This document shows, one piece after another, positions 1 through 36,557 of a DNA stretch of 36,557 nucleotides. Position numbers and translations under genes: made by a program. Source of the stretch: a bacterium (GTDB taxonomy: Bacteria; Patescibacteriota; Minisyncoccia; Phycocordibacterales; GWA1-40-21); the NCBI GenBank assembly GCA_037147155.1, contig JBAWVR010000003.1, positions 1 to 36,557 of the forward strand. The letters are read 5' to 3'. The number at the start of each line of letters is the position of its first letter. The first letter of the stretch is position 1. The notes under the pieces were generated by a model, which saw only the letters and a list, made by a program, of their open reading frames with translations, searched no databases and was not told the origin of the DNA.

Positions 1-66
1 GTGGTCTTTTTTACTTAATAAGACGTAAACGTATTGCATAATGCATTGGCAAAAATTTTCTCGGGT

Positions 67-1881
67 TTATTCAGCCTCCCCCCAACTATCCACCGTCCAA
101 CCACCAGTCGGACCAGACTTAAATTGCATATTGGCAATACCCGTTTCGTAATTAACGTTACCACCACCATCAATATACACGGAGTCACCATAAACCGATT
201 TACAACCTGAACCACCATTAATGTGAACCATACCATTTGGCGCCGCTAGCACAACCGCCCCAGCTCCACCAGAAAGCATTAGAGCTGACGACTGAGAATC
301 AGAATTACAGACAAAATCCAGCGGACATTTTGAAGTTGTTACAATAACAGGATAACTCCCAGCAGTACCAGAACCAGAAAACGCTCCGCCTCCTGCCACT
401 GACACATATCCATCAGCAATAATAACCCCACTCGCTGACCCATACGAAGATGACAGAACAATTTTTCCTCCTCCGGAAACAACTACAACACCTTTGACCC
501 ACACGGTACCAGTCAGAGTTAGTGTTCCACCACCTCCCAAGTTCAAGTTACCGGTAATAACTTTTGGTCCCAATGTACCACCAGTAGAATTATAGGTTTT
601 TGTTCCAACAAAAGTTCCGCCAGCCTCAGCCTCAGCGTGCCAGGCATCTATATTGGCCTCTGATATTGGTACACCTACCGAGGGTGGAGGTAACCCCATA
701 CCAGAACTACCGGCATCACAGGTTTTACTACCCGAAATATTTGTAGCAGTAGCACAATAAAGTTTTCCGGTGGCACTAATATGTTTTATATTTGAAGCCC
801 AAGCGATGTCAGTGGCTTTACTACCAACATTTAAATAATCTCCTTCATAACCATTGATTTCTGAGGCAGTACTACCGAGATAGACAGTAAAATATCCATC
901 GAGACCAGCCGGCGTCGTAGCACTCCAAGCTGAGGTGCTTATGTTTCCAATTTTAGCCTGACCGTTAGCATAAGCTGAATTGGCCCCAACAACATAATAA
1001 TTTGATGAAGCACTATTTGTTGTTCCTTGGATAATCAACCAGTAGGTCTGCCCGGCTGTCAGAGTTACTATTGGGCTAAAAGTTAAATCTACCCAGCCAT
1101 AATTAGTAGTGACCAAGGTTGAGGCTAGAGTTGCAGAAGAAAAGCCAACTGTATCCGGTGCTCCTGCATCATCCAATCTTAATGTGGCAGTGAAACTTCC
1201 CGGTGCCCCTACTTTCTTAACATAAATCGAGATTTTGGAAATTGATGAAGTTGTGGCTACAGTAAAACTTTGAGCAAAATCACGCAAAGTTTTTGATGTA
1301 TTAAAAGAAATACTATTTGGTGGTGTGGTGGGAGTTTCATTGGTAGTATCTTTGATCAACCCTCCAGAACTAGCCGCTACGGCCGAACCATAGATATGAA
1401 TACCTGATCCTCCTTTAATAGAACCGTTCGAGTAAACATTTCCATTGATAGCTGACCCACCTGTAATAGTTAATCCTCCATTACCAATCTGGACGCCGTA
1501 ACTAAAATCTGCCCCCTCCCCTTGTTTAATAATGGTTTTAATTTTTTTATAAAAGTTAGAGACCAGTCCTTCGGCCGTTATAGTCCTGGTCGAGCCACTA
1601 TCTACTGAGGTAGTAGTGGCGTAAGAACCGTCAACTGACAAAACTTCTGTATCAGAATATGGTTGACTTTTTTTCATGCGGTATAATACATCTTCTACTC
1701 CAGACTCTGAAGCATAAAAACTGTTTTTGGAAAACAGCATATTAGAGGTATTGCGAAAATCTTTGGTAACAACATAAGACAAACCAGTGACCACAATTAG
1801 TCCAACAATCAAAAAAAACAGAACGGCCAAAATTACAATAGCCCCTTTTCTCTGATTGTTTTTTGTATTATTTAACATCAT
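67..1881 (-). CDS. Large PilX-like minor pilin / pilus-associated protein with Gly/Ser/Thr-rich beta-rich C-terminus
   Basis: Basic leader ending RKG|AIVIL plus a hydrophobic helix, PilX-type 'SFYASESGVEDVL' motif; last gene of the pilin cluster. Confidence 0.75.
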   Translation of the reverse strand: MMLNNTKNNQRKGAIVILAVLFFLIVGLIVVTGLSYVVTKDFRNTSNMLFSKNSFYASESGVEDVLYRMKKSQPYSDTEVLSVDGSYATTTSVDSGSTRTITAEGLVSNFYKKIKTIIKQGEGADFSYGVQIGNGGLTITGGSAINGNVYSNGSIKGGSGIHIYGSAVAASSGGLIKDTTNETPTTPPNSISFNTSKTLRDFAQSFTVATTSSISKISIYVKKVGAPGSFTATLRLDDAGAPDTVGFSSATLASTLVTTNYGWVDLTFSPIVTLTAGQTYWLIIQGTTNSASSNYYVVGANSAYANGQAKIGNISTSAWSATTPAGLDGYFTVYLGSTASEINGYEGDYLNVGSKATDIAWASNIKHISATGKLYCATATNISGSKTCDAGSSGMGLPPPSVGVPISEANIDAWHAEAEAGGTFVGTKTYNSTGGTLGPKVITGNLNLGGGGTLTLTGTVWVKGVVVVSGGGKIVLSSSYGSASGVIIADGYVSVAGGGAFSGSGTAGSYPVIVTTSKCPLDFVCNSDSQSSALMLSGGAGAVVLAAPNGMVHINGGSGCKSVYGDSVYIDGGGNVNYETGIANMQFKSGPTGGWTVDSWGEAE

Positions 1882-1886
1882 ATTTT

Positions 1887-2534
1887 TTATAAACCTCTAA
1901 TTACTGCGGTCGTACCAAAATCTCCGGTCTTAGTACCAGAAGTCAAAGACATTTTCACAGTCACAGCATTAGTAGAAGTACCAACCGGTCGATATATTTC
2001 AAAACTATTTACTGCCACACCAGGCAAAGTGAGTGCCCCCTGATCAACACCATCTTTCTTCAACTTTAACACTGAACTGTCGAGGTAGAAATCATAGTTG
2101 GTATTTGAACCGTCAGTGTTTTTTGAGTCCAAATACAAACGGCTGGAGGAAGTTCCAAACACACTATTAGCAATATTGATACTGGAAGCCTGACGGGTTT
2201 CAAAAGAAATACGATTGAGAACTGAGACAGCTGAGTTGGTCAGATTTTTTCTCTGAGCCAATTCTTGGTATGATTTGGATAAATAAACTAGAGAGCTAGT
2301 GATGGCCATAACCAAAACAATAAAGATAGCGAGATAGACTAGCATTTCAATCAGAGTGAACCCCGCAGTAGACTTCTGCCTTTGGTCGGTATTGATGTTG
2401 ATTTGGTTAACCATTACTTTTTTCCAATTATTTGCCTTTAATTTTACCACAAATAACACCCGACCTATTAGACAGAAGGCAGAAGTCACTAGCTGGGCAG
2501 GCCCAGTAGTGAGCTTTTGGTTTTTAGTTATCAT
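1887..2534 (-). CDS. Type IV prepilin-like protein (PilW/PulJ-like) with in-frame palindromic insert in its leader
   Basis: G|FTLIEMLVYLAIF N-methylation motif, preceded by a 45-aa segment shared with ORF 3018-3626. Confidence 0.85.
   Translation of the reverse strand: MITKNQKLTTGPAQLVTSAFCLIGRVLFVVKLKANNWKKVMVNQININTDQRQKSTAGFTLIEMLVYLAIFIVLVMAITSSLVYLSKSYQELAQRKNLTNSAVSVLNRISFETRQASSINIANSVFGTSSSRLYLDSKNTDGSNTNYDFYLDSSVLKLKKDGVDQGALTLPGVAVNSFEIYRPVGTSTNAVTVKMSLTSGTKTGDFGTTAVIRGL
2361..2497 (+). mobile_element. Coding palindromic element (family A subtype) inside a prepilin leader, copy 1
   Basis: CCCCGCAGTAGACTTCTGCCTT...AAGGCAGAAGTCACTAGCTGGG; ungapped match to 3465-3601. Confidence 0.85.
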
Positions 2535-3012
2535 AAATATTACTTAAATAAGTGGAGATGCTTTTGGAAGTGGTAACACCTTGTTCCGACCAGGACACCA
2601 TGACTTTTATTTTTTTAATATTTGAATCAACTGCGCCTCCTGCGGCAATAATATCACCAGTCGAACCATCGCGCTTAACATCATAAAAATTAACCGTTCT
2701 AGTAAAACCATCGTCAATCACTGGACTGGTCACAAAAGACCAAACTCGAGAAGTAGTAGCAAAGGATAAATAGTAGGTTGTAGAAGTACTCTTGGTTAAA
2801 ATATTAGTATTCCAGCTAGAATCGCGATTAAAGCGTACCACCTCCAAACCCTCCTCGGTCATAAATGACGCTTTGGCCAAATTGGCAGTTCTCGTCTCCA
2901 TAGTTATAAAAAAACCGTAAGCATTCATAATGGCCACAAAAGCCACAGCGATAATAGCGGCACCAATCAGCACCTCCACCAAGCTCACACCTTTTTTAAA
3001 ATAACTAATCAT
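2524..3012 (-). CDS. Type IV prepilin-like protein (PilV/PulI-like)
   Basis: KKG|VSLVEVLIG motif with short leader; C-terminal KKIKVMVSW. Confidence 0.85.
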   Translation of the reverse strand: MISYFKKGVSLVEVLIGAAIIAVAFVAIMNAYGFFITMETRTANLAKASFMTEEGLEVVRFNRDSSWNTNILTKSTSTTYYLSFATTSRVWSFVTSPVIDDGFTRTVNFYDVKRDGSTGDIIAAGGAVDSNIKKIKVMVSWSEQGVTTSKSISTYLSNIYDN

Positions 3013-3017
3013 TTTTA

Positions 3018-3626
3018 TTAACGAGATATCAAACCGGTCCCTTTTATTTCAATCGTTTTATATTTTGTGGCATCACCAATCATACTAACTCGAAAGGTAC
3101 CATAATTATCTGTCGCGCCGGTCAGTTTTTTGAAAATCACTGTATCAGCACTACCTGCAAAGGAAAAATTTGTTAGAGCAAAATCTGATGAATCAGAAAG
3201 TAATAGTGTCTTATTGCTAGCACTGCCTTCAACGTAAGTTGGCGCCGGAAAAACCACTATTTTATTACTAAAAAACTTGACCCCGTAATTCAGTCCAGCT
3301 AAAGTTGTTGCTGAATTTGCCTTGACTTCCTCCAGGGTGATAGCAATCATGGAGGCCTCTTTTTCTAAACCTTTGGTTTTTTGTCCACCAAGAAAATAAT
3401 AACCAGCTAATGTTGATAAAACACCGATTATACAAATTACCACAAGCAACTCGACCAACGTGAACCCAGCAGTAGACTTCTGCCTTTGGTCGGTATTGAT
3501 GTTGATTTGGTTGACCATTACTTTTTCCCAGTTATTTGCCTTTAGTTTTGCCACAGCAAATATCCGACCTATTAGATAGAAGGCAGAAGTCACTAGCTGG
3601 GCAAATCCATAATTAATATTTTTCAT
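3018..3626 (-). CDS. Type IV prepilin-like protein (FimT/GspH-like) with in-frame palindromic insert in its leader
   Basis: G|FTLVELLVVICIIGVL motif; leader reads MKNINYGF-[45 aa]-GFTL. Confidence 0.85.
   Translation of the reverse strand: MKNINYGFAQLVTSAFYLIGRIFAVAKLKANNWEKVMVNQININTDQRQKSTAGFTLVELLVVICIIGVLSTLAGYYFLGGQKTKGLEKEASMIAITLEEVKANSATTLAGLNYGVKFFSNKIVVFPAPTYVEGSASNKTLLLSDSSDFALTNFSFAGSADTVIFKKLTGATDNYGTFRVSMIGDATKYKTIEIKGTGLISR
3465..3601 (+). mobile_element. Coding palindromic element (family A subtype) inside a prepilin leader, copy 2
   Basis: CCCAGCAGTAGACTTCTGCCTT...AAGGCAGAAGTCACTAGCTGGG. Confidence 0.85.
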
Positions 3627-3633
3627 ATTTAAA

Positions 3634-4866
3634 TTATACCGTATCCATTAAAGAATAAATCGGCAAAATCATGGAAACTGCAAAGAAACCTACAGCTATA
3701 CCAATAAACACCATAAGCACAGGTTCGATGATTGTCGACATGTCTTTGGTTTTTTGTTCTACTTCGGATTCATAATAAGCAGCCACACCCATGAGCATCT
3801 CAGGCATTTTACCAGTCTCCTCACCCACACTCATCATCTCCCCCACAAAAACTGGATAGAGATTTTCGTATTTTGTAAAAATTGACGACACGGTGATACC
3901 CTTACCAACATTTTCATAAGCTTCAGCAATAACCGCTCGATAGTAACTATTCTGTACCACTTCACCAGTAATCTGGATAGCTTCGGCGATCGGTACACCA
4001 GAAGTAATAAGCGAGGACAGAGTGCGGGCTGTGCGGGCCGAGTTGGTTTCTTTGACCAATTCTCCAATAACCGGCAAACGCAAGATGGTAAATTCAAACC
4101 AACGTTGACCGCGTGGGGTTTTATAAAAATAATATAAAGAACCGCCAACAAGTAAAAACAAAAATAAAACCAAAAGAAAATTATGTTGAAAGGCATTGCT
4201 TGCAAAAATAATCAACTTGGTGCTCATTGGTAACTCGACTTTCATTTCTGTAAAAGTTCCAGTGATACTTGGAACAACAAACACAAGCATTAGCACTGCC
4301 ACAATACCAATCACACACAAAATAATTCCAGGATAAATCATGGCGCCTTTGATTTTCTTTTGCAGACGGTTAGTGTTGTCCATTTGTAAGGCCACAATTC
4401 TAAGAGATTCCGACAAGCCACCAGACTCTTCACCGGCCTTGGTCATAGATACAAATAAATTGGAAAAAACCTCAGGATATAATTTCATCGCAGTACTCAA
4501 ACTTTTACCCTGACTAATTTCAGAGTTCAAACTGGCAATAATTTCTTTAAACTTTTTATTATGGATTTGCTTCTCCAATACCATAAGAGCTCGAGACAAG
4601 GATAAACCAGCGCTAATCATAGCTCCCAAATTGCGAGCAAACATAATTTTATCCTGAGCAGAAACATGACCAATGAGACCAGCAAACCAAGCATTGGCTT
4701 TTTTTACCAAACTATCACTCTCTTCATGTTCTTTTTCCTCAATAAAAATAACCGTATCTCCACGGGTTTTAATTTCTTTAAATAGAGCTGGGCGGTCGAG
4801 CACATCCAAATCACCTTCATAAGAAGTGCCATCAGTTTTCATCGCCTTAAAATGAAACAAAGCCAT
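3634..4866 (-). CDS. pilC: Type IV pilus inner-membrane platform protein PilC (GspF family)
   Basis: AGEESGGL, AMIYP, GEETGKM and IEPVLM motifs of two GspF domains; start set to MALFHFKA (4866) because the longer ORF overlaps the divergent gene. Confidence 0.92.
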   Translation of the reverse strand: MALFHFKAMKTDGTSYEGDLDVLDRPALFKEIKTRGDTVIFIEEKEHEESDSLVKKANAWFAGLIGHVSAQDKIMFARNLGAMISAGLSLSRALMVLEKQIHNKKFKEIIASLNSEISQGKSLSTAMKLYPEVFSNLFVSMTKAGEESGGLSESLRIVALQMDNTNRLQKKIKGAMIYPGIILCVIGIVAVLMLVFVVPSITGTFTEMKVELPMSTKLIIFASNAFQHNFLLVLFLFLLVGGSLYYFYKTPRGQRWFEFTILRLPVIGELVKETNSARTARTLSSLITSGVPIAEAIQITGEVVQNSYYRAVIAEAYENVGKGITVSSIFTKYENLYPVFVGEMMSVGEETGKMPEMLMGVAAYYESEVEQKTKDMSTIIEPVLMVFIGIAVGFFAVSMILPIYSLMDTV

Positions 4867-4953
4867 AACTAGTCTATATTTTAACACAAAATTTTCCACA
4901 AAACCAAAGAATTTGGAGAATGAACAAGCTTTTGCTATGATTTGTTTATAATT

Positions 4954-6012
4954 ATGAGAAAAATCTTTCAACATTCATTTAGACTCGCTGTTATTATCTT
5001 TGCTATTCTCGGACTAGGCTTCGTCTCAGTCTATTTTGCTGTTAAATACGGCCTAACCAATACCAAAGGTATTATTGATCAACAAAATGAGGCTTTTTGG
5101 CAAAGTGCCGAAAGTGACACTGTAGTCAACAAAAAACTTTTGACCGAAGAAAAACTGTGCAAGTTAAATGTTATAAAGAAAAAGTTTCCAATGGAGGCAA
5201 AGAGATTGGCTAAAATGTTATTGGGAAACCTAGGTGAAACAGCTGACAAAGCGATTAGTAATTCTCTTTTGGTGATTGAACCAAATAATAATACTTGCGC
5301 AAGTAAAAACAACTTGGCCAATGCTTCAGCTTTCAATGATATTGCCAATTACATTGAGAAGACTAGTCCTTATGCTTGGGTTAACAGCCAAGAATGGGAA
5401 ACTTTTAGAGACGCAGTTAGCCGCGATCAGGATGTATTAAAGCAAGTAGAAAAAGAGACCGGAATTAAGTCACGTTTATTGGTAGCTGAGCTCATGGCTG
5501 AGCAACTACGTTTATTCTATTCCGAGCGAGACTTATTCGAAAGAGTTTTTGCTCCAATTAAAATTCTCGGTAGTCAAACTCAATTTTCTTGGGGTATTAT
5601 GGGATTAAAGCCTGACACGGCCATTGCAATTGAGAGGAATTTGAAAGATGCCACTTCCCCATTTTACCTTGGCACTCAACACCAAAACACTTTGAACTTC
5701 AAAACTTCTGATATTGATCAGGAAAGATTCGAAAGAATCACGGATGAACACAATCATTATTATGCTTATTTATATTCCGCAATTTACAATCTTCAAATTA
5801 TTAATCAGTGGAAAAAAAGTAATGTCGATATTTCCAATCGCCCAGAGATTCTTGCCACCTTATACAATATTGGTTTTGCCAACTCTACACCAAAAGCTGA
5901 CCCACAGATTGGCGGAGCGGAACTAGACATTGCGGGACAGACTTATAGTTTTGGTCGCTTAGCCAATGAATTCTACTATTCTGACGAGCTGACTGATTTG
6001 TTTCCGTATTAA
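4954..6012 (+). CDS. Membrane-anchored protein with possible lysozyme-like (transglycosylase-like) C-terminal domain
   Basis: N-terminal TM helix; LLVAELMAEQ, SWGIMGL and ATLYNIG resemble SLT motifs I-III. Confidence 0.5.
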   Translation: MRKIFQHSFRLAVIIFAILGLGFVSVYFAVKYGLTNTKGIIDQQNEAFWQSAESDTVVNKKLLTEEKLCKLNVIKKKFPMEAKRLAKMLLGNLGETADKAISNSLLVIEPNNNTCASKNNLANASAFNDIANYIEKTSPYAWVNSQEWETFRDAVSRDQDVLKQVEKETGIKSRLLVAELMAEQLRLFYSERDLFERVFAPIKILGSQTQFSWGIMGLKPDTAIAIERNLKDATSPFYLGTQHQNTLNFKTSDIDQERFERITDEHNHYYAYLYSAIYNLQIINQWKKSNVDISNRPEILATLYNIGFANSTPKADPQIGGAELDIAGQTYSFGRLANEFYYSDELTDLFPY

Positions 6013-6026
6013 AAAATTATCAAAAC

Positions 6027-6057
6027 GAAAAACCGACCAGTCATGGTCGGTTTTTTG
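6027..6057. terminator. Bidirectional intrinsic terminator
   Basis: aaaaaCCGACCA-gtca-TGGTCGGtttttt between convergent genes. Confidence 0.85.
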
Positions 6058-6063
6058 TTTTAC

Positions 6064-7839
6064 TTAATCCTGAATTTTTAGATTATTTACCAACCCGTCC
6101 AAATCTCTTGTTTTTAACACTCCGCCAAAATTCTCATTATCCGTAGCACCAACTTTCCTCAAAATCAGTGTTTTATTGTCTGGCAATGGAAAAGCATAAA
6201 TTGTAATCTGCTTATCTGCAGAATCATCGCCCACTCTCATACAATCATAACCCTGATATTTTATAAAACCATCACCATAACCAATAATATTGGCATTAGT
6301 AACATAAGTCTCGAAATCTAAGTCGCTAACCACCACATTTAATCCACCTTCCTCAAAAACTGAGCAAGATTTATCTGCACCTATGGTTTTTCCGGCGCAG
6401 GTTTCATTCTTATTTACCCGGTCAGCCCAAACTTTTGGAACAATGTCGACCGAAGCCAGAGTAACAACTTCTGGCTGAATATCTTTATTATTTTCGCTTA
6501 CCCCATTAATCACAACAAAATCTTTTGGGTAATCGAAAGAAAAACCAAAACGATCACTACCATATGTTCCCTCTGGTATTGAATTAGCAGCTGATTTTTG
6601 TGAGATAACATTTGAGCTATTTTTTAATGATTCGTATATCAACTTTGTCGCATTAATAAGGACTGGTTCGGTACTTTTAGTGTACGTGACCATATCGCTC
6701 TTTCCTCCCCCGTAACAGGCTGTGGCACCGCTAACGTCCGTGCAGGCAGAAATCATTTTACCTCCTATGGAAATAAAATCCTTTGATGTTATAGGGACCT
6801 CATTGGCATAAATTGCGATACCAGAAACATAAGACGGTCCAGTTGCACCCAGGGTGTCCTTAACTTGTCTGACTATCCAATTTTGGGGATGTTTAAAAGA
6901 TATCATCAACTGTGAATCAGTATATGTTGTCCAGTCAGCAGTCTGGTTAGTTATGGCGGCTGCGGGTTTTTTGATAAAAGAATCAATAATCTTTTCTCCA
7001 ATCTTAAACTCTTCCGTCGCATTTTTTACACTATTGGGTACCTCTATATTCCACCAAGACTGGGCTGGTTTTTCAGAACTACCAAAATCAGCATGGTGTG
7101 TTATAGCAACACCACCAGGAGAATTTAAGCCATCACTAGACGACCAAAACATGATTCTGTAGCTAACATTAGTCCCCTTAAAACCTTCTAGATCGTTACG
7201 GGCAGGACTTTCAATTGTCACTGAAGGATATCTTTCTGTAATAATTGTTTTACTACTATCAACCACTTTCCATTCAGCTGGATACTTGAATTCGAAGCCG
7301 TATTCATCATTTACATATGCTTTCCAACCATCTGATAATTTTTTTGAACTAAATTTTAGAGAATCTATAATCTCTTGTTCAATTTTTTTATACTCGGCAC
7401 TTGATGCCGCTAAAGTTACTTTTATCGATTGATCTTTATAACAAATATCTTTGTATTCAAGTAGACCATATCCGACTGTCCAATCGGAATCAATACAATT
7501 TATATCTTTATTTACCGCCACACTATCTCTTGGATCACCCGTATCCGGTCTAGGTTTTTGTTTTGTATCAACAATTCTGATTTTGTTGTTATCTAAATTT
7601 TCTACCATCCAATCTGCAGGGTGTTTGATAACTAGACCATAATTTGTGTTCTCAACTGATAACCATCCAGGATATTTTTCTTCAGTAAGTTGCTGACCAT
7701 TTGCTGAAATTTTGGCTCTTTCTATTTGTTTTGTTTTTAAATACAACCCGCCCCAAACGATTAGAGCAATGGCACAAATAATTAATAAAATTGCTATTGT
7801 TAATTTTGAACCTTTATTTGTCTGTGTGTTTTCTTCCAT
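6064..7839 (-). CDS. Membrane-anchored surface protein with four PsbP-like (W..Y.N..YGF.F.YP..W) modules
   Basis: TM helix followed by YGLVIKHPADW, YGFEFKYPAEW, LMISFKHPQNW and FGFSFDYPKDF; start MEENTQ lies 6 nt after TATAAT. Confidence 0.7.
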   Translation of the reverse strand: MEENTQTNKGSKLTIAILLIICAIALIVWGGLYLKTKQIERAKISANGQQLTEEKYPGWLSVENTNYGLVIKHPADWMVENLDNNKIRIVDTKQKPRPDTGDPRDSVAVNKDINCIDSDWTVGYGLLEYKDICYKDQSIKVTLAASSAEYKKIEQEIIDSLKFSSKKLSDGWKAYVNDEYGFEFKYPAEWKVVDSSKTIITERYPSVTIESPARNDLEGFKGTNVSYRIMFWSSSDGLNSPGGVAITHHADFGSSEKPAQSWWNIEVPNSVKNATEEFKIGEKIIDSFIKKPAAAITNQTADWTTYTDSQLMISFKHPQNWIVRQVKDTLGATGPSYVSGIAIYANEVPITSKDFISIGGKMISACTDVSGATACYGGGKSDMVTYTKSTEPVLINATKLIYESLKNSSNVISQKSAANSIPEGTYGSDRFGFSFDYPKDFVVINGVSENNKDIQPEVVTLASVDIVPKVWADRVNKNETCAGKTIGADKSCSVFEEGGLNVVVSDLDFETYVTNANIIGYGDGFIKYQGYDCMRVGDDSADKQITIYAFPLPDNKTLILRKVGATDNENFGGVLKTRDLDGLVNNLKIQD

Positions 7840-7845
7840 GTAAAA

Positions 7846-7885
7846 ATTATACCACGAAAAATGAAATACTAATTTCATCTCGTGG
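7846..7885 (-). promoter_or_regulatory. Family D hairpin fused to an extended -10 (TGGTATAAT)
   Basis: CCACGAGATGAAATTAGTATTTCATTTTTCGTGGTATAAT, near-identical to 14514-14553. Confidence 0.7.
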
Positions 7886-7889
7886 CAAG

Positions 7890-7930
7890 AAAAAACAGCC
7901 CGTGGTTCGCTTTGCGACCACGGGCTGTTT
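7890..7930 (-). terminator. Intrinsic terminator
   Basis: aaaaCAGCCCGTGGT...ACCACGGGCTGtttt hairpin just after the stop of 7945-9054. Confidence 0.75.
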
Positions 7931-7944
7931 GATTGAACATAGAA

Positions 7945-9054
7945 TTACTCCTTGTCTTCTTTTGTTTCAATCAAAATTGTTAACTTTCTAATACAATCCT
8001 CCTGGTCAGTTTTGATTGACCATTCCATCATCTTTGAATAGATGAGACGGATCATTTTACGACTACATGTGAGACTGAGTGCTGACCTCAAGGCTTCTTG
8101 CCTGGTTGATTCATCACCTGTTGGGTAATCACACAGACTCAAAAAACCTTCTGGTGTAGTCTCGGTCTCCAATCGCACTCGCAAATGAACCGTCAGTTTT
8201 TCAAGGGCTTCACTCTTGATTCTGCTCTGGCAGTGTTCAGGGAAACTCTTGTAAATCGATTTGCAAACTTCTAGATCTTCGCCCTTATTCTTGAGCTCTG
8301 GACCAAGCAACATCTCTAAACCCTGAAGGGCTTGTTTCTGAGCATAGTCCAAATCCTCACCATAGTCTCCGTACGGCCTCACACCACTCAATTCCCAAAT
8401 CCTTTTTAGTGATGAGGGTTTTTCAGCAATGTTTGAGGCTTTGATCAAAGCCCGACTGAGAATTGATAAGTCGCCTTTTTCCTCTCTTTCAGCAATCTTA
8501 ATCAATACTTCATCATCTTTGGTCACTTCGATCATTCGATTACTGATTAAATCGAGGCACTTACGACAGTGAGTGGAGCGTGGCAAAAACTTTTTGCAAT
8601 CATCGATTGTTCTAGCCTCGGTCAGACCATGGCTAATCAACCTGCGCAATTTCTCCACAGCTCGAGGACGAAGTACCTCATTGGTAACTGGGTCACCGGC
8701 CATCTTGTCACACTCGTGCACCTCGTTGGCCAAATCGAGCGATTTATCGAAAACCGCCAATTCAACTTCAGAGCCACGCCAGGTTCTCGGATACAAGCAC
8801 CAAGCCTCGCGAAAGGTCTCAGCCTTTTCCAAAAGCGGGATAATGAAACCATCGATTTTGTCCTGAACCTCTCGACGCCCTTCGGTGTCTGGTGCCAACT
8901 GCATGATATGTTCACACTTTTCAAGCGTGTCGGCAGCAGCAAGCTTGACCTTGTAGTGAAGAGGGATATCAAGCGCCCGACAAATCTGAGCCTGTTGTCC
9001 CCCACCTAGAACAGTGTCTACTGTATGGAGAACGGTTTCAGAAATCGTTTGCAT
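7945..9054 (-). CDS. Hypothetical alpha-helical repeat protein
   Basis: 369-aa ORF with SD AGGAGG and its own promoter and terminator; degenerate A.T...C repeats. Confidence 0.75.
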   Translation of the reverse strand: MQTISETVLHTVDTVLGGGQQAQICRALDIPLHYKVKLAAADTLEKCEHIMQLAPDTEGRREVQDKIDGFIIPLLEKAETFREAWCLYPRTWRGSEVELAVFDKSLDLANEVHECDKMAGDPVTNEVLRPRAVEKLRRLISHGLTEARTIDDCKKFLPRSTHCRKCLDLISNRMIEVTKDDEVLIKIAEREEKGDLSILSRALIKASNIAEKPSSLKRIWELSGVRPYGDYGEDLDYAQKQALQGLEMLLGPELKNKGEDLEVCKSIYKSFPEHCQSRIKSEALEKLTVHLRVRLETETTPEGFLSLCDYPTGDESTRQEALRSALSLTCSRKMIRLIYSKMMEWSIKTDQEDCIRKLTILIETKEDKE

Positions 9055-9130
9055 TTGTAACCTCCTGGTTTGTGTTTTAAAACTTGAGTTTGTTTTAGAA
9101 AGTATTTTTCAAAGAATTTGTTCCACCTTA

Positions 9131-9159
9131 AGTAGACCAAAAGTGGGGGTGGAAGTCAA
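9131..9159 (-). promoter_or_regulatory. Sigma70-like promoter TTGACT-17-TCTACT
   Basis: 17-nt spacing with TGn extension; followed by ATTCTTTGAAAA and an SD. Confidence 0.55.
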
Positions 9160-9178
9160 ACCCAGTTTTTTTGATATA

Positions 9179-9213
9179 AAAAGCCCGTACCACCAATAAT
9201 TGGCGGCACGGGC
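9179..9213 (-). terminator. Intrinsic terminator
   Basis: GCCCGTACCACCAAT/ATTGGCGGCACGGGC imperfect stem with T-tail on the minus strand after 9231-10346. Confidence 0.6.
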
Positions 9214-9230
9214 GGGGTCGGAATTATCCT

Positions 9231-10346
9231 TCAGACTTGAGCTGGCTGCTCACAATCTTTCTCGATGAGATCAGCCATTTTAATTACGCAAGCATCAAAA
9301 ATTAACTGTTTGCCATAGTACTGCGCCTTTCTGGCCACAGCTGCGAAATTTTCGAGAGTCCGAGAATTTTTGTAGGCTTTTTCCAAAAGCTTACTATCCT
9401 CCTGCGGGTACTGATGCAAATAAAGAAGTTGTTCAACTCGTTCTTCTTTTTCAATCTTCTTATTCACCAACCACGAAATGCGCTCCCTGTAACGTGGATA
9501 GAGATAGCTTTCATGTGGAAGCTTAAAGTGGATATAACACAATAAATTCAGGGAGTTGAATTCATTGTCCAAATATCGATGAGCAATCACCTCCATTTTC
9601 TTGGTTATCTTGTTTAAACAAGAGTCATTATTGGCGGTTATCCAACGACCAGAACGTTCTTTCCACCAATTATATAACTCACGCAACAATTTGAGGGAGT
9701 AAGACAGATCGATGATCTTATCTACTGCCAACCAGACGGTCCGTGATTCCACATCAAAATCCCTTGGGTGGGTAATGATATTGAATAGTTCTTGTGGATC
9801 CTTCGACAAATCAACAACCCTGTGAAGAACACTCATCTTCAAAGGCATATCATGATTGTGTAGGAGATTCCAGATACCCCAGCAAACCTTTTTGTCGGTC
9901 GTACTGGTTATGATTGGATTTACAAGACTTCGGATCTTCTCTTTGACTAATTCCTCGGCCAAACCACTTCGAAAACTAGAAATGAGTTCGCCACAACGTG
10001 TAAGGTCGGTATCTGGCAAGGCCAGAATTTTATTTACCACCACCAAACCAATCGGGCAATCACAATCGACGTGAAAGAGAAAATCTCTCAGTGTTTTGAA
10101 ATCACTGGCAGTCTTTTCCAGTTCAGTGACAATCTCTATCAGCTTTTTGCGAGCAGCCTCCCTCTCCTCATCATCACCCGAGTTTGATATGACCATGCGA
10201 CAATCTTGAATCGTATTAACCTTGGTCAAATCAAATTTCGTTTCTCTCGGCACACGAAGGATTTTCCGAACATCAGAATCTTTTTTTTGATCCTTGATCA
10301 AACTGAGAATCGTGGCAACTGTGGACTGGGAATAGCCGGATTTCAT
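9231..10346 (-). CDS. Hypothetical alpha-helical repeat protein, probable distant paralog of 7945-9054
   Basis: 371 aa; SD GGAGG; similar N-terminal (RKILRVP vs RALDIP) and C-terminal (CVIKMADLIE vs CIRKLTILIE) motifs. Confidence 0.75.
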   Translation of the reverse strand: MKSGYSQSTVATILSLIKDQKKDSDVRKILRVPRETKFDLTKVNTIQDCRMVISNSGDDEEREAARKKLIEIVTELEKTASDFKTLRDFLFHVDCDCPIGLVVVNKILALPDTDLTRCGELISSFRSGLAEELVKEKIRSLVNPIITSTTDKKVCWGIWNLLHNHDMPLKMSVLHRVVDLSKDPQELFNIITHPRDFDVESRTVWLAVDKIIDLSYSLKLLRELYNWWKERSGRWITANNDSCLNKITKKMEVIAHRYLDNEFNSLNLLCYIHFKLPHESYLYPRYRERISWLVNKKIEKEERVEQLLYLHQYPQEDSKLLEKAYKNSRTLENFAAVARKAQYYGKQLIFDACVIKMADLIEKDCEQPAQV

Positions 10347-10403
10347 TGTGAGCCTCCATATTCTGTGGGTTTTTGGACAATAGTTTTAAAGAACAATAGC
10401 TTA

Positions 10404-10432
10404 AAGCTATAACAAAGATAATTTACTGTCAA
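10404..10432 (-). promoter_or_regulatory. Sigma70-like promoter TTGACA-17-TAGCTT
   Basis: Perfect -35 and 17-nt spacer; followed by TGTTCTTTAAAA. Confidence 0.6.
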
Positions 10433-10440
10433 ACGTGGTT

Positions 10441-10469
10441 AAAAAAACGCAATGGGTTCTCCATTGCGT
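10441..10469 (-). terminator. Intrinsic terminator
   Basis: ACGCAATGG-gttct-CCATTGCGT with T7 tail on the minus strand. Confidence 0.75.
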
Positions 10470-10484
10470 AGTGATAGACGGTTT

Positions 10485-10835
10485 TTAAACCGGATTATCT
10501 TTCATGAATTCATCGGACTCATATAATTGAGCAATGTGGTTAACACAAACTGTTATGACAGCATTTGTCGAGCCGGGATATTTCAACAATTTTCTCAAAA
10601 TGGCGATATACTCCTCGAGTTTTATTTCATCAGCAAAAAGTTCCATGATTGGATTGTCGAATATTTCTCCGCCTTCGCGTTTAAGTTTTTCATCCTTGAT
10701 AGTCTTGAAATCCCCCTTTTGCTCAGCCTCACTAATTCCCGAAAACCAAAGAACTCGGTCACGGAACTCTTCTCCCATGATACCGATAATGAATTCGGCC
10801 GTCTTGGAATTGTAAGTAATTTTGAAAACTGGCAT
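10485..10835 (-). CDS. Small hypothetical protein
   Basis: 116 aa; SD-like GAGAGGT; promoter TTGACA-17-TCTACT at 10914-10942; ends in CVNHIAQLYE like its neighbours. Confidence 0.65.
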   Translation of the reverse strand: MPVFKITYNSKTAEFIIGIMGEEFRDRVLWFSGISEAEQKGDFKTIKDEKLKREGGEIFDNPIMELFADEIKLEEYIAILRKLLKYPGSTNAVITVCVNHIAQLYESDEFMKDNPV

Positions 10836-10982
10836 TTCAAACCTCTCTTTCTTTTCTTTTTATAGGCATCTTTTGGATATTAAACACCAAAAGACAAACA
10901 AACTTCTTTATTTAGTAGAGCAAAAAATTGTTTTTATGTCAAACAAAAAACCTTTCTAGCGTTTTTTCTTTTTATAGGATTA

Positions 10983-11123
10983 CCCGGTTGTGAGCTTTGG
11001 CATCGTTTTTGAAAATTGTGCTTTGTAATTAAACTAAATGTCTAATTAGCAAAACAGACTCTGATGTAATATCAGAGTCTGTTTTGGGCAAAAACAATTT
11101 TAATGCCAAAGTCTACAACGGGG
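10983..11123 (-). mobile_element. Palindromic MITE-like element, family A copy 1
   Basis: Ends CCCGGTTGTGAGCTTTGGC / GCCAAAGTCTACAACGGGG; internal hairpin CAGACTCTGAT-ATCAGAGTCTG; abuts the fusA TAA. Confidence 0.75.
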
Positions 11124-13268
11124 TTATTTTCTAGATTCAATAATCTCTTTAGCAACGTTTGGTGGAACTACTTCGTAGTGATCAAATTCCATGGTTGAAG
11201 ATGCGCGACCTTCTGACATAGAACGGAGAGAAGTAACATAACCAAACATTTCAGATAGAGGCACCTTGGCATTGATAACTTTGTTCATACCACGATCTTC
11301 CATACCTTCAATTTGGGCACGCTTTGAACTCAAGTTTCCGGAGATATCACCCATGAACTTTTCAGGAGTAACAACTTCTACCTTCATGATCGGCTCAAGC
11401 AAGACAGGACGAGCGCGGTTGGCAGCCTCCTGGAAAGCTTGTGAAGCAGCAATCTTGTAAGCGATTTCGGATGAGTCCACATCGTGATATGAACCAAACA
11501 AAAGTTCACAAGAAATGTTTACCATCTTGAAACCAGCCACAATACCACGATCCATACCTTCCTTCACACCCTTTTCAACAGCTGGGATAAATTCCTGAGG
11601 AATCACACCACCCTTGATGGAATCAATGAATTCAAACTCTTCATAACGTTTAACGTTCTTTGAAACTTTTGCACCTTCAACCAAAGCTTCCATCGGCTTG
11701 ATCTTCAATTTAACGTGACCGTATTGACCCTTACCACCAGACTGTTTGATGTACTTGTGTTCAGCTTCTGCTTCACCAAGAATAGTTTCCTTGTAAGCAA
11801 CTTGTGGTTTACCAACGGTAGCTTCAACACCGAATTCACGCTTCATACGATCAACCAAGATTTCCAAGTGGAGTTCACCCATACCTGCAATAACGGTTTC
11901 ATTGGTCTCAGAGTCAGATTTGATTTTGAAAGTTGGGTCTTCATCAGACAAACGCTTCAAAGCCATACCCATTTTCTCGGAGTCAGCCTTGGTCTTTGGT
12001 TCAATCTTCAAAGTGATAACTGGTTCTGGAAATTTGATTTGGTCCAAAATAATCGGCTTGTCTTCATCACAGAAAGTGTGAGAAGTTTTAGCATCTTTCA
12101 AACCGACAGCAGCAGCGATTTCTCCAGCATAAACTGTTTCTACTTCTTCACGCTTGTCAGCCTGCATACGAACGATACGTCCCAATCTTTCTTTGTTACC
12201 AGTAGTGGAGTTGTAGAGATAGGTACCAGAAGAAATAGAACCTGAGTACACACGGAAGTAAGTCAATTGACCAACGAATGGGTCGGCTTGGAGTTTGAAA
12301 GCCAAAGCGGAAAACGGTTCTTCGTCGGAAGCGTGACGAACAACTTCATCACCAGTGACTGGGTCATGACCTTTGACTGGTGGAATATCAAGTGGAGATG
12401 GAAGATAATCAACAACAGCATCGAGTACCAATTGTACACCCTTGTTTTTCAAAGCAGAACCGGTCATAACTGGAACAATGTCGTTGGCAATAGTGGCCTT
12501 ACGCAAAACTCTCTTTAGGTCTTCTAGGGCTGGAACTTTTCCATCCAAATATTCAGTCATCATTTTGTCATCGTTTTCAACGATTTTTTCGATCAATATA
12601 TCATGATACTTCTTGGCTTCAGCCATCATGTTTTCAGGGATATCTTTTTCAATGATTTGATTGCCCATTTCACCTTCAAAGTAGTAGGCCTTCATTTTTA
12701 AGAGGTCGATCACAGCTTCAAAGTTGGATTCCTCACCGATAGGAAGTTGCATGCGCACGGCGTGTGGAGTCAAACGGTCAATAATAGACTGGAAGGAACG
12801 CTCGAAGGAACCACCGGTACGATCAAGCTTGTTGATGAAACAAATGCGGGGCACTTTACCATCATCAGCATAACGCCAGTTAGTTTCAGACTGTGGTTCA
12901 ACACCAGCCACACCGTCAAAGACGACAACAGCACCGTCGAGTACGCGCAAAGAACGCTTTACTTCAGCGGTAAAGTCGATGTGTCCAGGAGTGTCAATAA
13001 TGTTGAAACGGACTTTCTTAGACAAATCAGTACCCATGTAAGATGGGTTCCAGAAACAAGTGATCGCAGCGGAACAAATAGTGATTCCACGCTCTCTCTC
13101 CTGTTCCATCCAGTCGGTAGTAGTGTTACCATCGTGAACTTCACCAATCTTGTGAGATTGACCAGTGTAATACAAAATACGCTCTGAAGTGGTAGTTTTA
13201 CCAGCATCAATGTGCGCAATAATACCGAAGTTTCTGACCTTGTCTAATGAATAGTCTCTTTTTAACAT
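11124..13268 (-). CDS. fusA: Elongation factor G
   Basis: RNFGIIAHIDAGKTT, DWMEQERERGITI, DTPGH, NKLD, GMGELHLE and LLEPIM motifs. Confidence 0.99.
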   Translation of the reverse strand: MLKRDYSLDKVRNFGIIAHIDAGKTTTSERILYYTGQSHKIGEVHDGNTTTDWMEQERERGITICSAAITCFWNPSYMGTDLSKKVRFNIIDTPGHIDFTAEVKRSLRVLDGAVVVFDGVAGVEPQSETNWRYADDGKVPRICFINKLDRTGGSFERSFQSIIDRLTPHAVRMQLPIGEESNFEAVIDLLKMKAYYFEGEMGNQIIEKDIPENMMAEAKKYHDILIEKIVENDDKMMTEYLDGKVPALEDLKRVLRKATIANDIVPVMTGSALKNKGVQLVLDAVVDYLPSPLDIPPVKGHDPVTGDEVVRHASDEEPFSALAFKLQADPFVGQLTYFRVYSGSISSGTYLYNSTTGNKERLGRIVRMQADKREEVETVYAGEIAAAVGLKDAKTSHTFCDEDKPIILDQIKFPEPVITLKIEPKTKADSEKMGMALKRLSDEDPTFKIKSDSETNETVIAGMGELHLEILVDRMKREFGVEATVGKPQVAYKETILGEAEAEHKYIKQSGGKGQYGHVKLKIKPMEALVEGAKVSKNVKRYEEFEFIDSIKGGVIPQEFIPAVEKGVKEGMDRGIVAGFKMVNISCELLFGSYHDVDSSEIAYKIAASQAFQEAANRARPVLLEPIMKVEVVTPEKFMGDISGNLSSKRAQIEGMEDRGMNKVINAKVPLSEMFGYVTSLRSMSEGRASSTMEFDHYEVVPPNVAKEIIESRK

Positions 13269-13345
13269 ATATGTTTATAAAATGCGGGCGGTGCCGATAA
13301 ATTAATAATAAAAAGTGGCTAGCCCTAACTTTTTACAGATGGCAT

Positions 13346-13375
13346 AAGATTAACCTAAAAAGGCTAAAAAATCAA
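13346..13375 (-). promoter_or_regulatory. Candidate fusA promoter TTGATT-17-TAATCT
   Basis: Correct spacing upstream of fusA; the -35 directly abuts the end of a family A element. Confidence 0.45.
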
Positions 13376-13516
13376 CCCGGTTGTGAGATTTGGCGTCGTT
13401 TTTGAAATTGCGTTTAATTACCGTTTTTAATTATCAAATTAGCAAAACAGGTTTTAGCACTAAACTGCATTACATTTTAAACAAAAACAATTTCAACGCC
13501 AAATTCTACAACGGGG
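13376..13516 (-). mobile_element. Palindromic MITE-like element, family A copy 2
   Basis: CCCGGTTGTGAGATTTGGCGT...ACGCCAAATTCTACAACGGGG; 141 bp; shares ATTAGCAAAACAG and CAAAAACAATTT with copy 1. Confidence 0.75.
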
Positions 13517-13521
13517 TCAAT

Positions 13522-13650
13522 CCCGTTGTAGACTTTGCCATCAAAATATGAATTTTATCCAGGTTTGTGTATGATCTTTTTTTATAGCCAGGACGCAGTT
13601 TGCACAATTAGTCAGTTTTCGAAGAAAACAATGGCAAAGCTCACAACCGG
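13522..13650 (+). mobile_element. Palindromic MITE-like element, family A copy 3 (inverted relative to copy 2)
   Basis: CCCGTTGTAGACTTTGCCAT...ATGGCAAAGCTCACAACCGG; divergent interior. Confidence 0.7.
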
Positions 13651-13771
13651 ACAAAGGAGTTGGGGCGGGCCTGGATGGTCGAACCTTCCCAGGCTCGCCC
13701 TTGCATTTTCCTAGTTTAGTTCTAGACTGATTGTAAGTGTTCTTTTCTCAAAACTAACCAGGAGGTCCACA

Positions 13772-14302
13772 GTGAAAGAGAAAATCCCCATTGGTCAGAT
13801 CATCAGTTTCTATCTCCAGGCCATGCTCTGTTTCTACCAGAAAAAGGAGGAAGAGGAGGGCTCTGTCATCTTGCATTACAAAGAGACGGGGTATGATTGT
13901 TATGATTTTGAACATGACGATTTCAGACTTTGCCTCCGTGTCAATAATGACTGTCAGCTCTTGGAAATATTCCACAATGGAAACATCGTGTGGAATATGG
14001 TGGTTTGGCTCGAATATTTCGATAGAGTGGCGGCCGAGAAGATCATCGAAGAAGCCCTACTTCACAGCCTTTCCAGAAATGTTTGGAATGGCGGGCGCGG
14101 TATGACTCATTTAAAAGGTCAGCACGGAACATACAAGAATAATCCCAAACAAAATAATATGCTTTATTTTGGTGGCGAAGAAATCTTGTTTACTCCGGAC
14201 GGCAAAAACATCGGTCGCACCATGTATTTTGGCAAAGCCAATATTTACCTCGTATCACCTCCCGATATTGAAGGTCAGACAGCTTGCCCAGCAAGGTGGT
14301 AA
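13772..14302 (+). CDS. DUF5680-like hypothetical protein
   Basis: VWNM, AL..GGRG, Y.N, F.GEE.L and YFG pattern; SD AGGAGGT before the GTG start. Confidence 0.6.
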   Translation: MKEKIPIGQIISFYLQAMLCFYQKKEEEEGSVILHYKETGYDCYDFEHDDFRLCLRVNNDCQLLEIFHNGNIVWNMVVWLEYFDRVAAEKIIEEALLHSLSRNVWNGGRGMTHLKGQHGTYKNNPKQNNMLYFGGEEILFTPDGKNIGRTMYFGKANIYLVSPPDIEGQTACPARW

Positions 14303-14320
14303 AACAAAACAGCAGGCTAA

Positions 14321-14353
14321 CGCCGGCCAAGACTACTTGGCCGGCGCTTTTTT
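14321..14353 (+). terminator. Intrinsic terminator
   Basis: CGCCGGCCAAG-acta-CTTGGCCGGCG followed by a T-run. Confidence 0.85.
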
Positions 14354-14362
14354 ATGTTTTAC

Positions 14363-14547
14363 TACGAGATGAGCCCTCGAATTTCTTGCCCCGCGATTAA
14401 ATTCGCGTGCCCAGAGATGAAATTAATATTTCATTTTTCTGGGAATTTAATTTTACGGAAGCCTGCCCCGCGATGAAAATTATTTATTTTCATTTTGCGG
14501 GGTTCATGGCTTGCCACGAGATGAAATTCTGATTTCATTTTTCGTGG
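14363..14547 (+). repeat. Cluster of about 5 related short hairpins (family D), one nested inside another
   Basis: Units of the form stem-G-ATGAAA...TTTCAT-TTT-stem at 14410-14443, 14466-14502 and 14514-14547; outer unit 14391-14458; degenerate unit 14363-14388. Confidence 0.75.
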
Positions 14548-14559
14548 TATAATTTCCCC

Positions 14560-15045
14560 ATGGATAAAATAAAAATTAATGAAGTGGTAGAAGTATACTT
14601 CAAAGCTATGCTAGCTGGGTATTTTGGCGAAAAAAGCGGAGAAGTAACAATTGAAAAAATAAATAATAAGAAAACTCTGACATATAAAGATGGTAATTTT
14701 ATAGTAGTCGACAGCTACACCGACAATTTTGGCACAACTGAAATATCTTGGCGCGGTAATACTGTGTGGATGATGTTCTACTATGGTCATTACTCGACTG
14801 AGGCTATACCACATCTAATAGCTGCTCTCAAACCTCAATTAGAAAATAAAATTTGGCTTGGCGGACGTGGACCAAAACTTGTTGAGATGGGTAAATATTT
14901 CTATGAAAACATAGTGGAGGCTAATGACCCAATGGAGTTCCGTGGTATGGAATCAATCACCTCCCTCGGACTCGACGACAAACCAGTGGTTATTGGTTAT
15001 CATCGATATTGCGGCAAGGCGGTGGAAGAATTTATGGAGAGATAA
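14560..15045 (+). CDS. DUF5680-like hypothetical protein (paralog of 13772-14302)
   Basis: DSY..GTTEI..VWMMFYYG..GGRGP..FYEN..FRGMESI..YCG; N-terminus FKAMLAGY parallels LQAMLCFY. Confidence 0.65.
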   Translation: MDKIKINEVVEVYFKAMLAGYFGEKSGEVTIEKINNKKTLTYKDGNFIVVDSYTDNFGTTEISWRGNTVWMMFYYGHYSTEAIPHLIAALKPQLENKIWLGGRGPKLVEMGKYFYENIVEANDPMEFRGMESITSLGLDDKPVVIGYHRYCGKAVEEFMER

Positions 15046-15051
15046 AAACGC

Positions 15052-15086
15052 AAAACAAAAAACCGCGTGAGCGGTTTTTTGTTTTG
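15052..15086. terminator. Bidirectional intrinsic terminator
   Basis: CAAAACAAAAAACCGC-gtga-GCGGTTTTTTGTTTTG between the convergent gene and rpsG. Confidence 0.85.
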
Positions 15087-15103
15087 AGTATTCGTTTTTT
15101 AAT

Positions 15104-15574
15104 TTACCAAGCAAAATGTGCAAAAGCCTTGTTTGCCTCAGCCATCTTGTGAACGTTTTCCTTCTTCTTAACAGCTTCACCTTCGTTCTTACTTGCAGCA
15201 ATGATTTCAGTAGCAAGCTTGATGGCCATAGGCTGGCCTTTCTTGGAACGAGCGGCGCCGATGATCCAGCGCATAGCGAGAGCCTGACGGCGCTCTGGGC
15301 GGATTTCAGTTGGAACCTGATAGTTAGCACCACCAACACGGCGGGAGCGAACTTCGATAGTAGGAGTAGCATTCTTCAAAGCGGTTTCGAAAACTTCAAT
15401 TGGGTTTTCCACTTTTTCCTTCTCTTTGATGATCTCTAGCATTCCGTAAATTATTTTACGAGCAATGGTTTTCTTACCACGTTCCATAATATAATTTGTA
15501 AGTTTCGCAATCTTATCTGACTTGTATACAGCATCTGGAGCAATAGCAGCTCGGGCTTTAATTTTTCTACGCAT
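15104..15574 (-). CDS. rpsG: 30S ribosomal protein S7
   Basis: EVRSRRVGGANYQVP and HKMAEANKAFAHF; start MRRK. Confidence 0.99.
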   Translation of the reverse strand: MRRKIKARAAIAPDAVYKSDKIAKLTNYIMERGKKTIARKIIYGMLEIIKEKEKVENPIEVFETALKNATPTIEVRSRRVGGANYQVPTEIRPERRQALAMRWIIGAARSKKGQPMAIKLATEIIAASKNEGEAVKKKENVHKMAEANKAFAHFAW

Positions 15575-15587
15575 ATATTTTTCTTTA

Positions 15588-15673
15588 CCCGTTAAAGTTT
15601 TGGCTGACACATTAAGCATCTTGCTTAATGTCTGGAAAATCTATGATTTTCTATCAGTCAAAATTTTCTCGGG
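15588..15673. repeat. 86-bp structured repeat (family C) in the rpsL-rpsG spacer
   Basis: One mismatch to 17368-17453; CCCG...CGGG ends, an outer stem and two internal hairpins. Confidence 0.9.
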
Positions 15674-15684
15674 TGAATTAATAA

Positions 15685-16101
15685 TTATTTAGCTGCCTTT
15701 GGTCTCTTTGTACCATATTGACTGCGACCTTTTCGGCGACTCTCAACACCAGTAGCGTCGAGAACACCACGAACGATTGTGTAACGCAAACCAACATCCT
15801 TAACACGACCACCACGGAGTACTACTACGGAGTGTTCCTGCAAGTTGTGTCCCATTCCTGGGATATAAGCGGTAACTTCCAAGCCGTTAGACAACTTCAC
15901 ACGAGCGATTTTACGCACAGCGGAGTTAGGCTTCTTTGGTGTCTTGGTAGTAACTTTTGTACAAACTCCACGCTTAAATGGAGAAGCATAAAACTTCGGA
16001 CGGTTCTGAATCGTATTGAATCCACGCATCAAAGCCACCGCTTTGGTCTTGCGAGGTGTAGTCTTACGATTTCTTTTAACTAATTGATTAACTGTAGGCA
16101 T
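15685..16101 (-). CDS. rpsL: 30S ribosomal protein S12
   Basis: [25 protein letters not shown] and RGGRVKD. Confidence 0.99.
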
Positions 16102-16266
16102 TTACCTTTTGATTAAATTAATATAATTCTAATAATTTGCAACTCTTATTAAAATCATGCACGGGGATAACTTTACTATAAGATTTTGAAAAAAGCAAGG
16201 CCAGACAAAGAAAACAGCCCAGCAGAGGAAGAATGGACTGTTTTCTTCCCTGCCGGGCTGACTCTA

Positions 16267-16620
16267 TTAAATTTTTGTCTCCTTCAGTAGGGGCCATTTG
16301 TTCAGTTTAAAGAAACCCACACGCCACAGGGCCAATAAGATGAGTAAGCCGATAATTGGGATGTCCGGCTGACAACAAAGAATGATAACCAAATTTTTCA
16401 GTATCTGTGGGTTATCATCCGTGTAGTAAAGGATAACGCTAGCCACGCCAATCAAAAGGAGTAGGCCGAATTTGATCAGCCACAGGAAGTGGGTACTGTT
16501 ATATATCCCAAACTGTCCTCCCTCATAAACTCCCAAAAACTTGAGCAGGCCGTCGATGTTTACGAACACTATCGTTGCCAAACAGAGCCAATTGAGAACT
16601 TTGGTCAATTTGTTTTTCAT
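16267..16620 (-). CDS. Small hypothetical membrane protein
   Basis: About 3 hydrophobic segments; SD AAGGGG before MKNKL; promoter TTGACA-17-TAATGT at 16715-16743; downstream hairpin at 16215-16260. Confidence 0.6.
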   Translation of the reverse strand: MKNKLTKVLNWLCLATIVFVNIDGLLKFLGVYEGGQFGIYNSTHFLWLIKFGLLLLIGVASVILYYTDDNPQILKNLVIILCCQPDIPIIGLLILLALWRVGFFKLNKWPLLKETKI

Positions 16621-16847
16621 CGCAAATCCCCTTATTTCTTTTAGGAGCAACCTTGTCGAAGATCTCCCAAATCTGTCTTCTGGCACTCGCCAGAGCATAA
16701 TTTGGTTTTATTTAACATTATAACACTTAATATGGCCTGTCAAACATAAACCCCACCCTTACATCTCTGCTTGGGCGGGGTTTATCTATTAGTTTGTTTT
16801 TTCTGAATCTCCTATCTTCGTTAGGTTCTGATTTTTGACAGAGTTTC

Positions 16848-16972
16848 CTAAAGTTTAGATTTTTGCTGAAGTTCGAGGCGCGAGCGAGGCTTGCGACCAA
16901 GCTGTACAATTAGTACTGCGCGGGAGCAAACGGAGCTCGCAACGATGAAATTCGGCAAAAAGATAACTTTAG
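16848..16972. repeat. RPE-like palindromic element (family E) overlapping the stop codon of the response regulator
   Basis: Outer stem CTAAAGTT..TTTTTGCTGAA / TTCGGCAAAAA..AACTTTAG around a GC-rich core with a central GTAC-aatta-GTAC. Confidence 0.55.
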
Positions 16973-17355
16973 CTAGCTAGGATAATTTTGCTGACTTCCT
17001 GAAGGACTTCATCCATAGTTACAGTCGCTTTAATCAAGAAACTATATGCCCCCAATTCCTTTCCCTTCTGCACATCTTCACGAGAACCTAGGTTGGATAG
17101 AAAGACTACGGGAATCGGACGAGTGACGGGATCTTCTTTGATCTTCTTCAAAATCTCAAAACCATCCATATCTGGTAACATGATATCCAAAATTACCACC
17201 GCTGGCATTTCTTTCTTGATGAGCTCTACCCCACTCTTGCCATCACTAGCAGACAAAGCCATCAAACCTCCGGCATTTAGCTTCTTAGACACGAGACTAA
17301 TGAAGAAATTATCATCCTCAACAATTATTACTTTTTTGCCTTTTATATCTGCCAT
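16969..17355 (-). CDS. Single-domain response regulator (CheY-like receiver)
   Basis: IIVEDD, LDIMLPDMDG, FLSN and FLIK motifs. Confidence 0.95.
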   Translation of the reverse strand: MADIKGKKVIIVEDDNFFISLVSKKLNAGGLMALSASDGKSGVELIKKEMPAVVILDIMLPDMDGFEILKKIKEDPVTRPIPVVFLSNLGSREDVQKGKELGAYSFLIKATVTMDEVLQEVSKIILAS

Positions 17356-17367
17356 AAAATTTGTTTA

Positions 17368-17453
17368 CCCGTTAAAGTTTTGGCTGACACATTAAGCATC
17401 TTGCTTAATGTCTGGAAAATCTATGATTTTCTATCAGTCAAAATTTTTTCGGG
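17368..17453. repeat. 86-bp structured repeat (family C) in the 5' leader of the response regulator
   Basis: Near-identical direct repeat of 15588-15673; lies between a TATAAT (about 17476-17481, minus strand) and the ATG. Confidence 0.9.
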
Positions 17454-17504
17454 ATTATTATTATCTATACGTATATTATACCCCACCAGAGACTTTTAAC
17501 CAAA

Positions 17505-18125
17505 TTAGATTCCCAACATAAAAGCTGAGACAAACATTGCCAACTTGCCAATCCAATCACCCAAAAACCAAACGGCAATTACCACAATAACAATACTAGA
17601 TATATCGGCTCTTAAAATATAGGCCGCCCAAGTACTTGGTAGGAAAATTGAAATCACCTTGGAACCATCGAGTGGTGGTAATGGGATTAAGTTAAAAATG
17701 GCCAAAAATACGTTGGTAGTAACAATAATGACCATTATCTGATAAAAACCAACCATGACTGGAATAGCAAAGAAGTGAACTGCGATTCTAAAGATGATTG
17801 CAAAAACTGCTGCCAAAAGAAGATTACTAAGTGGTCCTGCCAAAGCTATGAGGGGCTCACCCCATTTACGATTTTGTAAATTATAAGGATTGTAAGGTAC
17901 TGGTTTGGCCCAACCAAACAGGAAACCTGAACCAGAAATAGCCAAGAGAAGTGGAACTATGATTGTGCCAAAGATATCAATGTGCTTTAGCGGATTTAGA
18001 GTCAATCTCCCCTCATACTTGGCTGTTGGGTCACCAAAGAAAAGAGCCGTGTAACCGTGGCATATTTCGTGAATAATTACGGAGAAGATAACGATAATAA
18101 ATGAAATGATGGATAAGCTGGTCAT
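17505..18125 (-). CDS. Site-2 protease family (M50) membrane metalloprotease
   Basis: HEICH, AGPLSN and FNLIPLPPLDG. Confidence 0.95.
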   Translation of the reverse strand: MTSLSIISFIIVIFSVIIHEICHGYTALFFGDPTAKYEGRLTLNPLKHIDIFGTIIVPLLLAISGSGFLFGWAKPVPYNPYNLQNRKWGEPLIALAGPLSNLLLAAVFAIIFRIAVHFFAIPVMVGFYQIMVIIVTTNVFLAIFNLIPLPPLDGSKVISIFLPSTWAAYILRADISSIVIVVIAVWFLGDWIGKLAMFVSAFMLGI

Positions 18126-18240
18126 GTTTAATATTAGTTATTTGCTATTTTTCGATTTTAATGATAACATGTTCGCACTGGAATCCCAAACGTCGCCAAT
18201 TAGGTGAACGACTGGCGACCAACAATTAATTTTAAAAACT

Positions 18241-18516
18241 ATGGCAAAAAAGTGTCCAATATTGAAAATAGGTACAATGATGGGTGGTGGTTACTCAAAC
18301 CGCACTCGTGCTACCCAGTACAACCCGACTGGTAAAGTTCGCCGTATGCCAAACTTGCAAAAGAAGAAGATTTACATTCCGGAGTTGAAAAAGTCCGTCT
18401 CAATGGTTATCTCTGCTCGTGCAATCAAGACTATTCAGAAAAACGGTGCCTACGCAACCCTAAAGAAAGCTGGTCTCATCCGTGGTGGCGAAGTAAAGTA
18501 CAAGAAGAATAAATAA
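18241..18516 (+). CDS. rpmB: 50S ribosomal protein L28
   Basis: MAKKC..RRMPNLQKKK..ISARAIKTI; highly basic. Confidence 0.88.
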   Translation: MAKKCPILKIGTMMGGGYSNRTRATQYNPTGKVRRMPNLQKKKIYIPELKKSVSMVISARAIKTIQKNGAYATLKKAGLIRGGEVKYKKNK

Positions 18517-18655
18517 CCCCGTTGTAGAATTTGGCGTCGAAATTGTTTTTGACGCGACAGACTCTGGTGAAATACCAGGGTCTGTTTTGTTATATTTTTC
18601 GTGATTATTAAAAAACGTCAATTTCAGAAAAACAACGCCAAATCTCACAACTGGG
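18517..18655 (+). mobile_element. Palindromic MITE-like element, family A copy 4
   Basis: CCCCGTTGTAGAATTTGGCGT...ACGCCAAATCTCACAACTGGG; abuts the rpmB TAA; internal hairpin CAGACTCTGGT-ACCAGGGTCTG. Confidence 0.75.
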
Positions 18656-18662
18656 TAAATTC

Positions 18663-18701
18663 AATCAAAAAACACTCGCCAGAAGCGAGTGTTTTTTGAT
18701 T
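18663..18701. terminator. Bidirectional intrinsic terminator
   Basis: ATCAAAAAACACTCGC-cagaa-GCGAGTGTTTTTTGAT. Confidence 0.85.
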
Positions 18702-19540
18702 TATATTTCTGACCCTCCCCACTCTATCAAAGTAAAACCATTCCTTTCAAACCTTGGAAAAATCTGCGGTTCCACTTTTGTTGGTTCATTTAATGGTTTG
18801 TAAACCATAAAAACTCGTAGGGTCGAATCTGCTTCAGGTATGGTTTTCAAGTGAGCAGTATTTGTATATTCACTACGTGCAAAATGAATTAGGTTGTATT
18901 TATTGTTTTGCATTTTAGGATACCAATAGACAATAAACTCATTGTATTCTCTTGGTGTTAAACCAATCTTTGAAAGTGTATTCTGTAGAAATGCTTTGGT
19001 ATCTTCACCCCTTACAACAAATCCAGTAGATAAATCGTACTCTGGCTTCTTGTCTGGCATTCCTTCCCAAAACAAATAACTATACTCCTTACCGTCACCT
19101 ATATTAATAATTTGTCCATCAGGATACGCCCTAACGGACCAGCCGTTTGTCTTTTCGTTATATGTCGGATAGCTAGCAAAAATTTTACCGTCATACTTCA
19201 ACGATACCTCAACATCTTGAACTGATTGAGGATAAAGATATATAACAGGTTTATCAACCGGCTGAATTTCGTAATTATTATATTTAGGGAATATTTGGTA
19301 CCACACCTTAGTAACAAACATACTATATTTGGGTTCACCCATATAGCTTAAAAAATTAAAGGCAACTCGATCTTTTTCATATTGATTTACCTCTGTCACA
19401 TATTCCTTGTAGTTAAAAAACTCCAAGACACCCCAAGAAACAATCAGTAATGTAACGATTATAATTAAGACCTTGATCCATAGAGGCTCTTTCTTTTTTG
19501 ATAAATCACCAGTAGGCTGTTTTTGTATTATATTTTCCAT
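18701..19540 (-). CDS. Membrane-anchored conserved hypothetical protein (KPVIYLYP ... YLFWEG ... EWGG domain)
   Basis: Recognisable domain of unknown function after a TM helix. Confidence 0.75.
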   Translation of the reverse strand: MENIIQKQPTGDLSKKKEPLWIKVLIIIVTLLIVSWGVLEFFNYKEYVTEVNQYEKDRVAFNFLSYMGEPKYSMFVTKVWYQIFPKYNNYEIQPVDKPVIYLYPQSVQDVEVSLKYDGKIFASYPTYNEKTNGWSVRAYPDGQIINIGDGKEYSYLFWEGMPDKKPEYDLSTGFVVRGEDTKAFLQNTLSKIGLTPREYNEFIVYWYPKMQNNKYNLIHFARSEYTNTAHLKTIPEADSTLRVFMVYKPLNEPTKVEPQIFPRFERNGFTLIEWGGSEI

Positions 19541-19566
19541 TACTGAATTATATCACTTTTTTAATA

Positions 19567-20415
19567 TTACTTAATCACTATTCTGCTTCCATCCGTCTCA
19601 AACCAAACCGGACCAGCCAAAGTGTTCACGATATTTTGTGACCAGTGTTTCAAAATATTAACCGCTTCAATATTCGGATGCCCATACTTATTCCCCTCTC
19701 CAAAAGATAGGATGGAATATTCTGGAGCCACTTTCTCAATAAAACCATCGCCACTAGAATTTTTGGAGCCATGATGACCGACTTTCAAAACTTCACTTGG
19801 TAATATATTTCCAAACCGTCCCAATAAAAAGTTCTCCGCTTTTTGTGATAAATCACTCATGAACAAAAAGTCTTCTTGGCCAAAACTAAACTTGGTCGCC
19901 ACGGCTTCATCATTGTCATCAGAAAAAATCTTATCTTTGTATGGCGATAGGACGCGAAGATTAGCCCCTCCTGAAGTCAGGTAATCTCCCATAACCACTT
20001 TTTTATAAGTCAGTTTCTTGTCAGTTAAAAGTTTTTCCATCTTGGTAAATTTATCAGCACTACCATATTCAGGTAACCAAACCTCATGGACCGAATATAG
20101 TGAGAGCAAGCTATCTAGTCCTCCGATATGATCGGCATCCAAGTGAGTTAAAATCACCAAATCGATATCTTTCCGATAGAAAGGTAAAACCAATTTTAAT
20201 TGACTAACTACCGAACTATCTGGACCAACATCAATCAGGGTCAGTCTTCCACCAGGCCAAACAATCAGTGATGAGTCCCCCTGCCCCACCGACAAAAAAT
20301 AAACGCGAGCATCGCTTGTGGTATTTGTTTCAAAAAAATATCCAGACCAAACCAAAACACTCAAAACTATGAGAAACAAAATGACCAGAGAATAAATTTT
20401 ATTAGTCCTTAACAT
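19567..20415 (-). CDS. ComEC-type metallo-beta-lactamase domain protein (separate gene)
   Basis: VGQGDS, LTHLDADHIGG, LKVGHHGSKNS and YGHP; adjacent to the ComEC channel gene. Confidence 0.92.
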   Translation of the reverse strand: MLRTNKIYSLVILFLIVLSVLVWSGYFFETNTTSDARVYFLSVGQGDSSLIVWPGGRLTLIDVGPDSSVVSQLKLVLPFYRKDIDLVILTHLDADHIGGLDSLLSLYSVHEVWLPEYGSADKFTKMEKLLTDKKLTYKKVVMGDYLTSGGANLRVLSPYKDKIFSDDNDEAVATKFSFGQEDFLFMSDLSQKAENFLLGRFGNILPSEVLKVGHHGSKNSSGDGFIEKVAPEYSILSFGEGNKYGHPNIEAVNILKHWSQNIVNTLAGPVWFETDGSRIVIK

Positions 20416-20423
20416 TAATTACA

Positions 20424-21908
20424 TTATACCGTTTTTCTATTCTTCCAGAAACGCCAGAGCCAAATAAAAATTCCGAGATACATAATTATCAGTAACCCCA
20501 AAGAAAAAGCTGGAATAGTAAAAGCCGACCAAGACAGCTTGGCCAAAACTGTAGAGACCAATAAAATAATTTTTAGTAATAATCCCGTAAACCATACTAG
20601 GGGTTGCAAAACAAATGGCAAAAAACCATATACCGCTCCAATAGTTAATCCTAGAAACATAATCCAGGGAATCAGTGGCAAGACTAACAAGTTGGAAATA
20701 ATAAATACCAAAGAAAACATGCCGATCTTGTAGAGAAGTAATGGCATGACCAAGACCTGTGCGCCCAAAGTGGTGGTAATAGTCTCTTGCCAAGATCCAC
20801 GTCCCCATTTTTTGAAAATGATATCTTCAAAATATGGAACGACCAGAACCAAGGACCAGGTGGCCAAGAAAGATAATTGAAATGATAATTCAGTCAGCGT
20901 TAGTGGATTCCATAAAATCATAATTATTCCTGCCCCAAACAAAGCACGAATAAAATTAAACTGTCGTCCTAACACTTGGGCTAAAATAACAATACTCGCC
21001 ATAATACCCGCGCGCATGGCTGTGGAAGAAGCACCAGTCATAAGCACAAAAATAATTATGCCAATAAAACCGGCTATCCAAGATATTGGAGTGGAAATAA
21101 AAGCTAATCCCTTTACCAAAAGACCTGCCACCACAGAAATATTGTAACCAGATAAAACAATAATATGAGACAAGCCAACGCGCTTGAAAATATTATTTAC
21201 TGTATCAGAGATACCGGCCTTATCGCCGATAATCAAACCTCCCAAAAGTCCTCCTTCATCCCCCGCAATGGCTTGATTAATATTTTGGAGAAAGTAATTT
21301 TTAATCTTAATTAAACTTTTCTTAAACCAAAAACTTTTATCTTCACCCACTTTGTTAGTCACGGCAAAACCAATCGTGGCTGTGATGCCATCTTTCAATA
21401 AATATAAACGATAATCAAAAGGCCGATCTTTGTCTCCGGCGATTATACCTGGTAGAGATAAGCTGCCTTTGACTTGAATAATATCTCCAACAACCGGTCT
21501 CATAATATCACCAGAACGAACCAAAACTTTTGTTTGAATAGTTGTGGACCCAATAGATGATACGAGCACAGGTACAGACCAGCCCAAGGAATCGCTGGCA
21601 GCTTCGCCAGCTACCACTCCCGTCAAAATAATTTTTTGCTTATCATAATTGGCAATTATTTTTTCCTGAGCTGATAAAACATTCATATGCCACTCAGCTC
21701 GGATAATTCCCAGAGATAAAACAAATAATATTCCAGCAAGACTTAACAATAATTCTCTCCGACTAGTATCAAAGATTTTAATAGAAAAAAGAAAACACAA
21801 AAATAAAAACAAACACAGTAATCCAAACGATAAGCCGACCCCTAATAGGCCGGCTAGAATACCAACTATGAATCCCGATGTTAAAATGTAGAAAATTTTA
21901 TTCGACAC
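20424..21908 (-). CDS. comEC: ComEC/Rec2 competence DNA-uptake channel
   Basis: GLSHIIVLSGYN, RAGIM and SFQLSFLAT; many TM helices. Confidence 0.92.
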   Translation of the reverse strand: MSNKIFYILTSGFIVGILAGLLGVGLSFGLLCLFLFLCFLFSIKIFDTSRRELLLSLAGILFVLSLGIIRAEWHMNVLSAQEKIIANYDKQKIILTGVVAGEAASDSLGWSVPVLVSSIGSTTIQTKVLVRSGDIMRPVVGDIIQVKGSLSLPGIIAGDKDRPFDYRLYLLKDGITATIGFAVTNKVGEDKSFWFKKSLIKIKNYFLQNINQAIAGDEGGLLGGLIIGDKAGISDTVNNIFKRVGLSHIIVLSGYNISVVAGLLVKGLAFISTPISWIAGFIGIIIFVLMTGASSTAMRAGIMASIVILAQVLGRQFNFIRALFGAGIIMILWNPLTLTELSFQLSFLATWSLVLVVPYFEDIIFKKWGRGSWQETITTTLGAQVLVMPLLLYKIGMFSLVFIISNLLVLPLIPWIMFLGLTIGAVYGFLPFVLQPLVWFTGLLLKIILLVSTVLAKLSWSAFTIPAFSLGLLIIMYLGIFIWLWRFWKNRKTV

Positions 21909-21914
21909 AACTTT

Positions 21915-22652
21915 TTACACTCCCCACTCTTTCTTAATCGCGTCCTCATCATCAGTACTCAAAGACTTGCGATACTTGGCACCCTTGGTACCTTTGACCC
22001 TAGCTTCACACTCAGCCCAAGTCTGATCTATATGAAACTGTCCATTAACCAAAGATAGATAAGAGTAAGCCTTGGCACCCGAGCGACTCTTGGCTTTAGC
22101 CAATTCTTCACGCACATTAATATCATGCACATCCACTGAATAATCTTTTTTCAAACCAGAAAATAATTTTGGCGGACGGCCAAAAGTAAAAGCTGTGGCA
22201 ATCTCGTCCACTCTTTCATTGCCCGGAATACCGGAGTGACCACTAACTTTTTGCCAGACAATCTTTTTACCATGGGCGTGTTTAGCTAGACCTTCCCACA
22301 ATTCGCGATTGGACACATCTTTCTTATCAATAGTTTGCCAACCTCGTGCCATCCAACCATAAACCCATTTAGTAATACCATTGATCACATAGGCCGAGTC
22401 AGTATGAATCACAATTTCTTTATCGGTGGCACCAATTTCTTTCAAAGCTTCTAGAGCGGCAGTAATCTCCATGCGATTGTTGGTTGTATGTTTATCACTA
22501 GCGCCTTTTTCCACAACTTCATTGGTGCGACTACCTTTAGGGAAAACTACCACAGCTCCCCAACCTCCAGGACCAGGATTACCAGAAGACGAACCGTCAC
22601 AAAAAACGATTATTTTATTCTCTACCATTTTATTTTTATATTCTTTTTCCAT
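21915..22652 (-). CDS. rnhA: Ribonuclease HI with C-terminal viroplasmin-like hybrid-binding domain
   Basis: CDGSSSGNPGPGGWG, TTNNRMEI, TDS and GHSGIPGNERVD; C-terminal TWAECEARVKG..AKYRK; start MEKEYK 7 nt after TATAAT. Confidence 0.9.
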   Translation of the reverse strand: MEKEYKNKMVENKIIVFCDGSSSGNPGPGGWGAVVVFPKGSRTNEVVEKGASDKHTTNNRMEITAALEALKEIGATDKEIVIHTDSAYVINGITKWVYGWMARGWQTIDKKDVSNRELWEGLAKHAHGKKIVWQKVSGHSGIPGNERVDEIATAFTFGRPPKLFSGLKKDYSVDVHDINVREELAKAKSRSGAKAYSYLSLVNGQFHIDQTWAECEARVKGTKGAKYRKSLSTDDEDAIKKEWGV

Positions 22653-22659
22653 TGCGTGA

Positions 22660-22695
22660 ATTATAGCACGAAAAATTCGAGGACTCATCTCGTGC
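22660..22695 (-). promoter_or_regulatory. Family D hairpin fused to an extended -10 (TGCTATAAT) upstream of rnhA
   Basis: GCACGAGATGAGTCCTCGAATTTTTCGTGCTATAAT, 7 nt before the ATG. Confidence 0.65.
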
Positions 22696-22766
22696 CTAGC
22701 CATGAACTGAAAAAAAACAAAACACCGCATCTCCTCCGAGATGCGGGTTGCCAAGTGGATGATTCC

Positions 22767-23054
22767 TTACTTGGTTCTCTTCTTCGTCTTCTTGACTGGC
22801 GCCGTAGTGACTGGTGGTTTTTCGGCCGGGCCAATTTTCGCCAGGAATTCGCCCAGCTGCTTAACGCTGTTGGCGCGAACACATTGACGACCATTGAGAC
22901 TGATATTCATCGGGTGATCTTCTTCACCAAAGAATACCTTCACGGTGGCGTCATTTGAGCCGGCAAACAGGACATGCCCGAAGCCTCCCTCAGATGTAAA
23001 GCCCACAACCGTCAAACCGACTTCTACGCCGCACGCTTTAACAGTCTCTAACAT
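22767..23054 (-). CDS. Small hypothetical protein with basic tail
   Basis: SD AGGAG before MLETVK (alternative TTG start at 23078); promoter TTGACA-17-TATTAT at 23146-23174; terminator-like hairpin about 22718-22750. Confidence 0.55.
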   Translation of the reverse strand: MLETVKACGVEVGLTVVGFTSEGGFGHVLFAGSNDATVKVFFGEEDHPMNISLNGRQCVRANSVKQLGEFLAKIGPAEKPPVTTAPVKKTKKRTK

Positions 23055-23177
23055 GAGATCTTCTCCTGCAAGGTACAATTCTTTGCTTCCTTAATTTTTT
23101 ATATCTCTCAAACAATGAGAAACAATCAAGGGTTTGCTGTCAAAGATAATACCTGTAATTACAGGTTTTGTCAAATA

Positions 23178-24872
23178 CTACAGAACTTCGACAATCCTAA
23201 GTCTTTTCTCTGTCCTTCCGCGAAAAACATTTTTTTCCAAGTTCACCACCATGTCCACTTTATCACCCACTTTTAATTCTCTCCCCCACGAATCAGGCAG
23301 ACAGAAAAAAGCAATGGCCGTGACAGTACTTCGTCCGGTTTTAATAATTAATTCCGTATGATTCTTTTCTTTACCAAAAGCTTTAACAGAAACTAGTTCG
23401 GCCCCTTTGACCAAAAACACTGGCTTGGGATTACCCACACCAAACGGACGAAACTTTTCCAGATCTTGCCACAAACTTGGCACTAATTCTTCGGGACTAA
23501 TCACCGCATCAATTTCGAGCATGGCTGCTTCAATCGAACTAGCCACTTGTTCGTAAGCAATGTTTAGATGGTCCTCCAGCGTGTGTACGAGGTCGCTTGA
23601 GATAGTTAAACCTCCAGAGGCCTGATGTCCACCAAAATCCAAAATCACATCCTTGGGGACCAAATTCATGAGTTCCACCACATTGACCGAGGCATCAGCC
23701 CGACATGAAGCTTTGAGATTCTCTCCCCCTTCTCTACCCCAGACAAACACCGCGCCACCATTGGTTTCAAGAAGTGCATTAGCTACGAGTCCGAGTAGTC
23801 CTGGCTTCCAATCTGGATTGCCAATCACAATTACTTTTTTCTTTTCGGTATATCTCTCCTCCATAATCTTTCTCGCTTCTTTGGTAATAGCGGCTACCTG
23901 ACCTTTGCGTGAATTATTCAAATCTTCCAAGTGTTCCGCCCATTTATCACCCTCAAGCTCATCTGTGGCTACCAACATTTTGAAAGCATCTTCTGGCTCA
24001 CCAATACGAGAAGCAGCATTAATGCGTGGGGTCAAACTAAAACCAATATCATCTTCGGTCATGGTCTCCAACTCAATTTTCATCTTACGAAAGATCTTTT
24101 GTAGTCCAACGCGCGGAGTTTTGCGAATCACTTTCAAACCATAATACGCCAAAGCGCGATTCTCACCCAAAAGCGGCACCATATCTGACAAAGTGGCAAT
24201 CCCCACGACATCAAGCAGCCATTTCTCCCAGCCCGGCTTCAAACCAAAATCACGCTTTTGAATCAAAGCTTGAACCAATTTAAAAGCCACACCGGCTCCA
24301 CACAGTTCTTTAAAAGGATATTTAGAGTCCAGTCTTTTGGCATCAACTACCGCTACTGCGTGAGGTAGTTTTTCACCAGGCAGGTGGTGATCTGTAATAA
24401 TCAAATCTATTTTGTGTTTTTTAAGTAAATCCGCTTCTTCAATATCAGTAATTCCGCAATCTACTGTAATCACTAGTTTTACTTTCTCTTTTTCAAAACC
24501 ATCCACCGCTCCAGTATTCAAACCAAAACCTTCACGATGGCGATGTGGAATATAATTCGTAAAATTAGTGTAACCAATCTTGGTAAAAAAATTGTGCAAT
24601 ACCACACCACCCGGAATACCATCGGCATCGTAGTCGCTAAAAATTACAATTTTTTCTTGATTATCAATCGCCGAGTAAATTCTCTCCACCGCTTTGTCCA
24701 TATCTGGCAAAAGAAACGGATCATGCAAATCACGTTCATAATCTGGTGCAAAAAATTTCTCTGCCTCTTCATCGGTATTGATTCCTCTCTCACCAAGCAA
24801 AATCTGAATCAGAGAAGAATATTTCTCCAATCCCTTGGCAGTGCGACCGGCTCTGACACGATATTTAACCAT
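23178..24872 (-). CDS. recJ: Single-stranded DNA exonuclease RecJ
   Basis: DYDADG, TVDCG, TDHH, PRINAASR, GGH and PFGVGNPKP. Confidence 0.97.
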   Translation of the reverse strand: MVKYRVRAGRTAKGLEKYSSLIQILLGERGINTDEEAEKFFAPDYERDLHDPFLLPDMDKAVERIYSAIDNQEKIVIFSDYDADGIPGGVVLHNFFTKIGYTNFTNYIPHRHREGFGLNTGAVDGFEKEKVKLVITVDCGITDIEEADLLKKHKIDLIITDHHLPGEKLPHAVAVVDAKRLDSKYPFKELCGAGVAFKLVQALIQKRDFGLKPGWEKWLLDVVGIATLSDMVPLLGENRALAYYGLKVIRKTPRVGLQKIFRKMKIELETMTEDDIGFSLTPRINAASRIGEPEDAFKMLVATDELEGDKWAEHLEDLNNSRKGQVAAITKEARKIMEERYTEKKKVIVIGNPDWKPGLLGLVANALLETNGGAVFVWGREGGENLKASCRADASVNVVELMNLVPKDVILDFGGHQASGGLTISSDLVHTLEDHLNIAYEQVASSIEAAMLEIDAVISPEELVPSLWQDLEKFRPFGVGNPKPVFLVKGAELVSVKAFGKEKNHTELIIKTGRSTVTAIAFFCLPDSWGRELKVGDKVDMVVNLEKNVFRGRTEKRLRIVEVL

Positions 24873-24890
24873 GGAGACAGTATAGCACTT

Positions 24891-25883
24891 TTAATTAGAC
24901 TCCTTAACCAACTCCGGCTGATAGAAACTATTCAATTTATACGGCCAGTACTCTACCGTTTTTAACTTTTTGCCTTCTACTACCACATTCAAAATATTAC
25001 CTTTCATCGTTTCTTCAGAAAACGGTTGGTCAAAAACAAAGTTGCCGAGGCTATAGGTAATCCAGCCATCTTTATATTGAACTAAAGGTTCGGAAACATG
25101 CGGGTGATGCCCCACAATAATATCTGCCCCGCAATCAATGGCTTTTTCGGCCACGGTTTTTTGATAAGTATTTGACTCGGTCTTATACTCATCCCCCATA
25201 TGCAGTGATACCACCACCAAATCATTATCTGGACGAACATCCTGGACCATCTGACAGATTTTGTTTTGATCAATTTTTGCCACCCCTGGTTCATCTTTAT
25301 TTTTCTCCGTCCAAGTTTTACCAAAATCACTAAACGCCATCACTGCCACTTTAAGTTTTTTTACTTCAAAACTTTTAACAGTGTAAGCTTCGTCGTAGTT
25401 ATTTCCTCCACCGACATATTCCAGACTAGATGACGCGAGGCGTTTCAAGGTATCAACAAAAGCTGACTGGCAATAATCCATCATGTGATTATTGGCGACA
25501 GACACGGCATCAAAACCAACATCCGCCAAAACACTCGGTACGGTAGTCGCCATTTGGAAAGAATAGATTGAGCCACAAATATTTTTCTTGTCAGATACCG
25601 GGCCTTCGAGATTGCCAAACAACCAATCAAATTGATCGAGTGTCGATTGAATCTTGGCGAAAGGAAAATGATAATCGCCTCCCCCATTTTTCATAATGCT
25701 GATTTTTACACTACGGTCTAACATCATATCACCCACAAAACCAAGATGAATAATCTCAGGTTTAATTATCGCTGGTTTTATATTCTCATATACTATAACC
25801 TCACGCTTGTCTCTATTGGCCAAATATAAAATCCCCAGCAATAGGGAAAGAAAAATGACTATTAATAGCATATGGCGCTTCAT
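24891..25883 (-). CDS. CapA family (PGA_cap) metallophosphoesterase-like protein
   Basis: GDMML, GNLEGP, ANNHMMD, HMGDEY, GHHPHV and YSLGNFVFDQ. Confidence 0.93.
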   Translation of the reverse strand: MKRHMLLIVIFLSLLLGILYLANRDKREVIVYENIKPAIIKPEIIHLGFVGDMMLDRSVKISIMKNGGGDYHFPFAKIQSTLDQFDWLFGNLEGPVSDKKNICGSIYSFQMATTVPSVLADVGFDAVSVANNHMMDYCQSAFVDTLKRLASSSLEYVGGGNNYDEAYTVKSFEVKKLKVAVMAFSDFGKTWTEKNKDEPGVAKIDQNKICQMVQDVRPDNDLVVVSLHMGDEYKTESNTYQKTVAEKAIDCGADIIVGHHPHVSEPLVQYKDGWITYSLGNFVFDQPFSEETMKGNILNVVVEGKKLKTVEYWPYKLNSFYQPELVKESN

Positions 25884-25897
25884 GTTATAATTATTTC

Positions 25898-26359
25898 ATG
25901 AATAAAGATAAAAAGAAAATTTTAAAGAAAAAACCGGCTTCGGACTGTGTATTTTGTAAGATAGTTTCTGGCGAAATACCTACTGATAGCAAGATTTACG
26001 AAGATAAATATGCCTTTGTTTTTCTCACGATTGCACCAGTCAACCCCGGACACGCTTTAGTTATACCCAAAAAACACTTCGCCAATATCTATGAATTTTC
26101 TGATGCCTATTTAACTAAGTTTGCTCCAACACTAAAAAAGGCGTCAATTGCAGTAAAGAAGTCAATGAACGCTGGTGGTATAAATGTTTTTATGAACAAC
26201 GATCATGCTGCCGGGCAAGCTGTCTTCCATGCTCATTGGCACATTGTCCCCCGCCACCAAGGTGACGGTCTAAAGGTTTGGGAAGTAGATAAAAAATACA
26301 AAGAAGGTGAAGCTAAAGAAGTGGCAAAGAAAATCAAAACTGCTTGGAAAGCAGAATAG
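25898..26359 (+). CDS. HIT family protein
   Basis: CVFCKI, PGHALVIPKKH and HAHWHIVPR triad. Confidence 0.96.
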   Translation: MNKDKKKILKKKPASDCVFCKIVSGEIPTDSKIYEDKYAFVFLTIAPVNPGHALVIPKKHFANIYEFSDAYLTKFAPTLKKASIAVKKSMNAGGINVFMNNDHAAGQAVFHAHWHIVPRHQGDGLKVWEVDKKYKEGEAKEVAKKIKTAWKAE

Positions 26360-26390
26360 AAAAAACGGTCTGCTCTGCAGACCGTTTTTT
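26360..26390. terminator. Bidirectional intrinsic terminator
   Basis: AAAAAACGGTCTGC-tct-GCAGACCGTTTTTT. Confidence 0.85.
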
Positions 26391-28142
26391 CTATTCTGTG
26401 ACCACTCTCAGAACCTCCTCAATAGTAGTTATTCCCTGAACACACTTAAATATTCCATCTTCAATCATTGTCATCATTCCTTCTTTCTTAGCCTGTTCTT
26501 CAATCTTCTGTGATGTCTCGCCCTTAATCACTAAATCACGAATAGTTGGTGACATCTTCAGCACTTCACTAATACAGACGCGACCCTTGTAACCATCTTT
26601 GAATTCAGTGTTTGGCACAGCTTTGCACATTTCCACAGTTTCCCAAGTCGCATCTTCTTTGACAATTTTTTCTGCCTTGAGATAACGCATAACATTGTCC
26701 AAGTTGGCCACCTTTTTTAATGATTCAATCTCGGCGGCGTTTAATTTGTATTTTTCTTTACTTGGGGCCAGTTTACGAATCAAGCGTTGACCAATAGCTA
26801 CATCGAGGGTAGAGACGAGTAGAAAAGGTTCAATCTTCATATCCATCATGCGAGGAATAGTACCAGCGGCGGAGTTGGTGTGAAGTGTGGAGAGGACCAA
26901 GTGACCAGTCAGAGCAGCATTCACTGCCAAAGAAGCGGTTTCATTATCGCGGATTTCACCTACCATTATAATGTCTGGATCCTGACGCACAAGAGAGCGC
27001 AAGCCGTTGGAGAAAGTAAATCCGATTTCTGGTTTGACCTGAGTTTGATTAACTCTCTGCATTTGATATTCAATTGGATCTTCAATGGTCGCAATGTTCA
27101 CATCGGTCTCATTCAAAATATCTAAAATAGTATACAGGGTGGTAGTTTTACCGGAACCAGTCGGACCAGTGGTGAGGATCATGCCGTTAGCCTTTTTGGT
27201 CGCTTCATAAATACGCTCTAGTGATTCACCATGAAAACCCATCGCTTCCAAAGTAAAACCAGAGACTGATTCACGCAACAAACGCATAACTGTTTTCTCT
27301 CCATAGTAGGTAGGTATCATAGACACACGGAAAGAAACTTTTTCGTTGGTGAGTTCTACTTTGAAACGTCCATCTTGAGGCAAACGCTTTTCGTCGAGTT
27401 TAAGGTTGGCCAAAACTTTGATACGGGCAGTCACACTTTCAGCTGCGTTTTTTGGCAACACCATCGCATCATGAAGCATACCGTCGATACGATAGCGGAC
27501 AAGAACTTTATCTTCTAATACTTCAATGTGAATATCTGATGCGCCTTGTAGGATAGCGTGTTTCAAAAGCGTGTCGACAATGCGGACAACTGGCAAATCT
27601 TCAGCTAATTTCTTCAAATCCTTCTCACCCAATTCTGGAGCACCAGCCTCCGAAGCCATTTTCAAAGTCTGAGCATCTTGTTGAATCAAATCACCAAACT
27701 CCGCTTTCAAACTTTTTTGGTACTGTAGTAAAGAATTTTTTATAGAATCCCCATCGGTCAGACGCACCAACAGTTTTACACCAACTTTTTTCTTGATAAA
27801 GTCGAGTGAGACCAAATCCCCTACATCAAGCATAGCCACCTCTAAAGAGTCAGGATTTTTCTTGTAAGCAATAACATTGTTTTTGCGAGCAATCGGTTCC
27901 GGGATCAGAGATAAGACTTCAAACGGAATTTTTTCATCTTTCAAACTCACAAAAGGTACACCCAAAATATAAGCTTTGGTACGTCGCAGATCATCATCGG
28001 TCATTTTACCCTTGGAGATTAACATATCCGAAAGACTCTGGCCCTTCTCTAGAGCTTCTTTGGCAATAGCATCCAAATCTGTCTTGGACACCAAGCCGGA
28101 ATCGGCAATGAACTCCTGCAGTTGTTTATCTTGAATGATCAT
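26391..28142 (-). CDS. pilB: Type IV pilus assembly ATPase PilB (GspE/PulE family)
   Basis: ASDIH, RLPQDGR, GPTGSGKTTT, TIEDPIE, RQDPDIIMVGEIRD and TGHLVLSTLH. Confidence 0.95.
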   Translation of the reverse strand: MIIQDKQLQEFIADSGLVSKTDLDAIAKEALEKGQSLSDMLISKGKMTDDDLRRTKAYILGVPFVSLKDEKIPFEVLSLIPEPIARKNNVIAYKKNPDSLEVAMLDVGDLVSLDFIKKKVGVKLLVRLTDGDSIKNSLLQYQKSLKAEFGDLIQQDAQTLKMASEAGAPELGEKDLKKLAEDLPVVRIVDTLLKHAILQGASDIHIEVLEDKVLVRYRIDGMLHDAMVLPKNAAESVTARIKVLANLKLDEKRLPQDGRFKVELTNEKVSFRVSMIPTYYGEKTVMRLLRESVSGFTLEAMGFHGESLERIYEATKKANGMILTTGPTGSGKTTTLYTILDILNETDVNIATIEDPIEYQMQRVNQTQVKPEIGFTFSNGLRSLVRQDPDIIMVGEIRDNETASLAVNAALTGHLVLSTLHTNSAAGTIPRMMDMKIEPFLLVSTLDVAIGQRLIRKLAPSKEKYKLNAAEIESLKKVANLDNVMRYLKAEKIVKEDATWETVEMCKAVPNTEFKDGYKGRVCISEVLKMSPTIRDLVIKGETSQKIEEQAKKEGMMTMIEDGIFKCVQGITTIEEVLRVVTE

Positions 28143-28194
28143 AAATAGTTTTGTAAATTACTTCTGTAATTATATCAGATTATTGATTCAGACA

Positions 28195-28272
28195 AAAGAA
28201 AACAGACGGGTTTCGCGTGCCTAAAACAAATAATAATTTGTTCGGCCAAGAGCGAAACCCGTCTGTTTTCTT
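28195..28272 (-). terminator. Long-stem hairpin / terminator after the secreted-protein module
   Basis: AAAGAAAACAGACGGGTTTCGC ... GCGAAACCCGTCTGTTTTCTTT with a structured loop. Confidence 0.65.
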
Positions 28273-28277
28273 TGTAA

Positions 28278-29255
28278 TTATTCCACCCCAGTCACTTTTA
28301 GTATTCTTCCTCCAGTCACAGCTGCGCAATCTCCCCAAGCCGAAGATCTAACCCAGACGTACTTGATTCCAGATTGTGTCAAATAGCCTGTGTAATAGCC
28401 ATTAATTGATGTATCCATCCAATCGTCTGTTGTTAGTTTACTTCCATCCGGGAAAATGATTTCATCACGCACACCCTGAGTACAAGTAACCGGATCAGCG
28501 TCTCCATTATCGCCCCAAAGGTTCCAATAGTTTATTCCCATTTTAAGGGTTATGTTATTATTTCCAACAACAAGCTTTCCTGAAGACCAATTAGCCAAAG
28601 CAGTTTGGTTTACATATGTATCTGTGACATAACCAGTAGATCTTTTATGATTGATGACGACATTAAGGTTTGGTGTGTTAACACACTTGGTTGTACCATC
28701 TATACAGACTTTGTAACTAGTAAAAACAGTTTTTCCATAGAGCCAACAAGTAAAGACATCTTTACCACTGATATCATCATAGGCCACAACGTAGCCTTTT
28801 TTATAACTATTTGTGGAAGCAATACCCTCACAAAATGTTTGAGCGGTTGGAATACTACCGCTGGTTTCTATTTCCTTATTACTAAAATAAACAAAATCTG
28901 GACCAAGGTCGGCTGGAGGGGTAATGTTTTCTTGAACAGCTGGGGTCTTCCAACTCGCCACGCCGTTGGCGTCGGATGTCAAGACTTTTCCAGCTCCTTG
29001 AGATCCATTGATTATGGTAGTGGTTCCCACAATAAGAACATTCCCTTTGACTTGAAGCTTGGCTAATTCATTGCCCAAAATATTTTCTCCAAGGATTAAG
29101 TTACCAACTTTAATTTGCTGATTTGCACCTACATTGAGTGGAGCGGCTACGTTTTTATCTGGCGCTGGGGCTGTTGGACCAGTCCAGGCATAGATATAGC
29201 CGATACCAAAAACAAATATTGAAAGGAGTAAGAGTGATTTAAAAGTGTTTTTCAT
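28278..29255 (-). CDS. Secreted protein with N-terminal AWTGPT..P..N..P module and GKVLTSDANGV.SW fibre-like motif
   Basis: Signal peptide; N-terminus paralogous to 30568-31791. Confidence 0.75.
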   Translation of the reverse strand: MKNTFKSLLLLSIFVFGIGYIYAWTGPTAPAPDKNVAAPLNVGANQQIKVGNLILGENILGNELAKLQVKGNVLIVGTTTIINGSQGAGKVLTSDANGVASWKTPAVQENITPPADLGPDFVYFSNKEIETSGSIPTAQTFCEGIASTNSYKKGYVVAYDDISGKDVFTCWLYGKTVFTSYKVCIDGTTKCVNTPNLNVVINHKRSTGYVTDTYVNQTALANWSSGKLVVGNNNITLKMGINYWNLWGDNGDADPVTCTQGVRDEIIFPDGSKLTTDDWMDTSINGYYTGYLTQSGIKYVWVRSSAWGDCAAVTGGRILKVTGVE

Positions 29256-29267
29256 ATTTATTAATGA

Positions 29268-30422
29268 TTAATCTATAATAATACTATTTCGTACACACTT
29301 ACTTCCCGCTCGAGAATAAGTATAGGTGGTATCAGCCGGCTTACAAGTCCAATCACAAGCCTTTAAATCAACATCGCTAGTAGAAACTGGCACGAAGGTC
29401 CAATTCTTGTCTGTAGCACTAATAGGTAATTTATCACTCAGAATTCTAACGTAGCCAGTTGGGGCCGAACCAAGACAAGACTTTGTTGTTGCTCCACCAG
29501 TAGTTCCACCGGTTGTTCCACCACCAGTCGTACCACCTCCACCAACGGGGATATCCACACAGTTATTACCAACTTTTTCTTGTCCCGCACCACAAATAAC
29601 AATGTTGGCACAACCATTACCCACAACCTCTTGTCCGTCAGGACAAACTCTTACACATTCACCATTAACCAATTCTGCCCCTTCAGGACAAACACATTGG
29701 CCATTATTATTTACTAATCCTTCCCCACAGGCCGCACAATAGCTTCCAGTATCACTAGGAATTATTTTATCACCAGCACAACAATCACCATTATCATCGC
29801 GCGCTTCGTTATTTCCACAACTACCGCCAGGATTGTTGGTGGTGGTATTCATAAAATCAATCCAACCAACAATACTACCACCCCAGGCATAACCAAGAAG
29901 ATGATTATTGGTTCCACTTTTTACTCCATAACTACTTTTTCCATCAATAGTTTTACCGGCTAGAGAAATCCAACCATCCCAACCATCAGTTCGGGAAACT
30001 GTGCCACATCCACCATCGATACTACCAGCACAGGCTCTGGCCCAACCAGAAAGATTCTGATTTGAGTCAATTTGGGCAGTACATGTTCCGTCTGGACAAC
30101 CAGTCAATTTTGTAGAGTCGAAAGTTATCCAACCAATGTTGTCAGACCAAACATATCCACACAATTCTCTAGATATAGCATTGTCTGTGGCAGACTTTTT
30201 CACCCCAATACCGTATTCTCCTTGGTTCTCACCTAAATGTATCCAGCCAATAGTATCAGACCAAGCATAACCCCCCAGGCGTCCTGTTAGGACACCACTG
30301 CAACCGGGCAAGTTAGTATCAGCTTCGACACTATTTATTCTCACAGAACTCAAAAACCCACCGGCAAAGATGGATATAATCAGGAGAAAAAATGTAGTTA
30401 GAAAGATTTTTTTATTTTTCAT
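29268..30422 (-). CDS. Secreted GYxWSDxIGWI-repeat protein with Cys-rich repeats
   Basis: Signal peptide; GYAWSDTIGWI, GWDGWISL and C-x-C-P-x-G repeats; short paralog of 31819-36399. Confidence 0.8.
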   Translation of the reverse strand: MKNKKIFLTTFFLLIISIFAGGFLSSVRINSVEADTNLPGCSGVLTGRLGGYAWSDTIGWIHLGENQGEYGIGVKKSATDNAISRELCGYVWSDNIGWITFDSTKLTGCPDGTCTAQIDSNQNLSGWARACAGSIDGGCGTVSRTDGWDGWISLAGKTIDGKSSYGVKSGTNNHLLGYAWGGSIVGWIDFMNTTTNNPGGSCGNNEARDDNGDCCAGDKIIPSDTGSYCAACGEGLVNNNGQCVCPEGAELVNGECVRVCPDGQEVVGNGCANIVICGAGQEKVGNNCVDIPVGGGGTTGGGTTGGTTGGATTKSCLGSAPTGYVRILSDKLPISATDKNWTFVPVSTSDVDLKACDWTCKPADTTYTYSRAGSKCVRNSIIID

Positions 30423-30515
30423 TGATTGCTAAAATGTTTTTAATAAATGGTTTAACTTTGCTAATAGATAAAGTTAAATTACTTGCTAAATTATAACACT
30501 CAAACAATAAAAAGA

Positions 30516-30553
30516 AAAACCGCGAGCCTGACTTTCGTCGGACTCGCGGTTTT
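30516..30553 (-). terminator. Intrinsic terminator
   Basis: AAAAACCGCGAG...CTCGCGGTTTTT. Confidence 0.8.
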
Positions 30554-30567
30554 AATATTACCAAACT

Positions 30568-31791
30568 TTAATATATAACTACTACTCTTGTGTTATACAT
30601 CTTTTCGCTTGAATAGCCACTGGCTGTAACATTCACAGTGTATGCAGTGCCTTCTACCACCGGTATTGTTCCCATTAAAGTAAATGCTCTACTTCCACCA
30701 ACATTATTCAACACATTTGACCGCGCATAATCAAGCTCAGTCCCCCCAACCGACAAAACATATTTTATTGTTGCGGTGTAATTACCAGAAATATCACCTT
30801 TTGCCAAAATCAAAACATTTCCAGTCTTGGAAGCAGTAAAAGTGTATGTATAAGTCATCGGATTTGTTATATAAGTATCATAAGCTGCCTGCTTATCAGA
30901 TATACTAAAACCTAAACCTTGATTGCCTGTGTTCAGCGCCTGCCAACTTCCCACTCCATTTGCATCAGATGTCAGAACCTTACCCGCCGCTGGTGCACCA
31001 CCAGTTATTTTAACTTGACCAGCCACTTCCAGTGTAGCTGTTGGATTAACTACCCCGATACCAACATTACCTCCGAGTGGGTTCAATGTTATTGGCCAGG
31101 CAGTATTATTACTTACCTTAGCTTGCATCCAGTATGCCCAAGGGCTAGCAGTGAAGACACCTTGACTCAGCTCAACTCCAGCCGTTTCAAACGAGATAGC
31201 TGATGGCGCCCCAAAGGTCAGAGTTGGGTCATAGTTTGTAGTACCTGCATTAACATCTAATTTAGAATTTGGCGCATTGGTTCCGATCCCCACATTTCCT
31301 GTAGTATAATAAATATTTGCACCAGAAGTAGTCCATTGGGATGCAGATCCGAGACTTTTGGTGGTAACCCAGTAATCAGCCGAGGTGGTCGAAAACATAT
31401 CTCTCTGAGATTTCCAATAATCTGTAGAAGTAGTACCCCAACCATTATTACTAATTGAACCATTACCCACACAAACCCCATTAATTGCCACGCATCCACC
31501 GGTCAAATTAATTCCTCCAGAAAAAGTGGCAGTCGCATTGGACGTGGAGAAAATTCGTCCACCGAAAAGGGCGTTACCATTTACTTGCAATTTTGCCCTG
31601 GTCGGTTGATCAAGCAACATGTCATCACCCAATATCAAATTACCTAGCTTTGTTTGTTCAACATCTCCAGCATGGATTGGAGTTGGCAAATTATCTTCTG
31701 GTGGAACACCGGTCGGACCAGTCCAAGCATACAGGTATCCAGCACCAACAAGGAGAGAAGTAACAAAAAGTAATTTAATAGTGTTTTTCAT
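30568..31791 (-). CDS. Secreted tail-fibre/adhesin-like protein
   Basis: Signal peptide; AWTGPT module, GNVGIGT..P...L.V.G repeats and GKVLTSDANGVGSW. Confidence 0.75.
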   Translation of the reverse strand: MKNTIKLLFVTSLLVGAGYLYAWTGPTGVPPEDNLPTPIHAGDVEQTKLGNLILGDDMLLDQPTRAKLQVNGNALFGGRIFSTSNATATFSGGINLTGGCVAINGVCVGNGSISNNGWGTTSTDYWKSQRDMFSTTSADYWVTTKSLGSASQWTTSGANIYYTTGNVGIGTNAPNSKLDVNAGTTNYDPTLTFGAPSAISFETAGVELSQGVFTASPWAYWMQAKVSNNTAWPITLNPLGGNVGIGVVNPTATLEVAGQVKITGGAPAAGKVLTSDANGVGSWQALNTGNQGLGFSISDKQAAYDTYITNPMTYTYTFTASKTGNVLILAKGDISGNYTATIKYVLSVGGTELDYARSNVLNNVGGSRAFTLMGTIPVVEGTAYTVNVTASGYSSEKMYNTRVVVIY

Positions 31792-31818
31792 AATTTAATA
31801 ATAACAAATAATGATTCT

Positions 31819-34800
31819 TTAATCTAGAATAATAGTGTTTTTGAAACAGCGGTTACCACCACGAGAGTAAATATTCTTGGAATTTGCAGCTTTACATGTC
31901 CACTCGCAAACCTTTAAATCCTTACTTCTAGTCTTGACGGGCATAAATGACCAGACTAGCTTTGTGCTTGGAGTAACCAAAGCTTTATTAACACTTGATG
32001 CTCCGGAACGAACATAGCCATAAGGTCTAACTCCACCACAATATTGAATTGTTTTATCAGTTACACACTTTCCATCAGCATTTTCAGTCTGCCCAATCGG
32101 ACAACCTTGAACACAAACACCCAAGAGTTCAGCTCGCCCTTCTGGACAATCCGCCACACACTGACCACTGTTCTCCACTTCAGTTAATGAACAATTATCA
32201 ACACAGTCTGTACCATCAGAGGATTCTACCTGCCCTTCTGGACAATCTTTAACACATCTACCATCGATTGGAATATCTCCTTCATTACACTGATCCTGAC
32301 AAACGCCATCTGACTCAATCTTATCACCGCAATCCATAACACATTGTCCAGCTACATCTTTATAACCTGGATCACAATCTAGATTACACATTCCATTAGC
32401 TTCGTCTTTGGTATATCCATTTGGACAATCAATGAGACATTCGTCCATGAAATTGTACTCATTCTCCTGACAGATCTTCTTGCATTCTCCATCAACTGAT
32501 TCGTAACCATCTAAACAACCAGCGATACATTCTTGATTAAATTCAACCTCTGGCGGGGTACAAGTATTTTTACAAATACCATTGTCATCAACTTCACCTC
32601 CACCACAACCATCCTGACAAATTCCATCTACATTCACTTGCCAATCAGCACAAATATTCGTACATTCACCATATGATTCTACCTGTCCATCTGAACACTG
32701 TAGAGCACAGTGCGCTGGTGGAGGAATCTCGGACTGAATTTGACCTTCCGGACAATCCAAAACACACTGTCCACCATCTGCCTTGTAACCCAAACCACAG
32801 TCTTTGACACAGATTCCATCTGATTCAACATAGCCCACAGCGCAATCCAAAACACATTCATTACCAAAATCTTTGTATCCCTGTAAACAATCCAATACGC
32901 ACTGACCATCACCATTATCTTTGTATCCTTCTCCACAATCTATTAAATCTATTACGCATTGACCGTTCTTCTCTATTTTGCCTTCATCACAAATAATCAC
33001 ACACTCCCCGGCTACTTCTCTGTATTGTGATGGACACTCCGGAACACAAACACCAGCCAACTTTACTAAGCCATCTGAACACACATCTGTACAAATACCA
33101 TCTTGAGCTACCTGACCATCTGTACATCCATCTTTACACTCACCATTTGACTCAACCATCCCCAATGGACAGCTCGTGGTGATACACTGGCCGCTAAAAT
33201 CTACGGTGCCATCTGGACAAACAGTTCGACATTCATTTTCAAACAACACCTCTCCTTCCCGACAGACATCCACACACACCCCAGTTGTTGATTTGACTTT
33301 ACCCAAAGCTTCACAATCCGGTACACAAATATTAAATTCCATTTTTTCATTAGCAGGACATTCACATACACCATTCACGGCTTCTGATCCACCTAAACAG
33401 CTTGGAACACAAGTACCTTGATAAGTCACTTTACCCAATTGTTCACAAGTTATAATACTAATACACTGACTATCATAATATGTCATGTCCTCCGGACAGA
33501 CGGTGACACATTGTCCAGCCACATCTTCCTTGCCATCTGGACACAAACACTGTCCGTCTACCTCCACTTTTTCCCCTGCACAAACCTGGCAGTAGGTATT
33601 TCTGATTGTTTGACCCAAGAGACCAGTTGTAATAGTTGTAACCAGCTTATTATTTTCTAGTGTGGCCGGACAACAAATACCATTATCATCTTTTACTTCT
33701 CCATTCGCACAGGTAGCAAAATCTATCTTGACATCAAAGAAATCCAGCCATCCCAAAACATCACTACCCCAAGCAAAACCCGTGAGAGCGTCACCTGACA
33801 GTCCAGATATGCCATATTTTTCGCGGGCTGTAGTTGTACCTGATAGAGAAATCCAACCATCCCAACCACCATTGAGTGAACCTTTTAAGCTTGCTGGATC
33901 AGTGATAGTTCTTACTACTGTGGTAGTTACTGGTGTTCCACCAATATCAACTAGAGTGTAAGTTGAAACATTGGTTGGAACATTTATTGTACTAGTTGAG
34001 GTCACTGGTTTAGAAACATATATTTTACCTCCGTAAACAACTGCAGTCAGAATACTACCGTTGTCCGATACGGCCACAGAACGCCACACCCTGGCAACAT
34101 CGCTTGTCCTTGGATACCAGTAATCACCAGTACTTGTAGACATATATAGATATCCACCACTAACCACAGCAGCCTGTATCGAGCCGCCAGCAGACATTGC
34201 TACACCCTGCCAGTCTAAATTAGGAGTTTTTTGGTACCAATTTGTACCAGAATTCTTTGTTGTATATATTTTAGACGGAGTCAGGCCAGTAAAACCTGCA
34301 ACCAAATCTGGATCACTACCAGCAACAACCGTTCTAACAGTACCATTACTGGACATAGAGGTATTTACTTTATAACCATAAGGAACTCCTCTGTAACCAC
34401 TAACCCAACCAGCCCCTTTATCAATATCCCAAGTACCAACCACAGATTTAATCAAGCCATTTTGAGTAATATAAGTGTCATAAAAACCAGTGCAACCAGG
34501 ACCACTTTCGGATAAAAAAGTTTTGCCATAATTTGTAGAATAATAAACACAACCGGTACCCATGTCTCCATAATAATTATTTTCTGAAAACATTTGTTTA
34601 CTACCATCAGCAGACATCGCCGCCGATGTCCACATTGAACCCGCTAAATTTTTACTAACATTCACCCAGGTGTTGCCCGAGGTTGTTGAAACAAAAACCC
34701 CATCCCAACCAGCAGCCAGTTGATATGTACCTGTTGCAGATACAGCAATCGAACGCCAGCCACGGTTTACATCGGTCATTTTCCCTGTCCAAGAATCACC

Positions 34801-36399
34801 AGAATCGTTTGATTCGTAAATATAACCACCTTTTTCAACTGCCGCTTGCATTACACCATCACGTGAAACTGCAACATCAACCCAGTTTCTATTCTTGTCT
34901 GTCGCTTTCTCTAACCAATTGTCTCCGTACCCACCAGTAGTAGTCGTGACTGTTTGAGGAACATTAACCACAGTGGTACTAGTCTCTATTCTCTTATTTG
35001 GAGAAATCGAAGTATAAATTGTGCCGTTTTCTTGAACCGCAGTCATAACTGAGCCATCAGCGGAAACTGCTACACCAGTCCAACCACCAGCTGGTGCTGT
35101 TTTTTTCTCCCAATACAAACCGGTGCTTGTGGAAACATATATTCTGCCCTCGCCTGGTTGAGTCGCTGTGTCTCCCCAAGACACTGCCACCTGCACACTG
35201 CCATCAGCAGTCATGTCCACATCTGTCCAACTCATTTGTGCGTACTGAGAGCCAAGTTGTGTCCACTTACTTCCAGTAGTGGTTGATATATATATCGTTC
35301 CCTCAGCCATAAGACCAGTTAGTATCGAACCATCTGCGGATGACTGCATAACATTGAAATTATCGAAATTCCTGAAACTAGTATTGACCGTCGGCCAAGA
35401 GCCATTGGTTAAACCATGATTTATTGATATACCCAAAAAACCATCACCACCAGCATCGACGGCCATAAATTCTTTACTGCCATCTGAGGTAATAGCCACA
35501 CCACGTGGATCTGCGCCCATATCATAAACTGTCCAGCTCGCGCCATAAGTTTGCGATACGCCAGCCAGAGCCGAATCACTGATAGCTACCTGATATTGCC
35601 CACTGTTGGACATAACAACTTTTTTCCAACTAGCTCCACATCCTGTACAGCCAGTGGCCGTCCAAGTATTGCCATAGTCCGAAGAAGTGTAGATCGAACC
35701 GCCATTCACCACTGCCGTTTGATATTTTCCATCTGTAGATGGATCAGTTGACATGGCCACACTGGTCCACATACGATTAGTAGAAGTTGCTGTCCAAGTC
35801 TCTCCATAATCCTTGGATAAATAAATTTTGCCACCATTAACAACCGCCGTTTGGAGTTTTCCATCCGAGGACATGGCTACACCAGACCAATTTCTATTAA
35901 CAGTCGTCTTTTGTACCCAAGTATCCCCCGCTGGTTTAGTAACATATGTCGTCACGGTTGAAGTAGATAGAATTTTTCCACTACCAGTATATTCCCCGCA
36001 CATGCCATCAGTACTACCCGCACAAGCTCTGGCCCAACCAGAAATATTTTTATTAGACATGCCATCGATTTTGGCTGTACATTCACCAGCAGGACAATTA
36101 TTTAAATCCAGGGCATTAAAAGATACCCAGCCGATATTATCTGCCCAGCCATAACCACAGAGATTTTTGTCAGATTTTATACCCACACCATAAGTACCCT
36201 CATTTTCTCCAAGACTAATCCAGCCAATATTGTCAGACCAGATATAGCCACTGAGGCGACCGATCAAACTATCACTACAACCTGGCAAATTGGTATCAGC
36301 TGTCACTTTTTCTATTTTGAAATCACGAAAAGAACTTCCAGCAAAAATAGCTGCAATTAAAAGAAGAAAGGTAAAAAGAAAAAGTTTTTTATTTTTCAT
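31819..36399 (-). CDS. Giant secreted protein: GWI-repeat domain, two beta-propeller-like (W..VA.S.DG / S.D.G.TW) blocks, long Cys-rich repeat stalk and conserved C-terminal domain
   Basis: 1526-aa ORF with all motifs directly visible. Confidence 0.85.
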   Translation of the reverse strand: MKNKKLFLFTFLLLIAAIFAGSSFRDFKIEKVTADTNLPGCSDSLIGRLSGYIWSDNIGWISLGENEGTYGVGIKSDKNLCGYGWADNIGWVSFNALDLNNCPAGECTAKIDGMSNKNISGWARACAGSTDGMCGEYTGSGKILSTSTVTTYVTKPAGDTWVQKTTVNRNWSGVAMSSDGKLQTAVVNGGKIYLSKDYGETWTATSTNRMWTSVAMSTDPSTDGKYQTAVVNGGSIYTSSDYGNTWTATGCTGCGASWKKVVMSNSGQYQVAISDSALAGVSQTYGASWTVYDMGADPRGVAITSDGSKEFMAVDAGGDGFLGISINHGLTNGSWPTVNTSFRNFDNFNVMQSSADGSILTGLMAEGTIYISTTTGSKWTQLGSQYAQMSWTDVDMTADGSVQVAVSWGDTATQPGEGRIYVSTSTGLYWEKKTAPAGGWTGVAVSADGSVMTAVQENGTIYTSISPNKRIETSTTVVNVPQTVTTTTGGYGDNWLEKATDKNRNWVDVAVSRDGVMQAAVEKGGYIYESNDSGDSWTGKMTDVNRGWRSIAVSATGTYQLAAGWDGVFVSTTSGNTWVNVSKNLAGSMWTSAAMSADGSKQMFSENNYYGDMGTGCVYYSTNYGKTFLSESGPGCTGFYDTYITQNGLIKSVVGTWDIDKGAGWVSGYRGVPYGYKVNTSMSSNGTVRTVVAGSDPDLVAGFTGLTPSKIYTTKNSGTNWYQKTPNLDWQGVAMSAGGSIQAAVVSGGYLYMSTSTGDYWYPRTSDVARVWRSVAVSDNGSILTAVVYGGKIYVSKPVTSTSTINVPTNVSTYTLVDIGGTPVTTTVVRTITDPASLKGSLNGGWDGWISLSGTTTAREKYGISGLSGDALTGFAWGSDVLGWLDFFDVKIDFATCANGEVKDDNGICCPATLENNKLVTTITTGLLGQTIRNTYCQVCAGEKVEVDGQCLCPDGKEDVAGQCVTVCPEDMTYYDSQCISIITCEQLGKVTYQGTCVPSCLGGSEAVNGVCECPANEKMEFNICVPDCEALGKVKSTTGVCVDVCREGEVLFENECRTVCPDGTVDFSGQCITTSCPLGMVESNGECKDGCTDGQVAQDGICTDVCSDGLVKLAGVCVPECPSQYREVAGECVIICDEGKIEKNGQCVIDLIDCGEGYKDNGDGQCVLDCLQGYKDFGNECVLDCAVGYVESDGICVKDCGLGYKADGGQCVLDCPEGQIQSEIPPPAHCALQCSDGQVESYGECTNICADWQVNVDGICQDGCGGGEVDDNGICKNTCTPPEVEFNQECIAGCLDGYESVDGECKKICQENEYNFMDECLIDCPNGYTKDEANGMCNLDCDPGYKDVAGQCVMDCGDKIESDGVCQDQCNEGDIPIDGRCVKDCPEGQVESSDGTDCVDNCSLTEVENSGQCVADCPEGRAELLGVCVQGCPIGQTENADGKCVTDKTIQYCGGVRPYGYVRSGASSVNKALVTPSTKLVWSFMPVKTRSKDLKVCEWTCKAANSKNIYSRGGNRCFKNTIILD

Positions 36400-36455
36400 T
36401 TACGACTTGGTGCTTATAAAATACTACAAAAATTATAACATTTATTTAGAAAAGA

Positions 36456-36496
36456 AAAAACCGCAAGTTTGGCTCCTGCCAAACTTGCGGTTTTTA
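36456..36496 (-). terminator. Intrinsic terminator of an upstream unit
   Basis: AAAAACCGCAAGTTTGGC-tcct-GCCAAACTTGCGGTTTTT. Confidence 0.8.
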
Positions 36497-36557
36497 ATCT
36501 TAAAATCAACTACCCCGCAGCAAGCTGACGGGGTATGAGGAGTTCCAGTGCCAAAAG

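Follow-up and report, generated by a model that had tools for sequence, protein, structure and literature searches.

A probable miniature inverted-repeat element family with in-frame copies in the prepilin leaders of a tiny-genome freshwater lake bacterium

The window analysed here, a stretch of 36,557 nucleotides of DNA from a bacterium of the phylum Patescibacteriota, carries three pilin-like genes on its minus strand, and in the two outer ones a palindromic repeat lies within the part of the gene that encodes the leader (Table 1). The Pfam N_methyl motif, which begins at residue 55 in gene 1887-2534 and at residue 51 in gene 3018-3626, is matched in these genes with scores of 26.6 and 25.9 bits (cut-off 21.2), and there are nine such matches in the genome as a whole. 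Altogether the insert is carried by five of the ten pilin-like genes of the genome; the fifth of these genes (P0002) encodes the Gly-Phe pair but lacks Glu(+5) and has no N_methyl match. Counted from the first ATG, the insert-bearing leaders are 54-61 aa long, which is not the form of a short basic prepilin leader, while the part that precedes the insert is 7-14 aa long with a charge of +1 to +4. A gene for a prepilin peptidase (Peptidase_A24, 55.6 bits) is located at G000:C31:307-639, where it adjoins one of the insert-bearing pilin genes.

Table 1. Features of the window that bear on the repeat and on the pilin genes that carry it.
Feature	Coordinates	Strand	Description
604-aa protein	67..1881	-	downstream of the pilins; syntenic with a 605-aa protein in G001; no Pfam match
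Prepilin-like gene	1887..2534	-	215 aa; 11-aa original leader, 47-codon insert, mature part from Phe
Element copy A	2361..2497	-	137-nt core, CCC to GGG; Gly(-1) of gene 1887-2534 is encoded by its last 3 bases (2361-2363)
In-frame ATG in copy A	2412..2414	-	18 codons 5' of Phe(+1); candidate alternative start
Junction of copy A	2498..2501	-	4 bases that link the old Gly codon of the leader to the core
Intervening pilin-like gene	2524..3012	-	162 aa; 8-aa leader without insert
Prepilin-like gene	3018..3626	-	202 aa; 7-aa original leader, 47-codon insert, mature part
Element copy B	3465..3601	-	137-nt core, about 92% identical to copy A; Gly(-1) of gene 3018-3626 is encoded by its last 3 bases (3465-3467)
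In-frame ATG in copy B	3516..3518	-	18 codons 5' of Phe(+1)
Junction of copy B	3602..3605	-	4 bases; the Gly-Phe before the insert is still encoded
PilC-like platform protein	3634..4974	-	Pfam T2SSF; adjoins the pilin genes on their upstream side; used to anchor synteny with G001 and G002
Intergenic copy, commoner subfamily	10983..11123	+	TTA on both sides
Intergenic copy, commoner subfamily	13376..13516	+	TCAA on both sides
Shorter intergenic copy	13521..13651	-	131 nt; tail to tail with copy 13376..13516; flanked by TTG
Intergenic copy, commoner subfamily	18517..18655	-	flanked by TTA

The first-pass annotation of this DNA had proposed that the two outer pilin genes share a 137-nt element, and this is borne out by an ungapped blastn alignment of positions 2356-2500 with 3460-3604 (91.7% identity over 144 nt), in which both copies lie on the minus strand and in frame. 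A repeat search also pairs 2338-2518 with 3442-3622, as family D1, and the likeness between the copies ends at the left edge of the element. The repeat is shared but not identical, since the copies differ, mostly in the central loop, where the differences amount to 10 of 60 nt, against 4 of 81 nt in the arms. The 12-nt arms quoted in that annotation are present and pair with each other, and the minimum free energies of the two copies as RNA are -43.6 and -51.2 kcal/mol (z -4.5 and -7.1), with none of 200 shuffled sequences folding as well. Two further statements about the locus also hold, namely that the pilins are otherwise dissimilar, their mature parts having in common only 9 of the 16 N-terminal residues, and that the gene between them has a short leader. 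Error-free contigs from the sequencing runs of other studies span both junctions of both copies, which indicates that the copies are not an artefact of assembly; the filled alleles are identical in those samples, in which depth is low and parts of the stretch are without cover, and no empty allele was seen among these low-depth DNA contigs with their partial cover of the stretch.

The element belongs to a dispersed family, with 44 copies (nhmmer, E<1e-5) spread over 27 of the 90 contigs of the 876-kb genome and with core lengths of 130-141 nt. Only five copies lie wholly inside long open reading frames, every one of which is pilin-like, while the other 39 lie between genes or at gene ends; the intergenic relatives contain stops in every frame. 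The inverted ends were evaluated on nine copies, where 23 pairs of positions have 98.5% of their cells paired and 7 of the pairs show compensatory changes, whereas none of 500 shuffles scored as high and slid controls were 31-58% paired. When the flanking sequences are compared for the 37 non-pilin copies that could be aligned at both ends, 28 of these copies have an identical repeat of at least 3 nt on the two sides (at least 4 nt in 7 of the 28), whereas re-pairing the flanks among copies gave 8.5 on average and 17 at most. These duplications are mostly TTA or TTG, and their commonest length is 3 nt. A TTGACA that follows three intergenic copies was considered as a part of the element and was set aside in favour of a TTG duplication in what is probably a target resembling a -35 box. 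An Rfam search of window positions 1800-3800 at permissive E-values gave three weak matches at chance level, none of them on the element and none above E 0.3.

The geometry of the five pilin copies is uniform. As had been claimed for gene 3018-3626, 47 codons separate the upstream Gly from Gly(-1), and the GGG that ends the element is itself the new Gly(-1) codon, placed directly before Phe(+1); this is true of all five copies, each of which has a 137-nt core that with 4 junction bases makes 141 nt, or 47 codons. The stop-free translation that had been reported is likewise found in all five, with no stops in the coding frame and 1-7 in the other two sense frames, while the pilin reading frame is interrupted in all five intergenic copies of their subfamily. 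In every pilin copy the left junction has the form Y-Y-T-G and the right one is TTY followed by A or G. With a core of 137 nt, a 3-nt duplication would put the gene out of frame, and the insertions in pilin genes are compatible only with a 4-nt event. The 4-base junction of copy A may be what decay has left of the left-hand copy of a 4-bp target duplication. None of the five pilin copies has an exact flanking duplication, so simple independent transposition into each gene is not demonstrated; one has to assume either that the insert was copied from one paralogous pilin gene to another or that the left duplicate has decayed.

A comparison of the copies also bears on the level at which they are constrained. 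In comparisons between copies pN/pS lies at 0.6-1.0, and synonymous sites in the arms are conserved as well, so that, as far as can be judged from the sequences, the constraint between copies appears to act on the DNA arms and gives no sign of acting on the peptide. Taken with the pairing and compensatory changes of the inverted ends, this agrees with an expectation that conservation would lie in the hairpin and not in the protein.

The relatives of the organism contain both empty and filled versions of the orthologous sites. In G001, a genome of the same genus, the leaders in the syntenic operon are 10, 9 and 12 aa long: the orthologue of gene 1887-2534 is a 162-aa pilin (L015:2605-3093) with a 12-aa leader, and that of gene 3018-3626 is a 156-aa pilin (L015:1631-2101) with a 10-aa leader. 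For two of the remaining three genes with an insert, the orthologues examined in G001 have leaders 13 and 6 aa long, and P0007, the mature part of which is 89% identical to that of the insert-bearing P0001, has a 13-aa leader and no insert. The possibility that all orthologues carry the long leader is thus set aside, because all four orthologues examined in G001, together with P0007, have short ones. Filled sites also occur outside this genome. P0006 is a more distant orthologue (63-64% identical in the mature part) in which a normal short basic leader is followed by the same 47 codons, open throughout. Because the empty P0007 is closer to P0001 than the filled P0006 is, a single old insertion would have to have been followed by an exact loss, the alternative being two insertions at the same site.

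These observations can be set against the possibility that the long leader, or pro-peptide, was inherited and has been homogenised among paralogues, in which case the homology would be that of a protein and not of mobile DNA. The insert is indeed common to five pilin genes, and longer leaders are known in type IVb pilins, but several results stand in conflict with such an origin: the stops in every frame of the intergenic relatives, the flanking duplications within the family, the compensatory changes in the arms, and the short leaders of the syntenic G001 operon even though the split is younger than the pilin paralogues. Beyond the first 16 residues, moreover, the two window pilins have unrelated mature parts. 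An inherited leader is therefore considered very improbable.

A second possibility concerns the start of translation. The insert may have severed the old start and provided a new one, together with an 18-aa leader, so that translation begins only at the internal ATG and the upstream frame is a leftover. All five pilin copies of this genome have an in-frame ATG located 18 codons upstream of Phe(+1). Roughly half of the commoner subfamily's copies have a right end that translates as Met-Pro-...-Gly in that frame, and one public annotation begins a gene on contig C31 inside the element (at a different internal ATG, with a 220-aa product, P0156). Shine-Dalgarno-like motifs, which are rare in the genome (67 of the 491 long open reading frames), precede neither of the candidate starts and so do not favour one over the other. 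Against a leftover upstream frame, however, it can be argued that all five copies are free of stops from the old ATG over exactly 47 codons, compared to none of the five same-subfamily intergenic copies that is open. The internal Met is not a universal start either, given that P0006 has Thr at this position and nevertheless keeps its frame open from a normal short basic leader. The same layout, in which exactly 47 codons stand between a short Gly-terminated leader and Gly-Phe, is found in P0036 and P0139 as well as in P0006, among the 140 motif-bearing sequences of the best 150 representative relatives. Exclusive use of the internal start is accordingly judged to be improbable, though less so than inheritance of the leader.

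The insert of P0006 raises a third possibility, which is that an element of mobile origin has been domesticated and is now kept as a regulatory module, its hairpin, its ATG or the long leader itself setting the translation rate, mRNA stability or processing of mostly minor pilins. Between P0001 and P0006 about 60% of the residues of the insert are kept, without insertions or deletions, so that it is about as conserved as the mature protein; this exceeds pure neutrality and hints at constraint or function. The preservation of both length and residues over such a distance, the strength of the hairpins (-28 to -51 kcal/mol overall, z -2.0 to -7.1), the presence of the internal ATG in all five copies, the occupation of half of the pilin-like genes, and the identical filled alleles in the low-depth samples of other studies, with no empty one seen, can all be read in this way. 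The module is nevertheless absent from close relatives (the four G001 orthologues and P0007), P0006 lacks the internal Met, the pN/pS values give no sign of a selected peptide, and conservation of the arms is shown by transposon ends in any case. In addition, G002, a second genome of the same genus, has in its pilin leaders two palindromes that are unrelated to this element, lie at other leader positions and do not supply the Gly, an arrangement that fits tolerance better than regulation. A regulatory role is for these reasons regarded as unlikely, although it is the least unlikely of the three alternatives.

The reading that is preferred, with a probability of roughly three in four, is that a non-autonomous miniature inverted-repeat transposable element (MITE) of about 137 nt has come to lie in five prepilin leaders, where it leaves the mature pilin unchanged after cleavage at the rebuilt site. 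The element is small and has no transposase gene of its own, has terminal inverted repeats, occurs in many dispersed copies and is present at some orthologous sites and absent from others, which are among the features by which MITEs are recognised. Such an element would have multiplied to its 44 copies in this 0.88-Mb genome, and one lineage of it would have become established in the five prepilin genes at the exact point where the Gly codon of the leader meets that of Phe(+1), so that its terminal GGG would rebuild the prepilin peptidase cleavage site at the right end of the insert. Translation could begin either at the old start, giving a leader of 54-61 aa, or at the in-frame ATG of the element, giving a leader of 18 aa, and from either start the peptidase would cut after the new Gly and release the same mature pilin. 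The leader would then be a tolerated landing place in a gene-dense genome. We infer in this that the insert is translated, that the peptidase cleaves at the new Gly, and that the insertion is neutral. The suggestion made in the first-pass annotation that the leader acts as a safe harbour for the element gains support from the short-leader orthologues, the hairpin-level conservation and the existence of intergenic relatives, 39 of the 44 copies being non-pilin.

How far the phenomenon extends was assessed by searching for the ends of the element and for long leaders elsewhere. The subfamily right-end pattern had no match in 52 other genomes of the family or in a wider collection of genome contigs, and among metagenome contigs it was found only in three, which come from the same organism and are 99.98-100% identical. 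The right-end motif occurs in 15 of 300 other genomes of the order, and 12 of 13 copies from 11 other genomes of the order have flanking repeats, mostly of 4 nt (as read from a print-out). Long leaders are present in 5 of 27 orthologues within the family, repeat-like long leaders recur in relatives, and three unrelated palindromes occupy leaders across two species of one genus. It is possible, and is proposed here tentatively, that leaders are a general and reused landing place for palindromic mobile DNA in ultra-small bacteria, and that one MITE lineage has become “leader-compatible”. Such a lineage may owe its compatibility to a length of 47 codons with the junction, a stop-free and positively charged translation, and an end in a Gly codon, and it may be able to hop between pilin genes, or to re-enter the same site, without the mature pilin ever being changed.

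Elements of the IS5 / PIF-Harbinger type and their MITEs produce target duplications of 3-4 bp rich in TTA or TAA, and the flanking duplications of the present family, which none of its five pilin copies shows in exact form, resemble these in being 3-4 nt long and, in this genome, mostly TTA or TTG. In contrast to those systems, no transposase of Pfam DDE_Tnp_1 or DDE_Tnp_4 was matched in the assembly (98.85% complete, 90 contigs), and no related autonomous element with the same ends was found by that search. The Correia elements of Neisseria are small, occur in many copies, have inverted ends and short target duplications, and give transcripts that fold into hairpins. A similar set of properties, with some in-frame fusions, is described for ERIC, BOX, QMITE1 and the Anabaena MITEs in the review PMC10969869. 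The same review describes Rickettsia palindromic elements (RPEs) as palindromic repeats of about 150 bp that lie in frame in protein-coding genes and are translated as an extra peptide (PMC10969869), and the element studied here is like them in its in-frame insertion into protein-coding genes, with five copies. RPEs, however, occur in many unrelated genes and are kept in the finished protein, while the in-frame copies found here all share one kind of location, a class III signal-peptide junction, where the Gly of the cleavage site comes from the element's own end and the extra peptide is predicted to be removed. The hosts differ as well, being Rickettsia in one case and a tiny-genome freshwater lake bacterium in the other, and the likeness considered here is one of description. 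The words “signal peptide” and “leader” are absent from the available portion of PMC10969869. The literature searched yielded no prepilin leader or signal peptide that houses a MITE or a palindromic element, nor any lineage confined to prepilin leaders and rebuilding Gly(-1).

In type IVb prepilins the leader is cytoplasmic and is cut after Gly(-1) by Peptidase_A24, and leaders of 15-30 aa are processed normally. The leaders of 54-61 aa described here differ from these in that their extra 47 residues come from a mobile repeat which is absent in close orthologues.

MITEs inserted in frame are known, and as a rule the finished protein retains them. In the present case the insert lies in the one segment that is discarded, and its own end recreates the site at which cleavage is predicted to occur. 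If this is correct, a signal peptidase would remove a mobile element at the level of the protein, and this would explain how selfish DNA can persist in genes for an essential surface structure within a genome that has almost no spare room. Were leaders a general landing place, the pilin genes of these lineages would also be systematically given wrong starts or overlooked by signal-peptide predictors, and annotation is already affected, as the public gene call that begins inside the element illustrates. The pattern recurs, in the three palindromes, in the long leaders of relatives and in the 47-codon layout of three more distant ones, and it should therefore be possible to search for it across metagenomes. 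Type IV pili are thought to be central to host attachment and DNA uptake in these small bacteria, and long leaders derived from repeats could affect the expression of their pilins.

A mobile repeat occupies, in frame, the leader-coding part of pilin-like genes in this genome, and its last codon is that of the glycine of the prepilin peptidase cleavage site, Gly(-1) | Phe(+1). The assembly comprises 876,459 bp in 90 contigs (39.5% G+C, 98.85% complete), with contig C3 as the window, where the minus-strand genes run from the PilC-like gene through three pilin-like genes to the 604-aa gene (Table). The stretches 2356-2500 and 3460-3604 are 91.7% identical over 144 nt without a gap (blastn), while the mature parts of the first and third pilins have just 9 of 16 N-terminal residues in common. 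The 137-nt core folds into a long hairpin of -43.6 kcal/mol (z = -4.5) in the third pilin and -51.2 kcal/mol (z = -7.1) in the first, so that the hairpin element which the first-pass annotation had described as common to two otherwise dissimilar pilin genes is borne out. The Pfam N_methyl match begins not near the N-terminus but at residue 55 in the third pilin and residue 51 in the first.

Table. Coordinates of the pilin operon, of element copies and of unrelated leader palindromes
Feature	Coordinates	Strand	Remark
PilC-like gene	3634-4974	minus	Pfam T2SSF
Pilin-like gene, first of three	3018-3626	minus	carries element core at 3465-3601
Pilin-like gene, middle of three	2524-3012	minus	
Pilin-like gene, third of three	1887-2534	minus	carries element core at 2361-2497
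604-aa gene after the pilins	67-1881	minus	
Commoner-subfamily copy, window	10983-11123		
Commoner-subfamily copy, window	13376-13516		
Commoner-subfamily copy, window	13521-13651		
Commoner-subfamily copy, window	18517-18655		
Palindrome locus, genome G002	L016:6700-6970	minus	unrelated to the 137-nt element
Palindrome locus, genome G002	L023:1369-1530		unrelated to the 137-nt element

A profile built from the first copies detects 44 family members in the assembly at E<1e-5, of which 5 lie wholly within long open reading frames (ORFs) and 39 are either intergenic or in contact with a gene end; the element thus has the intergenic relatives that were sought. There are two subfamilies, a commoner one, represented four times in the window, whose cores are mostly 138-141 nt, and a rarer one whose 10 copies are divided between pilin genes (5) and intergenic sites (5). 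In the consensus fold of nine rarer-subfamily copies, 98.5% of cells are paired across 23 pairs, 7 of which show compensatory double changes, values equalled by 0 of 500 shuffles, and slid controls pair at 31-58%; conservation is therefore found at the level of the hairpin.

With element ends anchored by alignment, both ends could be placed in 37 non-pilin copies; 28 of these are flanked by an exact direct repeat of 3 nt or longer, most often TTA or TTG (at least 4 nt in 7), compared to a mean of 8.5 and a maximum of 17 when flanks were re-paired among copies. A sample of 300 other genomes of the order includes 15 with the right-end motif, and visual reading of 13 copies in other genomes of the order found clean flanking repeats, mostly of 4 nt, in 12. 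The element has the hallmarks of a MITE, being small, present in many copies, patchily distributed and bounded by inverted ends, with target duplications at most non-pilin copies; on these sequence features it is classified as one, with no autonomous partner identified in a search of the assembly for Pfam DDE_Tnp_1 and DDE_Tnp_4 transposases.

The window also contains other repeats. Three neighbouring copies of a ~42-nt palindrome (D5, 14405-14550), with an inverted 60-nt partner ~6.6 kb away at 7830-7889 (pairs I1 and I4), are another small repeat family. A 109-nt direct repeat (D3), 93% identical, occurs at 15580-15688 and 17360-17468, 1780 nt apart, and the many short direct repeats within large genes at 29700-36300 (D2, D4, D6, D10, D12, D16-D18) look like repeated Cys-rich protein modules. 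An identical 54-nt sequence with a short G+C-rich palindrome is found at seven contig ends (window 36502-36557, C36, C38, C49, C54, C76 and C83), and probably breaks the assembly there, either as a further family of repeats or as the end of an insertion sequence left unassembled.

All five copies within ORFs are in pilin-like genes: the window and C31 have two each, and C5 has one (C5 and C31 lie side by side on a metagenome contig of this organism). Counting the nine N_methyl matches and one additional pilin-like gene that bears the element, the genome has 10 recognised pilin-like genes, of which 5 are occupied. The core measures exactly 137 nt in every one of the five, with exactly 47 codons leading from an upstream Gly to Gly(-1), and that upstream Gly closes a basic segment of 7-14 aa which resembles a normal leader. 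The claims made for the window copies, that the terminal GGG is the Gly(-1) codon and that translation is free of stops, hold for all five: the coding frame has 0 stops, against 1-7 in the other two sense frames. The five intergenic rarer-subfamily copies are all closed in the pilin frame, by 2-4 stops each. Among 38 non-pilin copies evaluated, 11 are open, all of them commoner-subfamily and nearly all one closely similar sequence; cores of their lengths, 130 and 139 nt, would not stay in frame when extended by a duplication of 3 or 4 nt. The insert peptide is no more than weakly hydrophobic, with a net charge of +4 to +7, as would suit a segment kept on the cytoplasmic side, and a Peptidase_A24 gene adjoins one occupied pilin gene. 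Gene callers differ on the start codon of insert-bearing pilin genes; for the C31 pilin P0001 (783-1535), one public annotation gives a 220-aa product (P0156) from an ATG within the element, and other sources give 250 aa.

An exact flanking repeat was sought at the five pilin copies and found in 0 of 5; immediately left of the core all five have the four bases Y-Y-T-G, and on the right they have TTY and then A or G. A 4-bp duplication (the Phe codon plus one base) added to the 137-nt core gives 141 nt and keeps the frame; a 3-bp duplication, the commoner kind in this genome, would not. Two distant relatives known as protein sequences only, P0036 and P0139, have a short leader, Gly-Phe-Thr, and then exactly 47 codons to the next Gly-Phe-Thr, the pattern expected of a recent 4-bp event. 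The uniform left junction in this genome suggests either that the left duplicate has decayed or that copying took place between pilin paralogues, in which case the element would have spread via the conserved codons of the mature N-terminus.

Empty alleles in orthologous pilins were found for each of the four insert-bearing genes examined, which are all but P0002, the second on C31. In G001, of the same genus, the operon order is the same, and the pilins of 156, 168 and 162 aa, with leaders of 10, 9 and 12 aa, are followed by a 605-aa gene; their alignment with the window genes has one gap, which spans the insert. The G001 orthologues of the C5 gene and one C31 gene have leaders of 6 and 13 aa. 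In a search of P0001 against 1.84 billion representative proteins, P0007 shares 89% identity over residues 50-250 and its leader is 13 aa, and P0006, 63-64% identical, has the same 47-codon insert; the P0006 frame is open from an ordinary short leader, and Thr stands in place of the internal Met. Because the empty P0007 is nearer to P0001 than is the filled P0006, the site was either hit twice or the element was precisely lost, and judged from these proteins both histories imply mobility at the exact leader site. Both junctions of both window copies are bridged by sequence-identical contigs from runs of other studies, in which, at low depth, no empty allele of these copies was seen.

The ratio pN/pS between element copies is 0.6-1.0, the two window copies differ at 10 of 60 nt in the central loop and 4 of 81 nt in the arms, and the arms are conserved at synonymous sites too, which together show constraint on DNA or RNA arms rather than on the peptide. 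The P0006 insert retains its length and is about as similar to that of P0001 as the mature proteins are to each other, which counts against pure neutrality.

Leader insertion extends to other genomes. G002, a further member of the genus, has an in-frame leader palindrome in each of two genes, the one that follows pilC and the one that follows the peptidase gene. The two palindromes are not the same, and neither is related to the 137-nt element; one is a ~30-bp near-perfect inverted repeat with a short loop, the other is ~100 bp, and both lie upstream of the Gly codon, which they do not supply. A palindrome of the G002 type also occurs in the present genome, on C34 (~1850-1900) and C1 (~34820-34860), directly adjoining two intergenic element copies, so that members of different repeat families gather at shared intergenic sites. 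Leader inserts are present in 7 of 26 pilin-like genes read in three genomes of the genus (present genome 5/10, G001 0/9, G002 2/7). Among orthologues of the C31 pilin within the family, 5 of the 27 with the motif (30 loci read) have leaders of at least 37 aa, three of them outside the genus. The best 150 representative relatives include 140 with the motif, and the called leader exceeds 35 aa in 16; several of these resemble translated repeats, and start-codon miscalls may lie behind some.

The nearest known case is that of the Rickettsia palindromic elements, which likewise insert in frame, along with other intragenic MITEs, as described in a review (PMC10969869) from which the words "signal peptide" and "leader" are absent. 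Here, unlike there, in-frame copies are confined to the cleaved leader and recreate the cleavage site. A literature search for a MITE in a prepilin leader found no report; in-frame MITEs are known, and what appears to be new is one whose in-frame copies are restricted to prepilin leaders and rebuild the cleavage site.

Several rarer-subfamily copies abut TTGACA, followed by a plausible -10 box, and this sequence could be a -35 box. Of the 39 non-pilin copies, 18 touch the end of an ORF of at least 80 aa by 1-15 nt; this is the 3' end in the cases inspected, and there the TTA duplication is, on the opposite strand, a TAA stop codon. Prepilin peptidases require Gly at -1, work at the cytoplasmic face and tolerate varied leader lengths. 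A long precursor would be made from the old start, or a shorter one from an internal ATG, and either would be cut after the new Gly, which would leave the mature pilin unchanged and the insertion nearly harmless. The insertions that survive in this dense genome appear to be those that rebuild what they interrupt.

Follow-up and report, generated by a model that had tools for sequence, protein, structure and literature searches.

The leader of the minor pilin-like gene at 1887-2534 appears to have been entered twice by mobile DNA at the same codon position. A 141-nt palindromic element (family B; 2361-2501, minus strand) is inserted in frame in this leader, and the 19-mer adjoining it on the upstream side (2502-2520, minus strand; codons 6-11, Q-K-L-T-T-G) is a candidate solo right-terminal repeat, or scar, because of its likeness to the ends of other elements in the same genome. 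The reading that we favour, with a probability of roughly 60 per cent, is that the 19-mer is what is left of an earlier hairpin element, and that the family B element re-inserted at the site which the earlier one had rebuilt. The earlier element would have been a member of the superfamily to which families A and B belong. The evidence for the scar is contained in 15-27 nt.

The window (the whole stretch of DNA analysed, 36,557 nucleotides) is contig C3 of an 876 kb genome (39.5% G+C, 90 contigs, 98.85% complete), and the sequencing runs that contain it are lake and freshwater metagenomes, no RNA run being listed among them. Its minus strand carries a type IV pilus operon headed by pilC (T2SSF, 3634-4974), which is followed by pilin-like genes at 3018-3626, 2524-3012 and 1887-2534. 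The product of the last of these has 215 amino acids (mature part 157) and is 34% identical to its orthologue in G001, a genome of the same genus. The native ATG of the gene (2532-2534, minus strand) lies within the final codons of the pilin gene upstream, whose stop is at 2524-2526, and the same overlap of ATG and stop is present in the G001 orthologue. Since the C-terminus of the product of this middle gene (2524-3012, minus strand), which is itself free of inserts, is conserved in G001, there is no spare DNA upstream of the 19-mer.

The product of gene 1887-2534 starts with M-I-T-K-N-Q-K-L-T-T-G, continues with 47 residues that are not pilin-like, and then reaches F-T-L-I-E and a hydrophobic helix. 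The Pfam N-terminal methylation motif (PF07963) covers residues 55-78 of P0001 and 51-74 of P0003; in the product of gene 1887-2534 only the second Gly-Phe is part of the motif (residues 55-78). The protein thus has a Gly at -1, a methylation motif with Glu at +5 and a hydrophobic helix, as type IV prepilins do. A prepilin peptidase (Peptidase_A24 and its N-terminal domain) is encoded at C31:46-786 and pilC lies in the window, so assembly genes are present. Judged from the sequence, the leader probably comprises 58 residues and should be cut by this peptidase at Gly58|Phe59, the first Gly probably being left uncut because Pro comes next.

The family B element, with inverted ends that start at 2497 and 2361, supplies 47 codons between Gly11 and Phe59; the last of them read Q-K-S-T-A-G, by which the cleavage site is rebuilt. 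A second copy (3465-3605, minus strand), found by repeat comparison, lies in gene 3018-3626 between M-K-N-I-N-Y-G and F-T-L-V-E; the two copies match at 85% over 181 nt (repeat D1) and at 92% over 144 nt. The genome has five copies, each located in a pilin-like gene directly before Gly|Phe, and in all five no stop interrupts the frame between the native ATG and the end of the insert, so that the host reading frame is preserved. They occupy three loci: two copies are in the operon of the window, one is after the major pilin on contig C5, and two are on contig C31 in a four-pilin operon downstream of the prepilin peptidase gene. The predicted fold is a long hairpin closed by both ends (z -4.56). 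Between subfamilies the right arm varies synonymously and Q-R-Q-K-S-T-A-G is kept, whereas residues of the left arm change while complementarity stays, which indicates that the inverted repeat and not the peptide of the left arm is conserved. Over its length family B is homologous to three non-coding copies of a family C, which contain stops in that frame.

A four-base spacer (2498-2501, minus strand), encoding Pro and the first base of Ala, separates the left inverted repeat from the native Gly codon. In the alignment of the five family B copies the spacer has the pattern pyrimidine-pyrimidine-T-G, and the residue after the native Gly is Phe in one copy (3465-3605), Leu in one and Pro in three, followed by Ala. 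The spacer is probably the decayed copy of a duplicated Phe codon, as far as the alignment allows one to say, and such decay may also disarm the first, decoy Gly-Phe. The left spacer of family B does not match its right flank.

That the 141-nt element is a true insertion follows from the empty orthologous sites in G001. This genome has no family A or family B match; it has both pilin operons with the same gene order and short classical leaders, and four of the five family B positions are empty in it. Its pilC-operon leaders are M-N-K-N-K-K-N-K-N-G|F-T-L-I-E and M-N-K-T-K-K-R-L-K-K-G-G|Y-T-L-V-E (the pilins being 36% and 34% identical to the window proteins), and those of its peptidase operon M-I-K-P-F-Y-K-K-I-K-K-A-G|F-T-L-I-E and M-I-K-K-L-K-S-K-N-K-G|F-A-I-L-F. 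A search of 60 other genomes for family B DNA gave only weak matches of 19-36 nt in seven of them and none in G001 or G002. In G002, where family A is present (12 matches), the family B sites are likewise empty, and two pilin leaders contain different palindromic inserts, one of them of the NTS type as this is described in the account consulted (PMC11893778). Similar hairpins occupy Gly|Phe(-Thr) codons in Saccharibacteria and Paceibacteria (see below). Taken with the five family B copies, these inserts bear out the proposal, made in an earlier note on this DNA, that one pilin site is targeted repeatedly, and recurrent use of the Gly|Phe codon position is well supported.

A metagenome scan for closer relatives gave 23 loci with at most 46% identity, in which mainly the N-terminal helix was matched. 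In the contigs of four runs, whose patchy cover cannot show absence, no joint, indel or other letter at this place was listed, and there was no sign of an insert-free allele, with the same restriction. One 229-nt contig, from run X4 of another study, spans 2333-2561 with zero differences.

The ends with which the 19-mer is compared are those of a larger group of repeats. Family A is represented in the window by an intergenic reference copy that has inverted ends and contains a terminator-like hairpin (10983-11123, plus strand), by a further copy found in the repeat search (18517-18655, minus strand) and by two copies placed end to end, 4-5 nt apart (13376-13651, plus strand), which set a precedent, within the window, for renewed insertion where an element already lay. 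The 876-kb genome has 24 near full-length family A matches in addition to end-only matches, and solo and mini derivatives of elements are present. Families A and B are short and multicopy, have terminal inverted repeats and contain no transposase gene, as is the case with MITE-like elements, and the ends of the two families are alike. Of the 61 genomes searched (G000 included), three had family A. Its flanks are AT-rich and not end-like, with 3-4 nt repeated as judged by eye.

A full-length copy of 330 nt on contig C1 carries, between family A-type ends, a 93-aa GIY-YIG open reading frame (PF01541, 56.9 bits). The only solved relative detected by sequence was 1ZG2, an UPF0213 protein (E 7.5e-6), and NCBIfam gave no match for this reading frame. 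This single-domain nuclease, enclosed by family A-type inverted ends, is probably the driver of the elements.

Four bases separate the 19-mer from the left inverted repeat of the insert, outside which it lies. The earlier note's description of it is correct: on the coding (minus) strand of the reading frame 1887-2534 bases 2502-2520 read Q-K-L-T-T-G, deletion of the 47 codons at 2361-2501 leaves M-I-T-K-N-Q-K-L-T-T-G|F-T-L-I-E, the family A end at 10983 has the sequence given there, and the likeness between the two is real (15/18). Within the window the likeness stands out: with the 18-mer 10983-11000 as query, five sites in the window had at most three mismatches where 0.03 were expected (100 shuffles), namely four true family A ends and 2502-2519, the latter with three mismatches. 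Across the genome (1.75 Mb of strand) 23 sites were at an edit distance of exactly 3 from six end variants, and about 12 of these were judged by eye to be unrelated sequence. Against the raw genome background the match is therefore uncommon, though other sites equal it. The resemblance is above background, in the right orientation and abuts the insertion point.

The closest end is not that of family A proper but a variant that contig C21 has in one arm of a mini-hairpin of 31 nt (14/15), and that also occurs in the pilin-leader hairpins of other CPR classes. Compared with the right ends of the pilin-leader hairpin family found in other genomes, the first 11 bases of the 19-mer are identical to loci L142 and L250, after which a T-run follows. 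A relative from its own genome, such as the C21 type, is the more likely direct parent, rather than the K-F-T-T-G family of other CPR bacteria, because the exact K-F/L-T-T-G|FT junction pattern occurred in none of the 401 sampled genomes of the class to which the window belongs.

Since leaders are constrained sequences, rich in Lys and ending in Gly, the ends of leaders were compared like with like. For every leader the 15 nt ending with the Gly codon were scored against 15 element ends of the host genome, picked by coordinates. The leader with the 19-mer scored 14/15, or 13/15 (against a family A variant) when the C21 mini-hairpin was left out, whereas the maximum among 178 leaders from other genomes was 11/15. 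The comparison set consisted of 124 leaders from 30 or more genomes of the same family and 54 from two genomes of the same genus and unrelated metagenome contigs; leaders of related genomes are non-independent samples, and the data had already been seen when the end variants were selected. Not one of the 178 leaders ended in K-L-T-T-G, and a single one ended in T-T-G.

Two further native leaders of the host genome behaved similarly, so that three out of ten native leader ends scored at least 12/15, as opposed to 0/178 elsewhere. The leader at C31:2694 (M-K-K-Q-N-I-K-K-N-M-S-A-A-G), which carries a family B element, matches the right end of family B at 13/15 and exceeds the orthologous leaders of G001 and G002 by 3-4 residues. 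The element-free leader at C31:1522 ends in K-L-T-A-G (12/15), where the orthologues in both genomes end in K-N-N-R-G. GGG closes six of the ten native leader ends here, compared with 16/124 in the family, and makes up 7.9% of Gly codons genome-wide.

The principal alternative is that the leader is native and no earlier element ever existed, the likeness being due to Lys and Gly codons, to small residues that suit the peptidase, and to chance. The start codon, the gene overlap and the leader length are much the same as in the element-free G001 (11 amino acids here, 12 there, with K-L opposite R-L). Given K-L-T-T-G and the codon usage of the genome, a score of at least 13/15 is reached with a probability of 0.106, which places the signal mainly at the level of residues, together with the rare GGG codon, and makes convergence on a good peptidase site possible. 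The roughly 12 unrelated genomic sites that are as near to family A ends as the 19-mer, and the K-L-T-T-G leader at L174, which uses other codons, also speak for a native origin. But such an origin would have to account for the fact that none of the 178 other leaders reached 12/15 or ended in K-L-T-T-G, and that one element-rich genome has three end-like leaders among ten and over-uses GGG at their ends. The mature protein of G001 is only 34% identical, too distant for the leader alignment to carry much weight either way. On balance we think it unlikely that the leader is simply native, although this alternative fares best of those considered.

It could also be that the family B insertion itself shaped or chose its flank, either because the element spread among pilin paralogues, by recombination or homing, together with some flanking sequence or because its nuclease prefers end-like targets; the end-like leader would then be a by-product or a target. 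The last base of the spacer is G in all five family B copies, where a fresh Phe-Thr duplication would give A, and GGG stands before the spacer in four of the five, which is odd for five independent canonical insertions; moreover, the end of the leader is a near inverted copy of the left arm of family B. Against this, three of the five leaders that bear family B are not end-like (7-9/15), the 19-mer is nearer to another end type (14/15) than to the ends of family B (at most 10-13/15), the flanks of family A are AT-rich and unlike ends, and the paralogues have no extended identity downstream of the junction as seen by eye. Such shaping or choice of the flank is therefore improbable, more so than a native leader. 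Gene conversion from a family B paralogue into the element-free leaders appears unlikely, since the same visual comparison gave no extended identity past the junction.

A functional nucleic-acid structure, in which the end of the leader would pair with the element in a regulatory RNA or DNA hairpin, for example as a translational switch or a bypass signal, is very improbable. The element does fold as a long hairpin (z -4.56), and compensatory changes preserve the pairing of its arms from one subfamily to the next even though left-arm residues vary, but complementary arms are expected of inverted terminal repeats anyway, the predicted fold gives the 19-mer only a 5-bp local stem that is unpaired with the element, Rfam gave no matches in the window at gathering scores, and in the second copy a ribosome would take off from one codon and land on a different one. 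In known cases of ribosomal bypassing a stop follows the take-off codon. Bypassing across the insert was rejected, as the second copy has unlike Gly codons and the first Gly is not followed by a stop.

Two more explanations were discarded. A long target duplication comprising the leader end does not agree with the five family B copies, whose leaders differ but whose right ends are almost identical and belong to the inverted repeat. An ancient, conserved long leader does not agree with residues 1-75 being matched by the window's own two proteins only (2 of 12 candidates), the relatives lacking the family B leader.

Further information on how such ends behave came from a survey of species-representative genomes for K-[L/F]-T-T-G-F-T-[L/F] in any codons, which gave at least 121 matches. 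Among the 121 matches listed, 12 were at a prepilin N-terminus, and ten of these were K-F-T-T-G|FT, nine of the ten having one codon set in which only the third base of the second Thr varied. The hosts of the K-F-T-T-G|FT leaders among the matches listed were Saccharibacteria, Paceibacteria, other Patescibacteria MAGs and one Desulfobacterales MAG. In seven of the ten K-F-T-T-G leaders listed, an inverted partner arm was found within 160 nt, 7-97 nt upstream. The seven intact elements listed are hairpins of 45-140 nt placed after the native Gly, and six of them have a 4-nt duplication consisting of the Phe codon and one base (T-T-Y-A). The intact elements read G-F-T-Q-L-V-D-F-G ... P-K-F-T-T-G|F-T-L, in the same frame as family B with its G-P/F-A-Q-L-V.

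Two other loci, L173 and L200, have the element codons while the partner arm is absent, and are thus solo ends; at L200 a leader of ordinary length ends in the last five codons of the element. Other codons are used by L201 (K-F-T-T-G), by L164 and L174 (K-L-T-T-G; L174 is a gammaproteobacterial pilin) and by a K-L-A-T-G leader in G002. The prediction that pilin leaders of the form K(L/S)TTG|FT are element scars was therefore borne out in part: a class of solo ends exists (two of the nine with fixed codons), but the codons of K-L-T-T-G, K-L-T-A-G and K-L-A-T-G leaders are free. Fixation of the codons to the element terminus, which had been suggested as a check, was likewise seen in nine of the ten K-F-T-T-G leaders among the matches listed but not in the leader studied here, for which the synonymous-codon test was not significant (0.106).

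If the 19-mer is a scar, the events may be pictured as follows. A first element would have entered the prepilin motif at its Gly|Phe-Thr codons; read in frame, the outer end of this element encodes K-x-T-T/A-G and so would have rebuilt the peptidase site before F-T-L-I-E. Left arm and body would then have been lost in an in-frame deletion that also took part of the native leader; a palindrome is unstable, the leader is rich in Lys and A, and only the codons needed before the mature N-terminus would have been kept. Finally, the 141-nt family B element would have hit the rebuilt Gly|Phe-Thr, and its K-S-T-A-G end would have rebuilt the site once more. The scar would have no function of its own today beyond forming part of the 58-residue leader.

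The deletion step is demanded by the comparison with G001. As the length of the leader and the overlap of ATG and stop are those of G001, the older element must have lost both its body and part of the native leader, in frame, and this loss is a possible but extra event. The proposal of the earlier note, that an older element ended at the same Gly and decayed before the next one inserted, is upheld in that the later insertion is real, the site is reused and the 19-mer is end-like; it is weakened in that the 19-mer is accompanied by neither the left arm nor the body of an older element, the partner arm being absent, and in that the nearest end is not that of family A proper.

Several of these features have parallels in known systems. 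The MITEs of bacteria, among them Correia, ERIC, BOX and RUP, are short, non-autonomous elements with inverted ends and short target duplications, present in many copies, patchily distributed among relatives and provided with internal terminator- or promoter-like parts. Families A and B differ from them in that a transposase of a known IS family is lacking and that a coding-adapted subfamily is open in five of five copies. Solo terminal relics and nested or tandem insertions are also known from transposable elements, where a lone terminal repeat can outlast the body and have a younger copy beside it, but unlike the usual solo relics the 19-mer is inside an open reading frame and specifies residues beside a proteolytic processing site.

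The Rickettsia palindromic elements (RPEs) are described, in the part of the source consulted, as repeats of about 150 bp, of several families, which lie in frame in genes of reduced genomes and are translated (PMC10969869, where the four MITEs named above are listed too). Family B is like them by this description, being a palindromic repeat inserted in frame, without stop and with the host reading frame preserved. It is unlike them in being confined to the Gly|Phe-Thr codons of prepilins, in having an end that rebuilds a processing site, and in that the insert is expected to leave with the cleaved leader.

A resemblance of another kind is to the Ssn system, in which, according to the sections consulted, a gene for a single-domain GIY-YIG protein of about 94 aa lies between inverted, dispersed hairpin repeats (NTS/SRM; Chenal et al. 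2025, PMC11893778), an architecture that the authors themselves note to be insertion-sequence-like (PMC11893778). The 93-aa GIY-YIG reading frame flanked by dispersed family A-type ends has a layout (repeat-nuclease-repeat) like the one in those sections, but the repeats here are of 140-155 nt with inverted ends of 20-36 nt, unlike the 28-nt hairpins of Ssn given there. Site-specific cleavage of single-stranded DNA and mobility are putative for the C1 reading frame, the likeness being one of layout. In-frame residence in pilin leaders, seen here, is absent from the Ssn account in the portion consulted (PMC11893778). In the literature searched, to which subscription journals and supplements did not belong, in-frame palindromic or MITE insertions in prepilin leaders were not found described. 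The new details for which evidence is presented are serial insertion at one site with a scar, and element ends that become residues beside a cleavage site.

As a tentative generalization, which may well prove too broad, the prepilin leader of CPR bacteria could be a renewable landing pad: the ends of the GIY-YIG-associated hairpin elements encode a working peptidase site, so each insertion would recreate its target, elements would pile up, decay and be replaced, the residues beside the cleavage site of many pilins would in time cease to be native, and K-F/L/S-T-T/A-G leaders would be the fossil ends of selfish DNA. Should the 19-mer indeed be a scar, selfish DNA turns over in the leader and leaves codons behind in a processing signal of the host, which would make it a small but clear example of exaptation where genomes are very compact. 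End-like codons could then mark past element activity. The link to the 93-aa GIY-YIG reading frame offers a testable system for the movement and targeting of Ssn-like nucleases and repeats, questions left open in the part of the account consulted (PMC11893778).

Leaders that bear elements mislead gene callers and signal-peptide predictors through their long N-terminal extensions and decoy Gly-Phe motifs. The family B element contains, in addition, an internal ATG (Met41; 2412-2414, minus strand) that is kept in all five copies and, if used as a start, would give a leader of 18 amino acids encoded entirely by the element.

Insertion into an already used site is seen at window 13376-13651, where two copies of family A, the dispersed hairpin element with inverted ends, lie end to end. 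The 4-5 nt that separate them equal the duplication flanking the first copy, and the pair represents a site that was entered by a second insertion. A full-length element was found in the same genome (contig C1, 40763-41089), in which inverted ends of the family A type enclose a 93-aa GIY-YIG ORF (L061:1438-1719; PF01541, 56.9 bits). Contigs C28, C5 and C1 of this genome bear three further small ORFs of the GIY-YIG type. Contig C21 has a 31-nt mini-hairpin made up of two element ends (C21:10301-10331; L007:1502-1532). Its host site is the 5' portion of a tRNA gene that is present as a duplicate, directly upstream of an intact tRNA-Leu(CAG) gene (L007:1337-1421).

In the five copies of family B, the in-frame relative carried in pilin leaders, the first, native Gly is followed by Pro in three cases, by Leu in one and by Phe in one (window 2499-2501, 3603-3605 and three others). 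Other genomes carry a related pilin-leader family in which the native Gly is itself often replaced by Ala or Thr (loci L161, L187 and L209). Both kinds of change would disarm the decoy cleavage site, i.e. the native Gly that precedes the insert. An in-frame ATG located 18 codons ahead of the cleavage site is kept in all five family B copies (window 2412-2414 and the equivalent places), so that a start codon and leader could come from the element itself, a candidate role for this internal ATG.

Pilin leaders also harbor other palindromic inserts. In the same-genus sister genome G002, two pilin genes (L058:746-1474 and L050:3-1571, minus strand) carry different palindromic repeats, in frame in the leader and a few residues ahead of Gly|Phe; one of the two is of the NTS type, the hairpin repeat of the Ssn nuclease paper. 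Long in-frame extensions resembling translated palindromic repeats were found in the pilin leaders of three metagenome or MAG loci (L073, L164 and L072), and that of L164 has an NTS-like hairpin upstream of K-L-T-T-G|F-T-L-I-E.

Pilin-borne family B is homologous over its whole length to the non-coding family C (C22:12196-12332, C34:1704-1840 and C15:4098-4235). All three family C copies are followed by a -35-like hexamer, and the one on C34 adjoins an NTS-like palindrome.

The window contains further repeats. A palindromic unit with promoter-like hexamers recurs at 7830-7889, 14405-14572 and 22641-22722 (repeat families D5, I1, I4, I6 and I8), with three tandem occurrences at 14405-14550 and inverted copies elsewhere. 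The 109-nt direct repeat D3 (15580-15688 and 17360-17468, 93% identity) has its copies 1.8 kb apart. An ORF of 1526 aa (31819-36399, minus strand) contains numerous short internal repeats rich in Cys codons, and ORFs at 29268-30422 have these repeats as well (D2, D4, D6, D7, D12 and D14).

Follow-up and report, generated by a model that had tools for sequence, protein, structure and literature searches.

Short inverted-repeat elements of an ultra-small bacterium and their link to a minimal GIY-YIG nuclease gene

What moves a repeat of some 140 bp that carries no gene? The question is raised by a 36,557-nucleotide stretch of bacterial DNA (the window), in which four copies of a 130–141 bp element with asymmetric ends lie dispersed. 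A first-pass annotation, made from this stretch alone, proposed a non-autonomous element that is mobilized as a folded single strand by an enzyme encoded elsewhere, and likened it to integron attC sites and to REP elements handled by RAYT HUH enzymes. We consider it probable, on balance, that the copies derive, minus the gene, from a tiny inverted-repeat element and that a structure-specific GIY-YIG nuclease mobilizes it. The role of the nuclease as mover we infer from the association of its gene with the element's ends.

Results

The family is real throughout the source genome (876 kb, from an ultra-small bacterium; hereafter G000), and all four copies claimed for the window, with their asymmetric ends, were found. 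G000 holds 35 clean end pairs, four of them inside the window, spread over 25 contigs in both directions; 34 span 130–141 bp and one spans 323 bp. Every clean copy has one GTGAG (A) end and one GTAGA (B) end, and the end motif matches the window eight times against 0.03 expected. Like MITEs, the short copies have terminal inverted repeats, lack an ORF, and are dispersed (35 copies including the ORF-bearing one).

Copy 1 (141 bp; 10983–11123, + strand; A end left, B end right) scores 137 bits with covariance model R1 (E = 4.7e-27). It lies between two TTA units (10980–10982 and 11124–11126), the right one being the TAA stop, on the − strand, of a 714-aa ORF (11124–13268, − strand) that ends at distance 0 from the B end. 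Its perfect internal hairpin (CAAAACAGAC...GTCTGTTTTG; 11050–11086) is common to the main subfamily. Copy 2 (141 bp; 13376–13516, + strand) has TCAA on both sides (13372–13375 and 13517–13520). Copy 3 (131 bp; 13521–13651, − strand; R1 88.1 bits) belongs to another subfamily, and its outer T/A pair adds one base per side to the 13522–13650 given for it earlier; CAA flanks it on the + strand (13518–13520 and 13652–13654), and the B ends of copies 2 and 3 face each other. The B end of copy 4 (139 bp; 18517–18655, − strand) adjoins the TAA stop (18514–18516) of an ORF at 18241–18516, and TAA recurs at 18656–18658. The internal hairpin of copy 4 (18556–18586, + strand), followed by a T-rich tail, resembles a terminator when read in the upstream gene's direction.

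The A and B ends pair into a 21-bp stem that is maintained by compensatory changes. In an alignment of 33 copies (31 distinct rows), 87.4% of cells were paired in the true register as opposed to 35–53% in slid controls, and 7 of 22 counted stem pairs had changed on both sides. Columns 4 and 11 were unpaired in all 31 rows, and columns 10 and 12 were G.U without exception. We extended the comparison to 13 genomes, which together gave 99 distinct end pairs. Positions 1–3, 5–9, and 13–21 were Watson–Crick in 91–99 of the 99, and at each of them several compensated pair types occurred; G:T stood at position 10 in 90 and A:C at position 11 in 90. Position 4 was Watson–Crick in 49, the mismatch there being specific to this genus. 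The fixed unpaired sites described in the first-pass annotation are thus general at positions 10 and 11 and restricted to the genus at position 4, and what it took for extrahelical bases is a tandem mismatch within the helix, not a set of bulges. A compensated stem with fixed non-Watson–Crick positions is consistent with its idea of a folded substrate.

As single-stranded DNA, the four window copies all folded far better than shuffles, with z scores of −3.0 to −10.3, the lowest being that of copy 1. No energy preference for one strand was seen, and variable stem positions had no G.U excess on either strand. Pairing joins one end of the element to the other, whereas each REP unit is a short self-palindrome. 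Rfam gave no match in the window at gathering score, and the only element-overlapping match at the E-value threshold was isrK, below its gathering score at 30.9 bits vs. 50.

Although no clear target duplication had been reported, a direct repeat of 3–5 bp flanks 95 of 115 copies (∼11% in shuffled pairings), including all four in the window (TTA, TCAA, CAA, and TAA on the + strand). Its first and last bases are complementary in 69 of the 95, compared with 26% in a control. The repeats are also oriented relative to the element, with TCAA outnumbering TTGA 14 to 2 and TTCA outnumbering TGAA 9 to 0. Two pairs of G000 copies are 100% identical though at different loci. The comparison of filled and empty sites that had been suggested showed copy 2 to be precisely missing from one sequence: a single metagenome contig of run X6 (depth 3.1) joins 13371 to 13517 and retains one TCAA. 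This contig skips 145 bases (141 + 4; 13372–13516), has four ambiguous bases, and extends 39 letters on its shorter side. Identical copies at separate loci, the flanking repeats, and the empty site together show movement.

In G000, 18 of the 35 copies lie exactly at a stop codon, every time with the GTAGA end toward the gene; 16 of the 35 sit exactly on a TAA stop, compared with 6.5% of noncoding TTA/TAA sites. Outside this genus, stop-codon abutment is not general. At five loci, the element's last G is base 1 of a tRNA-Gly, and same-genus orthologues of the window gene have an ordinary terminator hairpin at the site occupied here by the element.

The 323-bp copy (C1:40763–41085 of G000), on another contig, encloses a 93-aa ORF. 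A search for a long copy around a nuclease gene had been recommended, and this is such a copy; the earlier view of the short copies as non-autonomous, with an enzyme encoded elsewhere, is supported. The ORF product matches Pfam GIY-YIG at 56.9 bits (cut-off 22.6), UPF0213 proteins and SLX1 come out as its best relatives of solved structure, and residues Y4, Y6, Y18, G20, R28, and E52 are invariant among eight homologues (54–64% identity). Its predicted structure (pLDDT 85.2) has UPF0213, Slx1, or HIGLE proteins as all of its top 12 Foldseek matches (1zg2, 1ywl, Slx1 entries, and 7wme; TM 0.50–0.63). Domain score, residues, and fold place the predicted protein in the SLX1/UPF0213 branch of the GIY-YIG superfamily. 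By domain match and predicted structure it is a minimal domain, and a separate DNA-binding module is absent.

In the long copies, the ORF occupies the entire interior, starting 26 nt inside one end and stopping within the opposite stem arm, and nothing of the short-copy interior is left over. Long and short copies of G000 have only the outer ∼16 nt in common, with inner stems TTTTCAACT and TTTGGCATCG, respectively. Six of 10 ORF-bearing copies follow a long host ORF at a distance of at most 21 nt and share its direction. The AG/GA polarity is reversed relative to the ORF in 4 of 10 long copies, and the G000 long copy has no flanking repeat of its own.

We surveyed 101 related genomes, 28 with the element and 73 without, and inspected for ends the best 30 of more than 250 nuclease matches in the taxonomic order, and 29 matches in a phylum sample. 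Among the best 30, 10 loci carry both ends 316–332 bp apart, namely the G000 copy and its nine closest homologues (one per genome, 54–67% identity); all 10 rank within the top 11. Five more loci, from other families of the phylum, share these ends, AG/GA swap included, and more distant GIY-YIG genes have 13–20 bp inverted repeats of their own, 278–298 bp apart. End variants agree within a genome: G000 has GTTGTGAG in long and short copies alike, and G048 has GTGAG in both. Where a genome encodes a close nuclease homologue, short copies occur in 9 of 10 cases vs. 19 of 91 among the others, related genomes being non-independent. A homologue with at least 58% identity is absent from 19 of the 28 element-bearing relatives, among them G002, which has 17 element-model matches and a best nuclease E-value of 2.6e-9.

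Discussion

If a GIY-YIG nuclease is the mover, the full element would be ∼316–323 bp long and would have, between the two ends seen in the short copies, one gene only, for a ∼90-aa minimal SLX1/UPF0213-type nuclease. G000 would hold one full copy, outside the contig studied here, and the short copies would be MITE-like derivatives of the element. The nuclease, supplied in trans, may recognize the ∼21-bp terminal stem, formed by single-strand folding of the element or by cruciform extrusion, and the tandem G:T and A:C at positions 10–11, a full helical turn above the base of the stem, may act as a recognition or polarity mark. Insertion would duplicate a 3–5 bp target with complementary first and last bases (mostly T..A), which is what a symmetric staggered cut would yield; such a cut leaves the orientation bias of the repeats unexplained, and this counts against the proposal. 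The main G000 subfamily probably inserts at TAA stop codons with the GTAGA end beside the gene. The ATG of a full element would thus lie 26 nt behind the host stop in the same direction, so that host transcription would express the nuclease gene. Other points against it are the 19 element-bearing relatives without a close nuclease homologue, the divergent inner stems of long and short G000 copies, the missing flanking repeat of the G000 long copy, the polarity reversals relative to the ORF, the limits of stop-codon abutment to this genus, and the single contig of depth 3.1 behind the empty site. Moreover, GIY-YIG proteins are not known to serve as transposases. Nucleases of this type cut without a covalent intermediate, and joining would therefore require host enzymes. 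We met no description of such an element in the literature searched.

The bolder reading, to which we give slightly less than an even chance, is a new class of prokaryotic transposable element across Patescibacteria, in which a 90-aa SLX1-like GIY-YIG nuclease is the transposase for its own folded, mismatch-marked ends. At ∼320 bp, it would be smaller than any autonomous DNA transposon known so far. Its cutting would be structure specific with joining left to host repair, and some lineages would home exactly behind stop codons or before tRNA-Gly, riding on host expression.

The repeats might instead spread by other means with the GIY-YIG gene as a passenger, for example, as a free-standing endonuclease gene of the homing type that colonized members of the repeat family and lands at them. 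PMC1564403 presents GIY-YIG genes as a classic case of selfish homing genes, a close nuclease homologue is missing from many genomes that bear the element, and long and short copies are alike in their outer ends only. We nevertheless hold this unlikely: the ORF fills the whole interior of the long copies with no residue of a short-copy interior, each of the other nuclease clades comes with inverted repeats of its own, the protein consists of a minimal domain without a separate DNA-binding module, and the spread of the repeats themselves would be left unexplained. Distinctly unlikely is an ordinary MITE driven by a DDE transposase, with the autonomous insertion sequence either missing from these genomes or lost from their assemblies. 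DDE transposases also produce duplications of 3–5 bp, and terminal inverted repeats with such a duplication at a palindromic-ended target are typical of DDE elements; moreover, G005 has DDE_Tnp_1 genes and G072 has rve genes, one of them adjoining a copy. However, profiles for DDE_Tnp_1 (PF01609) and rve (PF00665) found no match in G000, the genome richest in copies, identical ones included, and we found no DDE transposase gene bracketed by these ends. Among the 101 genomes, the exact end pattern gave no long copy, all matched end pairs lying 45–145 nt apart with one exception at 268 nt. Nor would a DDE enzyme that binds duplex ends account for compensatory changes where the stem varies. TnpB was absent from the five element-rich genomes searched.

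A structure that chiefly serves the host (a 3′ stem-loop, terminator, or tRNA leader under transcript selection), with mobility past or incidental, would account for the copies exactly behind stop codons, the tRNA-Gly junctions, the terminator-like internal hairpin, and the ordinary terminator hairpin in orthologues. We think it very unlikely as the main explanation given the evidence of movement and given that neither a G.U excess nor a strand preference was seen; as a secondary role, it is compatible with movement by the nuclease. The handling of a REP/REPIN-like element as folded single-stranded DNA by a RAYT-like HUH protein, the idea of the first-pass annotation, we judge highly improbable. 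G000 does have a Y1 gene whose product carries HUH and Y motifs (C15:31–771; NCBIfam REP_Tyr_transpos 35.8 bits, under the cut-off of 80), 68 of 101 relatives have homologues, and the flanking repeats are oriented and subfamily specific, as in sequence-specific single-strand insertion. Yet a different palindrome, CTTGAGGCCGGACCTCAAG, flanks and occurs inside the Y1 gene, the element model found no copy within 1.5 kb of three Y1 loci from other genomes, and the element's ends are not self-palindromic hairpins. Nor does the presence of Y1 track the repeats (20 of 28 element-bearing vs. 48 of 73 element-free relatives): G008, G019, and G079 hold 9–11 copies each with no Y1 match. We also rejected an IS200/IS605 origin, as the short copies have no ORF, the long ones encode a GIY-YIG protein, and inverted and flanking repeats are present.

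The element is like bacterial MITEs (Correia, RUP, bcr1, and ERIC are examples) and their parent insertion sequences in its gene-less copies, inverted repeats, duplications, compensated stem, and longer enzyme-coding copy. It differs from MITE parents in that the long copy is only ∼320 bp, the stem has a fixed tandem mismatch, and the sole gene is for a GIY-YIG nuclease of ∼90 aa rather than for a transposase of the DDE, HUH, serine, tyrosine, or DEDD type. With attC sites it shares an imperfect palindrome of similar size, a variable center, fixed unpaired positions, and a place just behind ORF stops. The integron analogy fails, however, and we rejected it: there are no arrays, the copies being dispersed both ways over many contigs, and each genome has one tyrosine recombinase (Phage_integrase-family) gene. 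The attC core is GTTRRRY, and the element end GTTGTGA departs from it with T at the fifth base. Like this element, REP/REPIN sequences are small extragenic palindromes, are retained throughout a lineage, and have GTAG in their ends; here, the ends pair mutually, duplications flank the copies, and the RAYT-like gene has another palindrome and no co-occurrence. A further likeness is that REP elements, as described in PMC3733652, have alternative complementary stem residues by subfamily and termini that often supply the stop codons of neighboring ORFs.

I-TevI-type homing genes are likewise selfish GIY-YIG genes with several copies per genome, and PMC1564403 has homing enzymes cutting the empty allele, not their own ends. 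In contrast to homing genes, inverted repeats and duplications bracket the gene here, gene-less derivatives exist, and a DNA-binding extension is lacking. The best sequence and fold matches are SLX1/UPF0213 proteins (1zg2, 1ywl, 4xlg, 7cq4, and 6seh). By the titles of its structure entries, SLX1 cuts branched and flap DNA, the activity that a stem-recognizing element enzyme would need. Prokaryotic UPF0213-type members are treated as housekeeping repair candidates in PMC1564403, and we found no link of SLX1/UPF0213 nucleases to inverted repeats in the literature searched. Insertions that encode GIY-YIG proteins and lie in rRNA genes of CPR bacteria (PMC11270868) come from the same phylum; the text on them does not use the term "inverted repeat."

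Two pilin-associated copies had also been assigned to the family. The covariance model matches both, weakly, and their membership is tentative. One (2361–2497, − strand; 25.1 bits, E = 0.0036) is an inverted repeat that resembles the family, though diverged, and lies in the 5′ region of a prepilin gene; the other (3465–3601, − strand; 20.5 bits, E = 0.033) is its paralogue. The B-like end of the former codes for QKSTAG, directly ahead of FTLIE.

A Family of Short Palindromic Elements

The window holds four gene-less palindromic elements, at 10983–11123, 13376–13516, 13521–13651, and 18517–18655 (short copies 1 to 4), as the first-pass annotation had described. A degenerate motif for the element ends matched the window eight times, forming four inward-facing pairs, against 0.03 in shuffles. 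We then scanned the whole assembly of the source genome (G000; 876,459 bases in 90 contigs, 39.5% G+C), in which the window is contig C3, and found 35 pairs matching both end motifs without mismatch; 34 are 130–141 bp long, and one measures 323 bp. All but two combine one CCCGGTTGTGAG end (end A) with one CCCCGTTGTAGA end (end B). The exceptions are C4:11848, where both ends are GTGAG, and C11:1991, where the position-4 base is swapped between the ends. The interiors of the short copies comprise a main subfamily of ∼139 nt with a perfect internal hairpin, a subfamily of ∼131 nt, and several singletons. Rfam returned zero matches in the window at the gathering score. In an Rfam search over five loci at an E-value threshold, the sole match overlapping an element was a sub-threshold isrK, and a genuine tRNA adjoins one element.

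A covariance model of the short-copy family, a step suggested by the same annotation, was built and scanned against 101 related genomes, and it matched 28 of them at E 0.001 or better. These include 21 of the 52 relatives in the same family plus some from other families of the order, and all have genomes of 0.4–1.1 Mb. In other genera, the ends read CC.GGTAGTGAA.TTTG.CAT and CC.CGTAGTAGA.TTTG.CAT. A very degenerate pattern was also run over prokaryotes at one genome per species; among 80 of the matches listed, the model confirmed at least 16 loci. Every confirmed locus whose record title names a group belongs to the Patescibacteria (Minisyncoccia, Saccharibacteria, Kaiserbacteria, Taylorbacteria, Parcubacteria, or Paceibacterota), the remaining titles reading just “bacterium.” The confirmed loci include forms of 62–76 nt, in which the same 21-bp stem surrounds two small G+C-rich hairpins, and none of them is a tRNA. 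On viral contigs, the pattern matched 83 times, and the model confirmed none of the 80 loci examined.

A Compensated Stem with a Fixed Tandem Mismatch

The two element ends pair into a 21-bp stem. Alignment of 33 short copies from G000 gave 31 distinct rows, in which seven stem pairs vary on both sides and hardly any cell is broken; columns 4 and 11 are always unpaired, and columns 10 and 12 are always G·U. Paired cells amounted to 87.4% in the true register vs. 35–53% with the partner slid by one to three columns. Adding 80 copies from 12 other genomes brought the set to 99 distinct end pairs. Here, positions 1–3, 5–9, and 13–21 are Watson–Crick in 91–99 of the 99, with at most four compensated pair types at each, and position 10 is G:T and position 11 is A:C in 90 of 99 each. 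Position 4 is Watson–Crick in 49 of 99, and its mismatch is therefore confined to the genus of G000. Because positions 10 and 11 are fixed and position 4 is genus-limited, the general feature of the stem is a swap of GA for AG between the arms, which creates a tandem G:T plus A:C on either strand.

The single-stranded DNA fold of the four window copies gave z scores of −3.0 to −10.3. Neither strand could be singled out as the functional one: RNA folding energies are alike (mean −45.5 vs. −43.6 kcal/mol), and the variable stem positions contain few wobble or A:C cells on either strand. We also dropped in-place compensatory change at shared tRNA-Gly loci as evidence, because the copies there differ in interior and length, and repeated insertion at the same site is possible.

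Flanking Repeats and an Empty Site

Although no clear target duplication had been noted in the first-pass annotation, 95 of 115 copies are flanked by an exact direct repeat (3 bp, n = 31; 4 bp, n = 51; 5 bp, n = 13) compared with about 11% when left and right flanks were paired at random. In 69 of the 95, the repeat begins and ends with complementary bases (T..A in 61 and C..G in 8) vs. 26% in a control. The repeats are also oriented by A/B polarity, with TCAA occurring 14 times and TTGA twice, TTCA 9 times and TGAA never, and TTA 14 times and TAA twice; some loci in different species may be orthologues, so these counts are partly nonindependent.

Two pairs of copies in G000 are 100% identical, each at separate loci. 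Parts of the window were found in ten metagenome runs of freshwater or lake origin, which come from six studies, and we compared contigs from four of these runs with the window. In one contig of run X6, position 13371 is joined to 13517, so that copy 2 and one TCAA are exactly missing (one contig at depth 3.1, with four ambiguous bases at the joint and 39 letters on its shorter side). This contig is a precise empty site for copy 2, and it retains copy 3; the filled-and-empty comparison that had been proposed gave a positive case. Other metagenome joints inside or between copies probably derive from paralogous copies and were left out. Two genomes of the same genus could not serve for an empty-site comparison, their coding DNA being just 81–84% identical and their spacers unalignable.

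A gene-less short copy lies 4–5 nt beside an ORF-bearing copy in three genomes (L347 in G048, L350 in G074, and L352 in G096), and the same side-by-side layout is seen in window copies 2 and 3 and in a pair at G000:C11:1991–2256. New insertions seem to favor the sequence adjoining an existing element end.

Position Relative to Genes

In G000, the B end lies at distance 0 from a stop codon in 18 of 35 copies (16 TAA and 2 TAG, counted for ORFs of at least 80 aa) and at −1 to +2 in a further five, and the A end never abuts one. TAA stop codons account for 537 of the 8,214 noncoding TTA/TAA sites (6.5%); against this background, 16 of 35 copies on a TAA stop is far above chance (p about 1e-10). 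As a general trait of the family, stop abutment was rejected: it is rare among the 80 copies from 12 other genomes, where only a handful are 6 nt or less from a stop. Both same-genus genomes have an orthologue of the window gene at 11124–13268, and downstream of it lies an ordinary G+C-rich terminator hairpin with no element. The internal hairpin of copy 4 is itself terminator-like, in the direction of the upstream gene.

At five loci in other species, element and tRNA-Gly gene have one base in common, the element’s final G serving as base 1 of the tRNA; this reflects either site-specific insertion that has recurred or a single old insertion inherited in common. Elements adjoin tRNA-Gly on the same strand at L178 and L216 (tRNA-Gly CCC), at L204, L210, and L225 (tRNA-Gly UCC), and at L133, and at the tRNA-Gly loci a second copy of the first tRNA bases sits beyond the opposite end of the element.

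A Long Copy Encloses a GIY-YIG Nuclease Gene

The 323-bp copy, G000:C1:40763–41085, contains a 93-aa ORF (C1:40781–41059) whose start lies 26 nt inward of the B end and whose stop falls in the inner A arm. The ORF encodes a GIY-YIG domain (Pfam 56.9 bits vs. a cutoff of 22.6), so the search for a long copy enclosing a nuclease gene, another check put forward in the first-pass annotation, succeeded. By sequence, the proteins of solved structure nearest to it are BH0048 and EF2693, both UPF0213, followed by SLX1. The predicted structure (pLDDT 85.2) gave UPF0213, Slx1, and HIGLE proteins as its top 12 Foldseek matches, with TM scores of 0.50–0.63. Across eight homologues at 54–64% identity, the canonical Tyr, Tyr-x-Gly, Arg, and Glu are invariant.

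Homologues of the nuclease occur in 81 of 101 relatives, with one to nine copies in genomes of 0.5–1.1 Mb. We inspected the ends at the 30 best-scoring loci and found an A-type and a B-type end 316–332 bp apart at 10 of them, namely the G000 copy and its nine closest homologues (54–67% identity, one per genome, all within the top 11). Six of these 10 long copies follow a long, co-directional host ORF at a distance of at most 21 nt, and for two of the six host ORFs, the TAG stop is supplied by the element’s own end. Long and short copies share end variants within a genome: GTTGTGAG occurs on both in G000, as does GTGAG in G048. Short copies are present in 9 of the 10 genomes with a close homologue vs. 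19 of the 91 others (Fisher p 3e-5, with kinship making the genomes nonindependent).

Most of the remaining 20 loci have perfect inverted repeats of their own, 13–20 bp long and 278–298 bp apart, many of which start CCC.GT. Such loci include L351, L354, L356, L361, L362, L364–L366, L368, L370, L371, and G000:C5:26317–26590; ACCCTGTTAAATAA, CCACGTGAGATAA, and ATCCCGTTAGAGAT are examples of the repeats around more distant GIY-YIG genes. This suggests a whole superfamily of mini-elements. In an even sample of the phylum, 56 of 201 genomes had a strong nuclease match, and 5 of 29 inspected loci, from other families, had the same ends with the same AG/GA swap.

Candidate Enzymes and Mechanism

On the best reading, the short copies are gene-less derivatives of a tiny inverted-repeat element whose sole gene encodes an SLX1-like GIY-YIG nuclease. 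The first-pass annotation had named HUH/RAYT among the candidate enzymes encoded elsewhere, and G000 does carry a RAYT-like HUH Y1 gene of 247 aa at C15:31–771. Its product is 46% identical to a same-genus homologue (tblastn, E 9e-59) and scores under the cutoffs of Pfam Y1_Tnp (17.9 bits vs. 23) and NCBIfam REP_Tyr_transpos (35.8 bits vs. 80). However, the gene is bordered by a different palindrome, CTTGAGGCCGGACCTCAAG followed by TAG or TAA, which it also contains in frame. Y1 homologues, in up to 12 copies, occur in 68 of 101 relatives, including 20 of 28 with the element and 48 of 73 without it, and the model found no element within 1.5 kb of three Y1 loci in other genomes. Moreover, three genomes (G008, G019, and G079) have 9–11 element copies each and zero Y1 matches. 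These results argue against the HUH candidate. The Y1 gene with its flanking CTTGAGGCCGGACCTCAAG resembles a REPtron in layout; G000 has four full copies of this palindrome and one partial at a contig start, with sites at C15:1–800 (L248), C22:13442–13460, and C51:3023–3041.

Among other enzymes, DDE_Tnp_1 and rve had no match in G000, and TnpB was found in none of five element-rich genomes. A single tyrosine recombinase gene is present in each of four of the five. Large serine recombinases occur in all five, and nothing ties them to the element ends. The exact end pattern, run over the 101 genomes, paired only at spacings of 45–145 nt, plus one at 268 nt.

The structure entries matched by Foldseek describe in their titles SLX1 as cutting branched and flap DNA. 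The element stem, whose fixed mismatch lies one helical turn from the base, would be a plausible substrate for the nuclease, and a symmetric staggered cut would fit target repeats whose outer bases are complementary. An ORF that landed in sense orientation immediately after a stop codon could use host transcription. Several points count against the nuclease reading: GIY-YIG enzymes are not known to form a covalent intermediate, so that joining would need host functions; 19 element-bearing relatives have no close nuclease homologue; the outer ∼16 nt alone are common to short and long copies; and 4 of the 10 long copies have the AG/GA polarity reversed with respect to their ORF, which recombination between the arms could produce. 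Nor does the nuclease reading account for how the flanking repeats are oriented or for how precisely stop codons are targeted.

In the literature searched, with most subscription journals outside its coverage, we found no description of inverted-repeat-bounded GIY-YIG elements in prokaryotes, no occurrence of the end sequence as a text string, and nothing relevant on MITEs in CPR. The text of PMC11270868 describes GIY-YIG-bearing insertions in CPR rRNA genes without mention of inverted repeats, and PMC1564403 describes prokaryotic Slx1-like proteins as minimal stand-alone domains. REP families, according to PMC3733652, have subfamilies with alternative complementary stem residues, and their GTAG termini often give stop codons; on that account, neither trait is unique to the present family.

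If the nuclease moves the elements, a new enzyme chemistry would join the short list driving prokaryotic DNA transposition, and the lower size limit for an autonomous mobile element would shift. The widespread “minimal” UPF0213/SLX1-like GIY-YIG proteins would gain a function, and the GIY-YIG-bearing insertions in CPR rRNA genes could be explained. The fixed tandem mismatch within a compensated stem offers a clean, testable recognition signal. Tool builders could find the combination attractive: a 90-aa enzyme, a structured site of 21 bp, and insertion placed exactly behind stop codons. Even with the nuclease as a passenger, the repeat family is a marker that spans the phylum and would help in strain typing and, because contigs are probably broken by the repeats, in assembly checks.

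Other Repeats in the Window

Two prepilin paralogues on the minus strand (ORFs 1887–2534 and 3018–3626) have a 181-nt 5′ region in common, inside which lies a weak element-like inverted repeat (2361–2497 and 3465–3601). Its GTAGA-type end codes for the final leader residues, QKSTAG, at the predicted G|F cleavage site. A repeated module of ∼42–60 nt, TTGCCACGAGATGAAAT...ATTTCATTTTTCGTGGTATAAT, lies directly upstream of ORF starts at 7830–7889, 14405–14569, and 22641–22722; its hairpin lies between hexamers resembling −35 and −10 boxes, and the module could act as a shared promoter/operator. A 109-nt direct repeat (93% identity) at 15580–15688 and 17360–17468, 1.8 kb apart, lies near the starts of two minus-strand ORFs. 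Finally, the region 29600–36400, comprising a 1526-aa ORF (31819–36399, minus strand) and its neighbors, contains many short internal GGACAA..ACACA repeats, which suggests a large repeat-rich, probably Cys-rich surface protein family.
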